From positions 64,001 to 128,000 of IMG/VR virus record IMGVR_UViG_3300035670_000022: a stretch of DNA of 64,000 nt; one strand, given 5' to 3'. A model generated the notes under the pieces. It saw only the letters and a program-made list of their open reading frames with translations, was not told where the DNA came from and ran no database searches. Below, one piece after another: positions 1-64,000 of the stretch. Origin of the DNA: a virus. A program made the translations under genes and the position numbers. How positions within the stretch are numbered: the stretch's first letter is position 1; each line of letters starts with the position of its first letter.

Positions 1-369
1 CTCTTGGTGTAGCTCGTTGCTCTTGTTGTGGCAGTAAAGGTGGGCGTCTTCTGTACAGAAAACAACCAGAATACCACTATCAGTAAGCGCAGCATGTTTA
101 AGTTGCTTTGCCAGGGGCGGGTGGTTCTTTGAAAGAGTCTCCATAAATGACTTAAGTGTTATAGATAGCAACTCAGTCTTAGAACTACTCTTACTGTCTT
201 TCTTTGACTCATACTTGCCTTTGCCCTCTATGAAGTCTTCTTCGTCGGCTGTTAGCCCTTCTTCAGGTGCGGCGCTGTTAATAAGAGCAGAAGACTCCGG
301 AGGCTTAAAGGATATGTTTACATTGACGGTCTCTAACAGCGTACAGATCCCTTTAAATAGGTCATCCAT
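1..369 (-). CDS. Hypothetical protein, runs off the window edge (MDDLFKGICTLLETV...)
   Basis: ATG at 369 preceded by AGGAG; the frame stays open to position 1. Not in the ORF track. Confidence 0.7.
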   Translation of the reverse strand, partial: MDDLFKGICTLLETVNVNISFKPPESSALINSAAPEEGLTADEEDFIEGKGKYESKKDSKSSSKTELLSITLKSFMETLSKNHPPLAKQLKHAALTDSGILVVFCTEDAHLYCHNKSNELHQE

Positions 370-410
370 TGATTCTGCTCCTAGATGCTTTTAAGACCAG
401 CTTACCTAGT

Positions 411-427
411 TTCTGAACGGTTCAGAA
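411..427. repeat. 17-bp palindrome TTCTGAACSGTTCAGAA, copy 1
   Basis: Exact sequence; extends to 408-430. Confidence 0.85.
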
Positions 428-1786
428 ACTGAAGCGGCTTTCTGCCTCCATAGATAGGGTAGACCGCACATTCTTCTGAAGGCTGATATGCCCATAGACT
501 TCACTCCCTTTCCACCTGTCTATCGTTACACTCAGCCCGTTTGAATGCTCGTCTAAAAAACGCGGCGATACACAGTCTATCTGCTTCACATCTCCCTCTA
601 GCACAACCTTGGCATGTGTCCCCGCTCGCGTGACTAATGTCTTGATGATAGATGGATGGCAGTTCTGCGCCTCTGTCATCACAATATATGAGTCGTAAGT
701 CGTCCCCCGTACATAGGCTAAGGTCTCCGGAACTACAATCCCTGTCGATAAATAATACTCGTAGGGCTTGTTAATACTCCCGTCTAAGTTCGGTTGGTGA
801 CTCTTCGCTATCTTATTTAAACAGTGATAGATCCCCTTTAACCACGGATCCTGTTTCTCTTGTAACGGCCCGGGTAACCAAGGCTGCTTCTCTCCCCCAA
901 CAGCTACCTCCTGTCTCGTTACAATAACACTCTCGTAAACTGAATCCGTTGTCTGCTGTATCCCCGCCGCTAAACTCATCATCGTCTTGCCTGACCCCGT
1001 AGACCCATTAATCGTTACTAACTTGATGTCCGGGTCCAATAGCAAATGCATCGCATACCGCTGCTCACTATTCAACGGCTTCACTCCACACAATCTTGCT
1101 CCCTTAAATGACTTGATTAGAGAAAAGTACTTCGCGTCTCTGCTGATGATACACAACGCCGACTGCTTCGGGTCTGAATCGGAAATTAACGTTAAACATT
1201 GATTCGGATACAACCCCTGCGTATTGTCAAATATCTCTAGCAACGAGTAAATACCCCTCTCCCCCGTCTTATGCCCAGAGTAGATGTCGTCGATTAAATC
1301 CGCCGGGGCTAACGTCTCTATATGCCCGCTGTAATCATTCTTAACTAAGTCATGCTCATACGTCGCATTGTCTATCCCTAACGTCTCCGCTTTGATTCGT
1401 AAATAATTATCCTTACTCACTACTACACCACTATACTGCTCCGCTAACTTCAATAGATAGTCATCTACCTCCACCCCACAGTCCTCTACACTCCCCGGTC
1501 TCTCGATTACTAAAATCCCCCCATACGCGTTAAGCGGTATCCCCTCCCCTAAATCTCCCCCTAAATCTCCCCCTAAATCTCCCCCTCTTCTATGCTGCAC
1601 ACATAAATTTAAAATCGTTCTCGCAACTTGCCTCGAATGCTTACCTATTAGCCCCGGCTCCGTCTTCTTCCTGTCTAACTCCTTAATCACCCCTAAACAA
1701 AGAACGATCCGGTTATCCCCAAAGGCAAAGATAGAATCCGGATCGTGTAACAAGACGTTCGTGTCGAGAATAAACGTTTTAGACAT
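422..1786 (-). CDS. phoH: PIN-PhoH (PhoH2-type) ATPase
   Basis: N-terminal PIN (ILDTNVLLHDP...SKDNYLRIKA), Walker A GSTGSGKT, PhoH motifs RGTT, EAQN, GDVKQID; probable start MSKTF. Confidence 0.92.
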   Translation of the reverse strand: MSKTFILDTNVLLHDPDSIFAFGDNRIVLCLGVIKELDRKKTEPGLIGKHSRQVARTILNLCVQHRRGGDLGGDLGGDLGEGIPLNAYGGILVIERPGSVEDCGVEVDDYLLKLAEQYSGVVVSKDNYLRIKAETLGIDNATYEHDLVKNDYSGHIETLAPADLIDDIYSGHKTGERGIYSLLEIFDNTQGLYPNQCLTLISDSDPKQSALCIISRDAKYFSLIKSFKGARLCGVKPLNSEQRYAMHLLLDPDIKLVTINGSTGSGKTMMSLAAGIQQTTDSVYESVIVTRQEVAVGGEKQPWLPGPLQEKQDPWLKGIYHCLNKIAKSHQPNLDGSINKPYEYYLSTGIVVPETLAYVRGTTYDSYIVMTEAQNCHPSIIKTLVTRAGTHAKVVLEGDVKQIDCVSPRFLDEHSNGLSVTIDRWKGSEVYGHISLQKNVRSTLSMEAESRFSF

Positions 1787-1898
1787 GCTGCACACAACAC
1801 TCTGTTGCTGTTTTAATGTTTTACAAAACGCGCGGCTCTAACCTATAGACAAGATAACCCGCCGCGCTAAAGCTATCTCACTTCTTCACACTACTACT

Positions 1899-2186
1899 CT
1901 ACTCCCCCACACTACTCCCCCACTCTAATGTCTTAGATGGACAAAACTTTAATACCTTCTTCGCCGGAATTACTATCTCTTCCCCCGTATTCGGGTTCCG
2001 CCCCCTCCGCTCCTTTCTGTCCATAACCGTAAATCGACCAAACCCAAGCAGCGTTACTTCCTCCCCCTTCTCTATACAGTTGATGATCTCCTGCAACACT
2101 GCATTCACAGATTCCGCAGCTTTCTTGTTACTCGTGTCCATAGACACCGCTACTCGCTCAGATAATTCCTTCTTTGTGACTTTCAT
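1899..2186 (-). CDS. hup: HU/IHF-family DNA-binding protein
   Basis: GFGRF...RRGRNPNTGEEIVIPAKKVLKF signature. Confidence 0.95.
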   Translation of the reverse strand: MKVTKKELSERVAVSMDTSNKKAAESVNAVLQEIINCIEKGEEVTLLGFGRFTVMDRKERRGRNPNTGEEIVIPAKKVLKFCPSKTLEWGSSVGE

Positions 2187-2261
2187 AAATTAATAACCTA
2201 GTTAGATTCGATTCCAGACTTCACAGCCTACAAATAGCTTAACTCACTATCCACACTATCT

Positions 2262-2313
2262 TCTCTCTACTCCACTCTCTACTCTCTACTCCACTCTCTA
2301 CTCCACTCTCTAC
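2262..2313. repeat. Tandem CTCTCTACT(CCA) repeats upstream of HU
   Basis: About 5 imperfect copies visible directly. Confidence 0.75.
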
Positions 2314-2901
2314 CTCAATACAATATTCATATCACTGTCTTGTGACATCTCTCTTTTTTATGTATATTGGACTGTATAAGCTGATTGTTAAGTTGTAGTT
2401 TACGGAGCAGTACATTGTGTATGGATATGAAAAAATGACCTAGAAATACAGCATAGGCTCGTCAATGAGTTCGTGTATTGATATTGTAGTTTCTTGACTA
2501 TATACCTTACTGAGAAGTGCCTACAGGACGTGGATTACGCTATTGCTGTTTTATTGAACGGTTTTGTTTAACTGAACTCCCGATGGATCGTGTGGGAGGA
2601 TATGGTTTAAGCACAAACTGAACTAGAAAATAGTGAAGATAAAAGGTAGGACAGATGACTTGGTTTTGGAAAGATACGGATTTTCCAGCCTAACATAGCT
2701 TTTAGCTTTTCTAATGATGAGTTTACACAAGAATTTGGAAAATGGCAAGGGGTCTGGGAATATTTTTTTTCTGAGTGTGTTGGGGGGTGACGTAAGAGCC
2801 TATTGGTCCGGCTGTCAGGGGAGATACTTAAGAGAGTTAGGGTTCGGCTGTGGCGTCTTAAAAAAGAAAAAAAGGGGAGTCAGAGACTCCCGGACAGAAA
2901 A

Positions 2902-4023
2902 CTAGAAAGAAACTGGGACAAGAATAGAGAGAGAGTTAATGGAGTTACCCGCAGGGAGGGTAGCTCGGTTTAGGGAGTAAGTGATAACCCCGACTATTAG
3001 GAGAGGTATGCAGTAGAGCTTTAAGCAGACAACCGCTTGAGTTATAAGAGAGAACAGTAAGAGGTTGCGATAGACCTTGGTAGACACGATAACACGACCG
3101 CGCCAGAAGGCGAATAGCTTAAAACAGAGAAGTAGGACTAGACCGAACAGTAGGAGTAGGTAGAGAGAGAGAGCTACAGGGAACTCTGAAGTACCTGCGA
3201 GAATTGGTTTAGCTGCGAGTAAGTCACCTAAGGGAGTCTTAGCAGCGATGGTATTGCGGGAGAGTTGGTGAAGAACCCAGCCTTCTGTACAGCCTTCTAT
3301 CAGAGAGTGATAGAGAGACCTACCCTGGTTATTAGGGAAGAAAGCGCTACAGATAGCGCCTACTGAGTAACCGGGCGTGCATAGACAGATAGCAATAGCT
3401 AATAGAAGGGAAAGGATTCTAGGGGGACAATAGCGACTCATCTTTGGGTATACGACTCTATCTTCCATAAGAAGAGCGGGTATAGCTAAACAGGAGATGA
3501 GACCTAATGATTGGTTAGGGAGGTCTTGTGGGAGAATAGCCATAACTGCCAGAAGGCAGACAGACTGAATAATAGTGACGATAATAGCTGCTTTAGCGCT
3601 ACCGCGTTCTGGCATAAATGAGACAGAGAGAGCTGCCAGTCCGGCGGCGAGCACAAAGATAATGGGACCAGTGAAGATAACGGGTTTAGGTATAGGAAGT
3701 ATCCATATAGCTAGGATGCCGAGTATCTTAAGAATCAGAGCCTTCTTCTGGATCTTACTAGAGAAGTCTTGTTGGGGACAGACTGCGGCTAGTTGGGAGT
3801 TGGATAACTCTTCTTTAGAGCCTAGAGTCTGAAGAATCAAACAGCACATATATGTGCAGAATACGAGCACAACGAGGCTCATAGCGGAGAGTTTGAATAG
3901 GTAACCCAGTAGGATTACAAAGGCGCAGGCTACGTAGGGAGAGACCAGCCCATAAAGGGCTAGACTTCCCAAAGTTACGCAGCTACCGAATGCGAGCAGA
4001 GTGGCGAGGAGTAGGGGTAGCAT
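2902..4023 (-). CDS. Multi-pass membrane protein, unknown function
   Basis: 373 aa with about 9-10 hydrophobic segments. Confidence 0.7.
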   Translation of the reverse strand: MLPLLLATLLAFGSCVTLGSLALYGLVSPYVACAFVILLGYLFKLSAMSLVVLVFCTYMCCLILQTLGSKEELSNSQLAAVCPQQDFSSKIQKKALILKILGILAIWILPIPKPVIFTGPIIFVLAAGLAALSVSFMPERGSAKAAIIVTIIQSVCLLAVMAILPQDLPNQSLGLISCLAIPALLMEDRVVYPKMSRYCPPRILSLLLAIAICLCTPGYSVGAICSAFFPNNQGRSLYHSLIEGCTEGWVLHQLSRNTIAAKTPLGDLLAAKPILAGTSEFPVALSLYLLLLFGLVLLLCFKLFAFWRGRVIVSTKVYRNLLLFSLITQAVVCLKLYCIPLLIVGVITYSLNRATLPAGNSINSLSILVPVSF

Positions 4024-4321
4024 CTTTTTCTGTTCCGTATAGTAAAGTGTTGTCTTTAACTGAGAATGGACCTAGACGAAGAACACCCGCTGGCGGGTCT
4101 CCTTTGACAGTAATGTTGTGTTCTTTGCCTTCATAGTCAGTAGCTTCAATCGTATATGTATAGGGTCCAGGGTCCCGAATGATATTGCCTTCTTTGAAGG
4201 TCCCCCGGGTGCTTGTGTTTTCGAACCCTGTTCGCTTGGCTGCTTCATACCTTGGATTCAGCAAGTTAGCTACGAACAGTAAGGCTAAGGCAGTCACAAT
4301 GAATTGAATGGGTTTATACAT
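3983..4321 (-). CDS. Hypothetical protein with N-terminal membrane anchor or signal
   Basis: ORF with hydrophobic N-terminus and GGAG RBS. Confidence 0.65.
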   Translation of the reverse strand: MYKPIQFIVTALALLFVANLLNPRYEAAKRTGFENTSTRGTFKEGNIIRDPGPYTYTIEATDYEGKEHNITVKGDPPAGVLRLGPFSVKDNTLLYGTEKDATPTPRHSARIR

Positions 4322-4431
4322 GGTTTAGTAGTACTCCAAAATTCAGGATTTTTTCTTTAGAGAGGTACCTATTTGTTAAAACAAGTCTCTCAAACTCTTT
4401 TTAGCTTCCATTTCCTCAAGTACTATTCTGT

Positions 4432-4692
4432 CTATTTACAGATAGTATCTGGACCGGAGATGAGTAGTTTATTAAACAGACCGGGTTTGGTGCATTCCAT
4501 TTTGAGACCGTCGACGTTGGTTGACGTAGTGCGTGGAGTAAGGTCTAGGGAGACATTACGTAGCGAAGCACCTCCGCGTTGATAACGCAGAGACTCTTCT
4601 AAGGAGTCTGGAGTAGCAAAAGACATCAGGGTATGTAACCCTGCGATGAGGTTGATAGCAATAACGACGGGAGTCAGAGAAGAGCCTTTCAT
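4432..4692 (-). CDS. Hypothetical protein with N-terminal hydrophobic segment
   Basis: ORF starts 25 nt downstream of the phage promoter motif at 4717-4730. Confidence 0.6.
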   Translation of the reverse strand: MKGSSLTPVVIAINLIAGLHTLMSFATPDSLEESLRYQRGGASLRNVSLDLTPRTTSTNVDGLKMECTKPGLFNKLLISGPDTICK

Positions 4693-4737
4693 AGGTAGAT
4701 ACCTGTTGATTGCTTTTACTCTTCTCTGTTTAAGTCG

Positions 4738-5226
4738 TTACCTGGTCAAATAGTCGGGGAGTTTATAGGGAGTCTTTCTAGGTTTACTGTATGCTGTGCG
4801 ACACAGCATATCAGCAAGCAGATTGCACTTTCTGGGTATCCAATACATCTCTGGGTTAATCTTTTGAGCTGTAAGGATACTGAGTCCAGTTTTTGCAATT
4901 GACGATAGGAAAGCGGTACGCTGACATTTCGTCACGGAGCTGCCCCGTATGTGTCTAAATAGCACTTGGGAGTCTCCGTAAAATCGGATGATAGACAACT
5001 CGGGGAGTTGTTTTAGTTGGGAGATGACTGTATCTAGGGCTAAGATAAATGCCATCTGTTCTGCCTCGCCAGAGCGCTGGACGGAGAGGTGCTCCCTTCT
5101 TAATAAGAAGGGAGACTTATCTTTCAGGTACAGAACACAGGATGCTGTTGCTCTTTTGTAATCTGGAAGTGATGATCCGTCGAACTTGACGTACAGAACG
5201 GGCGTCTCGACGTCGTTTAACTGCAC
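4738..5226 (-). CDS. rnhA: Ribonuclease HI-like protein
   Basis: FDGS, EAE, GDSQ and WIPRxxNxxAD catalytic pattern. Confidence 0.8.
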   Translation of the reverse strand: MQLNDVETPVLYVKFDGSSLPDYKRATASCVLYLKDKSPFLLRREHLSVQRSGEAEQMAFILALDTVISQLKQLPELSIIRFYGDSQVLFRHIRGSSVTKCQRTAFLSSIAKTGLSILTAQKINPEMYWIPRKCNLLADMLCRTAYSKPRKTPYKLPDYLTR

Positions 5227-5795
5227 GGGGATTCACTAGGGGTAGGTGGTTTCTGAGTAAGGGGAGTAGATGCTACAGGAACAGAGTCCTGCACAGCGAT
5301 AGGTACATAATTTAGACGACATAGCGTCGCATTAGACAATCGCCAGATCTTACGACTATTCTCCCAGTTAGGCGGCGCAGAGCGCATATGTAAACCATCT
5401 ACCTTCCGGTATTTAGGCGTTAACTCCAGGTTATTTACAAGAAACTCGAGTTCCACCTGACTATCGAAATTCACTACTAAACTACCTATTTGGGTAATTA
5501 ATTGTAGAACCTTGCTGTCCGGCAGCTTTGGATAACTCATTGTCGAACCATCTTCAAGACGGCACCCACAGATATACTCCGCTAGAAGAGAGTTATATGT
5601 AGTCCCGTCATCGTCTACCTCAATGCAGTCAAGCACCCGCTCCGGCGTTTCTAGGTCAGTAAAGTGTGTTAACAACACCCGTAACTGAAGGGGTTGTACA
5701 TCTTGACCTAAACTGTGACAGAGCCCGGCTTTAAGTCGAGCTGATTTCACAACAGAGATTTCTGTTACGGTGCCTGTATAGATAAACAGAGACAT
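5217..5795 (-). CDS. Hypothetical protein
   Basis: 192-aa ORF downstream of two promoter motifs, overlapping the RNase H start. Confidence 0.7.
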   Translation of the reverse strand: MSLFIYTGTVTEISVVKSARLKAGLCHSLGQDVQPLQLRVLLTHFTDLETPERVLDCIEVDDDGTTYNSLLAEYICGCRLEDGSTMSYPKLPDSKVLQLITQIGSLVVNFDSQVELEFLVNNLELTPKYRKVDGLHMRSAPPNWENSRKIWRLSNATLCRLNYVPIAVQDSVPVASTPLTQKPPTPSESPCS

Positions 5796-6153
5796 AGTAT
5801 CTCAAGGCGGTGTCGCCCTGTATAGTTTTTCTTTTGTCTTTTACTCTTCTCTGTTTGACTAGACACCCTAGATATCCCCTAACCACCCGTTCAGCGTACT
5901 TTTCTCTGTTTTTAAAAAAGGCTAATAAAAAGCCCTCTTATTTTGAGGGCTAACTTGAACGGGTCTTTATCTGCGTGTTAAAATTAACATACACTTCTAG
6001 AAATCTAATATGTGAAAAGTTGTCTATTGACAGTAGACAACTTCTGTACAGAATTATAGCATCGAGTAAAGAGACAAAGCAGTGAAGCTCCTCAGTAATA
6101 GGGGAGCTTCTTGTTTGGGAAAGGAAGAGTCTCTATTACGTAACTCAAAAGAT

Positions 6154-6170
6154 TTCTGAACCGTTCAGAA
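6154..6170. repeat. 17-bp palindrome, copy 2
   Basis: Exact sequence, intergenic. Confidence 0.85.
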
Positions 6171-6378
6171 TTTTACTTGCTTTGTTGGTTTTGTGTATAC
6201 TCTATTTAGACGTAGCAACTGCTTTGTCGAAGTCTCCCAAATGTCAAGGTTATGACCTACGGGCCCGCTGTCGAATTCATCGGAGACTGGAACAAAGAGT
6301 AGGCGCTGAGTCTAGCCTAGATTCTGTAACACTAAAGATTTCCGTCGCACTGGTTGAGAAAGCGATTAGAGCTAAGTG

Positions 6379-6561
6379 TTAAAGAAAGTAAGCAACCCAG
6401 TCGATACCCTCTAAATACAGCAAATGCTGAAGACCGTTTAAGAAACGGTCTAAGAAAGCGACCAACCAATTAGGGTTGAGTCGGTTTTGTTGTATCTCAT
6501 CCTCTATATCTTTTAAGAGGACGAGGTAATCTATCGTGTTTCCATTGTTGTTTGGTTTCAT
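6379..6561 (-). CDS. Small hypothetical protein
   Basis: ORF coupled to the upstream small genes. Confidence 0.4.
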   Translation of the reverse strand: MKPNNNGNTIDYLVLLKDIEDEIQQNRLNPNWLVAFLDRFLNGLQHLLYLEGIDWVAYFL

Positions 6562-6757
6562 ATAGAGCGGCGATACAAATATCGTCGTAGGGTTCAGGAA
6601 CGTCTCCGAAGAGAGCCCGGTTCCCTAAATTGATTTTGAAGTCAAAGACATCGTCACTGACGATGTCTTTTAGCATAGCTTTTTGCACTTTATGCGGATG
6701 GTTTGCTTGAGTACGCAAACACATCCCGCTGTGGTATTTGCGGATAGTTCTAGCCAT
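6497..6757 (-). CDS. Small basic hypothetical protein
   Basis: Probable start MARTIRKY with GAGG RBS. Confidence 0.6.
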   Translation of the reverse strand: MARTIRKYHSGMCLRTQANHPHKVQKAMLKDIVSDDVFDFKINLGNRALFGDVPEPYDDICIAALYETKQQWKHDRLPRPLKRYRG

Positions 6758-6968
6758 GTTGTAATACCTCGTTGATTTCGTCTTGATGTTGAAGCAGGAG
6801 GGCATGCTCCTTATTACCTTTACCAGTATCCATGCCTGTCTGCCGTGGGTTACGGCAAGACCAGCAGTGACACTTCTTCCTGTTTTTGCGGAAGAATTTT
6901 TGTTGTTCGGGGGTTAACCACCAAATCTGTTTAACTTTACGGTCATCAACTACTTTACGGTGCCACAT
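6750..6968 (-). CDS. Small basic protein with CxCxxC-xNPR motif
   Basis: AAGGAGG RBS; promoter motif at 6994-7007. Confidence 0.7.
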   Translation of the reverse strand: MWHRKVVDDRKVKQIWWLTPEQQKFFRKNRKKCHCWSCRNPRQTGMDTGKGNKEHALLLQHQDEINEVLQHG

Positions 6969-7049
6969 AAGACCTCCTTAGCTTGATGTCTTGTATTCTT
7001 CTCTGTTGTAGCAAAAAACAGCTTGGGGCAATCCAAGCTGTTTGGTTTC

Positions 7050-7283
7050 TTAACGGTAAATAAGATCTTCCCGTTTAGGGAGTTGATCAAGGAGCGTCGC
7101 AGCTCCTATGTAGGCGTCTAGGGCGCCGAATGTGTAAGATAACTCATGTTCACTTACATTTGGGAGACCCATTACAAAAGTGTAGGCTTGGAAGTAACTC
7201 AAGCCGTAGGTGTCTCGTAAGAACTCTTCTGCCGCATCTTCTGATGTGGCTAGCAGCGTTTTGAAAGTAGTGTAGTTATCCAT
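7050..7283 (-). CDS. Hypothetical protein
   Basis: AAGGAGG RBS; followed by a terminator hairpin. Confidence 0.75.
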   Translation of the reverse strand: MDNYTTFKTLLATSEDAAEEFLRDTYGLSYFQAYTFVMGLPNVSEHELSYTFGALDAYIGAATLLDQLPKREDLIYR

Positions 7284-7284
7284 G

Positions 7285-7407
7285 TTAGACCTCCTTTAGT
7301 CTTTTGATTAACTGCTTGGTTTTAGCCTTAACGGCTTTGAACTTGGCAGGAGCAAGGCGCTCCCGCTTCTTCTTGGCACCATCACGGTGCCAGTGTTTAA
7401 CAATCAT
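7285..7407 (-). CDS. 40-aa highly basic peptide (MIVKHWHRDGAKKKRERLAPAKFKAVKAKTKQLIKRLKEV)
   Basis: ATGA-coupled to the upstream ORF, GAGG RBS, ends 1 nt before the next start. Confidence 0.6.
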   Translation of the reverse strand: MIVKHWHRDGAKKKRERLAPAKFKAVKAKTKQLIKRLKEV

Positions 7408-7523
7408 AAGACCTCGTCGGTGTAGCCATTTTTCATGGCGTGGATTAGCACCGTTAAAGTAGCGATGCCGCTACCGAAAATGAATCCAAGTGTCATTCCA
7501 AGTGTGAGTAGAAAAATAGTCAT
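7404..7523 (-). CDS. 39-aa single-TM peptide (MTIFLLTLGMTLGFIFGSGIATLTVLIHAMKNGYTDEVL)
   Basis: AGGAG RBS; hydrophobic helix. Confidence 0.6.
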   Translation of the reverse strand: MTIFLLTLGMTLGFIFGSGIATLTVLIHAMKNGYTDEVL

Positions 7524-7559
7524 TATGATACTCCTAGTTAGAGTTAGCTAAACAGTTTT

Positions 7560-8737
7560 CGAGATGCTCCCACACAGCTAGGAGCTGTGCTTTTTGTTGG
7601 GCAATTTCGAATGCATCCTCGTACGATGTACGAGGCGCCGCAGCTAGAAGCTGCAAATATTCGAATAGTGTTATGTTCTCCGGCAGTGTATGCATGGAGA
7701 CCTCCTATATAATGATGGACAATACCCCCAGGTGGACACGATCCACAATTCCAGCCTACCTATGCGGCACTGGGGATCAACTTCGACTTCCTCACGGGTC
7801 TAGCCTTGTACAGTCGTCTAGATATACATTCGGGAGATATCAGCCTATCTACTGCTACCAGTAGCCAACACACAACGTTTTCCCTAATCCCCCGTAGAGG
7901 ATTGTGGGTATCGATCCCACGCCGTTGTGTGGATATATAACTTCTATCCGAAGATATGGCGGCTGGATACCCAGCTTGTGACCAGTCTTTACACGTAGGA
8001 AGGGCGACGGCCCTATAAAGTAGTTGTGGAAATGCGCCGTACAGGTACTGCCCCTGTCTACGCCACCTTATGAGGGTGGAGCCTCCCTTCTCGGCCAACG
8101 GCGCGGGTGTCCGGCTTAGTGTGTACAGCACTTGCCGGGCGTGTGTGACCTATAGAGCCTGTAATCCAACCAGTCACGTTCTCGTTGGCAGACCGCTATT
8201 CCCTTCCTCTACAAACTACTCAGAATAGCCAGTGTAGTTTGCCCCTTAACCCCAGGGCGGGTATACCTCTTAGATGACGAGTCTAAGAGGGATTCTAGCA
8301 GTTCGCTCAATTGAACGTTCACTATCGAGACTCCTTAGTGTGTTAGTGCCTCGATAGCTAGCTAGGAACTACTTATATTTCTGCCCGAAGGGCACGGATC
8401 AACACACTACCGATCTTTCAGTCACGAGGGCGACGGCCCCATTATAAAGATGTGGAGGGGTTTGATACCCCCAAGGATTCTGCAGTTGGTCAGACTACAT
8501 ATCCAACCACAGCTTTGTCTGTTCAAAGTGTCTTGCTCGCCATATCAGGTCCGCACACTCTTTTAGGTGTATATAGCCTTGCGAGCATCACCTAAACTAC
8601 AATCTTGACTGACCAAGCCCTAAGATTCTGACAGATTTGACTGTATCGCGTTACTTCCGCGCACACATCAACGTATCCATTTTAGAAGGCATTATCCCCC
8701 GAATACTAGAGGGGCCCATATGAGAGTTATCTCTCAT
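7560..8737 (-). ncRNA. Candidate large (~1.2 kb) structured non-coding RNA
   Basis: No credible ORF with an RBS; more than 20 hairpins and multibranch stems; cUUCGg loop on the minus strand; duplicated GGGCCGTCGCCCT hairpin; phage promoter motif immediately upstream (8739-8752). Confidence 0.6.
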
Positions 8738-8800
8738 GTACTCTTCTCTGTTGTAGAAAAAGAAAGAGTATCGGTTAAGACGACACTCTTCTTTGACTAA

Positions 8801-9187
8801 TTAAGCGAAAGATTCAGTTACAACTTTGACTTCAATAAGCCGTTCCCAGCCTGCGAATTCAAAGTAGAACTCACCTTCTCGGTTGACCCGATTGTTTTTA
8901 GCAAAGATAACCGGGCGGTCTCCCGCAATGCCTAAGACTTGTTGTTGTAAGTTGATAGGGCAGACAACTGCCAAGATATCAAACTCAGCTGCTATAGCTT
9001 TGAATGATTCGATTTGTACAGTATTAGGTGCCTCACCATGAGGCGTAATTTCAGCCTCAAACTGAACGTGTACATTAGGCATGGTGCCGTTGACTTGTAC
9101 AACTTCGATAGCGCCTAGTTTGGCTTTTAAAGCAGTAAACTGCTCATAGCTCATTTCATGGCGACTGAACCACATTACTTTGGTCAT
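8801..9187 (-). CDS. Small Rossmann-like protein, possibly Csx16-like
   Basis: WFSRH N-terminus and DILAVVCPINL segment; AAGGAG RBS; own promoter motif. Confidence 0.55.
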   Translation of the reverse strand: MTKVMWFSRHEMSYEQFTALKAKLGAIEVVQVNGTMPNVHVQFEAEITPHGEAPNTVQIESFKAIAAEFDILAVVCPINLQQQVLGIAGDRPVIFAKNNRVNREGEFYFEFAGWERLIEVKVVTESFA

Positions 9188-9268
9188 AAGATATCTCCTT
9201 AATTTCGTGTACTCTTCTCTGTTGCTTTAAAAAACACTAGCAGGTTATTAACCTGCTAGCGTTTAACA

Positions 9269-9439
9269 CTATCGGAACTTCTTGGTGGCTGCTATATAAG
9301 CAGCCACGTTCCGGCGATGCTCTTCACGAGCCTCCGCCATTTGGCGGATAAACTCCTCCGTCTCCCGACGGACAGCTTCTTTATGTGCTTCAATAGATGC
9401 GGCAAATTCTTCCGGATGATAGACCACAGATGTAGACAT
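9269..9439 (-). CDS. 56-aa helical hypothetical protein (MSTSVVYHPEEFAASIEAHKK...)
   Basis: AGGAG RBS; flanked by terminators. Confidence 0.6.
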   Translation of the reverse strand: MSTSVVYHPEEFAASIEAHKEAVRRETEEFIRQMAEAREEHRRNVAAYIAATKKFR

Positions 9440-9500
9440 AGTTTAGACTCCTAATTTGAATATGAATACGAAAAGCCCCCGAAGGCGGGGGCAGTAGCAA

Positions 9501-10271
9501 TTAGCGGCGACGACGACCGCTGGTGACAACTTTAGTCGCGCCACGGTTTACCGCAGGTAAGTCTACTTGAGACTTCCGTGCGGTCGGTGCGCCAGCTTTA
9601 ACGGCGGCTTGTTTGGCAACACCTACGGTACTGCCAATCAATTTACAGTCAGCCCATGCGACATTGGATAAGCCGACGGCGGGTTTTTTGGTCTGCGGAT
9701 TTAACCGCAATACCATGTCAAAGGTGACAATCCCGTCCGGGTTGGCTGCTACCACCCATAACCGCTTCGAAGAATGTTCGGTTGTGTACATGCACCCACG
9801 ACCGAAGTCTTCTTCATACTCTTCCCATAGTTCCGCATAGCGGATCAGGGATTCGAAGTCAGATTGGCTGATAACACCATTGTCAACAGACTCTTGACTG
9901 AATTCGATGGGCAAAGACCGCAGTCCTTTAATCCACTGTTGCCCTTTCGTCAGGGTTTTGCCTGTGGTGGCAGGCTGCATAGACCCATCAGGGTTCATAA
10001 CCCCTGACAGTCGTACTTTGACGGACACTTTTTCGGTGTTTTCGTCGTAGAAGGGGTCTTCTAAGACGATGCGAATCAAGTCGCATGATCCGTCTTCTGG
10101 TGCAAACTGCGAACGAGACATCAGACTTGTGTCAACAAAGAACTGATCGTACGCATCGCGCGCCTGCTCGATAAAACACTCGGGAATCCCCGCCAGTACT
10201 GTTTGCAGATCAGGATCTGCATATAGACCAGCGATGAACATTTCGGTGTTGGCGGCTTTGGCTTCTAACAT
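9501..10271 (-). CDS. Hypothetical protein with basic C-terminal tail
   Basis: AGGAG RBS; three promoter motifs upstream. Confidence 0.8.
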   Translation of the reverse strand: MLEAKAANTEMFIAGLYADPDLQTVLAGIPECFIEQARDAYDQFFVDTSLMSRSQFAPEDGSCDLIRIVLEDPFYDENTEKVSVKVRLSGVMNPDGSMQPATTGKTLTKGQQWIKGLRSLPIEFSQESVDNGVISQSDFESLIRYAELWEEYEEDFGRGCMYTTEHSSKRLWVVAANPDGIVTFDMVLRLNPQTKKPAVGLSNVAWADCKLIGSTVGVAKQAAVKAGAPTARKSQVDLPAVNRGATKVVTSGRRRR

Positions 10272-10535
10272 AGGTATAATCTCCTAATTGTTTATTCATG
10301 CACTCTTCTCTGTTGTTAGACAGGGTAGAGCAGGGCTATTTAGAACCCTAAAGGTTCTTTTTTATTCCCGTTTACTTCTCTCTGTTGTTCGTCTAGGTTG
10401 TTCTAGGTTGTTCTAGGCTTAAGCAGACACGCTCAGGTTGTCTGTCTTTGGGTTTTTAAGGAACGTGGCAACGTACTCCTCTCTGTAAAAAAAGGGGCAT
10501 GCGCCGCTGCATATGCAGGGGCGCATGCCAGCGTC

Positions 10536-11240
10536 CTATTTAGGACGCCGTCCGCTTCCGACCACTTTCGTGGTGGGAGCGGACTTTGCCCCTTTAGGGG
10601 CACCGCCCCCGAAGAGGGCGGAAACGTCCTCTACTGCAACGCAGTCGAGGGCGGCGTGCTCGGAGGGCTCTGCCCCTCCCGAGCCGCAAAAGACTGCATC
10701 ACTGCAGTCGAGGGCTGAGATATACAGCCCGTACTTGCCGCCGGCGGCAAGTTGGAACCGTACGGTTCCTTGCACCCACACAGGGTGCTCCTTTTGCCGA
10801 ACGGCAAAAGACTTCGAGTCTGCTTTAGCCTCGAAGTGATATTTGACCAGTTGGTCAAATATCTCCTCTGCCCCTTCTGGGGCAGAGTCGAACGCCACCT
10901 TGGCGTTCAACGTGAACCATTGGGGTTTACCCCCAAGGTTCGCGTCCTTCTGCGGAAGGACGGATTTTGGGTCGACAGACCCATAATCCACAGCCTTTCC
11001 GTGAAGGCTGATGCACGTAAGTGCAAACGACAGCACGTAAGTGCCGTCGTCGTACAGCGACGCGTCGGTAACGGTAAGCCCGAAGGGCTTCCGTTGACCG
11101 AAGAGATCGGGACCGATCTCTATGCAACTGTGTCCCGTTAGGAGACACAGTTGCATAGGCAGTCCGGAGGACTGCAGGTAGGCAGCGGCTGCTGCTTTGT
11201 CTTCGCCGAAGGTGGAGATAACGGAAGTGACGGTAGTCAT
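10536..11240 (-). CDS. Hypothetical protein with basic C-terminal tail
   Basis: Two promoter motifs upstream; terminator downstream. Confidence 0.8.
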   Translation of the reverse strand: MTTVTSVISTFGEDKAAAAAYLQSSGLPMQLCLLTGHSCIEIGPDLFGQRKPFGLTVTDASLYDDGTYVLSFALTCISLHGKAVDYGSVDPKSVLPQKDANLGGKPQWFTLNAKVAFDSAPEGAEEIFDQLVKYHFEAKADSKSFAVRQKEHPVWVQGTVRFQLAAGGKYGLYISALDCSDAVFCGSGGAEPSEHAALDCVAVEDVSALFGGGAPKGAKSAPTTKVVGSGRRPK

Positions 11241-11452
11241 GACGTTGACGGCTCGTAGAGCCGTAAGAAAGTGCTTGCACTTCTCTCTGTTTCTCCGGAC
11301 CCGAAGGGTCTGGAGACTCTCTCGAAGAGAGAGTTAAGAGTGCTTGCACTCTTCTCTGTTCCGCTCGTTAGAGCGGCATAGAAGACTTAGGGACCCGCGC
11401 GGAATAGGTAATGAGTTAGCTAGTTAGCGGGGCTAACTAGCAGAGGGTGATA

Positions 11453-14400
11453 TTACGAGAATTGGGTCTCCATCCAATCCAAAGCGATATCTGAAGTGTG
11501 GTAGGAGTCGACTAGCATGCTCCACATTTGCTCTGATGTAAGTTCGGAGTTAAATTCACAGTCTGTTGCAAAGTAGACTAAATCAGCTTTAGGAAAGCGA
11601 CTAGGTCCGACATACAAAGCAGCTTTATGCTGAGCCGGAATAGCTGTTACTTTACCTTTGCTGACGTAATACATATGCAGAACTCCCGGGCGGTTTATAG
11701 TCAAACCCTGGCTTTTCATTAGAGTCATAGCAAAACAAGGGTGCGCCGGGATTTGTCGGAAGGTTCCTATGGGACGACCCGACTTATCTTTAGGCCCTTC
11801 AAAGTCTGCATAGTCTAGAGTGATGACTTGCTTAGTAGTGTCTAGACGCACGTTGATAGAGTTTTTACCTAGTTTGGTAACTACTCCTGTGCTTCCATTA
11901 GCTGCAATAAGTGCACCGCCTCCGTTCTGTATGTTCTTACGAATCATTACAGGCATATCGACGCAGAAAGTCATCTCTTCTTCAATTGGATTAAAGATAG
12001 TGACAAACTCTTGCTTCTCGCCGTCGTAGGCTTTCTTCAGATACCAGTCTCCGAATTTACCTGTGACGTGGGCGCGATACGACTTGTTGTCTGCACCGTT
12101 AGCGATCATCTCAGCGGTCTTGCGGCTATTGTGCCGTTTTACTCCGATATTGTTGAAGTAGATGTGGATAGCATCTTCCGGAGCTTTGGTGGTAACACTA
12201 GCATCAAAGCGGTCTTTGATTAAGTTACCTTTCACGCCGGTTAATTGCAGCCGGTCCATACGTAACAGGTTAAGACAATCTACCCAGGCTTTATCTCCGT
12301 CGGCACGGATATTGTGCTTCAGGTTTATCATGACGAAGTCTCGGCGCTTAACAAAACTGCCGTAGCTGACATTGTTCTTTGCCCCTTTGATGAACACAGG
12401 TTCAAAGAAGAGGGAGCCTTTAACAGGTAAGAACTGCATTGGATCCCCTACTAACAGCCATTGAATGTTGATACCTTCTTCTATCGCAGCATCTTCGATG
12501 ATGTTTAAGAAGCGGTTGTCTACCATGCTGACTTCATCAACGATGACCATGAGTGGGCGTTTACCCAGGTAGTTCTTGGCGCTCTTGAAGAAGCGACTGT
12601 CTTTAACGTCTGACTTGAGTAGGTGGTACTCTTCGTACTCGCTACACTTTTTGCTCTCTGTTTTTTCGAATCCCAATTTGAGACCGAACATTGAGTTAAT
12701 TGTGCCGTCCCCACCGACGTTCATCACTGAAGTACCTGTAGAGCCAACAATGACGTAGGGGAGTTTGAGTAAGTCAAAGATGTGACGCGCTACTTCGACA
12801 CTGTAAGACTTGCCGCCTCCGCCTACACCGGTCAGCATAATATTGCTGCCATTAATAGCTTCAGCTACGACGTCTAACTGTCGAGCAGTCATGGTTTCTA
12901 GAGCGGGTAGGTAAGACTCCTCGTCTATAGTCGCATTGACGTTGGTGATTGCGTCGATAGCGGCTTGTAGAGCCTCGGGCTTACGTTTACGGTCTGCTTC
13001 TATCTCCATTTGGACTTTGGTCTCCTCTTGCTTAGCTTTTTTCTGTGCGTGTTTGCGTACCTTTTTAAGTGAGGGTACGATCTTTTTGCCTTTGCTGTTG
13101 ACAACAGGCTTAACAGATCCTACCTCTACTGTTTTAGGTTCTACAGATTTCTGTTTTTCCGCAACAGGGGTGGGAGTCTCTACTTTAAGAGACACTGCTT
13201 TAGAAAGAGGGATGTCTTCTGGTTCATCCTCGGGGGCATACATCTCAAAATCAGAAGATGTATCTTCGTCCTCGATTTGATCTTCAGACTCTTCAGGCGC
13301 TGTTAATACGTCAGACGCGTCTTCTGTGGTCATAGGTTTATCTTCGACCACTTTTACCGATGACAAAGAGACAAAATTAGAGATAGGGATCTCGTCATCC
13401 ATCTCGTAGTCATCATCAAAGTATACGCCTGTAGACTGATCTTCTTCTGTTTCGGGAACAGCAGCGTCAAAGCTGTCGTCTTGAGTACTTGTACTTTTCT
13501 CTGTTTCTACTAGAACCACAGGAATAGACTTGTATAAGTCGGTGATCTTTGTATGTAGAGTCTCAGGCATATCAGGCACTGTCTCAAGAATCATTAGCAA
13601 CATAGCAGCAACTTGGTTACCAGGATCAGGAGTCGACATAGGCTCTGCTTTGATAGCGGCAGAAGTGGGTTCAATCACTTCCGGCTGGTTGGGAGTAGTT
13701 GTTACCTCAACAGCAGGTTGCTCGTCAGCTGCTTCATCAAGTTCTATTAGAGCAGCTAACAAGTCTTCCTTCTTGCCGTTTAACTTAGGAACGGTATGCC
13801 CCGCGTCACGGTACTCTTTTAGCGCCTCTTTGATATCAGAGTAAGACAGAGAGGAGTACACGTCAGAAACAGAAGAGTCAACATCAGCTTCGACTTCAGC
13901 TTCGACTTCAGCTTCGACTTCAGCTTCATCTACTGGTTTAAGAGCAGGGTGATTAGTGTCGACCATCCAGTTGAGCATCTCAATGATGAGATCGCCGTGG
14001 CAAGGCAAAGGTGCGCAGAAGCAGACTAAGTCTTTTTGCTCTGCGTAGAGGCGGGCTAACTCATTCAGCACAACGCTGTCATTAGCATCTACCTTCTCTT
14101 GTAGCCAAACACGGTACAGTTCATAACACTCTTTCCGTGTGCCGTGTTTTCCAACGACAGCCTTGTTTGCTAGAACGCTACCTTTCTTGCCTTTACCAGG
14201 ACGTCCTATATACTCACCAAATACGCTGTCACCGTTTTTGATGTTTAAGACTTTCATAGTGCAGTGTCCTTCAGAAGATGTAGGAGGCTCAGAGTCTGAT
14301 TTAGGTTTAACCATACGTACAGTGACGTTATAGCGGACACCTTCACCACCTTCGTTGCCTTCATAGCCGTGGCGGGCGTAGCGTTTGTTGCCATAGAAGA

Positions 14401-17400
14401 CAATCAAATCACCATCGCCTACCTCGTATTTCTCTCCGTCTATTTGGAAGATACCGCTCTGGCCGAAGCTGAAAGACACAATAGGAGCATCTACTTCTTC
14501 GTCTTTATCGACGTGAAGGTTCAGCTTCTGTGCGCCTGCATATCGATTAATTAGACAGGTTTGAGCCTCGTACCCATCAAAGATGTCCAGTTGGGCGACT
14601 ATCTTTTCAGCAGTCTCTTTTAGAATGTTAGGCATCTCAACCACAGGCGAACCAGACGGCTGAGTGTTAAGGTATCGACCTTTACCTTTATTCCATACCC
14701 AGAATTGCTGACCAGCACAGGTATAACTGTAGCTCTTGGCTGTAAAGCGCGTCTTCTCACCATCTTCAAAGGTCTCTTCAATGGCTGCTCGTAGCTCATC
14801 ATAGATTCCCTCGTCTTGGCAATAGGATTGCTGAATGTACAGCCCGTCTTCGGTGTATACCGTCAACTCTTCTTTGTCGGACTCGGTGCGAAGCGCGTCT
14901 CGAACTTTCATAAGAAGGACGCCTTGCATGTTCTTACCTTGACGTTTCTTATTCACGCCCCAGAACGTGTCCCAGGGAGAGAGGTGTACAAGGTCGATAT
15001 CTTCTGTTTCTAACAGTTGAGTACGAGCAGGCTCATGGCTGAATTTGCCAAGCAGGACCTCGTACATTACATCGACTTTTACTTGTTCCCAGTCTTTTCG
15101 TAGCCTTACTTTTGCACCTTTAGCCTTTGCCTGTTTACCGTTCATAGCCGCGAACTCTTTAATAAGAGCGTGGCTCGGGTTGAGCACTTTGGCACACTGA
15201 TAGGCTCCCTCTGCTGTTGCATACTCTACGCCTTTGTATGTACAGGGTGCCCCCAGGAAGTTACTAAACTCTTTATACGTAGGCGTATAGGAGTTAAATA
15301 AGATGCAGTCGCCTTCCCAAGTGTCTTTATCTGCCGGATGCTCTTGTTGGGCTTCTACTTCCTGTTGTGCTTTAAGCATAGCCACGTTGATCACAGTGGT
15401 GTTCTTAACACGTTTGATGTTCTTCTTGCTACCAGGAGAAACGCCGTCCCAGATGACGAGACTCTCATCACAGTTACGATGCATCTTTTCATCCCGAGCA
15501 GTGAAGTCACCGTAGACAGCATAGGTTTCAAAGTCACCTACATTGTTGCGGCATCCTTTGCGGGAAGAGTACCAAACGCGCACGTTGGTGACACCTTGCT
15601 CAAAGAGATAGCTTTGTACAAGCATGTCTACACCAGCAGCATCACCAACGTTGAAGTTAAAGCCCTGATCGATATAGCTGTCGATCACATCTAAGGCTTC
15701 TTCAGGTAGACGTTTGATAGAACGGCTGCCAGAGATCACCACTTGGGTGTGATTTACCTCTAACTCTTCCGTAGACGTATCCTCTTCAGTGTCAGAAGAG
15801 TCAACAGATTCACCGCCGTCTCCATCGTCGTTAGGCTCATCGTCGGTCGGCTCTACACCGCCGTCAGAGTCATCTTCATCAGAGTCGTCTTCTTCTTCTT
15901 CGGTAATACCATCGTTAAAGTTATGGATCACAGAGAAGAAGTTGTCTTTACTCTCTTCGACAGAGTGGATCTCTTTCAAGAAGAAGTTTAGGTCGGCATC
16001 AGACCACTCGAGAGTGCTGATTTGAGTGTAGTCGTACATCTCTTTACCGAGAACTTCGTCTAGCTGAGAGAGAGACATTAGCGGAACGTTGGTTTGAAGC
16101 ACTTTAGCCCCTGTGGGGTGAGACTTAAGTGCGTTTAGCCACGCTATACTTTCTTGATAGATGACAGTATCCCCAAAGTAGAAGTTACCGCGGCCACCTT
16201 GGAAGATCGTATAAAGCAAGTAGGAAATCCCGTAGGTGGGGGTCTCTTTACCTCGCTTAACTACGTAATAGTCTTGCAGGAGGTGCATAGCAATTGTTAC
16301 CTCTTCCGCTAATTCGCAGTTAGCGCCGAGTTCAGCCAACGTTTCTTCTACTTTGTCCTCTAGGGCACGCTCTAAACGCATTTCTCCCAGCAGGGTTTCT
16401 AGAACTGTGCAGTTAGCAACAGCAACCTCATCGGTAACATTGCATTCTCGCAGGTTCAGAACCATGAGGTCGATCGTCTTGGTGCGAGGCATATCCAGAC
16501 GGGTGCTACGTAGACGATCATAGGCTTCTGCTACATCAAAGCGAATAAACTCGTCATCCCAGTTGGATAGGATTCCATGTAGCTCTTGAGTAACTTCAGC
16601 ATTGGCAAAGTCTTTAATCTTAACGGACTGTTTGCTGCAGCCGTCGTAGATAGATTTACCAAACATGATCGGCTTTAAGAATCGTTCCCAGAGAGATACA
16701 CCGCCGGGGCTGAATCCGCCGAGCATAATCTCGTACACTTCTGCCAAGACCAGCATGAGTTTGTTGATCTGAGTTTGACGATACTTGTCTAGCTCTAAAG
16801 GCACGAATGCACTTAGACCTTCAACACCGTCTTCACCAAACAAGTCCAACTTATCTAACTCGCCGATGATGCTAACCGCAAGCATACCGAGCATGTATGC
16901 AGCGTACATAACACCAACACCGACGTGCTGAATGCTGTATGCCAGGAAGTTGTATTTGACTAGATCTGAGCTGTTGATCATAGCCTTCTCTGGCAGTGCT
17001 TCTGCTAACTTGTTGATAACTACAGATGCATCTTTGTAAGACTTGATGGTGTAGTGGTCAGCAGCGTAATCCCCGCATGTGGGAGAGAACATGTCCATAC
17101 CTATAGCAGCGGAGCGCAGTTCACGAACCTTTTCATAGGTGGTGATGTGCTTAAGGCTCAGGTGCTTACAGTGAGTGATAAAGTGGTTATCACCATCATC
17201 GTCACCACCGTCTAGGTTGACAGACATAGCACTGACGCCGAATTGTACGGGGCTAATCTCGTACGCAAGAAGAGTATTGTCTTGAACCTCATCAGCAAAA
17301 GGTACACGTCGTTGTCCAAGATAGACCTCGACAGTTTCTTTACCGGTTTCGGTCTCGACTTCAACTTTCTCCCATACCTCTTCGATTAAACGAACCCGTT

Positions 17401-20400
17401 CAATCGGACCCATAGGCATAGGCGCACGGTTACCGCACGTAATTACACCTTCGGCTACAGACTGGCGGTCTAGAGGAATACCGCTACGTAGACACTCTTG
17501 ATATGGAGAGGAGACGACGTTGGTTTCTAGAATCCAGACTTCTCCTACAGGAATAGCAGGGTGACCGATACGCTTCGCACCGACTGCTTTATCGCCAGAG
17601 AAATACTTGCGGGAGTTCTTAGATGTAGCTAGAGAGTTAAGCACACCGCCGACCTGGTTAAGGGCGATCTGTTGCTTTTCGCTACCACCATTGATACACG
17701 GGATAAGTATTTCGAAGAAGAACATGGAGACGAAGTCCAAGTTATCATCGCTCTTGCGAGTCAGCTTAGAAAAAGCCAGCATGGCAGGGAGCCACATGGA
17801 CACTTTACCTTCTCCGGTTTCAAAGACGAAGACCATATCCTGAGTTGCTTCGGCAACCAGGCGGAAGAGGTTGTCTTGATGCGGATCAATCTGTCCAGGC
17901 TCAATACCGACTTTGCGTAGACGCTCATCCATAAGATCCTGACACTCGTTGCTGGTGTCATCTCCACCAAAGCAGATGCCTTCTTCATCAACGATGATGG
18001 ACACTACTTTGAGATTAGGATTAATGGTATTCCCAGCATTGAACGCGGCTAGCGCTTTAGCACGGTACAGCGCTTCTTTACCGCAGGACACCATACGACG
18101 CTGCTCAGCCAATACATCTTCGTCGTCCCCAGCTACAATGCTCAAGGACATGATATAAGGCAACAACTGAACGGAGGTCGTTACGGCTTCTGCTACCGTA
18201 GAAGACTCGAATAGCTCTACGTTGTAGAGTTGAGCTTCAGGTACGGAGAGGTACATTACGCCACGTTGTGCGACTTCTACCACTTTTCCGTCTTTAAGAA
18301 CAAAGGCGAGAATGTTGCTTTCCCACTCAATTTCTTTCTGCTCAGAGACTACGTAGAGGTTATCTCCTAAGTTGGCTAATTCAGGTAGGTACTCTAAATA
18401 GTTCTCTACGTGATACCACGCTGCCTTCCGTGCTTTTTCGTTCTCTTCGGTGTCAGGAAGTAATCCGGCGGCTACTTTCTCTTGGTAGAGGTCATACATA
18501 ACACGACCCATACCTTCAGCCTGTATCCAGTGAAGCCAGCGGGCTTGACCGAAGATGCTGTCGAAGTACTTATACATCTCATCATAGATACCAGCAGCAA
18601 CAGCAGCGGGCTCGATGATAAGCACGGGTTTGCCGTCGACCAGATTCTCGTGTCCTACCAACTGACGGTTGATGTCAGAGATATATTCACGAAGGGTCTT
18701 AACCACGTCTGTTTCTACTTCGTTGTAGAACGCAGTGTTGGCAATTATGAAGCACATCGCATAGCCCAAGTCGAGCTTAAGGCTATCTTGCAGGTGTAGT
18801 CCGTGTACAGTGATCTCGTCCGAGTTAAGGTCAGAGTTTAGATCATTGAACAAGATAGCAGGCGTAGCCGTAAAGAACTGCGACTTGTTAACACTACGAG
18901 ACTTCATATCAAACTCGCGGCGTTTGATGAAGTACTCGATGCTGAGATACTCAGTGCTGTTATCCATACCGACAACAACGCGCCAGCGGAAGTAGGTTAA
19001 CTGACCCTCTACACGGTGTTGATGGTAGATGGGAATCGTTCCGTGTACGCCGAAGAGGATCTCTTTACCTGTTCCGTTAACGAGCACCTCATCTTGCGGA
19101 GTGACATACATCCAGCCGTCTTCGCTCTCTACACTGTCCCAGGTGTTTTCGATCACACCGGTAACATTAGTTTGAGTAAAGTCGAACGGAGAACCGTCTA
19201 CTATATCAAACGTGTTACGGACAATTAGAATGCGTTGATCCGGGTTTGCTTCCGGTTTGTCTTTCTGTTCACCCAAGAACGCGGACATACCAGGCAGGTT
19301 AACGTGGCTCGGCGCATAGGCAGTCTTATCTAACCAGCCGTAGGTGGCATACTTCTGGTCGATAAGTTTAGCCGCAGAAGGCTGCTCGTCTTTGACGCTC
19401 TCAGCTTGAGCCATCCACAAAGACACCCGCTTCAGGAGTTTCTTCGCCTTCAACGAGTTGACGATTACTTTTCCTGCTTCGATTTCGCAGCCAAAGTTGC
19501 TGACGATCTTAGCGAACAGGTTCGGTGCATGCTTGCTGACCAAGTCTAGATTGACGTGACCCAAGGCACCAGCAACAAACTGTCCTTTGGTGTGGTGGAA
19601 GTCTAACCCATACTGCTCATGGGCCATTTCCATCACAATGTCCATCACTTCAGCAATTTCGATAGAGTCATCAAAGACAGCTGCAGTTTCGATCATTTGA
19701 AACTCTTCGTCTATGTCTGCCTCTACACCGCTGTAGCGTTCAGGTAGGACTTTAGCAGCCTTACCCTCTAGAGCAACCCACTTCCCATTACTGTTCAGCG
19801 GTGTGCGCTCTTTGAACATCACGGTGGAGAAGGTGTTGATGAGCAAGTGGTGTGCAGCACCGTTTTGGTCTAACACTCGGTCCGTAGTCATCTTAAAGAT
19901 GTTGCCCATCTTTTGCAGACATGACTTCACATTCTCTAATGTGGTAGAGAAAATGCCGGCGCTGCCAGACCAGTTAGAGAGGATAGGCAAGTACACGAGC
20001 CAGATGAAGTACATAAACATACTCAGGCTGGTGACTAACTTGATTTCTACCTCGTAGGGGCTGCCCTTAGGATCGGCTTTCTTCTCTTCTTTTGTCTTTT
20101 TACGTCCGTTGACAACAAGACAGCTATTGAAAGCACGACCACGCCAGTCATAGACAGTACCGTCGTCATCGAAGTAGAAAGCAGCAGCGCCGTCTATCTT
20201 AAGCGCTTTCATGCCATCTATCTCTACGAAGTCCAAGACTCCTTTGATATCGACAGCCTTACGGTTACGGCTCCGCTTTGTCTTCTTACCAGCGACTTCC
20301 ATCATGTCTTGAATGATGGTGATAACACCTTCAATCTCAGACAGTTGCCAGTCGTAGTCTAAGATTGGCATGTCGATGGTTGAGCAGGCATACTTGTCCC

Positions 20401-23400
20401 GCTCAGAGCAGAACCCACGTAAGTAGTAGGCTACTGCGTAAGCAGCTTTTTGAGCAGCACTACATTTCGTAGGGGGCTCTTGTCCCCGGAACAGCTCTTC
20501 AAAGACTGCCGTTTCGTTCAGCATCATGTCGTTTACGACTTCTTCTACTGTATAGAAGTCCTCGCTACGATTTCCGCTGGTCGGGTGATTTAACGCCTCG
20601 TACAGACTTTGTAGCTCTTCAGCGTAACCAGCTAGAACTTTGGGTTCTGCTTTAGCCGCAGGAGGTGTCGGAGGAGTAGAAGTGACAGGAGGAGTAGCGG
20701 GCGGAGCAGCTATTTTAGAAGGAGTAGAAGTAGCTACTTTAGAAGGAGTAGACTTTGTCACTTCCGCTTTAGACTTCACGCGACGACGACCACTCTTAGG
20801 TAGAGAAGTAGTAGTCTTAGCAGAGCGCTCTAAGAACGTGAAGTAGTTGTTATCGCTCCGGGGAGTTTCGAAGTCGATTAACTCTTCTACTACATCGCAC
20901 GGAACGAAGTAGGCTTCAATCCGGTCGCAGTACGGACGGTATTGTCCTTGACTGAGAACACCGTTCTCGTCTGGACGACGATTATCCGTCAGAATATCTA
21001 CTCGTCCGACGAGAAGCAAATAGTATTGCTCCACTTCTAACCCAGGGATGCCTCCATGTTCGCTCTGCAGGTTATCTAACGAGTTGTGGACAACGATCGT
21101 TTGCCCATGTTTTTCTAGAGCGGAAACAAACCGTGTATTTCCTGTGTACACGGCTTTACGGATGATGTTCCGAACGGAAGAAGCGGTAGCGCCTGCTTCC
21201 GCACGACCTGCGACTTTGTCTTTAAGGTCGTGCTCGTTATTAACCAACGACTCGAAGTTCATATGGTGCGACACCTTGTCGTTAAACACCACATTTTCGA
21301 TGTTGGTGTAGGCAGCATCGCGGAACTGCCAACTTGCCTTCTTGGCGTTGGCGATCGGAGCATACAAACGAGCCGGGGTCGCTCCGATAGTAGAAGCAGT
21401 CCAACCTTCTTTAGCTTCTTGTTTGTAGTCGAAGCCTAAGAAGTTGCTGATGGGCAGCACCCGATGTTTGCTGTCGTCCGCCGCAGCATATAACTCGGCA
21501 TAGTGCGGTTTTGCTTTCGGCACAGGGTTAAAGTGTGCGTTAGCGTTACACCGCTGCTCTCCGTAGCGACAGAGGACTACATAGAGAGGATCGCTCTCTT
21601 GAATGGGAGCTGCGTCTACGTGCATTAATGTGAACGCAGGGATGCAACCCATCTCTTCAGGAGACTTAGTAAAGTGCATAGGAGCACCTACTTTTATCTC
21701 CATGTTTTTGTTTGCGCTATTACTGGTGCGACGCTTCATTGTTTGCTCCTTATTAATGGTAGCCAGTCCTATTTCTAGGGGTGTTACGCCTAGTTCGCTG
21801 ACAATGTCAGACCATTTAGATCCGTTTGTCAGCAAGGACCGAATGTTGCTTGCTGTCTCAGCGTCTACCAAGTCAGCTGGGTCAAAATGACCAGCACGGT
21901 AGACCTCCAGCAAATAGCTGGCGACAGTATCATCCTTGGTCTCACTCTTCGCCTCCTTACGGTAGGTAGATGCCAAGTCTGCTAGCATGTCCTCTAGCTT
22001 TTCTTCTGTTTTCAAGACACGTGTCCAGATGTCAATCACGATCTTGTGACGATGACTTAGCTGATTTTGTTCAGCTTTTGGTTTTTCTGTCTTTTTACTC
22101 TTCTCTGTTTTTGCTACAGGCTGTTTGTTAGGCACCCCGTAGTTGAGAGCCACTTCTAGGGAAGTAACTCCCAATTCCGTCTCTAGGTCTTTATAGGCCA
22201 CTCCTTCTGCCTTCAGATCTTGAATCTGCTCGTGTATCTCTGTAGATACATAGGCAGAGCAGTCTACCAACCCAGCGTCGTATGCTTTCTTTAGATACCC
22301 GACGATGGTTGAGTATGCCGCCTCACTTTTGTTAATTGCTCGGTAGCGTCGGACTAAGGAGTCCAACTTCTGCTGCAGATCGACGTTTTTAGCGTCTATC
22401 TTCTCCCACAGTTCAGCTATCTGCTGAATTGATGATGGAGTTTTCTGTGCGGACGTGGTCGGAGTTCCTCGTTTTTTGGCATACTTACTCATTGGACGCG
22501 GAGTTTTGCTCCGCTTGAAGACCATAGTTGCCTCCGGTACACCCTCTGCCGATGCAGCACATCGTGCCTCGGCGAGAGCCATAAACTCGGCCGGTACGGC
22601 CACGGGTTCAGATTCTGAACCGTTCAGAATCTCAGCCATGATGGCTGTCCCTGCGGCGTAGGCGGCTTCTGCCTTTTGTTCTTCCGTCTTATTGGCTAGG
22701 TAGACGGTTTTGTCTACCTTTTTGATGTTGCCAATCATCTTCCGACCTTCCGCCGCCCGGCGACGGTTTTGGATAGCGAGAGGCAACTCCGCCTCCTCTT
22801 GGGCGCGAAGGGCCCGTTGGCGACGGACTACAGAAGCCGGGATGGGGGCCTCGGTGCCGTTCGCCAACCAAATGGCGTTGTTACCTGCACGGAGGGCAGC
22901 GGACTTAGCGGCTTTGGTGATGACCGCATACTTAGCCGCCCGCTCGGATGCAATGTAAGCAGCCAGGAGTTTAGCCTCCGCCCGACGTTGGGCTTTGGCT
23001 AGTTGCTTCTCATACCCGGACTTAGTCTGGGGTTTGAGGTTACGGCGTTGTACCGCTTTGTTGCGACGTTGACGTTTAACCCGCTGGGTGCGGGCAATTG
23101 ATTGATTCACAGTCATTGATTTACGGACACGACGACGTGCCCGGGTAGAGGTGGTACCAACAGTGGTAGCGATGTCGGCAATGACATCAGCTACGGCGAC
23201 CATTACGGTCACGTTGGCATAGGCAAAAGTGCCCACACCGCCTGCACGTTTTTGTGCAGTGCCTTTGCGGGGGGCAGTGAGACGGAGAACCGCGTCCAAG
23301 GTGAATGCGGCACGGTTAGCCGTGCGGCGCTCAGTGTAGTGAGCAGAGATGACATCAGAGATGTCATTGGCTACGGCACCAGCGAATGCCATAGTAGCAG

Positions 23401-24001
23401 CGGTAGTGAGGGTAGCAGGGGCAAAGCGTACAACTTTGTGCGCAGTGTAGACACGGGGAGCACCCGTGGGGGTGCTGACGGTGTGGGTAGGGGCAACCCA
23501 GGAGGGTGCCGGAGTGGTGAATACACCTTTGAATCCGGGGGCAGCTTGCTTAGGAGCAGCTTTGGGAGCCCACACTACACGAGTGTTCCAAGCTGCTGCT
23601 TGGGCTGCCATAGGGTCAGCAACACCCCATCCTTTGATCTCCGCCATGCGGAGGTCAATATCACCAGCAGCGGTGATAGCGTCAGCGGTAGCTACAGCGG
23701 CAGCTACAGAAGAGGAAGCAGGAGCCTTGTAGCCAGTCCAGGTGCGGACTACATCCACCTTCTTGCCTTTCTTCTGCACGTGTACGTGCACTTTCCCGTA
23801 GTAGGAAAGGAACTCTTGGCGGGGTAGGCGGGCACCTACCGCAGAGTTCTTAATTACAGCGCCGGCGTTCCAGCGTTGGCTGGAACGGCTCCAGCTGTTA
23901 GTGTGTACGGTGCGCGGGGAGACCTCACGGACAGCTTGCTGAATCGAGCGAGCGAAGAAAGAGATAACGGAAACGGAAACGGACATTTTGAAGTTAGACA
24001 T
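11453..24001 (-). CDS. 4182-aa polyprotein: putative single-chain double-psi-barrel RNA polymerase fused to SLOG, NADAR, AlkB-type 2OG-Fe(II) dioxygenase, DUF4326 and Pif1-like helicase domains
   Basis: KSRSVNK (aa ~1700), NRAP (aa 2191), GGDDDGD (aa 2265); SGSRSI/GDAAGVD (SLOG); FSNF/WEQVKVDVM/DTFWG/GKNMQG (NADAR); LHVD...HG...RYNVTVR (AlkB); YIGRP/CFCAPLPCHGD (DUF4326); GVGGGGKS/DEVSM/GDPMQ/KSQG (SF1B helicase). Confidence 0.75.
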   Translation of the reverse strand: MSNFKMSVSVSVISFFARSIQQAVREVSPRTVHTNSWSRSSQRWNAGAVIKNSAVGARLPRQEFLSYYGKVHVHVQKKGKKVDVVRTWTGYKAPASSSVAAAVATADAITAAGDIDLRMAEIKGWGVADPMAAQAAAWNTRVVWAPKAAPKQAAPGFKGVFTTPAPSWVAPTHTVSTPTGAPRVYTAHKVVRFAPATLTTAATMAFAGAVANDISDVISAHYTERRTANRAAFTLDAVLRLTAPRKGTAQKRAGGVGTFAYANVTVMVAVADVIADIATTVGTTSTRARRRVRKSMTVNQSIARTQRVKRQRRNKAVQRRNLKPQTKSGYEKQLAKAQRRAEAKLLAAYIASERAAKYAVITKAAKSAALRAGNNAIWLANGTEAPIPASVVRRQRALRAQEEAELPLAIQNRRRAAEGRKMIGNIKKVDKTVYLANKTEEQKAEAAYAAGTAIMAEILNGSESEPVAVPAEFMALAEARCAASAEGVPEATMVFKRSKTPRPMSKYAKKRGTPTTSAQKTPSSIQQIAELWEKIDAKNVDLQQKLDSLVRRYRAINKSEAAYSTIVGYLKKAYDAGLVDCSAYVSTEIHEQIQDLKAEGVAYKDLETELGVTSLEVALNYGVPNKQPVAKTEKSKKTEKPKAEQNQLSHRHKIVIDIWTRVLKTEEKLEDMLADLASTYRKEAKSETKDDTVASYLLEVYRAGHFDPADLVDAETASNIRSLLTNGSKWSDIVSELGVTPLEIGLATINKEQTMKRRTSNSANKNMEIKVGAPMHFTKSPEEMGCIPAFTLMHVDAAPIQESDPLYVVLCRYGEQRCNANAHFNPVPKAKPHYAELYAAADDSKHRVLPISNFLGFDYKQEAKEGWTASTIGATPARLYAPIANAKKASWQFRDAAYTNIENVVFNDKVSHHMNFESLVNNEHDLKDKVAGRAEAGATASSVRNIIRKAVYTGNTRFVSALEKHGQTIVVHNSLDNLQSEHGGIPGLEVEQYYLLLVGRVDILTDNRRPDENGVLSQGQYRPYCDRIEAYFVPCDVVEELIDFETPRSDNNYFTFLERSAKTTTSLPKSGRRRVKSKAEVTKSTPSKVATSTPSKIAAPPATPPVTSTPPTPPAAKAEPKVLAGYAEELQSLYEALNHPTSGNRSEDFYTVEEVVNDMMLNETAVFEELFRGQEPPTKCSAAQKAAYAVAYYLRGFCSERDKYACSTIDMPILDYDWQLSEIEGVITIIQDMMEVAGKKTKRSRNRKAVDIKGVLDFVEIDGMKALKIDGAAAFYFDDDGTVYDWRGRAFNSCLVVNGRKKTKEEKKADPKGSPYEVEIKLVTSLSMFMYFIWLVYLPILSNWSGSAGIFSTTLENVKSCLQKMGNIFKMTTDRVLDQNGAAHHLLINTFSTVMFKERTPLNSNGKWVALEGKAAKVLPERYSGVEADIDEEFQMIETAAVFDDSIEIAEVMDIVMEMAHEQYGLDFHHTKGQFVAGALGHVNLDLVSKHAPNLFAKIVSNFGCEIEAGKVIVNSLKAKKLLKRVSLWMAQAESVKDEQPSAAKLIDQKYATYGWLDKTAYAPSHVNLPGMSAFLGEQKDKPEANPDQRILIVRNTFDIVDGSPFDFTQTNVTGVIENTWDSVESEDGWMYVTPQDEVLVNGTGKEILFGVHGTIPIYHQHRVEGQLTYFRWRVVVGMDNSTEYLSIEYFIKRREFDMKSRSVNKSQFFTATPAILFNDLNSDLNSDEITVHGLHLQDSLKLDLGYAMCFIIANTAFYNEVETDVVKTLREYISDINRQLVGHENLVDGKPVLIIEPAAVAAGIYDEMYKYFDSIFGQARWLHWIQAEGMGRVMYDLYQEKVAAGLLPDTEENEKARKAAWYHVENYLEYLPELANLGDNLYVVSEQKEIEWESNILAFVLKDGKVVEVAQRGVMYLSVPEAQLYNVELFESSTVAEAVTTSVQLLPYIMSLSIVAGDDEDVLAEQRRMVSCGKEALYRAKALAAFNAGNTINPNLKVVSIIVDEEGICFGGDDTSNECQDLMDERLRKVGIEPGQIDPHQDNLFRLVAEATQDMVFVFETGEGKVSMWLPAMLAFSKLTRKSDDNLDFVSMFFFEILIPCINGGSEKQQIALNQVGGVLNSLATSKNSRKYFSGDKAVGAKRIGHPAIPVGEVWILETNVVSSPYQECLRSGIPLDRQSVAEGVITCGNRAPMPMGPIERVRLIEEVWEKVEVETETGKETVEVYLGQRRVPFADEVQDNTLLAYEISPVQFGVSAMSVNLDGGDDDGDNHFITHCKHLSLKHITTYEKVRELRSAAIGMDMFSPTCGDYAADHYTIKSYKDASVVINKLAEALPEKAMINSSDLVKYNFLAYSIQHVGVGVMYAAYMLGMLAVSIIGELDKLDLFGEDGVEGLSAFVPLELDKYRQTQINKLMLVLAEVYEIMLGGFSPGGVSLWERFLKPIMFGKSIYDGCSKQSVKIKDFANAEVTQELHGILSNWDDEFIRFDVAEAYDRLRSTRLDMPRTKTIDLMVLNLRECNVTDEVAVANCTVLETLLGEMRLERALEDKVEETLAELGANCELAEEVTIAMHLLQDYYVVKRGKETPTYGISYLLYTIFQGGRGNFYFGDTVIYQESIAWLNALKSHPTGAKVLQTNVPLMSLSQLDEVLGKEMYDYTQISTLEWSDADLNFFLKEIHSVEESKDNFFSVIHNFNDGITEEEEDDSDEDDSDGGVEPTDDEPNDDGDGGESVDSSDTEEDTSTEELEVNHTQVVISGSRSIKRLPEEALDVIDSYIDQGFNFNVGDAAGVDMLVQSYLFEQGVTNVRVWYSSRKGCRNNVGDFETYAVYGDFTARDEKMHRNCDESLVIWDGVSPGSKKNIKRVKNTTVINVAMLKAQQEVEAQQEHPADKDTWEGDCILFNSYTPTYKEFSNFLGAPCTYKGVEYATAEGAYQCAKVLNPSHALIKEFAAMNGKQAKAKGAKVRLRKDWEQVKVDVMYEVLLGKFSHEPARTQLLETEDIDLVHLSPWDTFWGVNKKRQGKNMQGVLLMKVRDALRTESDKEELTVYTEDGLYIQQSYCQDEGIYDELRAAIEETFEDGEKTRFTAKSYSYTCAGQQFWVWNKGKGRYLNTQPSGSPVVEMPNILKETAEKIVAQLDIFDGYEAQTCLINRYAGAQKLNLHVDKDEEVDAPIVSFSFGQSGIFQIDGEKYEVGDGDLIVFYGNKRYARHGYEGNEGGEGVRYNVTVRMVKPKSDSEPPTSSEGHCTMKVLNIKNGDSVFGEYIGRPGKGKKGSVLANKAVVGKHGTRKECYELYRVWLQEKVDANDSVVLNELARLYAEQKDLVCFCAPLPCHGDLIIEMLNWMVDTNHPALKPVDEAEVEAEVEAEVEADVDSSVSDVYSSLSYSDIKEALKEYRDAGHTVPKLNGKKEDLLAALIELDEAADEQPAVEVTTTPNQPEVIEPTSAAIKAEPMSTPDPGNQVAAMLLMILETVPDMPETLHTKITDLYKSIPVVLVETEKSTSTQDDSFDAAVPETEEDQSTGVYFDDDYEMDDEIPISNFVSLSSVKVVEDKPMTTEDASDVLTAPEESEDQIEDEDTSSDFEMYAPEDEPEDIPLSKAVSLKVETPTPVAEKQKSVEPKTVEVGSVKPVVNSKGKKIVPSLKKVRKHAQKKAKQEETKVQMEIEADRKRKPEALQAAIDAITNVNATIDEESYLPALETMTARQLDVVAEAINGSNIMLTGVGGGGKSYSVEVARHIFDLLKLPYVIVGSTGTSVMNVGGDGTINSMFGLKLGFEKTESKKCSEYEEYHLLKSDVKDSRFFKSAKNYLGKRPLMVIVDEVSMVDNRFLNIIEDAAIEEGINIQWLLVGDPMQFLPVKGSLFFEPVFIKGAKNNVSYGSFVKRRDFVMINLKHNIRADGDKAWVDCLNLLRMDRLQLTGVKGNLIKDRFDASVTTKAPEDAIHIYFNNIGVKRHNSRKTAEMIANGADNKSYRAHVTGKFGDWYLKKAYDGEKQEFVTIFNPIEEEMTFCVDMPVMIRKNIQNGGGALIAANGSTGVVTKLGKNSINVRLDTTKQVITLDYADFEGPKDKSGRPIGTFRQIPAHPCFAMTLMKSQGLTINRPGVLHMYYVSKGKVTAIPAQHKAALYVGPSRFPKADLVYFATDCEFNSELTSEQMWSMLVDSYHTSDIALDWMETQFS
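22613..22629. repeat. 17-bp palindrome, copy 3
   Basis: Exact sequence inside the 4182-aa gene; extends to 22610-22632. Confidence 0.85.
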
Positions 24002-24113
24002 AATAAATGCGCCCCTAATATGGCGCTTTAAGGTTTTTATTTAGACACTTCACTTTTGAGAGGCTGTGAGAACCTACAACGACTAATACGCCTCGTTGCT
24101 GGCAAGACAGCTT

Positions 24114-24347
24114 CTAGCCAAAGTACCGGGGGCTAGCCGTAGCTTTGCCCTCGGTGATGTTGGCAATGACGCTAAAAACAAAGTTGGGGGCCAGTTTAGC
24201 GGCCAAGGAGACCTCGGCCAAGATCGAGGCATAGGTATGCCCCGTAACTTGAGCGATTGCTCGCTCTACTGAGATGGCTACGCCGTAGGCGACGTAGAGT
24301 ACCGCCAAGACGGCGGTGTAGATGAACAGAATGTTGAGAATGTCCAT
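24114..24347 (-). CDS. Small membrane protein (paralog of 25256-25561)
   Basis: GGAG RBS before MDILNIL; TM helix; C-terminal RYF. Confidence 0.65.
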   Translation of the reverse strand: MDILNILFIYTAVLAVLYVAYGVAISVERAIAQVTGHTYASILAEVSLAAKLAPNFVFSVIANITEGKATASPRYFG

Positions 24348-24515
24348 AGTTGTTTCTCCAACTAGAGGTTTACATGTAGTTTTGAGTGGTTCTACAAACC
24401 AATCGGGACTAATAGCCCACCCGACTGGGCACAACAAAAGGGGACCCGCCTAAGCGAGACCCCTAGATAGACATAGCAAGCTATAATCTACTTATTCAAT
24501 TTAGAGGTAATAAGT

Positions 24516-25136
24516 ATGACTGATATAGCCCGCTTTGAGCAACCCCTTGACTTTGAAGTGCTTCAGCAAAGACTCCAAACAGAGGTTAAAGAGAAGAACG
24601 GAACATACTCTTGCACAATCCGTGGTGTTGCCCGTCTTCTCGGTATCAGTGCAGGCAGTCTTACAGATAACCGCGTGCTTGCTAATGGCTCTCCGCACGG
24701 ACTTCTGCAGAAGGTTAAACACTGTACGCTTGAAGAGTTGCCTTCTTCCTTGAAACCCATACAGGGCTTTGATTTCGCCGATCAGAAAGACGGCGCAAAG
24801 CGTACAGGGAGTCACTGCACTGACATGATGCTGCCTGAAATCGTAGTAAGTTGTATCATCAAATACTATGCCTATGATGCTCGTCTTAAAAGACCTCAGG
24901 CAGTGGTGTTGGATAATCTCTTTTCTGCTATGGGTATCCGTTCCTTCTTTGCTTCTTTGTTGAAGCAGGAGGAGTCGAAAGACGAACAGGTCGTGCATCC
25001 AGTAGCTGTAAAGACTACGCAACCCTGTGACTCCGATAACCGTGTAGCTGTGGTTAAAGAGGTCTTGGACGTACTCTCCAACTGCACCCCAGACTATAAA
25101 GAGAAAGCTCTCCTGACTCTGCTGGGTGTGATTTAA
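24516..25136 (+). CDS. Putative DNA-binding regulator (paralog of the N-terminal domain of 29460-30251)
   Basis: CTIRGVARLLG HTH-like segment; LPExVVSxxIKxYAYDAR; GAGG RBS; TATAAT upstream. Confidence 0.7.
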   Translation: MTDIARFEQPLDFEVLQQRLQTEVKEKNGTYSCTIRGVARLLGISAGSLTDNRVLANGSPHGLLQKVKHCTLEELPSSLKPIQGFDFADQKDGAKRTGSHCTDMMLPEIVVSCIIKYYAYDARLKRPQAVVLDNLFSAMGIRSFFASLLKQEESKDEQVVHPVAVKTTQPCDSDNRVAVVKEVLDVLSNCTPDYKEKALLTLLGVI

Positions 25137-25255
25137 AGAGTATTTGTTGCGGCTGTTACCTGGTTGGGTATCCAAGTCGGTCCAGAAGAACCCAGCCAAT
25201 ATGTTTAGCAGCTTCACCCACTGCATTGTGAGTACCTCGCGGTACAGGGGCAACA

Positions 25256-25561
25256 TTATTGAAAGTACCGCATGCTGCGTGCGGTAGGAGAAGGATTCAC
25301 CTTCTCCATCACATCCCACGCCCAGGTGGGGTTGCATACCCCCCAGACCCAGACGTGATTGATTCCGCCAGTGATGGCGGTGTATGCGCCTTTTAGGAGG
25401 GCAAGGGCCACTTCGTCTATGTGGTGCCCGGTGGACTCCCGCACGGAGCGGGCGACGCCGTAGCAAATAGCGTCGATGAAGTACAAAGCGATCAGCCCGA
25501 GGCAGACGCCCCAGGCTGTTAACAGAATCGTATCGAGAACAAACATCGTGAAATCAGACAT
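25256..25561 (-). CDS. Small membrane protein
   Basis: TM N-terminus; TGH and RYF motifs shared with 24114-24347; preceded by a hairpin cassette. Confidence 0.65.
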   Translation of the reverse strand: MSDFTMFVLDTILLTAWGVCLGLIALYFIDAICYGVARSVRESTGHHIDEVALALLKGAYTAITGGINHVWVWGVCNPTWAWDVMEKVNPSPTARSMRYFQ

Positions 25562-25809
25562 TTAATTAGAGGCCGGGGTAAAGAAGAGTCCGGATGTTCC
25601 TCGTAAAAAGGTGCCCCCTCTATATAGAGGGGGCACGGCTGTTATACCTAGGACTGAAGCAAGTCAGTCCTAGGGAACTCAGCCTACCTTTAAGAAGTGT
25701 TTGACCTGTTTCGAGAAACATTAAAGTTGATCACAGCCGTAGGTAAAGAATTGGTGGCTGTCCTCCTGTAAAAGGTGCCCCTATGCTTGTTAGGCACAGG
25801 GGCAATACT

Positions 25810-27183
25810 CTATATACGATTAAGCTCTACCATCGGTGGAGGTCCTGCGCGTCGGGACATCTCTGCGAGGACAACCTCGTGGCGGATTTGACGCTGCCAT
25901 GAGTATGAGTCGCAGAAGCGTTGGAAGTACACTAAACGATTGATGAGTGCACGGTCATCTAGTGTTGCGTACTGTTCCTCAACCTCGAGGCGGAACATCT
26001 CTTCCACCGTAAGGGCCTGTACTATCTCCTGAGGAGCTCGAGACTCGAAACCGCCTAGGGGAGCTTCATATGCCTCCTCGTCGAAGACCTCCCAGCCCCG
26101 GTGGGCGAGGGAGTTTGCTGTGGTGACAGGTGGTGTCTGCCATCCTTCTTTCCACTCTTCCAGCCGACCCATATCGGGAGTGTATTCTGGACAGACCTTT
26201 AGCCACTCATCCATGTGGTCTACCCACGTTTTGATGAGTTTGAGATTGTCCAGTACCCCTTGTGCAGAGGAAGGGGAGAGGAAGGCACGGATCTCCACCG
26301 TGTTTTTGTTCCCCTCATTCAAGGCCACATATCGTGACTCTGAATATTGGCGATACTCGCACCACTTATTGGGATACCGCCCACACAGGAGGCTGATATA
26401 GGGAGTTACAGACCCATCAAACAACCCTCGTAGAAACTCGAGTTGTTCTTGAGTCAAGCCCTTACGGCTCAAATGCACGTGCATCCCAACCCCGGAGTGG
26501 GCGTCGAGAGTGGTATTAGCCGAGAGCAGCTTATCGAAGCTGCTTGCCACCTCGGTAATACGACGAACCATATCGTCATAGGTATAGGGGAGAGTGACAT
26601 ACTCCCCGTCTACCGACGAATCAGCTTTAAAGATGCCCATCCCGAGCAAAGGATAGAGGTCCTGCAAAGAGTAGTTGGAGTGATTAAACTCCAGCTCCAC
26701 ACCGTACAACAACTCTTTCGAGTTGATTACCTCCTCCCGTTTGTGGGAGTGAGCAAGAGACAAGACGTCCTTGCTGTAATTCCACACTTTCTGCTCGGGC
26801 TGAGCAATGTCTCCATACCGTACAGCGGGGACATACTGCTGAGCGGAGGGAAGCAAAGATGCCACCTCCTCTATACAGACCTCGATGAGATCTGACAGAA
26901 TATGGTAGGCCTCCCCGTTTACGCCCATCTCAGGTAGACGTTGCGTGTCATACCCTCCGCATTCGACTCCATTCTCATTCACCTCCATATAGAAGGAGTT
27001 GGAGAATTCGTTATCCCCGAGGGAGATAACGATGGTTTGGGCAGCAGCGTTGGAGGTAGATACGAAAGACATAATTGATCCTGGCACTATTGCAGTTCCC
27101 GCATAGGTTAATAACCTGTCTTCTTTTCCACCGTGTATGGACAGGTAAACACGACAGACTTTGTTTGGAATCGCGTCTGCCAC
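25810..27183 (-). CDS. Putative amidoligase (COOH-NH2 ligase, Amidoligase_2-like)
   Basis: GVELEF, DSSV, GEYVT, GMHVHLS, RYVALN and TVEIRAF motifs. Confidence 0.8.
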   Translation of the reverse strand: MADAIPNKVCRVYLSIHGGKEDRLLTYAGTAIVPGSIMSFVSTSNAAAQTIVISLGDNEFSNSFYMEVNENGVECGGYDTQRLPEMGVNGEAYHILSDLIEVCIEEVASLLPSAQQYVPAVRYGDIAQPEQKVWNYSKDVLSLAHSHKREEVINSKELLYGVELEFNHSNYSLQDLYPLLGMGIFKADSSVDGEYVTLPYTYDDMVRRITEVASSFDKLLSANTTLDAHSGVGMHVHLSRKGLTQEQLEFLRGLFDGSVTPYISLLCGRYPNKWCEYRQYSESRYVALNEGNKNTVEIRAFLSPSSAQGVLDNLKLIKTWVDHMDEWLKVCPEYTPDMGRLEEWKEGWQTPPVTTANSLAHRGWEVFDEEAYEAPLGGFESRAPQEIVQALTVEEMFRLEVEEQYATLDDRALINRLVYFQRFCDSYSWQRQIRHEVVLAEMSRRAGPPPMVELNRI

Positions 27184-27414
27184 GATTACTTACGCCGGTT
27201 CAGATACAGCACCGGGAACTCTCCACTGATTTGACGTGTGTGTCGACACGACCTACTTAGATTTAGGTAGCTGAGCCATCTACCACCCTTTTACTCAGCC
27301 GGGCCTGGCCTATCCTCATACCCGTTGTTGGGTCGTAAAAAAAGCCCCTCTATATAGAGGGGCAGTCATATAGGTGCAGCTTATTTACCCTCCCCTGCAC
27401 TGGGAGACCAAGCA

Positions 27415-27537
27415 TTACTGCTTGGGTTGGAAGGCCTCTTTGGCCTTCTCTTCGAGTTGAGCTTCCTCCATAGCGGAGGGTGCGCGCCCCCCGCAGAAGA
27501 AGAAACCGAATAAAGCCAGAAGAATGAGCATTTCCAT
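27415..27537 (-). CDS. 40-aa membrane-anchored peptide (MEMLILLALFGFFFCGGRAPSAMEEAQLEEKAKEAFQPKQ)
   Basis: Located about 55 nt downstream of a hairpin cassette, like its neighbours. Confidence 0.5.
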   Translation of the reverse strand: MEMLILLALFGFFFCGGRAPSAMEEAQLEEKAKEAFQPKQ

Positions 27538-27640
27538 TTTCTAAAGCCGGTTGGTATAAAGAAGCAGCCTATGGCTGTGACCGGCATAAAAAAAGCCCCT
27601 ACACCTAGTGGTGTAGGGGCAAAGAGTGTACGAGTAGCTT

Positions 27641-27862
27641 CTATTCAGCTACCCGTACGAGGACTGCCAAGCAGTCCTCACGCTTGGGCCACCCGAAGGT
27701 GTGGGGGGTTGTGCATACCCACCCTTCTCCCAGACCGGGGAAAGAGGGGTCGCAGGTACCCCCCGTTTGCCCCCCGCAGGGGGCGTAGGCCCGGCCGATC
27801 GCCCGCCGGGCGATGGTGGTTGCGGGGGTGGTGGAAGCGGAGGTGTTGTTAGCGGTAGACAT
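27641..27862 (-). CDS. 73-aa Cys/Gly-rich small protein
   Basis: Follows a leader nearly identical to that of 25256-25561. Confidence 0.55.
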   Translation of the reverse strand: MSTANNTSASTTPATTIARRAIGRAYAPCGGQTGGTCDPSFPGLGEGWVCTTPHTFGWPKREDCLAVLVRVAE

Positions 27863-27958
27863 GGTAATAGAGGCCGGGGTAAAGAAGTATCCGGTTGTTC
27901 CTCATAAAAGGGGGCCCCTATACAGGGGGTTCCTGTATAGGGGGACGTGTTAGGTGGG

Positions 27959-28537
27959 CTACATTAGTAGCTTCTTAGCTATAGCCCACTTCTGGGCAGA
28001 TACCTGCCCTTCGAATGAGCGCAGTAGGAGCGCCCAATCGTGTTTTACCCGCTTTTCCCACATGTTAGGTGGGAGGTGGTGCCCCTCCTCCGCAAAGGAG
28101 AGGTCTATCAGTCGTGCCCCTTCGGGCCAGACCAATATGTTGTTCGCATGGCTATCGCCATGCGTCCAACCGTGGGCATGTAGCCCACTTAGGGCTGCAC
28201 AGGCGTGCAGTAAGAGCACGCCAAAGGTATACGGGGAGGTTCCCGTAGAGGTAGCAACCTCTAGCAAGGTGCGCCCCCGCACCTTCTCGAGCACCAGCCG
28301 TGTGCGGCTGGAGTCTGGGTGCATCTTTGGGATGATGCTTCCCTGAAGAGGGTGGAGTACTCCATATATGAGATACTCCTCTTGGAGTTCATCCTCTGCC
28401 CAGCTATCCCCGGGCTTAGCGTTTTTAACCACCCATCCCCGGGTGGTAGATTCGGTCACGAGACCGAATCGCCCCGACCCAATGAGGGGGGTAGTAGCGG
28501 TAGTAGCGGTAGTAGCGGTAGTAGCGGTAGTAGTCAT
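27959..28537 (-). CDS. Minimal Ser/Thr protein kinase (RIO/Bud32-like)
   Basis: IGSGRFGLV loop, VVK, HGDSHANN catalytic loop, IDLSFA; probable start MTTTATT. Confidence 0.85.
   Translation of the reverse strand: MTTTATTATTATTATTPLIGSGRFGLVTESTTRGWVVKNAKPGDSWAEDELQEEYLIYGVLHPLQGSIIPKMHPDSSRTRLVLEKVRGRTLLEVATSTGTSPYTFGVLLLHACAALSGLHAHGWTHGDSHANNILVWPEGARLIDLSFAEEGHHLPPNMWEKRVKHDWALLLRSFEGQVSAQKWAIAKKLLM
28490..28533. repeat. 9-bp tandem repeat GGTAGTAGC (encodes TTA repeats in the kinase N-terminus)
   Basis: About 5 copies visible. Confidence 0.9.
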
Positions 28538-28616
28538 TTGATATGCACTGTCACAGGGCATGGATTAGCTCGGCTGTGATGGCATAAAAAAGGCCCCCTA
28601 GAAGGGGGCTATATTT

Positions 28617-29018
28617 TTATTCAGAATAGGGTTTGATACTTGGCTTACTCTGTTCTTCGTAATAGAGCTCAGCCATTGCCTCGGCGAGGCGCTTGTTATA
28701 TGCGTCCTCGAGCCAAGTAGACATCTCTACGTAGAGGTAGTAGATGTCAGAATCCTTCCGGATTCTGTCTTCAGAAGGAAAGGTTCCTTCAATGTAGCGA
28801 TGAGCGAAATACGCCATAGCTTCTTTGGTCCGAAGCGTGTTATAGTCGTCGGCGTTTAAGTCCACAAGGGACTTCTTGCCCCAGACTATATAGGCGAGGC
28901 CATGGTCACCGCCATCATGGCGGTCATATCCGGTGCCTTTGTTGGCACCTATTTGTTGGGAGAAGTGTCCCAACATTTCGGACCAAACTAAACGGGCGAT
29001 GGATTTGAAGTTAAACAT
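28617..29018 (-). CDS. Hypothetical protein, first gene of the leftward cluster
   Basis: ORF with probable start MFNFKS; hairpin cassette upstream. Confidence 0.7.
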   Translation of the reverse strand: MFNFKSIARLVWSEMLGHFSQQIGANKGTGYDRHDGGDHGLAYIVWGKKSLVDLNADDYNTLRTKEAMAYFAHRYIEGTFPSEDRIRKDSDIYYLYVEMSTWLEDAYNKRLAEAMAELYYEEQSKPSIKPYSE

Positions 29019-29224
29019 TAGGAACTCCGGGGTGTGAAAGGTAATTAGCCCCATAAAAGGGGGCCCCTACACTGATTAGGTGTAGGGGCCAAAGAGAAGA
29101 TGAAGTCTTGCGGATTTATTGCAAAAACGGGTTCTGCATATGGGCAAGACTGTTATATGACCCTCTTAAAAATCGCGGCATATTTTCATTTCCTATACGC
29201 CCATTAGTACAAAATGTAGTAATT

Positions 29225-29347
29225 GACCAACCAATCGACCAGTGACCAACCAATCGACCAGTGACCAACCAACCAATCGACCAGTGACCAACCAACCAAC
29301 CAACCAATCGACCAACCAATCGACCAACCAATCGACCAGTAACCAAC
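29225..29347. repeat. Modular microsatellite-like array (GACC/AACC/AATC/AGT units)
   Basis: Repeated GACCAACCAATC and GACCAGT units at the divergence point. Confidence 0.9.
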
Positions 29348-29459
29348 TTAGCCAATTAACCAATACGTATACAGTCAAACAAAAAGCTCTTTCTAGGCGC
29401 CTAGAAAGAGCAGTAATCACCAAGCTATAATGACCGTGTAATTTATTCACCTTTGAAGT

Positions 29460-30251
29460 ATGACACAGTTGACTGTCCCGCAAACTTCTTTGTCTTATGA
29501 AGAGTTAAACGCTTTACTCCGCTTAGAGTTGAAAAAATCAGACAGTGGCTATCTATGTACGGTTAGGGGTCTAGCTCGATTATTAGGGCTTAGTGTTTCT
29601 ACTATCGTAGATTCTAGGAAACAGCAGAATGGTATACCAAGGGGTGTGCTCCGCCGTTTGTTTGAGTGTTCGCCTAGCATTTTGCCAGAATCGCTACAAC
29701 CTATATCAGGCTTTGATTACAGGAGTTCTGCGTTGTTAGGTAAGGCGAACACTCACACATATCTGTTACCTGAAGTTGTTGTTTCAGGTGTAATCAAGTT
29801 TTATGCGTATGATGCGCGTAAGCCAATTCAGCGAGCTAAGCAACTTGATTATATGCTGAGCGCTATAGGTATAAGAGCGTTGTTTGATAGAGTTATGTCT
29901 TCTGAGTCGTCTTCTTTTGCTGTAGCGGCATTAGAGGTGACTTCTCCTGCTACTGAGGATACGCCGTGTGACAAGTTACTTTATCTCATACAGAAGCTAG
30001 AGTCTTTAAGATTTAGGCGAGAAGAGATTGTTTCCATATTTCGTACGAATGGAGTCGTTCAGCAGGAGTCTGGAGGTAATAGTTCCTATCGTGGTGTAGT
30101 GCCACATAAGAAGAAGTGGCGGGCGCAAATTAATGTTAATGGTGCTACTAGAGTCATTGGTGGCTATGATACCGAAGAAGAGGCAGCTAGGGCATATGAT
30201 GCATATGCTAAGGTTTTGTACGGTTCTGCTGCAAAGTTGAATTTTTGTTGA
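29460..30251 (+). CDS. DNA-binding protein with C-terminal AP2 domain
   Basis: SYRGV...KWRAQI...GYDTEEEAARAYD...AKLNF is an AP2 signature; N-terminal domain paralogous to 24516-25136. Confidence 0.85.
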   Translation: MTQLTVPQTSLSYEELNALLRLELKKSDSGYLCTVRGLARLLGLSVSTIVDSRKQQNGIPRGVLRRLFECSPSILPESLQPISGFDYRSSALLGKANTHTYLLPEVVVSGVIKFYAYDARKPIQRAKQLDYMLSAIGIRALFDRVMSSESSSFAVAALEVTSPATEDTPCDKLLYLIQKLESLRFRREEIVSIFRTNGVVQQESGGNSSYRGVVPHKKKWRAQINVNGATRVIGGYDTEEEAARAYDAYAKVLYGSAAKLNFC

Positions 30252-30275
30252 TATCTGTTTATTGATTGTTGGTTA

Positions 30276-30310
30276 GACTTTTACACATCTATGTGTAGAA
30301 GTCTTTTTTT
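30276..30310 (+). terminator. Intrinsic terminator after the AP2 gene
   Basis: AGACTTTTACACAT/ATGTGTAGAAGTCT stem followed by a T-run. Confidence 0.7.
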
Positions 30311-30392
30311 CTTTGTTTTGCGGCTGTACTCTTCTCTGTTTTTGTTCTGTGCCGTTGTAAGCTAGGTGTAGTATTCTTTCTTTTTTCCGACT

Positions 30393-30827
30393 ATGGACGA
30401 ACAGTTATATAAGGGTTTATCGACTGTGCTTTGTTCTTTGCAGGTATATCGGATTAAGTTGTTAGGGTTTCACTGGAATTGTAGGGGGGACTCATTTTAC
30501 GCCACGCATTTGTTAATGGAGAGGGCGTATGAAGCGGTGGATGGATTCATTGACCGTTTAGCGGAGTGTCTTCGTAAGTTTGGAGTAGTTCCTGCGGCGT
30601 TATCTGTGTATGCGTCATGTAGTGTTATCAAGGATGAGTTGAGTGTGCCGTCTATTCCTAGCATGTTAGTTATGGCTTCGGAGGATGGGGCAGTTTTATT
30701 TGAGTTAGCGCAGAGTATTATCAGTGTTGCTTCGCAGTCTAAACAGGAGGGTGTTGTTAACTTATTAGGAGACTTATGTGAGACGTTAGATACAGTGGTA
30801 TATCTATTGAAGAGTGGGACGCTTTAG
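30393..30827 (+). CDS. dps: Dps/ferritin-like protein
   Basis: FHWNxRGxxFxxxH...D.LAE ferroxidase signature. Confidence 0.85.
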   Translation: MDEQLYKGLSTVLCSLQVYRIKLLGFHWNCRGDSFYATHLLMERAYEAVDGFIDRLAECLRKFGVVPAALSVYASCSVIKDELSVPSIPSMLVMASEDGAVLFELAQSIISVASQSKQEGVVNLLGDLCETLDTVVYLLKSGTL

Positions 30828-30830
30828 GTT

Positions 30831-31976
30831 ATGGCGGAGTATGACTTTATAGATCCGAAGCACCCTAAGCTTGAGGATACGATGATCTGGGCGGAGATCT
30901 TGCCGTTTGATGTTATTCCGCAGATTGGTTATCTTAACGCCAAGTTTTATTCGGATCAGCAGTCTGCTGTTTATTACGATAGGAATAATGTTAATAGTTC
31001 TGTGGGGGGTGGGGTGTTGCGCACCCACAACAACTATTACATGACTTTAGCGGATTTACCGCTTAAGCTCCGAGCACGGGAGACGTTGGCGGATATGGAG
31101 ATCTATATAGATACACACACGTATGTTACAGGTACGCCGAGCATAACGAAATTTAGCACTGGTAAGGCTAGTCCTCCAATGGGGAACGGTTCGAGGTTAG
31201 AGCGATCTACATCTGTGCATGTATTTAAGGACATTCCGATACCCAAACCCAGCAATATGATTTGGGATGGCAGATTGCCATTTGCCATTAATACAGGAAG
31301 TATAGGAACGTCTTTAGCGTCTTCTATAGGTTCAGTGATTTTAGGGGGAGTTGGGGGTGCGTTAGGATCTGTTGCTGGGTCTTTATTTTCTGGGAGTATG
31401 GTGGAGGCTATTCGAAAGAAAGCGCGGGATGCGTTGGAGTCACCAAATCAAACGCCGTTTATCATATCTCACATAGGCGGGCTAGGGCATACAACTAAAG
31501 CGCCGGCTTTGAACAGGAATTATGACGAGTATGACAGAATCATGCGGAAGTGGTTAGAAGAGACTTACAACGGCTCTGGGATTCCTGCGTTGCCAGGTTT
31601 AGGGAGTATTTTACCAAGTGCTATTATGCAGATCCCTTTTTTAGACACTGATATTTTGTCTGGCACAGGATTTGTGGAGAAAGTGTTTTCCGGTGTTGCT
31701 GCAATTACGGACGGTCCGTATTTTACGGGGTGGAGTAATTTGAGTGTCTTTAAGGAGCTAGGCGAAGAGGTTCTTGACGGAGGATTAGATGCTATTACAA
31801 ATCCTATTTATGAAGTATTAAAGACAGGGTTAGAGGATTATACGTATAATCTGATTTCAGAGGTAGTGCCTCCTGTTGTTGGCGACCAGATACAGAAAGT
31901 TATTTCTCCTGGTATTGACACGGTGCTCGATTATGCACAAACCGGCACAGACATTATAGAGGGTCTATTTAAATGA
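30831..31976 (+). CDS. Hypothetical, probable baseplate/spike-associated protein
   Basis: Gly/Ser-rich segment; immediately precedes PAAR. Confidence 0.5.
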   Translation: MAEYDFIDPKHPKLEDTMIWAEILPFDVIPQIGYLNAKFYSDQQSAVYYDRNNVNSSVGGGVLRTHNNYYMTLADLPLKLRARETLADMEIYIDTHTYVTGTPSITKFSTGKASPPMGNGSRLERSTSVHVFKDIPIPKPSNMIWDGRLPFAINTGSIGTSLASSIGSVILGGVGGALGSVAGSLFSGSMVEAIRKKARDALESPNQTPFIISHIGGLGHTTKAPALNRNYDEYDRIMRKWLEETYNGSGIPALPGLGSILPSAIMQIPFLDTDILSGTGFVEKVFSGVAAITDGPYFTGWSNLSVFKELGEEVLDGGLDAITNPIYEVLKTGLEDYTYNLISEVVPPVVGDQIQKVISPGIDTVLDYAQTGTDIIEGLFK

Positions 31977-32446
31977 GTTTACCTGTTGCTCAATTACACG
32001 ATCGAATTACTAATTGGAGACATTCAAGTCTTAACGCGTCAGGCTACTCACTTCCCGGATCTTTTGGCAGTGCTATTGCTGGTAGTTTAGGGGGTTTAGG
32101 GGGTGTTGTCAGTGCTGCTTCTGGTTTATTAGGTTCTGTTGCTCCTATTGCTTCTAGTGCTTTAGGGGCAGCCGGTAGTTTATTAGGATCTGGGTCTTCT
32201 AATAAAGACAAGCCGATTACGGGTTTAGGCATTATTATCTCTTGTCAGGCTGCTAACTTTTTGGTTAATGGTCGTCCTGTTGCGACGGTAGGAGATATAG
32301 GAGTTTCTACAGGGCAAGTCTTTTTAGTTACAGGTAGTCATTCTTTCTTTGTTAACGGTAAACCGCTGCATCGGGTTTTGGATGCGAATAGTAGCGGGGG
32401 TATAACTTTAGGACCTGGGGCTGCAAACTTTTTAGTAGGTAATTAG
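31973..32446 (+). CDS. PAAR-like spike tip protein
   Basis: PVAQLHD, NGRPVATVGD, TGSHSFFVNGKPLHRVLD repeats. Confidence 0.75.
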   Translation: MSLPVAQLHDRITNWRHSSLNASGYSLPGSFGSAIAGSLGGLGGVVSAASGLLGSVAPIASSALGAAGSLLGSGSSNKDKPITGLGIIISCQAANFLVNGRPVATVGDIGVSTGQVFLVTGSHSFFVNGKPLHRVLDANSSGGITLGPGAANFLVGN

Positions 32447-32449
32447 GAA

Positions 32450-32905
32450 ATGTCTTTTTTCAAAACTCTGTTCTTTCTATTTCGTATTTTGTCACGCATA
32501 CGTTTCAATGAAACAGCCTGTATAGTTCCTTTATCTGCTGAGATGACTCTAATATTTGACTCGAGTGGTTCTATTCGGTTAGATATGACAGGAGACTTGA
32601 GGGTCAATGCTAATTGCTTTTATTTTAATTGTGAAGATAGGGAGGTAGATTCTTCTAATGGCGAAGAAACAACTACGAATCAGTCAAGAGGTACACTCGC
32701 AACTTTGTCAGGCGGCAGAGAAGAATCAAATGCCGGTCGAGACCTTCTTGGAGTATCTTATCGAGTTCCACGACTTGAAGCATCTGGACAGTTTTATCCG
32801 ACAGATACGCAACAAGCAAGCGAACTACGAGTTATCTCCAGCAATGATGTCGCAACTTACGATTCTCAACACGTTCCTCACCACCAGACTGCGCCTTTAA
32901 GCTAA
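32450..32905 (+). CDS. Hypothetical protein
   Basis: Starts 3 nt after the PAAR stop; C-terminal half overlaps the next ORF. Confidence 0.45.
   Translation: MSFFKTLFFLFRILSRIRFNETACIVPLSAEMTLIFDSSGSIRLDMTGDLRVNANCFYFNCEDREVDSSNGEETTTNQSRGTLATLSGGREESNAGRDLLGVSYRVPRLEASGQFYPTDTQQASELRVISSNDVATYDSQHVPHHQTAPLS
32658..32900 (+). CDS. Ribbon-helix-helix-like small regulator
   Basis: KQLRISQEVHSQL strand-helix pattern; GGAGG upstream. Confidence 0.5.
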   Translation: MAKKQLRISQEVHSQLCQAAEKNQMPVETFLEYLIEFHDLKHLDSFIRQIRNKQANYELSPAMMSQLTILNTFLTTRLRL

Positions 32906-34114
32906 ACTCATTTCGATGGTTAGCTTGTGCTGTGCAGGTTGTTTGTTTCGAGTGAGTTTTACTTGTCCTAATTTATGGCTTGAGTGGATAGACGGGTGTC
33001 TGGAACTTTCTTTAGCGGATATGCAGATCTTGTCTTCGTTTAGTCCCCAAACGTACTCTGTTCCGAATCCTTCTATCTTGTGAGTTATTAGTGGATGGTA
33101 GCAGCAACTTTTTAGCCCTTCGACTATTCCGTCTCGCCCGACGTCTAATACCATCTCTGCGATGTTGCCGTCTTCTATGTGTTTGTAAAAGATAAGCGTA
33201 TCGCTTTTTGTTGTCTCAAGGTCGAAGATATCTTCCTCGTCGATGTGTATATACCCGTCAGCGTTGAGTGCTTCTAAGGCTGTGCTTATTCTACGGTTTT
33301 CCACAGTAGGGAACGTTACTAAATTTGGAAGTAATTCTCTAGCAGCTACCCAGATATCCTCTGTTATCTTCAAATAGATTTCGTGGTTGCTTTGTGCCTG
33401 ATACGTGTAGCTGTTTGGGTCATTGAAAATGTGTTGTGTTTTAGGGTTACTCTGTAACGACTTGGGTAAGATATATACCTCTGGGTTTTTTGTTGTTAAG
33501 GGTAATCTAAGAATCGACTCTTTGTCTCTGATGACCTTTTTGTTGTTGATCTCTTTTGATAGGCTGATCAGGTACTCTGTATACTTTTGCGGGTTCGGTT
33601 TCTTATTGATGATGACTTTTATTAGAACCGGACTCTTCTCTCCGACAAACTGTATATAGATAATGCTGCCATGAGGAGAGTTTTCTAAGAAGGTTACGTC
33701 TTGTTCGTTAAACCCGAAGTAGTGACTTTTCACTCCGTTGATACGAATCGGACGGCAGATGTCTTTGTAAACCTCATGCATATCTACATCTAAGATGCTG
33801 TAATAGGTGTTTGGACGATATCCGAAGTATGCTAGGTCGTACAGCTCTCTATTAAAGTTTTCGATTGATCCGACGGAGCCTATCCCCCGGAGCACGTCAA
33901 AGTCATAATTATAATCAGGGTTAAAAGAACCTGCGGTTATATTCTTGTCTAGAAGCAAGCTGCTAATAGTGTACGGTTTAAGAATAAAGACGGGACCGCC
34001 GAACATACACGTTTCGATAACGTCTCTTTCTCGAATGTATGACGCGACAATTTCTGTGCCTCCCATCTCCTGTAATACAAAATCGCACTTTGTCTGTAGT
34101 TGTGTTGGGATCAT
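32897..34114 (-). CDS. Hypothetical protein
   Basis: 405-aa ORF in the operon downstream of the 3989-aa gene. Confidence 0.7.
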   Translation of the reverse strand: MIPTQLQTKCDFVLQEMGGTEIVASYIRERDVIETCMFGGPVFILKPYTISSLLLDKNITAGSFNPDYNYDFDVLRGIGSVGSIENFNRELYDLAYFGYRPNTYYSILDVDMHEVYKDICRPIRINGVKSHYFGFNEQDVTFLENSPHGSIIYIQFVGEKSPVLIKVIINKKPNPQKYTEYLISLSKEINNKKVIRDKESILRLPLTTKNPEVYILPKSLQSNPKTQHIFNDPNSYTYQAQSNHEIYLKITEDIWVAARELLPNLVTFPTVENRRISTALEALNADGYIHIDEEDIFDLETTKSDTLIFYKHIEDGNIAEMVLDVGRDGIVEGLKSCCYHPLITHKIEGFGTEYVWGLNEDKICISAKESSRHPSIHSSHKLGQVKLTRNKQPAQHKLTIEMSLA

Positions 34115-34219
34115 GGCACACCCTTCTGGTTGAATGAACTTTGTCTTATTGTTAGGGCACTATTGGATCTGTAGGAGACGTAGGTAAAGCACCTCCGCTT
34201 TGAGGAAGAATAGAACCCG

Positions 34220-35092
34220 CTATCGATTTTTTGGTAGAGTAACTGGAGGCGGTAGGGAAGTAGGAGGTGTAGGTGGTTCTTCTTTTTTCCCAACTGGCGG
34301 TGCTGGTAGAGATGGCGTTGTAGTCGGCTCTTCTTTTTTTCCTACTGGAGGTGCAGGAATGTTATCTACTCTATCTTGAACTGTAGTCGGGATATCTGTG
34401 CTTGGCGATTCTCCTCTTTTGGCTCCGTCAGATCTGAATTGAGTGCTGTCTACCGGCGGTTTTTGATGTGGGTACACTGTTGTTAAAACGTCAAGGGTGT
34501 AATAGGCTCTATCTGCTCGTACGGTATAAAATTTAAAGCCAACTACTACCCCTTCATAGGTATAACTTACGTCGGATGTTAAGGTCATTGTGATTGGTCT
34601 TCCCGATTGCACCACTTTTCTATCGAAGAGTTTTGCTTTCATGAACGCGTTGTCTGTATCGTTGTAGGGTGGGTTAGCCATCCCGTCTAGCCTGTATACA
34701 TGATTTAGAGAAGCGCGCTTAGCTAAGACAGCAATATTTTCGCTTCCGATAAATGCACCGACAAACTGGTGCATCGTGCTTTGAACACCAATTGTTTGAA
34801 TAACAGGTGTAGAACCGGGCACCAGGAAGTTTTTATACTTCATGTTTGTCATCGTTACGACCCCAGGCTTAACTTCAGGTACCCCGTTTTGGCCACGATT
34901 TGATGTCGCTTCTATGGCCGGTAAGAGTGCAAAGTTGAAATAGTTATCTTTTTCTGTCTCGTTATCTATATATTTAATGACAAAGACGTTTTCCCTAGAC
35001 TGGTTTAAAGTCTTGTCATCTAGCGGCGTCATCTGCTCCTTATTCAATATGGTCACTACTTGGCTGCGTCCCAAGTCTTCGAATATAGACAT
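34220..35092 (-). CDS. Hypothetical, probable tail/baseplate hub-associated protein
   Basis: Operon context; Pro-rich tail with duplicated PAPPVGKKEEP. Confidence 0.55.
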   Translation of the reverse strand: MSIFEDLGRSQVVTILNKEQMTPLDDKTLNQSRENVFVIKYIDNETEKDNYFNFALLPAIEATSNRGQNGVPEVKPGVVTMTNMKYKNFLVPGSTPVIQTIGVQSTMHQFVGAFIGSENIAVLAKRASLNHVYRLDGMANPPYNDTDNAFMKAKLFDRKVVQSGRPITMTLTSDVSYTYEGVVVGFKFYTVRADRAYYTLDVLTTVYPHQKPPVDSTQFRSDGAKRGESPSTDIPTTVQDRVDNIPAPPVGKKEEPTTTPSLPAPPVGKKEEPPTPPTSLPPPVTLPKNR

Positions 35093-35093
35093 C

Positions 35094-35630
35094 TTAAGCC
35101 TCGATGATTAGCTTGAAAGTTTGTTCAACGTCTTCTTGCACTTCTATAGGAGAGAAGTTCTCGTAATAGAGTGGAATCGCATTTATGTCTGATGGTAGAT
35201 AAGAAGCGTAACAACGACTCTTTATGCTTTCTATATCAACTACCGAGTGAATGATAAACACTCCTAACGAGCGAAATGCCGGTTCTGGTATCTGGTTGTG
35301 AGGCAGTTTTACTTCTAAGTAAAGTTTGCTTATTTGCTCTCGTCTTATATCAAGTATGGTCGGGTCATCCATCAAAAGAATATGTTTGCCGTCAATAACA
35401 ACAGTGTCTTGGGTAGCACTTGACTTTTGAATTGCTGCTTTTCTGATCGGTATAGGAAAATAGATAAATATCTCGTTTAAGTTAAAGGTAAAAAGATCCG
35501 GCGCGGGGGGAACTGCTTCTATGCTCCAGGGGCTGGTCTGTCCTAGTCCTAAGAGTAGCGGAAAGCAAGGGTCCAAAAATCTCTGGAGCCGTCTGTAATT
35601 AATTTCCTTAGGATAGCCTTTGGTTGTCAT
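35094..35630 (-). CDS. Putative baseplate wedge-like protein
   Basis: GLGQTSPW...PP, LYLEV, FRSLGVF pattern typical of phage baseplate proteins. Confidence 0.5.
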   Translation of the reverse strand: MTTKGYPKEINYRRLQRFLDPCFPLLLGLGQTSPWSIEAVPPAPDLFTFNLNEIFIYFPIPIRKAAIQKSSATQDTVVIDGKHILLMDDPTILDIRREQISKLYLEVKLPHNQIPEPAFRSLGVFIIHSVVDIESIKSRCYASYLPSDINAIPLYYENFSPIEVQEDVEQTFKLIIEA

Positions 35631-38600
35631 TAATCCTCGCCCTGCTCTATAGGTAGACTCTCTTCTTCTTCCAGCATACCTTCGGTAATCATGACGCGTT
35701 CAACTGCTGACAGGCTAGTATTATCGTCGTCGAACATAAAGTCACCTTCTGCTAGGATCGCCTCGAGAGATTCACCGGTATAGCCATCTGTGATGTCTAT
35801 ATCTTCTCCGTTGATTGCTTCTGCAAGTGCTCTTCTTGATGCGGCAATGACATTATCTTTGACATTACTTACTGCCTGCACTGTCAGATCAAAAGCGGCG
35901 TCGTAGGTAAAGTCTGTTCCGGTAATTGGACGCTTGGTAACTACATTGGCTAGCGCCATACCTACAACCCCTCCCATTACTTCTAGTGCTCCCCTACCTA
36001 GGACACTGTCATCTCTTAGCAGTCTAGTGTTTTGCGCGAATTGGGATGAGGCATAGGCACCAGCTGTGTTCAATGCTTCAAACGCGACGGACTGAGCCAA
36101 CCCGGCTGGTTTACCTTCGGCACTAAACATGAACTCTCTAGCTCTAGCGACCCTTAACAGGTAGTTGGCTCTTCCTGTATTTCTCTCTGCGTCTTCCTGC
36201 TCTTTTTCTAAGTAGGAAGTTTGAGTCGGCTTTTCATCAACATCTGGTTCTATCGTTTGGGCTGTTCTAGCTGCAGTGCGGCGCTGCCGTTCAGTCCTTA
36301 CTGTATCTCGTGTTAACGGCTCGTCAGGAGATATCGTGACTGGATTCTCTACTTGTCTGTTAGGGGGTCTTAAAGTTTCTGCTAACACTGTGCCGCTACC
36401 CTCGCCGCTTAAGATTCTTTGAGTAACGCTTCCCTGTTGTTGACTTAAAGTTAAAGCGGATTCAATCATATTTCGAGCCAGCTCAGCTACTCGATCAGTT
36501 ATAGGTACGTCGCCGCTCATGACACTAAAAAGAAGTGGAACGGCTAGTAGGGACAATGTGTTGCTACGCACCTGTTTCTGGTAAGCCTCTTCTTGAACCT
36601 TTGTTATATTCTGAGACTTCTTCTGCATATGCTGCGCTTTGATACTTTCTGCTACATTCTTCCCAATCTGCTCTTGAACGTCGTTCAGTGCTTGCGCTAC
36701 TGGGTCGAAGTCTTCGTTAAGTCGGTTGACTGCCTCTTGCGGGTTGGACTGTACACTCTCTAGACGTTTTTGTCTTTCTTCCCTATATCGTTTGATTACA
36801 TCAAGGGTCTCAGATGCCTCTTCGTCTGAGGCGCCTTCCTGGATGCGCTGCCGCGCTTCAAGTTCTAGGTCATTTAAGGCAGCTAGTTCCTGTTGTATTT
36901 TGCTAGAACTGGCACTGACCACACTTTTCTCTGCAATTATTTCTGCTACAGACTGTCTCTGAGTCGCTCCTGTTTCAACTTGTGTTGTTAAAATTTCTCC
37001 CAGAGTAACCAAAGACTGTCTTACTAACTCGTCTGCTCTTGATGTGTCCCCACCGGCTCTTTCTTGAGCCTGTTGTTGGATGAACTCCATTAAACCAGGC
37101 AGAGATGTACCGCCTCCAACTGCTAGTAAAGCACCTACTGCTTCTGCAGACCCACCTACGCTTTGAACTTCTGTCGCTAATCGGAAGATACTTTCGTTAA
37201 ACGTCGTACCTTCTAGTTTGCCCCTAGAGATGTTGTATAAAATTGCTGTTTGAGCAATTTCATATTGTTGGGCTGTTCCCGGTGTCGCATATTGTCCGCT
37301 CTGTAGTCCTTGTACCGCTCTATTTAAGGAGATTAGCTGGTCAAATAATCCAGCCTCTGTATCTGTCCCCACGTATATCTGAGCCTCGCGTTGAGTTTGA
37401 TACTCAATCAGAGATCTAAAGACCTCTTCGCCTAGTGTTGTGTTCGCATTACTGTCTGCTCTTGTTGCTGCGGCAGCAATAACGTCTCTTACTCGTTCTT
37501 GTTCTGCTCTCCAACTTTGAGTCCTACTGTTTATGTCTGCTTCAACGTCTTTGGTAAGTTGACTAGCACCATCTGGCATTTGCTGCTCATATATTCCTCT
37601 TAGCGTCTCTTCATAAGCAAGCGTTCTTGTTCGTAGATTTTCCTCTGAGTATCCGTCTTGTAGACGTTCAGCAAATTTCTGCAGCATTGGTTTGTAGTCT
37701 GCTGCTTCCAGCACGGCGTTATAAATGAACTCGCTTCTGAATTTTGCCAGACTATCAGCCAGGGTGGTTTGAACAATAAACTCGTCAGTCGGAATCGGTC
37801 TATCTGGATCTTGCTCTATCATCTGTTCCTTTCTCTGTCTAAAGAAACCAGCAAAGGTGCTTTCTTTTAGCATCTCTGTCGCTGTTTTCTTGCCGCTCAG
37901 ATACTCGTTGACCATTTCTAGTGCTGCAAAGACTCGCAACTCTGAAGTGTCTAACTTGTTGTCGCTCACAACGACCTTTCCGTCTTCTTTAAATTCAAAC
38001 CCGTAGTCTTGTGCTAAGACAGCCCCGGCTCTCGTACCTATGAAGCGTTCCATTACTTTAGACCGCTCTACTTCGTCTACGGTATTCATAATTGTGTCTA
38101 GTCCAACTAACGTCTTTCTTTCTCCTGATTGGGTCTCATAGGTATACTCAAATTCTGCAGCCTCCAAGGCAACAGACCCACCTTTCTTCGGTTTTAAGGC
38201 GGCGTCCCGCAGGAATTGTTGAACATCTAACAGTAAACCAAAAGTGGCATTAAGGCGCTTCTGTGTTTCTGCTTCGGCAATTTTATAGGGGACGGTTTGC
38301 TTGTCTTGATATTTTTGGAGCAGGTCATTAAAGATATCTAGCTGTGTTTGCGCCGCTGTTTGTTCTTTTGCTGTTTCTGCATTTTGCAGTCTTTGTCTTA
38401 GCACTAGCTGTTGTCGTTGCAGCGCTTCTACAAATGCTGTACCCATCTTGTCGTCTGTCCCATCGGCCGCCTCTTTCATTGCTCGCATAGAGGCTAGGTC
38501 TGACACTGCCATGCCTAATAGAGGCACCACTGTGTTGTATGTTTTACCAAGTAGTCCTGTACCTGTAGACCCAACGATGGCTTGGATGTTAGCAAAGGCG

Positions 38601-41600
38601 GAGGTGTTTAGTAAAGAACCAGCGACTTTGCTACTTACCTTACCTAAGTCTCCTAACGCTGCCAGTCTTTGACTCATTAAGGCGCTAAACTCAATTAACT
38701 TTTGGCTTTTCTCTTTGATTGATGCTTGGTTAAAAGACCGTAGCTCTGCGTCTGTTGAGTATTCGATAAAGTCTTTACCTACTTTATTGAGTGTCTCTGT
38801 ATATGCCTGCTGCAGTTTATCATCGGCGGCACCTTCTCTAAACGTGATTCCTATATCTTGATTTAAAGTGATATCGCTGACTGTTGCTAAAGCTCGTCCC
38901 AAAGATGATTGGACTTTATTTTGATTTCCATAGAAGTTAGCCTGCGTGTCTCTAGACTGTTTAATTAGAGACGGAATATCTTCATCAGTGATTGCGCCCA
39001 CTCCGTAGGAAAGTCCTTCCATAAACTCAGCAGGTAACGCCATAAAGTCAGTAATGTAGTTACGGACTTTTTCGACACCTCTGTTTTCTACTTCTTGTCG
39101 GAGTTCAGCTAAGACTTCTAACTTCTCTACATAGTCGTTGATTGTTTGTGTCAGTTTATTCAAAGATCGGGTTTGAGCGCCTACCGCAGACATTCTGATA
39201 ATGCTGTGTGGCGCATCTTGGTTTTCTTCTGAGGCATAGAATTCTGCCTCTGCTTTTTTGACTTTGTCGAAGGCGTCAACAACTTCTCTTGTTGAGTCAG
39301 CCATTTTTGTAAAGGCTGCTTGGAAACTATCCCCGTCATAGTCCCCTAACTGGGTGAACTGGAATCCTAAGGACGAGATGAACATTCCAGTGTTTGATGT
39401 TGCTAGATCAGGACTTTGTAAACTGCCGAACAGCTTGGCACGTTTAGCCATCTCTTCAGGAGATATCTGTTGATGAGCGTTCCCAAAAGTATGGAAGGTA
39501 CCGCTAGGAGCCCCCTGTCTGTTAGCAGTTACCATGCTGCGGAATACCACCGATTCAAGTTGTTTATATCCGTCGTCTGTTGGCTCCCCTCCTATATCAG
39601 AGATCAGCGCTTCTTTTAGATCCTGCCCACGTACATAGCGACTTCTAGGCTCTTCTCTTGGTTTTGCTGCATTCTCACTTTCGACAGCTCCTGCTGCCTT
39701 TTTAGCGTTTGCTGCTTCTTCTGCTGCTTGAGCCGCCTGTTGCTCTTTTTGGAAAACAGGTTCTTTAACTCGTTCTAGTAAATCTTCATAGCTAAACGTT
39801 TTAGCATCTGGACCCTGAATCACATCCGACAGGTTTTGCAGAATATTTGCGGTTAGCTGCGCATATTTAATGGTGCTCTGTACAATTCGGTTTTGGCTGT
39901 TTGGGTCAAGTATCAAGTCGTTGACTAGTCGCTGACGATCTTCTCGAAGTCGGCTTATTTCTGCGGATGACTCTGGGTCTGTAGCTGCGCTCAACTCTGC
40001 TATGCGATTATCTATTCTGACTGTTTCAGAAGACACTGCTTTTTGATGACTGTCTATTAAACGATCAACAATCGTGTCCATCAGCGTTCTAAGCCCAGAG
40101 CCGCTATTCTCTTTGAGAAGTGTATCTATTCTTGAGCCTAACGCTACCTCTGACTGACCGACTAAGAAACTGTTCATCGCAATAAACGAAGATCCTGTCA
40201 GACTTAGACGATCTGCCATAGTTTGTCTAAAGGTGTCTTTGTTTTTGGACAGATGTAATGTTTGCTCTTTTGCTATCTCAGCGCTATTAACTAAGGTGTT
40301 ATACACGTCGAGCTGCTCAGCGGATAAGTTAACTTCACGTCTTTCCATAACAGCTTGAGCCATTTCTTCAAACAGACCCGTGTCGTTTGCTCTAGCTAAA
40401 CTGTCCGCTAAACCATATTGGGCTCTTAAAGCCTCATGGGTGTGTCCTGGAAATACTAAAGACATTCTCTCTAGAACGTCTAGTCCTAGCATCCAGCCTT
40501 CAATCTCAGTTTCAGGCATGATTTGCGCTTTGTATGTTCCTTCATCTGTTGGACTAGGCTGTATTTGCAGCACAGGAATCGTGACACTGTAGGTTTTGTC
40601 CACGGAGTCGATAATGGAACGTGCTCTAGACTGTTCCTCTGTTGTGCCTAGTCCTGCTTCTAAGAACTGTCTGGCATACTCTCTTAACTTTTGCTTTCCT
40701 TGAATATATTCTTTACCTGGGTCTATATCCGCAGACTGCTTAAGTTTGGTATCGACTTCATTTTTAATTAGGTTATACAGAAGTCTCTCTTGGATCTCCG
40801 GCGCATCTTTAATATATGCAGATACTCGCTCTTCGATGCTCGTTAGATTGTTGATAAGAGTAGAGGTTTCGGAAAGTGTTTGAGACGCGGTTAGTCCTGT
40901 TTGTGTCTTGAGGACTTCTTTGAATTTCTCTCTCAAAAGAAGCTGTACGAAAGCCGTACGCTTTGTATCTGCTGAGAGTCTTGTCAACTCTACTTCTGAC
41001 AAGGAGCCCGTTCCGTCTCCTAACACTAGAGCCATCTCAGTAAATCCTAAACTGGCTAGCTCTAATTGATCTTCAACCGGTAGGGAGCGGATGGTTCCTT
41101 TTTGCTCTTTAACAATTTTAGCTATATCCTCTTTTGTAGCGTTATCTGGAACGGCTATTTTTCTGGATTTAAGAATGGCGATCGCCCGCTTAGTTGTGTC
41201 AGGACTTAATTTGTCTGCCCAGTTTTCAATAGTTGCATCTGCTTCAGTAACCCCGGGGTCATTTTCAATGAGGGAGCTACTAAACATAGCTGCTTCCACC
41301 TCTTGTAGAGAACTCAGCTGACTTAGGGCTCTGTCTGTTATACCGCTTAGTAAATCCTCTACTTGCCCACCGACTATAGTCTCGGAGTTTTTGAGACGAC
41401 GTAAATAGTCTTTTGTAATAGCTCTGGCTCTTTCTGTTCGATCTAAGTTAGTTCTATCGCTAGAGACTCGTCTAGACCACTCCATTTGTTGAAGAGCAGA
41501 TTCATATCCTTCTGCATCGCTGCGGATAAACTGAAAGAAAACTTCTTCTGCCGGAGCGATATCTTTAGCTCGGCTGCTTACATATCTAGGAAAGACGTTG

Positions 41601-44600
41601 TCTCTAGATCGAGCAGTAAAGTCTCCGTAAGACTGGCTAAAGGACAGGCTGAAGACGTTTGTCTCTACCTCTTGCTTGATTGCACGCCGCATTCTGTTAC
41701 GTCTAGCTCTATCTCCGGCGGTTTGTGCATCGATTCCTGACTCAGATTCGTTTTCTAAGTCGGTGTAGTTTTTGTACCCCATTAAGATAGCGTTGGTTCT
41801 TCTGATGCTGTACATCTCGCTGACGTCTGATTGGTCTAGAGTTGTGCCTAGTCCTTCTTGCAGCATGCTGCCCAGAATAACCATGGTCTGTTGTAAAGAC
41901 CTCGCTTTTTCTTTATCATCTCCGCTGTATGTATATAGCTGAAGCTGCTTATCAGTTAGAGCATTTGCGTAATGTCCTTCTAGAGCAGTGGTATCTTCCA
42001 TACCTGTCGGCACGGTGATTTTGTTGATGGTCATGTCAAAAGGCAGAGCCATTCTTAATCCGAACTGCCCCAGACCTCGCATCATTGTCAGAGTATTTTG
42101 CAGCTCGTTTTGTAGTGTTTCTAGCTCTGACGCTTCGGTATCTGTTCTAGAAGACTTGTCTTGCAGCTTCCAGATTCTTTCTATAGAAGGCATTTCTATC
42201 CCTAAAGCTAGGGTTTGCTGACGCACAGCTTTTCTGTATACGTTTGCCTCTTTGCCGTACTCTTGGTCTCTATAGAGTAAAAGACTCTCTGCGTCTAGTC
42301 CTCCATAATTCATAAAGATCTCAGTCAAATTCTTTCTAATTCCAGGAGTATAGGCTTTACTCATAAACAGATCATTCTCAACGCCTGCGGCATTCATGAG
42401 CCCCTCTATCGACTTATCCTTAAAGTCAATCGCCGTGTCGCTCATGTAGGCGATCGACTGCTTTTTCATTTCTTCTAGGCTTGATATCTTTCTTTCATGG
42501 ACGGCTTTTTGCATGGGATTTAACTGTCCTTTTTCGTTTTCTATGCCGAGTATGATTTTGTTAAAGACCGTGCTTATCTCTCTGTCGACTTTTCTAGCCA
42601 CTTCTTCGTTCTTTAGATAGACCCCAAAGAAACCGTCTGTGTTGTACGCAATTTCTGTCACTGCTTTTCCTAACAAGCGGCGTTCCGGATTGATATCAGT
42701 TAATACGTCTTTTGCTGCATTTAGGAAGAAGGCCATTACGCTGGCTGATCGAGACTTGGTCTCGTCGTAGTAGTAACCTCCATCAGGCATCTGTTTCCCA
42801 TACTGGTCTCTAGTCGTTTTAAAGAGATTTTCTGTTTTTTGTGCCAACTTAGCTCTGGCTGCATCACCTTCTTTTCCTGCTTTTAAAGCGGCGCCTATGG
42901 TATCTATAAGTGCTTGCTCTGGTGTCTTGCCACTTTCAACTTCTCCTTCATCTACAAGACTCATTATCCCTTCGTATACAGCTATAGTAGGCGCGAAGTC
43001 TCTTTGCAGTTTATCGCTTTGGTTTTTCTGCGCCAGGTTTTTAGCTGATGCTGTTCCTTCTACTATCAGTTTTAGTGCTGATTGGGCTTGTCTTCTGTTG
43101 CTAATAGCGCCGCGCTCATAGGCCCCTTTAAGCAAAGCAGATATCTTATTCGTTTCTGTAGCACCACTTGTTGTGTCTCCTAGCATCATCAAGGATAATG
43201 CCTCTGCAATTTTGTATCCTGCTGTCTGTTGATCCGTATCTGTTATCATCTTCCAGGTGTTTGACTTTTCGCCTTCACGTAGAAAGCCTAATCCAGCCTT
43301 AAACACAAAGCCTTTCATCTGCCCCATAGTTATGGCTGCAAAAATCTCTTTGCCGGTAATCTCAGTTGGCAGATTTTCATAGCCGACTTCTGAGCCGTAT
43401 ACGGCTCCTATTTCAAGAAAGTAGTCTCTATTCGTTCCTTTAAACGGACCTTTAGCCTCTGCCGTCCGCTGGCCTGTTTTGAGATCCGCAATATTTACCA
43501 TCTCTAAGTTATAGGTCACCATGTTTGACCTTAAATCCTGCTCACTAGACGTTGGCGTCTTATACAGGTAACTGATGGCATTCATCTCTCTTCCGCTATA
43601 AGCCGGGGCTTTAACCCTAAAGGGTTGGATTCTAGACTTCTCTCCTAGACTTGTATAAGTATTAATACCATCTATGTAAAAGGCGTTCTCGCCGTCATTC
43701 AGGCTGCCTATTTTTTTAAGCCATCCATCTGTAGATGACTTCATTTGATAAACGCCTTTCTTGAGAACGAAGCCTCCTTCTCTAAAATCTACAGCTTCTG
43801 CAAAGGAAACGGATTTATGCCCCTCTTGACTAAGTCGACGCATCTCTTTAAGCGCCTTCTTGATATCTGCCGATTTGAGATTCTCCATTGAGAAGTCTTT
43901 ATCGATGCTGTATTGCATCTCACCTATATCACTCGTGAGTTTTATGAAAGTCAGCACCTTATTTTCTAGTTGTCTATTTGTCTCGCTAAGGTGAGGCGCG
44001 TCTTGTAGTTTTACGTCTCTAGCTACAAAGATAGTTCCCACTTGTAATTTTTCCCGTATGAGCGCATTAAACTGCGCCGGGGTCATATTCATCTCTTTAG
44101 TAGATAAAGCTGTTTGAGACCGGTAGGTTTTTAAATAGGCATTTTCATTCGAGTTTGCATACTCGGTGTTGAGATAGCTGTAATCAGACATCTCGTTGAT
44201 GCCCATATTGACCATTACAAGTTTGGGAGCCTCTATGAAACCCTGAGTCACTTCATCTGTATCTATGGCGATACTACGGGCATACTTGACTATGTCCGCG
44301 TCTGGATTCTCCATTTGGTATTTTTTCAACAGCTCAAATTGAGCCGAAGGCAGACCGAAGGGTATTACCCCTCCTACAAGATCCGAGCCTTCTATATCTA
44401 TACCCGCCTTAGCCGCTTCTTGGGTCTTCTGCATAAATCCACTTTCATCTTCAGCCCCAAAAGAGCGTAAGAAAGAGGCAAAGTCTAGGTTTGCAGGTAG
44501 AAACGGTCTGACTGACTTTAAGTTTTTAAGTCGTTGTATGTTTTGCTCAGTTTTGTCATAGGGGGTGTAAAGCATAACTGCCTTTTGTTTAACCCGATCC

Positions 44601-47599
44601 CAAGAGCCTTCTTCGATTTCTTCTTGTTTACGCTTTTCTAGAGCAAACACAGTGTCGAGAAGTTGTTGCCCATAGTCACTACTTGAGTCTATTCCCATTG
44701 CATCTAGGCGGCGCGAGTAGTCTGCGTAGGTAAACATAGATAATCCCTGAATGGAGTTAAACAGCTGCATGGAATACGGAGTAGACACGCCGCCTTTGAC
44801 TTGAACTAAGCCACCTAGCATTTCGTCTGGGTTTAGAGTTGTCGGGCGGGCACTCTCCGAGGCACCGCGCAGTAAAGGTAATCCATCTTTGTCCGTTAGA
44901 TACTCTGTGTGTTCTACGGGCATCTCGCTTAGCAAGAAGCCTCTTGTGTAAATAAAGTCATCCTTCTCGCTGAAGTGAATATCTTCTACTTCTGGGGTTA
45001 ACCCGTATAACGGGCGCTTCCATGCAAGTTGTCCTTGGCTGTAACTTAACTCATGGGATTGCGGATAGATCTCAATCAATCTGGTATACAGCTCACTCTT
45101 GCGCTGCTGCATTGTTCTCTTGAAGAAGCTACTTGCTACTGCATTAAACGAGATGACGTTTCCTACTTCTTGACTGCGTTTTGTTATGGCTCCTACGTTT
45201 TTACTTAGCACTAGCTCTTTGTATGTGCTTAACTTTTGTTGGGACTCAGCTTCGGTAAATCCAGCGGATCTTAGTGCTAACAATGTTGCGCTGTCGCCTT
45301 GCTCTAATAACTTCTTCAGAGAATGCAGCATTATTCTCGTATTTTCTTCATACGCCATGCCCTGATTCATTGTGTAGACAATGCCGCCAAGTACCTGCAG
45401 AGCGTCTAGAGATACACTTTCTCCTGACTGTATGACTTTAGGGCCGCTGCTGCGATTATACGTATCGAACATGGCTGATTCGACTGCAACTGTCCTTGTG
45501 GATTTGTTCAACCACTCCATACCAGTAATGACGCGGTTACCTTTGTTGATATAAACTACGGGCACTTCATTAACGACTTGCTGTCCCGTCATCGGGTCAT
45601 ATCTCGACTCTTGCGTGCTGCCTATGGTCACACTAAACCGGAATACGTTTTTCAGGACGATGTCTAACCCGGTTGCTTCTCCTTGCATGTTGTATCGTTT
45701 GGAGAATCTAAATGGGTGTGATCTATCTTGTTGTCTACTTTCTTTACCCCCCAAAGCGGTGAGCATCTCTACGGCTGCTGAGACCTGTTTACTGTCTCCT
45801 TTACTTTCTACATAGAGTCCCCTGTTTGACATCTTTGACATCAAACCACTTCGGTAGTAACTCAGCGTCTCTTCGTTGTTGAGATTTAGGTCTTGGATAT
45901 CTCGTTCACCTAGGAAGATACCTGCTTCAATGTTTCTTGCATAGGAAGTAAACGATAGGTTAGCAGACGAGACTTCTAGCATCTCCAGTTTGTCTAACTC
46001 TTTACTCAGGACCGCAAAGCCTTTAGAGTGTCTGAGTTGTGTTGGAGCAATGGAGGCAGAGCTGCTTATAATTTCTTTGATTCTTGCTTTTGTCTTACTT
46101 GAGTCTTCCTCTCCAAACAGATCAAATACTTGTTTGTCGTCGTTCAGTCGGTCGAAGATGGAATATATACCCTCCCCTTCGTTGCGGCTGTTCTGTGTTG
46201 TGACTAACGTTAAACGTCCTTGTTGACTCAGACTTTCTATAACCTTGAAGAAACTTTTTTTATAGGCTAGAAAAGCAGACGACCCTTCTTGGTCTGTTAC
46301 TCCGTGTTTAGCCCCGAATAGAGTCGACTCTAAATATTGTACGGATAGAATTACTTGAGACTCTGACGGTGACTTACTGAGTCTTCTCAGATGTCTTAAA
46401 CGTGTTTCGTGAACGTCTCTATTTAGTTTGACGAATTGACTTGTCTCTTCTAGAGTGCTTTCAATCAACGACTTTCTAAATGCCTGTTGAGTTAAGCGTC
46501 TAGCCCCAAGAGACGTTAAGTCTTTACCCGCAGTGCTAAACATTGCATCTGTGGCGGCGCCTATTTCTCTTAACACAGACAGCATCTTGTCTTTGGCTTC
46601 TTTATTGCTATCGGCAACCATGTCCATACTCAAGAAGAGAGCCTCTTCAAGAGAGTCTCGGTTACGCAGCGTATCCGTTCTGTTTTGGCTTCCTATGGTA
46701 CCGGCAACGATATTCTTATTATCGTCATAGTAGTAACCTAACTTGGCGTGGAAGGCAGGGGTTATTAATTGACCTTCATTTCTCAGAGTCACTTTATTGG
46801 CGTTAACATTGGTGCCTTCAAAAGCCGAGAGGCTAACTTCGTTACCTCCTAACACGCTTAGCATTCTTTTTGTAGCGTTTTGACTCTGTTCTTCTCTATC
46901 CTTAACGACTATCGGACGAACACCTTGGGTCAATATGTCTGTTTTGACCTCTGGCCCTCGACTCATTAATCCACCAATATAGGAAGATTCTTGAAGTTGA
47001 TAGACAGACTCTCTTAGGTTTAGTCCCTTGTGCTCTTCTTGAAAGGCGTTCCAGTCTCTGTCGATAGGTCTTTGAACCAGACCGCGTGGTGGTTTATAGA
47101 GAGTGATATCCGACTGTTCTTGATTTGATCCGATAATCGAACCTGTTTTACCTATGGTTCTGTTGTAGATACCTGTTCCAGTGACTCTTACTGAATTTCC
47201 ATACCGGCTATAAATACTCTGATTGATGACGGATAGTTGACTTTGCCTGGCAGACAGACTAGAACCACCCTGAGCGCCGTATACAGCGTCTGCTGCTTCT
47301 CCTATATATTGCTTAGCAGAATTGTAGGGTTGCAGCCCTCCTGATTCGAAAGAGTTGAACTGATCTCGGATTGGACTGTTATGGTCCATGTTCCAAGCGA
47401 TGTGACTTTGCATAGAGGCCTGCACGCCTCTTGCCCTACCCGGGTCTCCACCCTCATCGTCTTGGGTGATGTATTGATTTGCTTCTTCGTTTAAGTTCTC
47501 TAGGTCTTCACCGGCACTACTATCCTCGTCCTCTGCATTACCAGCAGAAGCCTCCAACTCTTGTTCTGGGTCGTTATAATTTGTGTCCTCTTCTCCCAC
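35630..47599 (-). CDS. 3989-aa putative virion protein: tandem PLD domains, double-psi-barrel RNA polymerase core and helical tape-measure-like C-terminus
   Basis: HAK...D...GSQN (aa 284) and HSK...SSAN (aa 524); NRQGAP (aa 2693); LGDYDGD (D at aa 2753); Ala/Gln/Glu-rich helical C-terminus with hydrophobic stretches; structural gene context. Confidence 0.65.
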   Translation of the reverse strand: MGEEDTNYNDPEQELEASAGNAEDEDSSAGEDLENLNEEANQYITQDDEGGDPGRARGVQASMQSHIAWNMDHNSPIRDQFNSFESGGLQPYNSAKQYIGEAADAVYGAQGGSSLSARQSQLSVINQSIYSRYGNSVRVTGTGIYNRTIGKTGSIIGSNQEQSDITLYKPPRGLVQRPIDRDWNAFQEEHKGLNLRESVYQLQESSYIGGLMSRGPEVKTDILTQGVRPIVVKDREEQSQNATKRMLSVLGGNEVSLSAFEGTNVNANKVTLRNEGQLITPAFHAKLGYYYDDNKNIVAGTIGSQNRTDTLRNRDSLEEALFLSMDMVADSNKEAKDKMLSVLREIGAATDAMFSTAGKDLTSLGARRLTQQAFRKSLIESTLEETSQFVKLNRDVHETRLRHLRRLSKSPSESQVILSVQYLESTLFGAKHGVTDQEGSSAFLAYKKSFFKVIESLSQQGRLTLVTTQNSRNEGEGIYSIFDRLNDDKQVFDLFGEEDSSKTKARIKEIISSSASIAPTQLRHSKGFAVLSKELDKLEMLEVSSANLSFTSYARNIEAGIFLGERDIQDLNLNNEETLSYYRSGLMSKMSNRGLYVESKGDSKQVSAAVEMLTALGGKESRQQDRSHPFRFSKRYNMQGEATGLDIVLKNVFRFSVTIGSTQESRYDPMTGQQVVNEVPVVYINKGNRVITGMEWLNKSTRTVAVESAMFDTYNRSSGPKVIQSGESVSLDALQVLGGIVYTMNQGMAYEENTRIMLHSLKKLLEQGDSATLLALRSAGFTEAESQQKLSTYKELVLSKNVGAITKRSQEVGNVISFNAVASSFFKRTMQQRKSELYTRLIEIYPQSHELSYSQGQLAWKRPLYGLTPEVEDIHFSEKDDFIYTRGFLLSEMPVEHTEYLTDKDGLPLLRGASESARPTTLNPDEMLGGLVQVKGGVSTPYSMQLFNSIQGLSMFTYADYSRRLDAMGIDSSSDYGQQLLDTVFALEKRKQEEIEEGSWDRVKQKAVMLYTPYDKTEQNIQRLKNLKSVRPFLPANLDFASFLRSFGAEDESGFMQKTQEAAKAGIDIEGSDLVGGVIPFGLPSAQFELLKKYQMENPDADIVKYARSIAIDTDEVTQGFIEAPKLVMVNMGINEMSDYSYLNTEYANSNENAYLKTYRSQTALSTKEMNMTPAQFNALIREKLQVGTIFVARDVKLQDAPHLSETNRQLENKVLTFIKLTSDIGEMQYSIDKDFSMENLKSADIKKALKEMRRLSQEGHKSVSFAEAVDFREGGFVLKKGVYQMKSSTDGWLKKIGSLNDGENAFYIDGINTYTSLGEKSRIQPFRVKAPAYSGREMNAISYLYKTPTSSEQDLRSNMVTYNLEMVNIADLKTGQRTAEAKGPFKGTNRDYFLEIGAVYGSEVGYENLPTEITGKEIFAAITMGQMKGFVFKAGLGFLREGEKSNTWKMITDTDQQTAGYKIAEALSLMMLGDTTSGATETNKISALLKGAYERGAISNRRQAQSALKLIVEGTASAKNLAQKNQSDKLQRDFAPTIAVYEGIMSLVDEGEVESGKTPEQALIDTIGAALKAGKEGDAARAKLAQKTENLFKTTRDQYGKQMPDGGYYYDETKSRSASVMAFFLNAAKDVLTDINPERRLLGKAVTEIAYNTDGFFGVYLKNEEVARKVDREISTVFNKIILGIENEKGQLNPMQKAVHERKISSLEEMKKQSIAYMSDTAIDFKDKSIEGLMNAAGVENDLFMSKAYTPGIRKNLTEIFMNYGGLDAESLLLYRDQEYGKEANVYRKAVRQQTLALGIEMPSIERIWKLQDKSSRTDTEASELETLQNELQNTLTMMRGLGQFGLRMALPFDMTINKITVPTGMEDTTALEGHYANALTDKQLQLYTYSGDDKEKARSLQQTMVILGSMLQEGLGTTLDQSDVSEMYSIRRTNAILMGYKNYTDLENESESGIDAQTAGDRARRNRMRRAIKQEVETNVFSLSFSQSYGDFTARSRDNVFPRYVSSRAKDIAPAEEVFFQFIRSDAEGYESALQQMEWSRRVSSDRTNLDRTERARAITKDYLRRLKNSETIVGGQVEDLLSGITDRALSQLSSLQEVEAAMFSSSLIENDPGVTEADATIENWADKLSPDTTKRAIAILKSRKIAVPDNATKEDIAKIVKEQKGTIRSLPVEDQLELASLGFTEMALVLGDGTGSLSEVELTRLSADTKRTAFVQLLLREKFKEVLKTQTGLTASQTLSETSTLINNLTSIEERVSAYIKDAPEIQERLLYNLIKNEVDTKLKQSADIDPGKEYIQGKQKLREYARQFLEAGLGTTEEQSRARSIIDSVDKTYSVTIPVLQIQPSPTDEGTYKAQIMPETEIEGWMLGLDVLERMSLVFPGHTHEALRAQYGLADSLARANDTGLFEEMAQAVMERREVNLSAEQLDVYNTLVNSAEIAKEQTLHLSKNKDTFRQTMADRLSLTGSSFIAMNSFLVGQSEVALGSRIDTLLKENSGSGLRTLMDTIVDRLIDSHQKAVSSETVRIDNRIAELSAATDPESSAEISRLREDRQRLVNDLILDPNSQNRIVQSTIKYAQLTANILQNLSDVIQGPDAKTFSYEDLLERVKEPVFQKEQQAAQAAEEAANAKKAAGAVESENAAKPREEPRSRYVRGQDLKEALISDIGGEPTDDGYKQLESVVFRSMVTANRQGAPSGTFHTFGNAHQQISPEEMAKRAKLFGSLQSPDLATSNTGMFISSLGFQFTQLGDYDGDSFQAAFTKMADSTREVVDAFDKVKKAEAEFYASEENQDAPHSIIRMSAVGAQTRSLNKLTQTINDYVEKLEVLAELRQEVENRGVEKVRNYITDFMALPAEFMEGLSYGVGAITDEDIPSLIKQSRDTQANFYGNQNKVQSSLGRALATVSDITLNQDIGITFREGAADDKLQQAYTETLNKVGKDFIEYSTDAELRSFNQASIKEKSQKLIEFSALMSQRLAALGDLGKVSSKVAGSLLNTSAFANIQAIVGSTGTGLLGKTYNTVVPLLGMAVSDLASMRAMKEAADGTDDKMGTAFVEALQRQQLVLRQRLQNAETAKEQTAAQTQLDIFNDLLQKYQDKQTVPYKIAEAETQKRLNATFGLLLDVQQFLRDAALKPKKGGSVALEAAEFEYTYETQSGERKTLVGLDTIMNTVDEVERSKVMERFIGTRAGAVLAQDYGFEFKEDGKVVVSDNKLDTSELRVFAALEMVNEYLSGKKTATEMLKESTFAGFFRQRKEQMIEQDPDRPIPTDEFIVQTTLADSLAKFRSEFIYNAVLEAADYKPMLQKFAERLQDGYSEENLRTRTLAYEETLRGIYEQQMPDGASQLTKDVEADINSRTQSWRAEQERVRDVIAAAATRADSNANTTLGEEVFRSLIEYQTQREAQIYVGTDTEAGLFDQLISLNRAVQGLQSGQYATPGTAQQYEIAQTAILYNISRGKLEGTTFNESIFRLATEVQSVGGSAEAVGALLAVGGGTSLPGLMEFIQQQAQERAGGDTSRADELVRQSLVTLGEILTTQVETGATQRQSVAEIIAEKSVVSASSSKIQQELAALNDLELEARQRIQEGASDEEASETLDVIKRYREERQKRLESVQSNPQEAVNRLNEDFDPVAQALNDVQEQIGKNVAESIKAQHMQKKSQNITKVQEEAYQKQVRSNTLSLLAVPLLFSVMSGDVPITDRVAELARNMIESALTLSQQQGSVTQRILSGEGSGTVLAETLRPPNRQVENPVTISPDEPLTRDTVRTERQRRTAARTAQTIEPDVDEKPTQTSYLEKEQEDAERNTGRANYLLRVARAREFMFSAEGKPAGLAQSVAFEALNTAGAYASSQFAQNTRLLRDDSVLGRGALEVMGGVVGMALANVVTKRPITGTDFTYDAAFDLTVQAVSNVKDNVIAASRRALAEAINGEDIDITDGYTGESLEAILAEGDFMFDDDNTSLSAVERVMITEGMLEEEESLPIEQGED

Positions 47600-47747
47600 T
47601 TCAACCCTCTATTACGATTAGTTTTGTTTTTATCTCTAGTGCCCCGTGTAAGCTAGGGTGTAGATAGTACCTTATAAACCCAGACTAGCCGAGTTCTTTA
47701 TTGCTGTCCTTAAGGTCTGTCTCTACTTTAATTCTGACCTATCTAAT

Positions 47748-48518
47748 ATGAAAAACGCTCGCGTTCAAACCATCCCTAAAGAGAAACTTAGCGGCGGATA
47801 TGCTGTTAACATCTATCGCCCTTTGTATAAGGACTATAGCCAAGCAATGAAGCTATACCCGGCTGAGTCTCGGGAGAATCCTAACGGACCCGGCTACACC
47901 TTTGAGGAATTTCTCTGTGCTTTATGCATCAGAGATGCTAATGGTGCTGAAGTTGACAATGCACCTAAAGACGCGATCGAGCGCTTTGCTCAAGTTCAGC
48001 TCAAAGATAAACAGTATATTAGCCGTACTTTTATTACTGCTTTCTTGATGACTCAAGACTTACAGGATGAAGCTGAAGCGCTGGCTGATACGCTAATGGA
48101 TATCGATCCCTATTCGTTAACCTATACGATTACCAAAGACCAGCTACCCTGGGGGAGTGCAGATTTCACTTTTCACCGACCCAGCTCTTCTGTACAAATC
48201 TCTGTAACCAAGAACTACACTTCGCCTCGCGTCAACGGCTGTGCATGGGAAGAGATGTTTCTTGTCTCTTGTATGCAGCAAATTAACGGCGAGGCCCTTC
48301 CGGAGACAGCTAATCCTATTAGCCACTTCTATGACCTGGAGGTGCTGGATGTGCAGTTTGTTGCCGCTACGTTTATTAAGATGTTCAGCATGGGCATGAA
48401 CGAGCGTAAAGACGCAATGGATTTGGGAAAGTCTTGGCGAACCAAAATTTCGCAGCCGTCTCCCGACTCCAAACCCAAAAGTGCTTCACTAAAGGCACCG
48501 ACTCCTTCTACAACCTAG
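47748..48518 (+). CDS. Putative tail assembly chaperone (gpG-like)
   Basis: In-frame G GGA AAG slippery site at 48425-48431; two internally repeated halves (FEEFLCALCI / WEEMFLVSCM). Confidence 0.6.
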   Translation: MKNARVQTIPKEKLSGGYAVNIYRPLYKDYSQAMKLYPAESRENPNGPGYTFEEFLCALCIRDANGAEVDNAPKDAIERFAQVQLKDKQYISRTFITAFLMTQDLQDEAEALADTLMDIDPYSLTYTITKDQLPWGSADFTFHRPSSSVQISVTKNYTSPRVNGCAWEEMFLVSCMQQINGEALPETANPISHFYDLEVLDVQFVAATFIKMFSMGMNERKDAMDLGKSWRTKISQPSPDSKPKSASLKAPTPSTT

Positions 48519-48973
48519 GCACCACTAGGACACCTAGTCCGGAGTGTCTTGAATGTACCTACTTCGATCTGTGGGGGGCTTTTTCTCCGTTACCGCAGTC
48601 TTACCCTCCCCTCCGTCTTAAAAATTTTGATATTTCTAAGTTGGAGTCTATACGGGTTGAACGGGAGTTTACTAAGATGTCTGCTTGTAAAGAGTGGAGT
48701 CAGAAGTTAGACCTTCCTGGGTACGTTCAAGTCTGTGCAGTGACCTACGTGACTTTGTTTGAGTGGCTTGGCTGCGACTCTTGGTTTTACCGAAAGTATG
48801 GCTTACCTGACATAATTCAGGAAGCACTCAAATATGAGTGTCGTCGCGTTGTTGACGACATTAATAAAAAGAGGGAAGAGGAAGTCACTAAGCTGAAGTT
48901 AGACGGTCAAACCGCTAATCGGCACTCTACCATGCGCACCGGGGCGAATCCTCTAGACAAAGTCTTTAAGTAG
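48434..48973 (+). CDS. -1 frameshift extension (gpT-like) of the tail chaperone
   Basis: Lies exactly in the -1 frame after GGGAAAG; only a TTG start without an RBS. Confidence 0.55.
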   Translation: MANQNFAAVSRLQTQKCFTKGTDSFYNLGTTRTPSPECLECTYFDLWGAFSPLPQSYPPLRLKNFDISKLESIRVEREFTKMSACKEWSQKLDLPGYVQVCAVTYVTLFEWLGCDSWFYRKYGLPDIIQEALKYECRRVVDDINKKREEEVTKLKLDGQTANRHSTMRTGANPLDKVFK

Positions 48974-48982
48974 GAAATCTAA

Positions 48983-50446
48983 ATGTTAAACGGCGACATT
49001 ATTTTTAGTGATAAGCGGCAAGCTAGGGGCAAGTTTTCACAGCAAGGCAGTTTTACCTTTCAAAACACCCTGCGCCGTCCCTTGCTTGCACAGCTTCGCC
49101 TATACGAAAGAATGTGGCGCCAAGATTTAACGATTAAGTCTGCGGTACAAGCCCGTACTCAATGGCTGTTAGGCACCATTGGTGAGGTCGAGCATCCAGA
49201 CAAAGAGATTGCTGCTTTTCTGAATAACAACATCAAAGAGTTACAACAGGAGAATGGGCGCTCTTGGACAGATATCTTAGAGGTTATTGAGCAGACTACT
49301 TACTGGAGTGGGTTTTCTGCTTCAGAGATCATGTTTGACCTTAAGTTTGGCGCTCTATACCTAAAAGATATTTTGACGTATCACCCAACCTCCATTGTTA
49401 TCCATGCGGATAAGAAGGGGCAGTTGGTTCATGGAAAAGAAACCATAGACGGTGTTCGAAGATCCGGCATCTGGCAGCTGTCTACGGGACCTCTATCTAA
49501 AGAGGTGCACTTAGATTTGTGGAAAGTCATTTATTTAGCTAATGAGTCAGACTATGGTAACTACTATGGTCGCTCTTTAATCGGTGCTTCTTATAAGTGG
49601 CATCGTCTTAAAGAGGCTCTTATAGACATGATGGCAGCCAACTTAGACAAATCTGGCAATAAGATGCTGTGGGTAAGAATGCCTAGTTACCCAACAGATG
49701 AGGTTCGTGTCAGTCCTACTACAGGAGAAGAAGCCTTTATTAACTCTATCGAGTTAGTTAAAGAGCAGTTTGAAGCAGCGGAGGGGATACCTGAAGTTGT
49801 TTTCTTACCTTATCAGCAGTCGGATATTAAACCAGAGATAGGGAGTGAGACTCTACAGGATCAAGTGGGAGACACCTTCATTAAGGCGATTGAGTACGCA
49901 GATCATCAATCTATCAAACACATCATTCCGTCTTTCCTGCTGGGCAGCAACATGACTGGCAGCGACTCTCAAAACTCTATAAAAGTCGAGCGTCAAGTAG
50001 AGCTATTCACAAACTCGATTGAGATGGATCGTAGTCGTCTCTGTAACGCGTTGGTGCGGAAGGTGTTTCAGCCTTTGATGGAGTGGAACTTTAGTCGGGC
50101 TTCGACTAAGGTACCTCCTACTTTTGCTCGGGTTTATTCAGATAGATCTGAAGACCGTGTTGCCACAATGCAGATGATTAAAGGTCTTGTTGAGTCTGCC
50201 GTCTTGAACCCGCGTAGCGATGAGGATTATCGCAAGATTATGCAGATGCTGCGTCTGGGTACCCGCGAGCGCACTAAGGACGATAAGTTATTTATTCAAC
50301 AAATGCTTATCACACCTAGAGAGAAGAATCCTCGACCTGACGATGTGGGTCCTAGTGGGTCGGGTTCTCCAGGTCGGACAACTGGAAGTCGTCCTAAACA
50401 AATTGATAAGAAAGAGACGCCGGCTCCTGCCAAGAAGGATAGCTAG
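48983..50446 (+). CDS. Portal protein (Mu gp29/DUF935-like)
   Basis: D.TIKSAVQAR, WSGFSASEIMF, GNYYGRSLI; size and context. Confidence 0.75.
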   Translation: MLNGDIIFSDKRQARGKFSQQGSFTFQNTLRRPLLAQLRLYERMWRQDLTIKSAVQARTQWLLGTIGEVEHPDKEIAAFLNNNIKELQQENGRSWTDILEVIEQTTYWSGFSASEIMFDLKFGALYLKDILTYHPTSIVIHADKKGQLVHGKETIDGVRRSGIWQLSTGPLSKEVHLDLWKVIYLANESDYGNYYGRSLIGASYKWHRLKEALIDMMAANLDKSGNKMLWVRMPSYPTDEVRVSPTTGEEAFINSIELVKEQFEAAEGIPEVVFLPYQQSDIKPEIGSETLQDQVGDTFIKAIEYADHQSIKHIIPSFLLGSNMTGSDSQNSIKVERQVELFTNSIEMDRSRLCNALVRKVFQPLMEWNFSRASTKVPPTFARVYSDRSEDRVATMQMIKGLVESAVLNPRSDEDYRKIMQMLRLGTRERTKDDKLFIQQMLITPREKNPRPDDVGPSGSGSPGRTTGSRPKQIDKKETPAPAKKDS

Positions 50447-50841
50447 GGCAATTCGATTCCTAGCATCTTTTCTATTCTTTCTAGGCGGACGGCAAGTCCT
50501 TTAATTGTCTCAGTGTATGGAGCCGGGTTGTCTAACAGCCAGGCTTCTATTAGTTTTATCTGGTTTATTTTCATCTTTTGTGCTCTAACGGCTTTCTGCC
50601 GCCAGAACTGGTATTCTTCGTCTTCTTTCTGCGTAAAGTTTCCATAGGCTGCTCTCTCAATATCTTTCTCGATAAACTGGGAGTCGATGTTCTGGATATC
50701 TAGCTCTAAACTCTTTATGGCTAAATAGGCCTGTTCATGGGTCTCAGGAAAGTCTATAGAGTCAAAATAGTAAGTAGGCAGCGTATGGAAAGTCTCTCTG
50801 TACGGTGACCAACGATGATCGCGGGGAGGCTGGTTAGACAT
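50443..50841 (-). CDS. Hypothetical coiled-coil protein
   Basis: ORF in an operon with dut. Confidence 0.65.
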   Translation of the reverse strand: MSNQPPRDHRWSPYRETFHTLPTYYFDSIDFPETHEQAYLAIKSLELDIQNIDSQFIEKDIERAAYGNFTQKEDEEYQFWRQKAVRAQKMKINQIKLIEAWLLDNPAPYTETIKGLAVRLERIEKMLGIELP

Positions 50842-50860
50842 TTAAAATCTAAATGTGATT

Positions 50861-51514
50861 CTAAACACCAGTATGCCCAAAGCCCCCCTTTCGGATAGTC
50901 TCATCCAGACACTCTTCTAGGACCTCTTCTGGTGTCCAGGAGCTTTGGGCAATTAAGATTTCGTAGGCACCTTGGGCAATGCGAGCACCGTGTCCAAAGA
51001 AGTGTGTAGATTTCCCCTGATTTTCTAAAATCACTCCTACATCATCTCGGTAGTAGCAATCGATTAACCCAGGCGAATTGGTTACAAAGATACCGTGCTT
51101 AGCCGCTAATCCACTACGAGAACTAATTCTGTAGCAGGCAGTAAATGGATCTGGCAGTTCTGGAAGTGCAATCTTAAATCCCGCTTTGATTACCCGTCGC
51201 TCTCCAGGAGGAAGTAAAACAAAAGCGTAGCCATCTTCTACTTTCAATGCAGATAGTAACGAGTTGTCTTTTAATGGCTTGCCGTTGACGTATATCTCCT
51301 CTTTGGGAGTGAACAGCTGCAGCTTCTTGAGTTCGTCTTTAAGTTCTGCTTCTGTTTTGTGCTGGGGAATCCAGGCCTTAATGTCTGCAGCGGCATCTTT
51401 TGCATGGGCACACTGGGGTAGCCACTCCGCACTCTCCGCTGTAAATCTTGGCATCAACAAGTCTTTAAGCTCTTGTAGAATACCTTGTTTCTGTATATTC
51501 GTGAAACTTAGCAC
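50861..51514 (-). CDS. dut: Trimeric dUTPase with an insertion after motif 1
   Basis: SRSGLAAKHG, PGLIDCYYR, RIAQ, RKGGFGHTG. Confidence 0.92.
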   Translation of the reverse strand: MLSFTNIQKQGILQELKDLLMPRFTAESAEWLPQCAHAKDAAADIKAWIPQHKTEAELKDELKKLQLFTPKEEIYVNGKPLKDNSLLSALKVEDGYAFVLLPPGERRVIKAGFKIALPELPDPFTACYRISSRSGLAAKHGIFVTNSPGLIDCYYRDDVGVILENQGKSTHFFGHGARIAQGAYEILIAQSSWTPEEVLEECLDETIRKGGFGHTGV

Positions 51515-52114
51515 TTAGTATCTCCGATGTTTTTGATTTAGAATAGCTTTCACTGTGTGTAGGTGTAGACACACACCATTTCTTTCATACTCTGTACAGG
51601 TACAGGTAAAAGCGCTGGTGGCGACGGGTATACCTTTATAGGGATAAACCTCAAAGTGACTGCCTTTAATCTCTCGAAAAGTATAACCCTGTTTTAAACT
51701 CTCTATAGCAATAAGGTTTTGATAGTCTCTCTCCTGGGTACTCTTGTCGACTGGAATTGACAAAGAGGTAGTCCCTAGTTGATAAGTTACTACCCCGCCT
51801 TTGAATTGGCAGCCGCTTATTTTCTTATCGGCTATTTCATCTAGGACATACTCCCACACCCACTGCTCTAAAGTTAGAGACTCCTTTTTCCCTCTAATAC
51901 TCTGCACGGTTTTGTGATTGTCGTATGTGTGTAGAGCTTTGCATATTAAAGCATCTGGCATTTGTTTAATAGAGAGTCGAACCACTTTATCAGTCTTGTC
52001 TTTAGGCTCTACGTATAGACAATCTTCTTTGTTGCTATATTCTGGGGTTAGGTACTTTGTAAGTAATCTGGACAGAGTGTCTGCCTTTGCTAGAAGGTAA
52101 GGGTAGCTGAGCAT
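51515..52114 (-). CDS. SWIM zinc-finger protein
   Basis: CTCx8CxH near the C-terminus; promoter motif at 52140-52153. Confidence 0.7.
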   Translation of the reverse strand: MLSYPYLLAKADTLSRLLTKYLTPEYSNKEDCLYVEPKDKTDKVVRLSIKQMPDALICKALHTYDNHKTVQSIRGKKESLTLEQWVWEYVLDEIADKKISGCQFKGGVVTYQLGTTSLSIPVDKSTQERDYQNLIAIESLKQGYTFREIKGSHFEVYPYKGIPVATSAFTCTCTEYERNGVCLHLHTVKAILNQKHRRY

Positions 52115-52191
52115 ATATTTAAAGTTTTACTTTTCTTTGTACTCTTCTCTGTTTTAGTTGACGCACTTAATTGAATTAAAAAGAAGGGCTA

Positions 52192-53331
52192 ATGAGCGAC
52201 CTTGACTTTTACAAGATGTTTAATCAGCAGACCATCTCTGCTTACGGAGATATTGCAGGGGATTACCCTACAGCTCCGATTCCAGATAGCCATACTTCAC
52301 AGACAAATACTACCGCGCCTGCAGCACCGAGTGGTATCATTTCGCCACAACTAAACACAACCCCTGCGCCTATTGCTTCTCCGCAACAGCAGCAGCCTCA
52401 TACTCAGACTTACTCTTATGCTGTTCCTATGGGGGCTGCTCCTCCTGGGTATCGAGCTTCTATGTCTTGCTATACCTGTGAGTATTTTGAGCATTTTGCT
52501 CCTTCGCCTCATTGCTCCAAGTTTGATTTTCCCTGTCACTCTACTTATGTGTGTGACGGGTATGAGTCGCTTAATGATGAAGACGAGTTAGAAATGCACT
52601 CTGGGGTAGGAACCGATTTACATTTAGAAGTTGCAGAGTTAACCCAAGAAGAGATTGAGATTTTAGCTCAGGGTTGGACAGATGGAGGTAACGTTACTGC
52701 TTCCACTCGTAAGAAGAAAGCAGTTTTATCTGAAGGGCGTTTCCCTATCTTTGACGAAAAGTCTGCCAAGTCAGCAATTAAGCTGCGTGGACGAGCCAAA
52801 ACACCTAAAGAGCGCAAGAAGATTTTACGCGCCGCTGCTACTTATGCACCAGAAGATGCGAAGCGGGCTATGGAAGAGGATAAACAGAGTCTTTCTATTT
52901 CTCATGCTTTTGCAGATGGAAGAGTCCCAACTAATCAGGCTCTTTTTGCTCTAGCCTATAATTCTGCTGATGTCACTGAAGGAGATACTGAGTCTATTCA
53001 CGGAGTCTATTCTGAGTTGTATCAGAACTTGTATGGAACCAAAGAAGGACTTTATACTCAACCTCAGACTGCTACTGAGCGGCTATCTACCCCTGAGGTT
53101 AAACCTGAAGTTGAAGTCTCTGACAACCAACAGAACTTATCTGAGTTTGAGGCAGCGGTGTCTGTTGCTAGTTATAGCGGCGTTCAGCAGAGCCTAGAGA
53201 CAGATCCTCTTTATCAAATTGCTGAGAACAGAATTTTGCTCAAGGCAAGACAGGAGGGGCGGGAAGTCGGGGCGAGTGAGATCTCTACCGAGTACGCTCG
53301 GTTAAAGTCTATTCGTCAATCTACTAACTAA
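52192..53331 (+). CDS. Hypothetical head-cluster protein with a Cys4 module
   Basis: CxxC...C...C cluster and GRFPIFD..SAKSAIKL segment; precedes the protease. Confidence 0.6.
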   Translation: MSDLDFYKMFNQQTISAYGDIAGDYPTAPIPDSHTSQTNTTAPAAPSGIISPQLNTTPAPIASPQQQQPHTQTYSYAVPMGAAPPGYRASMSCYTCEYFEHFAPSPHCSKFDFPCHSTYVCDGYESLNDEDELEMHSGVGTDLHLEVAELTQEEIEILAQGWTDGGNVTASTRKKKAVLSEGRFPIFDEKSAKSAIKLRGRAKTPKERKKILRAAATYAPEDAKRAMEEDKQSLSISHAFADGRVPTNQALFALAYNSADVTEGDTESIHGVYSELYQNLYGTKEGLYTQPQTATERLSTPEVKPEVEVSDNQQNLSEFEAAVSVASYSGVQQSLETDPLYQIAENRILLKARQEGREVGASEISTEYARLKSIRQSTN

Positions 53332-53338
53332 TAAGGAG

Positions 53339-54391
53339 TTGATAATGGAACTCGTTACGATTCAAGATGAAACGCAGCAGTGGGACCTTCGAGAGACCGA
53401 AGATTCTGCTGGTCGGTATCTTAAAGTCCCTATTGCTATCAAAGGCAAATGGCAACATTCATTATATGGAGAGGTTGCTTTTACAGATCAGGATTTTGAC
53501 GAGGTGATCAATAACTGGTCTAGTGCTAAAGCTGGGTTTGACCCCCCTCTTTTTTTAGGACACCCTACTAACGATACTGGCTCAATGGAAGGCACTCCCG
53601 CTGCGGGCTGGCCTGACAAGATCTTTCGAGAGGACGATGTTCTCTACGGTCTTTTCTCCGCGACAGACGAGTCTTTATACGACGATGTTAAAAGCAAAAA
53701 GTTTAAATATGCCAGTGCAGAAATCGTTCGTGACGCCAAAGATAAAGAAACTGGTGAAAGAATTGGTACTCTGTTAGTAGGGACTGCTCTTACGAATCGA
53801 CCATTTATTCCCCTGAAGGATCATACGGTAGAGGTAGTAGAGCAGAAGTTTAGCGAGTTTACTACTCCTACTGTATTCACTTTTAGTCTAATTAACTCTA
53901 CAGAGAGCGATCCGATGCCTGAAACTTTATCTACTCCTTTAACGGAGCAAGTAGTTGCTCCAGCAGAGCCTGCGGTTGTTCCTAAAGAACAATATGATGC
54001 TCTAGTTACTGAATTTAGCAACCTTGCTAAAGAGTTCTCCACCATGAAGCAGCAGTTTTCTGATTTGCTGGCTAAGGAGAAGGAACGTGATGTTGAACTT
54101 AAACTCTCCAAACTAGAGTCTTTGGCTCTTCCTGCTTCTACAAAAGAGAGTTTTAGCGAAATGATTCGTTCTGGCACTCTATCCCAAGAAGCCGAAGACA
54201 AGCTGTTTTCTGACTATCAACTCTTGTCTGAAAACTACAAAGAAGTCTTCTCTGCCCAGCAGGGTGCTCAAGAAGACAAAGAGACAAAAGGCTTAGTTAT
54301 GCCAGAGTTTTACTCTCAGGTTATGGCTCAGCATAAGGAGATGTTTAGTAACTCCAATTTTGCTCGCACGATGCCTAAGGTTTTGGGCTAG
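53339..54391 (+). CDS. Prohead protease/scaffold (Mu I-like)
   Basis: GKWQH, PAAGW, FKYASAE, ALTNRPFI; coiled-coil C-terminus. Confidence 0.85.
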   Translation: MIMELVTIQDETQQWDLRETEDSAGRYLKVPIAIKGKWQHSLYGEVAFTDQDFDEVINNWSSAKAGFDPPLFLGHPTNDTGSMEGTPAAGWPDKIFREDDVLYGLFSATDESLYDDVKSKKFKYASAEIVRDAKDKETGERIGTLLVGTALTNRPFIPLKDHTVEVVEQKFSEFTTPTVFTFSLINSTESDPMPETLSTPLTEQVVAPAEPAVVPKEQYDALVTEFSNLAKEFSTMKQQFSDLLAKEKERDVELKLSKLESLALPASTKESFSEMIRSGTLSQEAEDKLFSDYQLLSENYKEVFSAQQGAQEDKETKGLVMPEFYSQVMAQHKEMFSNSNFARTMPKVLG

Positions 54392-54434
54392 GTCATACTA
54401 ATTCACAATTTTTTACTGACGAGGTCTAGTTGTA

Positions 54435-55769
54435 ATGCCCCCTGTAGATTTAGAGTTTCAGGCAAATGTAACGCCGTATGAGTATATCGGTGACGATCCT
54501 ACTTTTGGTTCGTTGCAATTAACGATGTTGGCTCGCTCTTTTGAGCTCACCGAGTTATCTGATTTGGACTTTCTGTTTCCGTCCAAAATGAGTCCCGAAC
54601 GCTCTCTTGTTATTGAGCAGCGTGTAGAAGGTCACGGTATCATGCCTCCTGTGGCTGCCGGTATCCCTAACGGTCAGTTTGTCGAACCTGATCGTATGCG
54701 TCGGTTTACGGTTGTTCCGCAGCCCTTCCGCGAAGATGACACTATTGACCGTTTAACTGCAAACCAGTTACGTCGTCCTGGTACCATCAACGAACAACTT
54801 CCTTTACAGGAGATGATGGCTAGTCGCGTACAAAAACTGGTTAACCGCCATGCCCGCACACGTAAGCTATTTCAATCAAAAATGCTTCAAGGCGGTTGGC
54901 GATATTATGATCCCCGCACCCGGGTGTCTATTGATGTCAGCTCTAACATTCCTCAACACAACTTATTCTCCTACAAAGGCTGGGTTGATACTGTAACTGC
55001 TGGCAGTACCGTCGATGTTATGGGTCGCTCCTATCAAGCCTTAGAGGCTATGGCTCCCGATAAGCCTCGCCCTGAAGGCTCTTTCTTTATCTCTTCTGAT
55101 GGTTATTTGGGTGTGCCTTGGACGTATCCGCAGGCAGATATCGTTCGTTGTGTTAAGCAGATCTCTACCTACTTACACTTAACGAACAAGAATAAGCCCA
55201 CCCACATCATCATGAACAGTCAACTTATGGCTGTTATCAGTTCTATCAACGAACTGTTTAAGTCCTTCCAAGGGCTACCTGGGATGCTTGTTAACAACTA
55301 TCCGACTAGCACGGTTGCAGGCAACACTGCTGTTGGTGCGTCCAATGTCGGTGCCGGTCCTTTACCGATTAGTTTCGGTCCTGGTGGCGAAATCACGGCT
55401 ATCGGTGGTCTTCAGGTTGTTCTTTTAGACGGTATCTGGCGTAATCCAGCTAACGATAATCAGCTCGAAGTGTTCTGGCCTTCTCACAAAGTGGCTATCG
55501 TTTCTGCTCAGTCTATGAGTGATCCTAGTGCCAAGTTGGGTTACACCTACCATTGCTCTGGTGAGTCTTGGGATGGTAAACCCGGTTTGTGGGTCGAAAC
55601 TGATATGGGTCTACGTCTTCCTTCTCAGGGGATTCACGTTAGCGCCGGCGACTGCTTTATCCCCTTTCCCGTGTATCCTCACTGGATTTCTTTACTGGAC
55701 GTCTGCGATCCTTCTGCCCTCTATACTTCTCTGCCCATGCTTCCCGATCTTGCCTACGGTACGTTCTAA
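54435..55769 (+). CDS. Major capsid protein (HK97 fold, lambda E-like)
   Basis: Follows the protease; 444 aa; LFP...MPPV...FRE pattern. Confidence 0.8.
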   Translation: MPPVDLEFQANVTPYEYIGDDPTFGSLQLTMLARSFELTELSDLDFLFPSKMSPERSLVIEQRVEGHGIMPPVAAGIPNGQFVEPDRMRRFTVVPQPFREDDTIDRLTANQLRRPGTINEQLPLQEMMASRVQKLVNRHARTRKLFQSKMLQGGWRYYDPRTRVSIDVSSNIPQHNLFSYKGWVDTVTAGSTVDVMGRSYQALEAMAPDKPRPEGSFFISSDGYLGVPWTYPQADIVRCVKQISTYLHLTNKNKPTHIIMNSQLMAVISSINELFKSFQGLPGMLVNNYPTSTVAGNTAVGASNVGAGPLPISFGPGGEITAIGGLQVVLLDGIWRNPANDNQLEVFWPSHKVAIVSAQSMSDPSAKLGYTYHCSGESWDGKPGLWVETDMGLRLPSQGIHVSAGDCFIPFPVYPHWISLLDVCDPSALYTSLPMLPDLAYGTF

Positions 55770-55814
55770 AAGTGCGGCTACGCTCGTTTATCTTCGCTAT
55801 AGGACTCAAAATAC

Positions 55815-56849
55815 ATGGTTTCCGCTTTATCACAGGTACAAACTGGATTGCGCTCTTACAACGGCGCACCTGGTTTTCGGTTCATCAAAGATATCTTTCC
55901 TGGCTACCGCCAGGGTGGTATCTCTTACTACCCTTTCTCTTCTATTAAGAGTGGGTTCACTCCTAGCTGGAGTCTTGCTGCTGCTGACCCTCTTGCAGCC
56001 GCAGCAGACGTTACGGTAGCGATCGCCCCCGGTTCTGCTTTGCTAGACGGACAGAATGCTAACCTTGCTTCTTCTCTTAATGTCACTTTTACCCCCGAAG
56101 ACTTGGTAACTGGAGATAACTACTTTCGTATCTTCTTAAACCCTACTCGGACTCTTCAGCCGGTGGTTTCTAACGGTGGTGTATACACTCCCCCTACCAC
56201 TCGTTTAAATGGTGATCCCATTGAAGATGGTGATTTGTATGCTGAAGCTGTAGACTTCCCCCGGGAGTTAGAAGCCTTTGCTTTTTACAAGCGCATTCAA
56301 GGAGCGTGGACTCCTTTTGATCCTACCTTTAGTGCTCCTGCTATGCCGGTTCAGTCCGGACAAAAACGGACTTTTGGTGGTGAGTGTCACTCTAAAGTTG
56401 CTTTAGGAAATATCAGCATTAACGCTGTTGAGATTCCTATCTATATTGCTGCTGGTTATCCTTCTTTTGGTTATCGTCCTGCACGTGCCAAACTGCGGGA
56501 GCCCGCCAGTTTAGAGTTGGTTACTGCTAAACTCCACTATCATGTTTTACCCATGGCCTTGAGCGTCACGTTTACCAACGGCTCTGCCACCGCCGAAGTT
56601 TCTTATGAACATCGCAGTGACTTTGCGGACGTGATTAACTCCATCGTAGACTTAGCGACTCTTGAGGTCGACGGTCTGGCCTTCACCGCTTACAACGCAG
56701 CCACGGGTGCTATCACTCTGTCTGCTGCGTATGCTGGGACCTCTGGAACCAATCAAGTTCTTTTGACTCCTGCTACTCCTGGTGAAGACTTTATCCTTTC
56801 GGTTAACCGTAGCGAGCTGTCTGCTTCTACCAACTTGACCAACCCGTAG
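55815..56849 (+). CDS. Virion structural protein (decoration-like)
   Basis: Beta-rich; directly after the capsid gene and before a terminator. Confidence 0.55.
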   Translation: MVSALSQVQTGLRSYNGAPGFRFIKDIFPGYRQGGISYYPFSSIKSGFTPSWSLAAADPLAAAADVTVAIAPGSALLDGQNANLASSLNVTFTPEDLVTGDNYFRIFLNPTRTLQPVVSNGGVYTPPTTRLNGDPIEDGDLYAEAVDFPRELEAFAFYKRIQGAWTPFDPTFSAPAMPVQSGQKRTFGGECHSKVALGNISINAVEIPIYIAAGYPSFGYRPARAKLREPASLELVTAKLHYHVLPMALSVTFTNGSATAEVSYEHRSDFADVINSIVDLATLEVDGLAFTAYNAATGAITLSAAYAGTSGTNQVLLTPATPGEDFILSVNRSELSASTNLTNP

Positions 56850-56863
56850 TCTCCTATTTGCGC

Positions 56864-56910
56864 TGCTTTGGGGTGAAGGGTTCTCTCTTTACCCTAGAGC
56901 AGTTTCTTTT
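56864..56910 (+). terminator. Intrinsic terminator
   Basis: CTGCTTTGGGGTGAAG/CTTTACCCTAGAGCAG stem followed by TTTCTTTT. Confidence 0.7.
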
Positions 56911-57022
56911 GATATCTAAGGGAGACAAACCCGAATAACAGATAAGTTTTAAGTGTTCAAGAACACTCGGAAAGTTCTTCTCCGAAGGATGTCAGTTTAA
57001 GTAATTTACCAACGATACCGAA

Positions 57023-57559
57023 ATGGCTAACTTCTACTACGTTACAGCTGTTGCTCCAGCCTCTGTCACTGTGTCTGGGCGGCGGTTTAATCTAGCTTCT
57101 GGAGATACTCGCGGACCCTTCTCCGAGATAGAAATTAATCAAATTATGGCTGGACCGGATCGCAGTCGTCTTGTCAGCACAAAGACGGTTACCAGCGACG
57201 ATCAGGCTCCTCCCACTGTTAAGACTACGCCTGTTAATGGCATGGGTATTGTTGTTGACTCTGACGAAACGGAAGTCGCCACTGCTATTCCAGCTGAAGG
57301 TAAGAGCTACGAAGAATCTCAATCTGCTCCCAGTATCGATACGCCTGAAAAGACTAATTACAGCACCACGTTTAGTGTTGAAGAACCTATTGCCCCTCCT
57401 GCACAACCGGAAGTAGTGGCAGAGATTCCAAATCAAGAAGACGCATTAATCACTACTCAGGCATTACCTCTTGATCCTGAAGTGCTTGACCCTACCGAAG
57501 ATATTAAATCTAAGACGAGAACTACTCGCACTCGCCGCGCTAGAACTAGTGAAAAATAA
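57023..57559 (+). CDS. Hypothetical protein
   Basis: ORF with low-complexity C-terminus. Confidence 0.65.
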   Translation: MANFYYVTAVAPASVTVSGRRFNLASGDTRGPFSEIEINQIMAGPDRSRLVSTKTVTSDDQAPPTVKTTPVNGMGIVVDSDETEVATAIPAEGKSYEESQSAPSIDTPEKTNYSTTFSVEEPIAPPAQPEVVAEIPNQEDALITTQALPLDPEVLDPTEDIKSKTRTTRTRRARTSEK

Positions 57560-59268
57560 TGTCTACGACATTTAACTTCTCTGACCGCTTTAGTTATCCT
57601 GCTGACAACGGGGTCACTTCTGATATCGACTTTAATACTGCGCAGACTTTAGTCGATGCCGATTTAGAAGCGGTATCTCCAGAGTTGGCAGAAATGGGAG
57701 TAATGGTGCGTCGCTATTCTGTGCTGCTGCAGCGTACCTCTCTCAAAGATATATTTAACATTATTGTTCAAGACTCCGATCCTAGGATTGCTCTGGTATT
57801 GGCGGCTGCTAAGTCTAAGGTTGACAACACACCTTTATTCGGTGGCTTAGACGCGGTTAAAGAGTTAATGTATGCAGATCCCGATCGGCCGGGGTTAACT
57901 CTCTTTACAAATAGGAATCTTTTTTCTGATGGCATCCGACGGGTCTCAGCGGCCTTAACTGCTTCTCGACTAATTGGACAACTGGCTCAGGTTAAAGAGC
58001 AGGCTGCCCATGCAGACATTATAGAGAAACAAGCGATTGAAGATTTAGATCGGATTGTTCTTACTTGGGAGACCAGCCGACTTTCCCAGCTGAGCGATAC
58101 AGAAAAAGAAGAGTTACCTCCTACTGCTTTCTATTTTGAGCCTGGGACTTGGGAACTTCCACCAGAGAAAGAGTTATACGTTGAGTGGCAGTCACCTTCT
58201 ATTCAGCGCGATTGGACGCTTGTTGGCGTCTACTCAAATACCTTTGAGACTTGGCAAGTAGTATCTGCCATTGTTGATGATATTAATGCCAAGACTGTTT
58301 TTAGCACTGATAGTCCTCTTCTTGCTACAGCAGAACTGTCTGGAGACTATGTTGCTTCAACAGCTATTCCAAATCCTTCTCTATATCACTTAATCAACTT
58401 TTACCCACGTCGTCCTATCCCTGGGGTGGTTGCCTACTCGATTAATCTTAAAATCGAGATTCGACTGAAAGAGGGGCAAACAGATACTTCTTCTGATACT
58501 TTTCCCGTAAATCGCACTCCGTTTATATGGGGTCGTCGAGCAGCAGCTCTCAATCGATATAACTGCAACGGGTCTATTATTGTTATTCGCAACAATAAAC
58601 TTAGTGGAAGCTCTAACCGGAGTGAGCAGGAAGATTATGAACCTTTCGTCTTGTACTTTAAGAATGGCGTTGACTACTCTGGCGTAGATGTGCCCCCACC
58701 CCAAGATGGAAAGTTGGTCTTCCGTGTGGAACCTTGGCAGCCTAATTTATCTCCTATTGATCCTGACACTGGAGAGCATATTGAAACCATTGAGGTCGAT
58801 ATACCTAGGCTAATAGCAGAGGATCCGGACGAGCAGGTGGATCTTGATAACTCTAGGTTTTCCCAAGTGGCGTTAGCGATGTTGAATGCTTTAGCCTCGT
58901 TAAACCTGGATACACGGGTCACCGGCGCCTTAATTCGTAATGATCCCTATAGCGCGTCTGATGCTGCGGCTGCTATGGAGTTGGTTCCGTGGTCAAAGCA
59001 GCGGGTTATTATTGCAGTCGTTTTAGACGTCTTAGAAGTACCTCCGGATATCTTGCTTGCCACAGGCGACAGAATGAGAGTTTTGACTCTGTACAGTAAT
59101 AAACCTAGGAGTATTCTCGTGAAGAATCCACAAAGTGATCAGGCTAACGGTGTTGTTGATGCTGTTATGAAAAAAGAGCAGACTCATGTTATCAAGAGAC
59201 GCCGCCCCAATTTATGGACGAGCATCCTAGATGAAGCAACGGTAGCAGAACAGCGCGGTTGGTCCTAA
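57559..59268 (+). CDS. Probable head-tail adaptor/neck protein
   Basis: Position between capsid and sheath; helical N-terminal domain. Confidence 0.5.
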   Translation: MSTTFNFSDRFSYPADNGVTSDIDFNTAQTLVDADLEAVSPELAEMGVMVRRYSVLLQRTSLKDIFNIIVQDSDPRIALVLAAAKSKVDNTPLFGGLDAVKELMYADPDRPGLTLFTNRNLFSDGIRRVSAALTASRLIGQLAQVKEQAAHADIIEKQAIEDLDRIVLTWETSRLSQLSDTEKEELPPTAFYFEPGTWELPPEKELYVEWQSPSIQRDWTLVGVYSNTFETWQVVSAIVDDINAKTVFSTDSPLLATAELSGDYVASTAIPNPSLYHLINFYPRRPIPGVVAYSINLKIEIRLKEGQTDTSSDTFPVNRTPFIWGRRAAALNRYNCNGSIIVIRNNKLSGSSNRSEQEDYEPFVLYFKNGVDYSGVDVPPPQDGKLVFRVEPWQPNLSPIDPDTGEHIETIEVDIPRLIAEDPDEQVDLDNSRFSQVALAMLNALASLNLDTRVTGALIRNDPYSASDAAAAMELVPWSKQRVIIAVVLDVLEVPPDILLATGDRMRVLTLYSNKPRSILVKNPQSDQANGVVDAVMKKEQTHVIKRRRPNLWTSILDEATVAEQRGWS

Positions 59269-59269
59269 T

Positions 59270-59286
59270 TTCTGAACCGTTCAGAA
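59270..59286. repeat. 17-bp palindrome, copy 4
   Basis: Exact sequence between the stop at 59268 and the ATG at 59304. Confidence 0.85.
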
Positions 59287-59303
59287 TCTATTCTGGAGAG
59301 CGT

Positions 59304-60110
59304 ATGCCTAAGTTAAGACCGACGATCAACTGGCTGCGTAAAGCACTGCTGGTTTCGATCATGACTCACCCATCTGTTAGAGAGCCGGACATTCTGTATC
59401 CCGGCACAGATGAGGTCGTCTCTCTAGACAGAGGACGGCTGTTTGGCGGCGTTGAGCTAATTGAGCCAGGACTAACTGTTTCTGTTCACCCTTATCACTC
59501 TTCTTTTAACGTTCTCTCTGGTAAGCCTACATCTTTGGGAAGCGATATGACGGCTGTGTATGACGATCTAAGGATACACAGAGAGACAATATCGGAAGGA
59601 CTTGAGCAAGAGAGAGGATACTCAGCTAAGATTCGTCTGATGGTGCAGCTCTTTTATCGAGATCCTGGGCTTAACGTCCCTATCTCTTTAACTGCTGACG
59701 TGATGGAGGCCCGCAGCACTCGACCTCGTCAGTGGCATGGTGTTGATGTGCGGTTTTATGATGACCCAGCTGTACAGTCTCATTTCCCTGATCTTCAGGA
59801 AATGCCAGAGTCTTTTACGTTTGAGGTACAGACCTTACCCGGAGAGGAAGTTTTAACGTTGTGGTTAGACCTACTTAAAGATGTTATTCGAGACGTAAAA
59901 GTTCTCTACCCGTTTAGTCAATATCGCTTTCCTACTATTATTGCTTCTGACTATCCTACGACAACATGGTTGGCTAATAGCGGTAATCTTATATTCCACA
60001 CTGCATATCATATTGTTGAATTTGAAGTTGCTGAGCCTCCACGAGTATATGATCCAGACATCCCTGCAGTGCAGCGTTTATACATCGTAGACAATCTTCA
60101 ACCGATGTAG
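59304..60110 (+). CDS. Probable tail completion/terminator protein
   Basis: Immediately upstream of the sheath; ATG at 59304 with GGAG. Confidence 0.5.
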   Translation: MPKLRPTINWLRKALLVSIMTHPSVREPDILYPGTDEVVSLDRGRLFGGVELIEPGLTVSVHPYHSSFNVLSGKPTSLGSDMTAVYDDLRIHRETISEGLEQERGYSAKIRLMVQLFYRDPGLNVPISLTADVMEARSTRPRQWHGVDVRFYDDPAVQSHFPDLQEMPESFTFEVQTLPGEEVLTLWLDLLKDVIRDVKVLYPFSQYRFPTIIASDYPTTTWLANSGNLIFHTAYHIVEFEVAEPPRVYDPDIPAVQRLYIVDNLQPM

Positions 60111-60220
60111 GACTGTGTATGCTGGAGGTAGAGGGCAGGTATATCTATAGAGAAATGAGATTAACCTTGCCATCACCTAAATTGAGTTGAAACTACATAT
60201 ACTCTTTTTGAGGTTTAGAG

Positions 60221-63133
60221 ATGGTTAATTTCTACCCTTCTGTGTCTTTTAGCACGAAGGTCATCGCGCCTCAACCACGTGCTTTACCTTGGCGCAGCAC
60301 TATCGGCGTGGTTGGTGAGTTTTCCCGAGGACCTGTGGGTGCTCGTCGTATTAATGCTGATGATATTCGTACTGTCTACGGCTACGATGCTAGTTCCGGC
60401 GCTGTTGCTGCTATCCAAGCAATGACCATGGGTGCTGGTGAGTTTGTTATTAGTCGCGCTGTTGCTGGTAATACTCCGGCACGGACTTCGATCTTGTTAG
60501 GTTCTAAGAATCCTACTAACGTTCCTGGTGCTGTCGGCTTAAAGTTGTCTTCGCCTGTCGACTTAAATCCCATCACTGATAATGAGAATTACACCATTGG
60601 CTTGACCCTTGATGTTAACTATGTTGGTGAACCGTTAGTAAGTCGTACTCTGTATGAAACGGTTTCGACTAAAGCGACTCGCATCAATCATACTAACTTT
60701 GTCAACGAACAGGCTAATCTGTACATTTTTGCCACCAACTTTAAACAAGGTGGCACTACGGTTCGACAACAGGATGCGGCTCATTCTTTGACCCTCAACG
60801 TGTCTGCGGGCGCGGTTGGAGATCACCAGATTATCACTATTCCAGTAACAGATAGTGTCACTAATGAGATTGACGAAGAAGCGCCGAATATTAAACCTGG
60901 CTATATCTTTGAGCGGGCTGAAGATGTCGGCAACTCTCTAAGTCTTGTTCGGCTTCTTATTCTTTCTACTCCCTACAAAGTCAATGACAATGAGTGGGGT
61001 GTGTTGGTTGAGAACCTTACTGAGACTCTTAGTGAAGACGCAGTTCTTGACTTTAAGATTAAAGACCCTCCGGAAAGTTACTACATTTTTGGGTATAATC
61101 TCCAAACCACTAGCGGTCGCGGACTTGTCCCTGAAACTGTTGGTGCTTACTACTTCTTAAAACCCAACGAAATCTACGATGACGGTTACAACGAGAACAC
61201 TGTTCACTCCTACTTTGCTGTTAAAGCAATGAGTTCTGGAGTTGACATTCCGTTTAAGTATGATGTTTCTTTGCTTAGCACTATTTCTGCTAAGACTGCT
61301 CTGTTGCGTGAAGATTTTGGTAGTACTGCTGACGAAGGCATCCATATGGTTTTTGGTGAACCCATCAGTGATGGATCTCCTGGTCATATCCGAGTGGCAC
61401 TTAAAGGGGCCTTTGTTATTCCTTTTGCTGTTGGTAGTGCCACAGCGGGTAGCACCAGTGCCAGCAGCTCTCTGGCTTTTAAAGTCGGCACAAGTTTTGC
61501 TGACTGTCTTAAAGAGTTACGGACGGCAATCTACTCTGAGATTGTTCTTAGTTCCTTAATCTCGGAAGCTGAAGTCACCTCTTCTGTTTATCCTTACTCT
61601 TTAACCCTAGAGACGGCAGTAGAGGGATCCTCTGCTAATCGCATTCAGTATCGTGTTGTTCGGCACTTTGCTGGGGTAGAGGGTAGTGTAGAAGACGCAT
61701 TCGTGCGTATTGAAGCCACCACTTTTGACACAACTGAGTTTAATACCTATAAGAACTTTAAGGGTGCGTACAGTGGACCTGTCGGCGGCTATCGTGAGTT
61801 TTATAGCTTAGATGGAACGCCTATCATTCGTGTAACGGCGGTTAGCCCTGGGGTTCAAAACCTGCGGGTTAGTCTTCAAACGAGTCCGATGTCCTCTGAC
61901 GAGAATCCTTTGATGATTCTAAATGTGTCTGCCACTCAAGATGGCAACGTGCTTTTAGAATCAGGTCAAATCCGCATGGATGCTATTGACGCAACAAGTG
62001 GTCTATTCATCAATACTGGGTTGACCGCTGTCAATGTCTTCTTCATGCCTTTGATTGAGCCTGCCGGTGGTACTATCAACCCCTCTCTTTACTCTTTCTT
62101 ACCTTTACGTACAGCTCCTCCGTTAGGCGCTATCTCGTCTGACTTAAATACTGGTGCTACTGCTGTTTCTTCTGCCGGCACTTCCGTTCTTCAGAATCTA
62201 CCTCTAATTGAGGCTCGGGACTCTGTTGCTTCTGATGAAGAGTCGCTACTAGAAATCCGCAAGCATGCCTATTTACAGGCTGTTAAGGCACTGGCAAGTG
62301 AAGACATTGCGTTCTTAATCATCGCTGGTTTACCTTACGGTAACTCCGTCTATAAGGAAGTGTTTGATGAAGCCTTTGATCAGGCTAAACGGGCAACTAC
62401 TGAAGTTGGACTGCGTCAGGTATTTGTTGAGGCTCCCTACAATATGTCGCCCCGACAAGCTAACTTCTTGAGTGCTTCTGTCCGTAGTGAGTTGGTCACG
62501 ATTGTAAACGGGCATATCACTATGGGTTTAGGCAACGGAACCTATGCCTCTCGGGTCGGATTAACGGGTTACTACGCTGGTATTCTTTCCAGTCGTCCTC
62601 CCCATATTGCTCCCCATGCTAATTATGGTGGTCAATACTTGCGTGAGGTTCTTAACTCTACTGCTAAGTCGGATCCGGATAGCAAAAACTTCTACTCTTT
62701 GGGTCGCGTCGAGTCTTTGCACTTTGATCGGGGTCTTAATCGCTGGAAGTTTCTTAACGGGTTGACTACTTCTAATGATCCGACTCAACGCTACGTGTCT
62801 GTTGTTCGTTTACGACTACAGATCATGAGTGATCTTCAAAACTATCTACAGTGGGTTCTCTCCCAGCCAAACACGAGAGCACTCCAAAGAAAAGTAGAAA
62901 CAGCAGCGGCTACCTATATGGATACTCGTCTGCAAGAAGGCTGGCTTTTACGGTTGGGACCCGTTGTTTGTAACGAGACCAACAACTCAGAACGTGATAT
63001 GGCCCAAGGCAAACTCTTCCTTGAGATTAGTTATGTACCTATTGTTCCCGCAGACTTTATCTTCGTGAACATCACCGAGGACTACACTCTTCTCGACAAC
63101 TTAGAGTTCAACACCTTACCCGCCCGTTCTTAG
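60221..63133 (+). CDS. Tail sheath protein
   Basis: N-terminal GVVGEFSRGP; C-terminal RYVSVVRL, CNETNNS, ISYVPIVPADFI. Confidence 0.9.
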   Translation: MVNFYPSVSFSTKVIAPQPRALPWRSTIGVVGEFSRGPVGARRINADDIRTVYGYDASSGAVAAIQAMTMGAGEFVISRAVAGNTPARTSILLGSKNPTNVPGAVGLKLSSPVDLNPITDNENYTIGLTLDVNYVGEPLVSRTLYETVSTKATRINHTNFVNEQANLYIFATNFKQGGTTVRQQDAAHSLTLNVSAGAVGDHQIITIPVTDSVTNEIDEEAPNIKPGYIFERAEDVGNSLSLVRLLILSTPYKVNDNEWGVLVENLTETLSEDAVLDFKIKDPPESYYIFGYNLQTTSGRGLVPETVGAYYFLKPNEIYDDGYNENTVHSYFAVKAMSSGVDIPFKYDVSLLSTISAKTALLREDFGSTADEGIHMVFGEPISDGSPGHIRVALKGAFVIPFAVGSATAGSTSASSSLAFKVGTSFADCLKELRTAIYSEIVLSSLISEAEVTSSVYPYSLTLETAVEGSSANRIQYRVVRHFAGVEGSVEDAFVRIEATTFDTTEFNTYKNFKGAYSGPVGGYREFYSLDGTPIIRVTAVSPGVQNLRVSLQTSPMSSDENPLMILNVSATQDGNVLLESGQIRMDAIDATSGLFINTGLTAVNVFFMPLIEPAGGTINPSLYSFLPLRTAPPLGAISSDLNTGATAVSSAGTSVLQNLPLIEARDSVASDEESLLEIRKHAYLQAVKALASEDIAFLIIAGLPYGNSVYKEVFDEAFDQAKRATTEVGLRQVFVEAPYNMSPRQANFLSASVRSELVTIVNGHITMGLGNGTYASRVGLTGYYAGILSSRPPHIAPHANYGGQYLREVLNSTAKSDPDSKNFYSLGRVESLHFDRGLNRWKFLNGLTTSNDPTQRYVSVVRLRLQIMSDLQNYLQWVLSQPNTRALQRKVETAAATYMDTRLQEGWLLRLGPVVCNETNNSERDMAQGKLFLEISYVPIVPADFIFVNITEDYTLLDNLEFNTLPARS

Positions 63134-63190
63134 GTTGAAAGCAAGGGTGCCGCAGCACCCTTAGCATCTATATTACTTTGGTGATCTCTT

Positions 63191-63991
63191 ATGGCTATTG
63201 CATCTAATTTGACAGGTAACTCTGTTAATAACGGACGTCGTACTCCGTTTCAGGGTTTTGATGTATCTATCTATGTACAAGACCAAGCCACTGGCACTTT
63301 AATTCCGTTTGGCGAATTTACCGGGTTTCAACACGTTGTTCGTAACGCGTCTGAACCCTATCTTCCTTTGGGCAACCGCACCATGAACATTCTTGATGGG
63401 GAGTTTCAGATTGGTTGGGTTGCTGAGCAAGGCAAGATTAATCTGGAAGCTATGCGCCACGTTTTTGGTTTTTCTGTTATTGGTCCTGTGGTTCGCTTAG
63501 GGCGCTCGCCTCGGTTCCAGATCGTTGTTGAGTATAACGCTCCTGACTTAGAAGAAAAGCCTAACCAGAACAACCAGTTCTTGTATAACGATCTTTATGC
63601 TAACTCTTTGAATCCGACTCGTAACACTTATGGAGATGATGAAACGGAACCTACTGCAGAACAACTTACGAGTGTGCTAGAGTTAACTACTCAGGTATCC
63701 AATCGTGTAACGGCTGGTCGATACGTTTTTGGTTACTGCAAGATTGATGCGTTTACCACCGGTATTATGGCTGGACGGACGGCGGTTGCAGACCGAATTG
63801 AAGGGTTAGCCGAGACTTGGTATTGGCGTCCGTTTACTGGCGGTGAGACCCCTGTTTCCAAGAAAATTGTTTTGGATAATGAGGCGAACCAAAAATCTTA
63901 CTTTAAAGGTTCGGCGGGATTCACGCCGCTTCAAATTCCGGCTTGGGCATACGAGTCTTCAGGGACAGTTTATAAAGCTTCTGGCACATAA
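63191..63991 (+). CDS. Tail tube protein
   Basis: Directly follows the sheath; GEFTG...YLPLG pattern. Confidence 0.65.
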   Translation: MAIASNLTGNSVNNGRRTPFQGFDVSIYVQDQATGTLIPFGEFTGFQHVVRNASEPYLPLGNRTMNILDGEFQIGWVAEQGKINLEAMRHVFGFSVIGPVVRLGRSPRFQIVVEYNAPDLEEKPNQNNQFLYNDLYANSLNPTRNTYGDDETEPTAEQLTSVLELTTQVSNRVTAGRYVFGYCKIDAFTTGIMAGRTAVADRIEGLAETWYWRPFTGGETPVSKKIVLDNEANQKSYFKGSAGFTPLQIPAWAYESSGTVYKASGT

Positions 63992-64000
63992 TTCTGTTCT

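Follow-up and report, generated by a model that had tools for sequence, protein, structure and literature searches.

In an uncultured, cyanophage-like myovirus, seven GC-rich hairpins with T-runs stand among the small genes of one minus-strand island, at 25.6-29.1 kb of the 64,000-nucleotide stretch that was analysed (the window). Nearly every gene of this island is preceded by three elements in a row, namely a terminator hairpin, a T-run bearing the core ACA(A/G)CC, and a folded leader. Given its retention in distant relatives, this composite signal probably marks where transcription stops and restarts in a class of early genes that a non-standard RNA polymerase reads, rather than acting as an N4-style hairpin promoter. 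On balance, we favour reading the modules as composite terminator/promoter cassettes resembling the promoter-early stem-loops (PeSLs) of T4-type phages, with a start signal that is not of the sigma70 type and that may serve a phage-encoded polymerase.

The whole genome measures 155.9 kb and contains a tail sheath, a myovirus-type capsid and a portal. Its MCP is 28% identical to those of Microcystis/Microcoleus phages, which makes a cyanobacterial host probable. It also encodes a full-length sigma70-family protein, implying that some gene class is read by the host polymerase. The island genes that carry modules span 24114..29017, all on the minus strand: the first punctuated gene (28617-29017), a kinase-like gene (27959-28537), two small genes (27641-27862 and 27415-27537), an amidoligase-like gene (25810-27072) and two paralogous small membrane proteins (25256-25561 and 24114-24345), along with a lower-GC gene that may be an insertion (24501-25225). 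Directly downstream and co-oriented lies giant gene B (11453..24001, minus, 4182 aa). In seven syntenic relatives, with about 40-56% protein identity, the island likewise lies between two giant genes and carries these modules. In the eight genomes together, hairpin and linear signal stand ahead of nearly every island gene, and no modules were found in the flanking structural genes of two relatives, L002 and L006.

Could such hairpins arise by chance? Strict criteria were a perfect stem of 7 bp or more with 5 or more GC pairs and T4+ no further than 5 nt away; six hairpins on the island minus strand pass them, while 300 dinucleotide shuffles gave a mean of 0.003 and a maximum of 1. The whole 155.9-kb genome yields 13 on the minus and 3 on the plus strand, and the pattern CCCC-N3-24-GGGG-N0-5-TTTT occurs at seven sites in the island and at one in the other ~150 kb. 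The hairpins have a C-rich 5' arm, a G-rich 3' arm, RNA folding energies of -12.8 to -22.4 kcal/mol and a T-run beginning 0-5 nt past the stem (3-5 nt in three modules). They start 5-51 nt past a stop codon in this genome; six of the seven follow a stop, one being that of a doubtful 33-aa ORF. These are the features of an intrinsic terminator: a GC-rich hairpin with a nearby U-tract, co-oriented with a gene and downstream of it. In the seven relatives the stem sequences are wholly different, with pairing and T-run kept. Among 38 distinct hairpins from 7 genomes, stems range over 5-16 bp and loops over 3-9 nt, no stem or loop base is conserved, and several hairpins of the relatives are held mostly by G·U pairs. 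An unbiased count of stem mismatches over their 309 pairs gave 13 G·T versus 1 A·C, with 12 versus 1 in a second count; the binomial p is ~0.001. This bias indicates that the pairing was selected in the sense RNA, as would be expected of an intrinsic terminator but not of an N4-type hairpin in the template DNA strand.

Is a terminator all that the hairpin provides? The first-module hairpin is kept in this genome, L002, L004 and L006/L008 with no co-directional protein gene before it, so a pure terminator is inadequate as an explanation. The original prediction had held that this hairpin (29062-29090) has no upstream gene to terminate. That stands for protein genes, but a further hairpin with a T-run lies upstream on the same strand (29386-29411), as do conserved non-coding blocks (29110..29186, minus), with AAAATATGCCGCGATTTTTAAG at 29165-29186 and ATAAATCCGC at 29110-29119, both single-copy in the genome. 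Immediately upstream of the first hairpin, five genomes share an invariant element, ATA(A/C)ATCCG.

Conservation at the level of sequence lies in a linear signal of fixed register, which overlaps the terminator: GGGG, T4-7, A(T/C)(G/T), N4-7, (A)ACA(A/G)CC(G)(N)TAC. When 33 non-redundant modules from 7 genomes were aligned on ACA, G occupied positions -20 to -17 in 25-31 of the 33, T positions -14 to -10 in 24-32, and C positions +4 and +5 in 27 and 25, respectively. The stretch from -7 to -2 is nearly devoid of information but of preserved length, and the spacing from GGGG to the A past the T-run stays at 8-9 nt despite T-runs of 4-7 nt. As for the TTTTAYG predicted after most hairpins, 4-7 T are followed by ATG in four modules and ACG in two, with ACA in the remaining one. 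Paired (ACAGCC/GGCTGT) or placed in an internal loop, the core is the same in sequence, which is consistent with recognition in DNA. At 13134 and 13958 of L006, T-run and core occur without an adjacent strong hairpin; ACAGCCG arrays lie nearby in non-leader DNA, and an identical 30-nt T-run/core duplication stands on both sides of an inverted gene. A scan of the island minus strand for sigma70-like promoters found none. As predicted, AACAGAG is absent from the modules, where the related core (A)ACA(A/G)CC is present instead. The genome's other motif class, AACAGAGAAGAGT, has AACAG in common with the modules, numbers about 30 copies elsewhere in the genome and often sits 0-6 nt past the T-run of a terminator in other operons, the same grammar as in the island. 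Complete hairpin/T-run/ACARCC modules were found in the island only, save for two isolated look-alikes (window 2865, minus; genome 15976, plus), so that, as far as the motifs themselves go, the two classes occupy separate territories. The modules form a regulatory class of their own, conserved, limited to the island and separate from AACAGAGAAGAGT.

The leaders form the third layer. The predicted length of about 45-60 nt suits most modules (44-57 nt in five, and 54 nt to the doubtful 33-aa ORF in one), but not the amidoligase-like gene, with 271 nt. Their outer stems covary (GAGG/CCTC, GCGG/CCGC, CCCTAG/CTAGGG, CCTCAG/CTGAGG, CCCAG/CTGGG, CCTAG/CTAGG, GACTT/AAGTC, (A)GGGG/CCCC(T)): 86.7% of stem cells are paired versus 55% after a one-column slide, and the covariation score is 0.247 versus 0.115 in shuffles, a value that 0 of 500 shuffles reach. 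The stem pairs bases just past the T-run with bases ~10-15 nt ahead of the start codon, enclosing a pyrimidine-rich loop of 12-17 nt, and in L005, L006 and L007 its 3' arm is the Shine-Dalgarno (SD) sequence. The SD absence described for the island genes applies to some of them, but GGAG/AGGA precedes the starts at 29017, 27072 and 24345 by 7-9 nt.

The seven hairpins, and an imperfect eighth, lie on the minus strand where they had been placed. Module 1 (29018..29090), ahead of the gene start at 29017, has arms GGCCCCTACAC/GTGTAGGGGCC with a loop of 7 (hairpin 29062-29090), a T-run at 29055-29058 with ATG, and a leader stem GGGG/CCCC enclosing the loop CTAATTACCTTTCACA, a sequence present also in the first cassette of L005 and at L007 1090. 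Its core is degenerate (AATTACC), which counts against the cassette reading. Module 2 (28538..28609), ahead of the kinase-like gene, comprises hairpin 28593-28609, T-run 28586-28591 with ATG, core ACAGCC (28572-28577) and leader stem TCACAG/CTGTGA; L002 has two copies of this hairpin type and leader. Module 3 (27863..27943) consists of hairpin 27915-27943, T-run 27906-27909 with ATG, core ACAACC (27893-27898), and a leader with outer stem GAGG/CCTC, inner stem CCGG/CCGG and loop ATACTTCTTTACC. In module 4 (27538..27620), hairpin 27595-27620 shares the GCCCCTACAC..GTGTAGGGGC stem with module 1, as had been noticed; T-run 27588-27594 with ATG, core ACAGCC (27573-27578) and leader stem GCCGGT/ACCGGC, inner CAGCC/GGCTG, follow. 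Module 5 (27073..27363), ahead of the amidoligase-like gene, has hairpin 27344-27363, T-run 27337-27343 with ACG and core ACAACG (27323-27328); its long leader is kept in relatives and found no match in Rfam. Module 6 (25722..25804) shows hairpin 25776-25804 with one G·T pair, T-run 25770-25773 with ACA, core ACAGCC (25756-25761) and leader stem ACAGCC/GGCTGT. Module 7 (25562..25636; ortholog at L001 1-76), with hairpin 25611-25636, T-run 25605-25609 with ACG and core ACATCC (25592-25597), is a chimera. Its hairpin is the palindrome of module 5, rightly described as common to both, and its leader is like that of module 3 (25559-25608 and 27860-27909, ~82% identical, a likeness also predicted), standing before an unrelated gene.

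Two further features on the minus strand border on this series. The imperfect hairpin at 24440..24466 (GGGGTCTCGC/GCGGGTCCCC, then TTTTG) has inverted polarity (GGGG..CCCC) and no ACARCC core downstream; we read it as a plain terminator following the lower-GC gene 24501-25225. The 68-nt leader of the 4182-aa gene (24043..24110) contains TCACAGCC, a hairpin CAACGA/TCGTTG and a bare ACAGCC core. It differs from its L001 counterpart at about 4 positions, the L001 stem being compensated to TAACGA/TCGTTA.

How might a module work? It very likely unites a start signal with a terminator. The GC-rich hairpin and T-run would act as an intrinsic terminator, ending the transcript of the upstream small gene or insulating the island head. 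The linear signal, which overlaps the terminator and shares its T-tract, would serve as the start signal of the next gene, read by a polymerase blind to sigma70 promoters; the likeliest candidate is a putative single-chain polymerase of the phage itself. The new transcript would open with the leader stem-loop, joining post-T-run bases to SD bases in several relatives; this pairing with pre-start bases, and the pyrimidine-rich loop, suggest that it probably controls translation or RNA stability. The 5' side of the covarying stem precedes ACARCC, so that, if the stem forms in mRNA, the start site would have to fall at or beside the T-run. Upstream of the start, conservation would then be limited to the T-tract, an unusual arrangement for a promoter and a point against the cassette reading; the phage's own sigma70-family factor is another.

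Where would such a polymerase be encoded? Giant B carries NADAR, AlkB-like 2OG oxygenase, DUF4326 and Dda/PIF1 helicase domains. Three genomes conserve the motif NRAP...D(D/Y/W)DGD in giant B; giant A has NRQGAP...DYDGD. Searches of the giant proteins against Pfam, PHROGs and PDB sequences gave no RNAP match, and none pointed at sequence level to a two-barrel RNA polymerase; a genome search with PF00940 found nothing but missed its control too, and so carries no weight. An AF2 model had a pLDDT of 40, and the Atlas gave a weak lead only, from giant A to tape-measure proteins. Neither giant protein could be confirmed as a polymerase, which also counts against the cassette reading.

Might the modules act on RNA alone? 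The island, perhaps with the giant gene, would then be one long transcript with a single entry near the conserved ATAAATCCG block; the polymerase would read through the hairpins, the U-rich linker would be cleaved to leave them as 3' stabilisers, and ACARCC with the leader stem-loop would be an RNA processing site, a translational operator or an SD-sequestering switch. We consider this unlikely, though several points favour it: hairpin pairing is selected as RNA, the covarying leader stems reach the bases right past the T-run, showing that the T-run-proximal region is transcribed, and the 3' arm coincides with the SD in the three relatives named above. The invariant ATA(A/C)ATCCG is, moreover, unique in this genome, and the virion RNAP of P23-45 is reported to terminate at an unusual motif rather than at ordinary terminators (PMC10770324). 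However, a U-tract behind every hairpin is a hallmark of termination and superfluous for a stabiliser, ACARCC is conserved both paired and unpaired, a strange property for a site recognised in RNA, T-run and core are duplicated without a hairpin, with ACAGCCG arrays in non-leader DNA, and the AACAGAG class likewise sits behind terminators in other operons.

A host-polymerase promoter, which we regard as improbable, would make the T-rich element similar to a -10 box and begin transcription at the A of (A)ACA, with ordinary terminators for hairpins and the host core enzyme plus a host sigma or the phage sigma70-family factor as reader. Cyanobacterial promoters are often -10-only, a cyanobacterial host is probable, the phage encodes a full-length factor of this family, and the 6-7 nt from the end of TTTTAT to AACA is the usual -10-to-start distance. 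Yet neither TTTTAT nor TTTATG has the critical A that TATAAT carries at -11, a -35 cannot be conserved because its position falls in the variable hairpin, the sigma70 scan was empty, and with a start at AACA the RNA would lack the 5' side of the covarying leader stem. Lower still in probability, and very doubtful in our view, is an N4-type DNA hairpin promoter, in which an injected polymerase recognises the extruded GC-rich hairpin. The original prediction had leaned on this analogy, which the analysis does not support. Hairpins do precede every gene in at least four lineages, even the first without an upstream protein gene, and the 8-9 nt from GGGG to A is held over T-runs of 4-7 nt. The N4 hairpin has a stem of 5-7 bp and a loop of 3 nt; here stems of 5-16 bp and loops of 3-9 nt share no base, and the distance from loop centre to conserved signal runs from 15 to 22 nt, a variation of ~7 nt, where N4 requires a centre fixed at -11. 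The 13-to-1 excess of G·T over A·C speaks against a template-strand hairpin, the G·U-rich hairpins of relatives would be unstable in DNA, and the signal occurs in relatives without a strong hairpin. The phage is, besides, a myovirus in which no T7/N4-type RNAP was detected.

How does the island compare with known systems? N4 promoters are template-strand DNA hairpins, with inverted repeats flanking a GC-rich heptamer centred at -11 and conserved bases at -11, -10, -8 and +1, used by a T7-like enzyme that needs gyrase and SSB (PMC4496689). The island resembles them in that inverted repeats precede its early genes and that the phage is supposed to bring in a polymerase of its own, but its modules lack these features of sequence and geometry. 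Ordinary intrinsic terminators share the GC-rich stem, G-rich 3' arm, U-tract, post-stop placement and tolerance of G·U pairs; the island hairpins, in contrast, are register-locked to a conserved downstream motif, are present even without an upstream protein gene, and in three modules have the T-run 3-5 nt off the stem. In the Thermus siphovirus P23-45, the virion-RNAP promoter is a strongly conserved AT-rich motif and the terminators share a 26-nt sequence motif (PMC10770324). Like that phage, to which no sequence relation was found, ours has a gene cluster beside a putative second polymerase gene, two spatially separate motif classes in one genome, class-specific termination repeats in the pre-early cluster, and perhaps a giant tail protein in which the first polymerase would reside; the island terminators, however, are structure-only hairpins. 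PeSLs pair their stem-loop with a consensus sigma70 promoter and an AT-rich UP region read by host RNAP (PMC2839356, PMC4122927). The island modules, from a lineage unrelated to T4, have no sigma70 consensus, conserve T-tract-N-ACA(A/G)CC instead and add a covarying leader stem-loop. Both are nonetheless composite terminator/promoter motifs between small ORFan genes in the plastic early region of a large myovirus, with terminator stem-loops rich in G/C tracts and a cassette that runs to the translation start of the next gene, and where chimeric PeSL cassettes point to recombination among copies, module 7 and the duplication around the inverted L006 gene may do so here.

The record, an IMG/VR virus contig of linear class and ~88% completeness, encodes tail sheath, capsid, protease and portal genes and thus belongs to a myovirus, not to an N4-like podovirus. 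Its capsid protein matches those of Microcystis and Microcoleus myophages at 28% identity, which makes a cyanobacterium a plausible host. The island of small minus-strand genes is flanked by two giant genes on the same strand: giant A (35630-47599, 3989 aa), which adjoins baseplate-like genes, and giant B (11453-24001, 4182 aa), which carries NADAR, AlkB-like, DUF4326 and Dda/PIF1 helicase domains. The GC content of the island is 50-59%, against 45% for the genome, and its genes include a small protein-kinase-like gene and an amidoligase-like gene. Paralogous small membrane proteins are encoded at 24114-24345 and 25256-25561 (minus strand), and the orthologue of the second in a relative (L001, 29-409) has an extra helix-hairpin-helix domain. 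A homologue search with gene 28617-29054 returned only the gene itself.

All hairpins listed in the original prediction were found on the minus strand. Seven are canonical (29062-29090, 28593-28609, 27915-27943, 27595-27620, 27344-27363, 25776-25804 and 25611-25636), and one, at 24440-24466, is imperfect and of reversed polarity. As RNA they fold with energies of -12.8 to -22.4 kcal/mol, and each is followed by four to seven T residues and then by ATG, ACG or ACA. We call the hairpin, its T-run, an ACA(A/G)CC core and the folded leader ahead of the next gene a module, numbered 1-7 from 29 kb down to 25.6 kb. The next start codon lies 44-57 nt away in five hairpin modules and 271 nt away in the one ahead of the amidoligase-like gene, and the remaining one stands 54 nt ahead of a doubtful 33-aa ORF. 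The ATG of TTTTATG was rejected as a conserved start codon, since many modules have ACG, ACA, ATTG or ATA instead and the frame is not kept. Under strict criteria for a hairpin with T-run, the island minus strand contains six sites, against a mean of 0.003 and a maximum of 1 in 300 dinucleotide shuffles; the whole 155.9-kb genome contains 13 on the minus and 3 on the plus strand. The form CCCC..GGGG..TTTT has seven sites in the island and a single one in the rest of the genome. CRISPR-like arrays were discarded for lack of regular repeats and spacers, as were REP/MITE-type mobile repeats, there being no terminal repeats or target duplications and all copies being gene-oriented. A 165-nt unit (25611-25775, minus strand) bounded by two terminator hairpins has its own leader and, at 25637-25684, a long imperfect hairpin of 21 bp; its sole ORF, of 33 aa, is doubtful, and the unit may be a small RNA. 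Gene 24501-25225 (minus strand, in the segment 24501-25250), of lower GC (~47%) and with no PHROGs homologues, is preceded by a truncated hairpin remnant (GCCCCTGTACC..GGTAC, lacking a T-run) and followed by an atypical terminator, and looks like an insertion into a one-time module.

Seven syntenic loci (L001, L002 and L004-L008) were reached through homologues of giant B and the amidoligase-like protein; L003 is a short contig that duplicates part of L002. Protein identity to these relatives is about 40-56%, and the gene order in all seven is giant A, baseplate genes, divergent small genes, island, giant B. The same module type precedes nearly every island gene in each locus. The GCCCC..GGGGC stem is confined to this genome and its closest relatives, the stems of L004 being GCCGTCC.., AGCCCTGGCTATC.. 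and others; since stems differ in this way, their sequence is free, with structure and T-run kept. No close DNA relative was found among deposited phages, and scans of IMG/VR and JGI metagenomes with the amidoligase-like protein, an alignment of the giant B N-terminus or exact leader patterns gave no match. Rfam returned four weak sub-threshold matches, none meaningful, and the tRNA scan found none.

In which molecule does the hairpin act? The N4 hairpin forms in the template DNA strand through inverted repeats that flank a GC-rich heptamer with its centre at -11, and the N4 promoter has conserved bases at -11, -10, -8 and +1 (PMC4496689). For every T-run/core site we determined the best upstream hairpin anew, with an equal penalty for every mismatch type. 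In the transcript, a sense-strand G·T mismatch becomes a G·U wobble; a wobble on the opposite strand would show up as A·C. Across 309 pairs in 38 distinct hairpins there were 13 G·T, 1 A·C and no other mismatches (an earlier count gave 12 versus 1), a bias with p ~0.001 under a symmetric expectation, and the hairpins of some relatives are held mostly by G·U pairs. Judged by its sequence, the hairpin is one that acts in RNA. The G·T bias, G-rich 3' arm, U-tract and location after stop codons together make up the signature of an intrinsic terminator; they agree with the suggestion that the hairpins serve as terminators and oppose the analogy with N4-type hairpin promoters drawn in the original prediction. 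The distance from GGGG to the A that follows the T-run (4-7 nt) is 8-9 nt in this genome, the gap being filled by C residues, which makes modules 1 and 3 weaker as textbook terminators.

When 33 non-redundant modules from seven genomes were aligned on ACA, the stem end GGGG (-20 to -17), the T-run (-15 to -8), an A at -1 and then ACA(A/G)CC(G)-N-TAC fell in register. The six bases between T-run and core hold almost no information, and their length is kept. The core sequence is the same whether paired (ACAGCC/GGCTGT) or in an internal loop, and L006 has two identical 30-mer copies of T-run plus core with no strong hairpin next to them. Register, core constancy, hairpin-free copies and nearby ACAGCCG arrays in L005 and L006 are consistent with a DNA signal that is read by a protein and has its T-tract in common with the terminator. 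The arrays, in long intergenic stretches of the L005 and L006 islands (~4380-4480 and ~13075-13125), consist of three to five ACAGCCG(CG) repeats at 12-16-nt spacing and look like a set of binding sites for a reader of the core motif. The other repeated motif of the genome, AACAGAGAAGAGT, has about 30 copies, chiefly on the minus strand; the genes they precede have good Shine-Dalgarno sequences, and the copies often follow the T-run of a terminator immediately. Core signal and AACAGAGAAGAGT share one grammar (terminator, T-run, a few bases, AACAG...) but differ in the sequence after AACAG. A candidate third promoter class is GTAAGCTAGG(G)TGTAG, found at ~30320-30345 and ~47640-47665 (plus strand) ahead of plus-strand genes 30393 and 47748.

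Between T-run and start codon, the short leaders (for example, CTTCTTTACC, ACCTTTCACA and TTCTTCTTTTCC) form a stem or two stacked stems with a 12-17-nt pyrimidine-rich loop, and at least eight different complementary outer stems occur among them. Pairing covers 86.7% of cells in six well-aligned leaders and falls to 55% after a one-column slide, and the covariation score exceeds all 500 shuffles; the leader stems are too short and perfect to inform a wobble-pair test. The 5' arm starts 2-3 nt past the T-run, so that a stem formed in the mRNA requires transcription to begin there or further upstream. In L005, L006 and L007 the Shine-Dalgarno sequence makes up the 3' arm; this is not the case here, where five of the genes have no such sequence. 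Leaders at L005 1180-1235 and L006 9820-9880 contain a tRNA-like minihelix with an acceptor-like stem GCCGGTA/TACCGGC and T-arm GGGTTCGAGTCCC. The amidoligase-like gene has a leader of ~270 nt (27073-27336, minus strand; L005 4520-4806; L006 11750-12029) whose blocks, such as GTGGAGAGTTCCC.GT.CTGTATCTGAAC.GGCGTAAGTA and GCGGGAACTGC..T.GTGCCAGGAT, are conserved in distant relatives; it has no Rfam match and is a candidate cis-regulatory RNA. The 68-nt leader of giant B (24043-24110, minus strand; L001 790-860), which contains TCACAGCC, differs from that of L001 at ~4 positions, the proteins being ~50% identical, and its stem shows a compensatory change from CAACGA/TCGTTG to TAACGA/TCGTTA in L001.

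At the head of the island, the first-module hairpin and T-run are kept in this genome, L002, L004 and L006/L008 despite divergent neighbouring genes. Directly upstream, ATA(A/C)ATCCG is invariant in all five and unique in this genome; the palindromic block AAAATATGCCGCGATTTT is likewise unique here and has two copies in L004. Nested tandem repeats (29221-29347) precede the island, and a 26-nt perfect palindrome with T-run (29386-29411) lies upstream of the first module, both on the minus strand. The region 29110-29411 (minus strand) resembles an origin, an operator region or an entry point for transcription. The first hairpin may be an insulator of the island, the end of a short non-coding transcript or a requirement of the start signal. 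As a sigma54 or sigma70 site, ATAAATCCG was rejected for want of a consensus. An HNH endonuclease gene (29460-30251, plus strand) between the island head and a minus-strand AACAGAGAAGAGT copy at 30340 is absent at that place in L002 and so is a likely mobile insertion, which would be transcribed antisense from that copy. In L004 (1-700) and L005 (1-420) the contig runs out within 0.4-0.7 kb ahead of the island's first gene, either at an assembly break in repeats or at a true genome end.

Which polymerase would read the modules? Both giants contain NR..P followed 55-75 residues on by DxDGD, conserved in giant B of three genomes. Sequence and profile searches of Pfam, PHROGs and PDB with the giant proteins gave no polymerase match, nor did tblastn of giant B residues 1650-2450 match any phage; an AlphaFold2 model of that segment from 4 sequences reached pLDDT 40, too low for use, and an Atlas search with giant A gave weak leads to tape-measure proteins. 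An injected polymerase is thus still a premise.

What, then, are the modules? We lean towards composite cassettes of terminator and start signal, each with a structured leader. RNA-only punctuation of a single long transcript is a doubtful possibility. Promoters for the host polymerase are quite improbable: the full-length sigma70-family factor encoded outside the window (G000:C1:47207-48154, plus strand; regions 2-4 recognisable) implies that host core polymerase is redirected to serve some gene class, but no sigma70-type promoter is detectable on the island minus strand. An N4-type hairpin promoter, against which the mismatch counts, the terminator anatomy and the myovirus gene set all speak, is very improbable.

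The composite cassettes may also, though this is unlikely, be stations at which a polymerase staying on, or tethered beside, the entering DNA terminates and restarts. A short mRNA would be released at hairpin and U-tract, and re-initiation would follow a few bases on, at the shared T-tract/ACARCC, without the template being left. If true, this would explain why terminator and start signal are locked in register, why a hairpin is kept in front of the first gene, behind the conserved and unique entry block ATAAATCCG, and why modules are restricted to the genes that precede the second giant gene, a putative polymerase gene.

A structure-only terminator, a fixed-register T-tract/ACA(A/G)CC and a covarying leader thus make up a precise, lineage-wide signal in uncultured large myoviruses, probably cyanophages, with two ~4000-residue proteins; the tempting analogy with N4 is corrected here as very probably wrong. 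Should the giants be polymerases, the ~35-nt modules and the separate AACAGAGAAGAGT class would be ready-made templates on which a new enzyme family could be examined for its specificity towards promoters and terminators and for any coupling of termination to re-initiation. Among known systems, the composite cassettes come closest to the PeSL terminator/promoter cassettes of T4-type phages (PMC2839356, PMC4122927), from which they differ in lacking a sigma70 promoter, and to the pre-early region of P23-45, with its two polymerases and two motif classes (PMC10770324), from which they differ in having structure-only terminators locked to the start signal.

Follow-up and report, generated by a model that had tools for sequence, protein, structure and literature searches.

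The window analysed here, 64,000 nucleotides in length, comprises bases 64001–128000 of the 155.9-kb virus record IMGVR_UViG_3300035670_000022. It contains a giant ORF on the minus strand, which together with its 3' neighbour can be described as follows:

35094..35630, minus strand: PF25691 gene (178 aa; baseplate wedge / tail fibre network family), its start codon abutting the stop of the giant ORF
35630..47599, minus strand: the giant ORF (P0001), a single ORF of 3989 aa with 0 Cys
35936..35992, minus strand: hydrophobic segment 2 of the giant ORF (aa 3870–3888, GGVVGMALA), glycine-zipper-like and conserved in P0002 and P0003
36497..36556, minus strand: hydrophobic segment 1 of the giant ORF (aa 3682–3701)
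47435..47599, minus strand: acidic, low-complexity N-terminus of the giant ORF (aa 1–55)

The giant ORF starts with a GTG codon, 6 nt 5' of which lies a GAGGG Shine-Dalgarno sequence, and aspartate and glutamate together account for 20% of residues 1–124. Comparison of the whole protein with Pfam, PHROG and the PDB sequences returned nothing useful. A first description of this DNA, made from the letters and their translations (the sequence-only reading), had mentioned hydrophobic segments in the C-terminus and a baseplate-like gene 3' of the giant ORF; two such segments were found, at aa 3682–3701 and 3870–3888, and the gene at 35094–35630 does match PF25691 (E 2.3e-7). At its other end the giant gene is divergent from the genes for the portal (48983–50446; PHROG and Pfam matches), the protease and the major capsid protein. 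The last two, as well as the tail sheath (60221–63133, plus strand), each have a PHROG match, and gp25-like and gpJ-like baseplate genes and the large terminase are encoded outside the window; the source phage is contractile-tailed. In two related contigs, too, the portal gene, two small genes, the giant gene and the PF25691 gene follow one another in this order. Also found among the structural genes are an HNH endonuclease (PHROG 99; 29460–30251, plus strand) and a dUTPase (50861–51514, minus strand), and a further large ORF of 2296 aa with 0.87% Cys occupies positions 38382–45272 of the genome.

Two ORFs, 47748–48518 and 48434–48973, lie on the strand opposite to the giant ORF and adjoin the portal gene. 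They had been taken for a divergent G/GT chaperone, an assignment which we had to abandon: neither ORF has a chaperone family match, the sole XXXYYYZ run in their overlap (CCCAAAA, 48474–48480) is outside the –1 slippage register, and their equivalents in the two related contigs are separate, non-overlapping genes.

Searched with a profile, 1.84 billion representative proteins yielded 86 matches, of which approximately 72 are giants of 2900–5400 aa. Members of the family are encoded at nine IMG/VR loci and on two Logan contigs, and among cultured phages the only relatives are the Microcystis myoviruses Ma-LMM01, MaMV-DC and MaMV-DH01. We found no paper on this family of giant proteins. The Ma-LMM01 member is gp080 (YP_851094, annotated as 'hypothetical protein'; 3562 aa), the gene for which holds the same position beside the head genes. 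It shares about 22% identity with the giant ORF across 448 aligned residues and has a DFDGD loop as well as the GKTYNT and RDA.KPK blocks; unlike the giant ORF, it has 1 Cys in its 3562 residues.

The 72 giants contain 0 Cys over 285,434 residues. The other ORFs of the same phage have 1.18% Cys, and at that rate the chance of finding none in 3989 aa is 3e-21. The same absence is seen in the virion RNA polymerase (vRNAP) of phage N4 (gp50, 3500 aa) and in N4 gp51 and gp52, in gp96 of phage P23-45 and its four homologues (about 5000 aa each), and in lambda gpH; in phage phi14:2, gp66 has 2 Cys in 2180 aa and gp67 has 1. The N4 DNA polymerase and primase have 1.1–1.4%. In our reading N4 gp51 and gp52, which are encoded beside gp50, correspond to the two further ejection proteins of PMC13434306. 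Across the reference phages enzymes have approximately 0.5–1.4% Cys and portals 0–0.25%, and in the proteins known to pass along the tail channel Cys is absent or almost absent. Since zero Cys is common to N4 gp50, P23-45 gp96 and lambda gpH, it could serve as a simple marker for candidate tail-channel travellers.

Because the giant lacks Cys as the known ejected giants do, and because its gene abuts one of a baseplate family, its best reading is as a virion-borne, ejected protein, and we consider it very probable that it is carried in the virion or ejected. The sequence-only reading had proposed an ejected multi-enzyme, and the composition and the structural-gene context lend this good, if indirect, support. 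The protein might instead stay inside the infected cell, made late and neither packaged nor injected, for example as a replication or transcription scaffold. Published work on Ma-LMM01, in which transcription by the host polymerase is assumed, would suit such a role, but there is no obvious reason for a cytoplasmic protein to have dispensed with Cys throughout 285,434 residues, a trait which the ejected giants share, and the gene lies against a baseplate-family gene and beside the head genes. We regard an intracellular role as very improbable.

The N-terminal part of the protein carries a predicted domain of the phospholipase D (PLD) superfamily:

45668..47089, minus strand: predicted tandem PLD-superfamily fold (aa 171–644), from AF2, Foldseek and VIA-align
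46646..46750, minus strand: PLD half-site 1, H284-A-K286...G-S-Q-N306-x-T308...E318
45923..46030, minus strand: PLD half-site 2, H524-S-K526...S-S-A-N547...N-I-E558, of the nuclease type GSxN..NxE

The two half-sites are exactly where the sequence-only reading had put them, the histidine codons being 46748–46750 (H284, HAK..GSQN) and 46028–46030 (H524, HSK..SSAN), and its N-terminal tandem PLD is now backed by a predicted fold and by invariant catalytic residues. In alignment A5, which consists of 46 sequences chosen for having both PLD motifs, H284, K286, N306, T308, E318, H524, K526 and N547 are all invariant, and the same eight residues are invariant in motif-selected alignments of 27–46 sequences at 15–57% identity. 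The AF2 model of aa 125–760 has a pLDDT of 77 and a pTM of 0.69. A Foldseek search with it matched 138 PDB chains at E<=1e-3 and, among the matches listed, all are members of the PLD superfamily (Tdp1, PLD, PLD3/4, F13, PssA or PPK). VIA-align superimposed the model on vaccinia F13 (Z 23.2, rmsd 3.7 A, 308 aa) and on the 5' exonucleases PLD3/PLD4 (Z 21.8), and one half of it on Nuc and NucT (Z 16). On these structural predictions the giant ORF almost certainly holds a PLD fold, and the module is probably active.

As to its substrate, a profile search of the PDB sequences placed BfiI, NucT and MitoPLD in the top five, below significance, and all three weak matches align at the half-site 2 tail, GSaN..NiE. 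A GSxN..NxE tail is typical of the nuclease branch of the superfamily. These matches at a nuclease-type tail favour a nucleic-acid phosphodiesterase, towards which we lean slightly; a phospholipase seems unlikely. Both PLD motifs are present in 57 of the 72 giants, one in 8 and none in 7, and in Ma-LMM01 gp080 half-site 1 has Tyr instead of His while half-site 2 keeps H-V-K..GSSN. Some members can thus do without PLD activity, and this speaks against its being essential for penetrating the membrane.

Between the PLD domain and the C-terminus a series of conserved blocks was recognized:

44507..44548, minus strand: block EQ.IQRLKN....RP (aa 1018–1031), with Q1019, R1023, N1026 and R1031 invariant
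44168..44203, minus strand: block G.S.MSD..Y.N (aa 1133–1144), with G1133, D1139 and N1144 invariant
43289..43474, minus strand: G.R....KGP and Q.KGF.F..GLG blocks (aa 1376–1437), a candidate beta-like barrel with basic residues
40130..40237, minus strand: FRQ..DRLSLTGSSFIAMNSF block (aa 2455–2490), paired by HHalign with FRQNLLGKRVDYSGRSVI of beta' and LKTNGGSFIQLSNFGL of gp66
39506..39523, minus strand: NRQGAP (aa 2693–2698), with R.G.P nearly invariant and resembling NRAP of beta'
39329..39346, minus strand: GDYDGD (aa 2752–2757), a candidate metal-binding catalytic loop
38519..38629, minus strand: KVAGSLLN....IQAIVGSTGTGLLGKTYNT block (aa 2991–3027), paired by HHalign with ARGS..QLAGMRGLM of beta'
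38183..38221, minus strand: QQFLRDAALKPKK (aa 3127–3139), with Q3127, R3131, D3132 and K3136 invariant, in a predicted long helical hairpin

The RNA polymerase (RNAP)-like motifs of the sequence-only reading are among them: GQRTAEAKG starts at aa 1376, RLSLTGSS at 2464, SEVALG at 2483, NRQGAP at 2693 and GDYDGD at 2752; neither they nor the PLD half-sites are there by chance. Each of the 72 giants has a single copy of the motif GD[YFWN..]DGD, its second residue being aromatic in most. Alignment A4 (46 sequences) shows no variation at the named residues of G2752-D-x-D-G-D and very little at R2694, G2696 and P2698. The R.G.P element lies about 55 aa upstream of GDxDGD and FRQ..DRL..TGSS.IA further upstream, both being conserved; the full set of conserved blocks comprises FRQ..DRL..TGSS.IA, GS.GT.LLGKTYNT and QQ..RDA.KPK. 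Besides beta' NRAP, NRQGAP presumably also resembles the NRQP of Rpb1. Every sequence of alignments A6 and A8 has G3010, G3018 and Y3021, as every sequence of A4 has the two glycines, and the beta' segment with which their block is paired, ARGS..QLAGMRGLM, is one that we take to lie just before the bridge helix. Conservation in the candidate beta-like barrel extends to R1378..K1383-G-P and K1429; HHalign matched nothing in beta to this barrel.

Three HHalign runs against a beta' alignment had their best local matches at the beta' elements FRQNLLGKRVDYSGRSVI (also written FRQNLLGKRVDYSGRS; P 0.16), ARGS..QLAGMRGLM (P 0.048) and, with variable columns trimmed, NADFDGD (P 0.022); these P values (0.02–0.2) are weak and come from differing trimmings of one alignment. 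The three matches are collinear, standing in the same order in beta' and in the giant. The top match to the P23-45 gp96 family was the gp96 DFDGD (VDFDGD) loop (P 0.025), and in the crAss-like gp66 family a 20-residue block paired with LTGSSFIAMNSF, at a probability of 0.2%, which is not significant. Our own profile-chaining test of collinearity with beta' did no better than block-shuffled or reversed controls. No match to the Pfam RNAP models PF00623 and PF00562 was found in six frames of the genome, nor to any Pfam polymerase family, the T7 type included, in the giant at E<=1; profiles run against the PDB sequences, among them narrow ones at the catalytic loop and the KGP block, returned no RNAP. 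The AF2 model of aa 2340–3260 (27 sequences) has a pLDDT of 55.7; none of its motif regions reaches 50, it shows no barrel, and with this poor model Foldseek and VIA-align gave generic helical-bundle matches only.

The RNAP core put forward by the sequence-only reading thus stands as to its motifs, which are conserved and collinear, but it has gained neither a significant profile match nor a predicted barrel. The RNAP of P23-45 gp96, since validated, is equally undetectable by sequence methods, and had been recognized by DFDGD alone before it was tested biochemically (PMC10770324). Judged by its motifs, the centre of the giant is rather probably a two-barrel RNA polymerase core. A different account would make it an injected, polyvalent PLD protein with no polymerase, in which GDxDGD belongs to some other activity, as its metal-binding or structural loop. 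All the RNAP tests of sequence and fold, which failed or were non-significant, speak for it, and a second giant ORF with an NRAP..DDDGD pair of its own could be the polymerase of this phage instead. Yet every member has kept GDxDGD, the second residue being aromatic in most of them, and R.G.P and the FRQ..R..(S/T)G.S block accompany it in beta' order. Nor does a second polymerase candidate exclude the giant, as P23-45 has two two-barrel polymerases. We think this account unlikely and prefer the two-barrel polymerase for the centre of the giant.

The second giant ORF (11453–24001, minus strand) specifies 4182 aa with 44 Cys. Its C-terminus carries NADAR, AlkB-like 2OG-Fe(II) oxygenase, DUF4326 and PIF1-like helicase domains; NRAP is found at aa 2191 and DDDGD at aa 2267, 76 residues apart (about nt 17189–17431), a pair which recalls the two polymerases of P23-45. 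HHalign between the two giants was not significant. A 14-bp motif, AACAGAGAAGAGTR, which is unlike the sigma-70 consensus, is present in 18 copies (<=2 mismatches) where 1.6 are expected, 16 of them on the minus strand:

4717–11360, 22096, 30327 and 52140, mostly minus strand: copies of AACAGAGAAGAGTR, clustered among the small genes that lie downstream of the second giant ORF

The motif, which can also be written AACAGAGAAGAGTA, is a candidate phage-specific promoter, and both it and the NRAP/DDDGD pair of the second giant ORF would fit a phage polymerase. The transcriptome study of Ma-LMM01 reported sigma-70-like promoters and assumed the host polymerase (PMC5780444), the MaMV-DH01 genome was stated to be without an RNA polymerase, and the survey table of phage two-barrel RNAPs in the P23-45 paper includes no Microcystis phage (PMC10770324).

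According to the sequence-only reading the giant was also a tape measure, with PLD and virion RNAP fused in front as the RNAP is in P23-45 gp96; its C-terminal helices would lie in the tube and set the length of the tail. This part has not gained support. The gene lies outside the sheath-tube-baseplate module, approximately 12 kb from the sheath gene and on the other strand, not between tube and hub, and the protein has no M23 peptidase, which gp96 and its homologues possess. It matches no tape-measure protein (TMP) family of Pfam or PHROG, TMPs often being too divergent to detect. The tube is putatively encoded by the ORF at 63191–63991 (plus strand), the sole match of which is an unnamed PHROG, and the hub and baseplate genes are further downstream. 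After the putative tube gene come ORFs of 961, 166, 421, 207, 591, 539, 197, 148 (gp25-like) and 358 (gpJ-like) aa, none of which in this module has a TMP family match, a circumstance in favour of a tape measure elsewhere. The 961-aa ORF was discarded as a TMP, having 14 Cys, a composition which does not look helical and no TMP match. The ORFs of 591 and 539 aa (genome 133337–136746) are both Cys-free, and the latter, with no family match, has by eye the look of a beta-helix central spike. The position just upstream of a spike-type gene is the usual one for a TMP, and the Cys-free 591-aa ORF is a more conventional tape-measure candidate.

A third giant ORF (genome 145337–155913), truncated where the contig stops, specifies at least 3525 aa. 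Its product is free of Cys, contains several hydrophobic stretches and matches nothing in Pfam, and its homologues in Ma-LMM01 and the MaMV phages share 23% identity with it. Together the Cys-free 591-aa ORF and this Cys-free giant supply other TMP candidates. In favour of the tape measure are the baseplate-type gene directly after the giant gene, the two hydrophobic segments at the C-terminus and the lack of Cys, as in the TMPs lambda gpH and P23-45 gp96. Against it, in addition to the points above, the G/GT chaperones have not been supported, and as the RNAP motifs occupy aa 2450–3150 only about 850 aa follow them, which at 0.15 nm per residue fall short of the 260 nm reported for the tail of MaMV-DH01. 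A tape-measure role for the giant is, in our estimate, improbable.

The explanation that we prefer is that the product of the giant ORF belongs to a family of 'polyvalent' proteins of Ma-LMM01-like contractile-tailed phages, and would be packaged in the virion and injected into the host together with the DNA. Its N-terminal third would form a complete single-chain PLD site out of two HxK..(G/S)SxN half-sites, acting most likely as a phosphodiesterase on nucleic acid and less likely as a phospholipase. The centre, about aa 1000–3150, would most likely be a very divergent single-chain two-barrel RNA polymerase, the GDYDGD loop of which would bind the catalytic Mg2+. Like the virion RNAPs of N4, P23-45 and crAss-like phages, this enzyme may transcribe the first genes of the phage off the DNA as it enters. 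During ejection the helical C-terminus, with its two hydrophobic segments, might serve as an anchor, either in the virion or in the envelope of the cell. Taken as a whole, we hold this explanation to be a little better than an even prospect.

Virion RNAPs are known from N4-like, crAss-like, phiKZ-like and P23-45-like phages. A more far-reaching proposal, which we make tentatively and to which we give somewhat less than even weight, is that Ma-LMM01-like phages inject a Cys-free protein of approximately 4000 aa that combines an active PLD nuclease with a single-chain two-barrel RNAP of a new and extremely divergent family and, with the second giant RNAP-like protein, sets up a transcription cascade independent of the host and served by phage-specific promoters. 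If it is true, a further virion RNAP family which cannot be recognized from sequence would exist in Ma-LMM01-type myoviruses, a PLD enzyme would join the repertoire of injected phage proteins, and a larger set of two-barrel polymerases would be at hand for tracing the evolution of RNAP. It would also overturn the view of these bloom-controlling cyanophages as wholly host-transcribed (PMC5780444, PMC9927357).

Among known systems, the two-domain PLD enzymes (PLD3/PLD4, F13, Nuc/NucT, BfiI and Zucchini) resemble the N-terminal module of the giant in being bilobal and in having two HxK..GSxN half-sites, with VIA-align Z scores of 21.8–23 over about 310 aa and a sequence identity of about 10%. The giant differs from the classical half-site, HxK(x)nD(x)nG(S/T)xN, in that no Asp is conserved at +4 from HxK, and from all of these enzymes in that its PLD domain is embedded in a protein of 3989 aa.

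The closest parallels to the remainder are virion proteins. The tape-measure-fused virion two-barrel RNAP of P23-45, gp96 (PMC10770324), is likewise of giant size (5002 aa) and without Cys. Both proteins have a single D(F/Y)DGD loop, are undetected by family models and possess a helical remainder with hydrophobic segments. In gp96, however, the RNAP is N-terminal, with DFDGD at residues 779–783, whereas in the giant the motifs are at aa 2450–3150, behind the PLD module; gp96 has an M23 peptidase (PF01551 in all four of the homologues found) which the giant lacks; and gp96 is encoded at the canonical TMP position of a siphovirus, while the giant comes from a phage with a contractile tail and its gene is outside the tail module. 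The N4 polymerase has a T7-like right-hand fold rather than a two-barrel one, and the N4 tail is short; to our knowledge N4 gp50 has no PLD domain, and no sequence similarity was seen between it and the giant. With 3500 aa and 0 Cys, gp50 of N4 (Schitoviridae) is like the giant very large and without Cys; it is packaged and ejected and has its polymerase in mid-chain (PMC13434306). The crAss-like virion RNAP gp66 of phi14:2, which is of the two-barrel class, is Cys-poor and of very large size, and is a virion protein, as the giant would be. Upstream of its catalytic loop it has a G(G/S)SFI..(N/S)(S/N)F block which pairs with LTGSSFIAMNSF of the giant, the loop itself being DFDID in gp66 and GDYDGD in the giant. 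Fusions to PIF1-like helicase, AlkB-like and NADAR domains are common among gp66 homologues; in the present phage these domains are found in the separate 4182-aa ORF.
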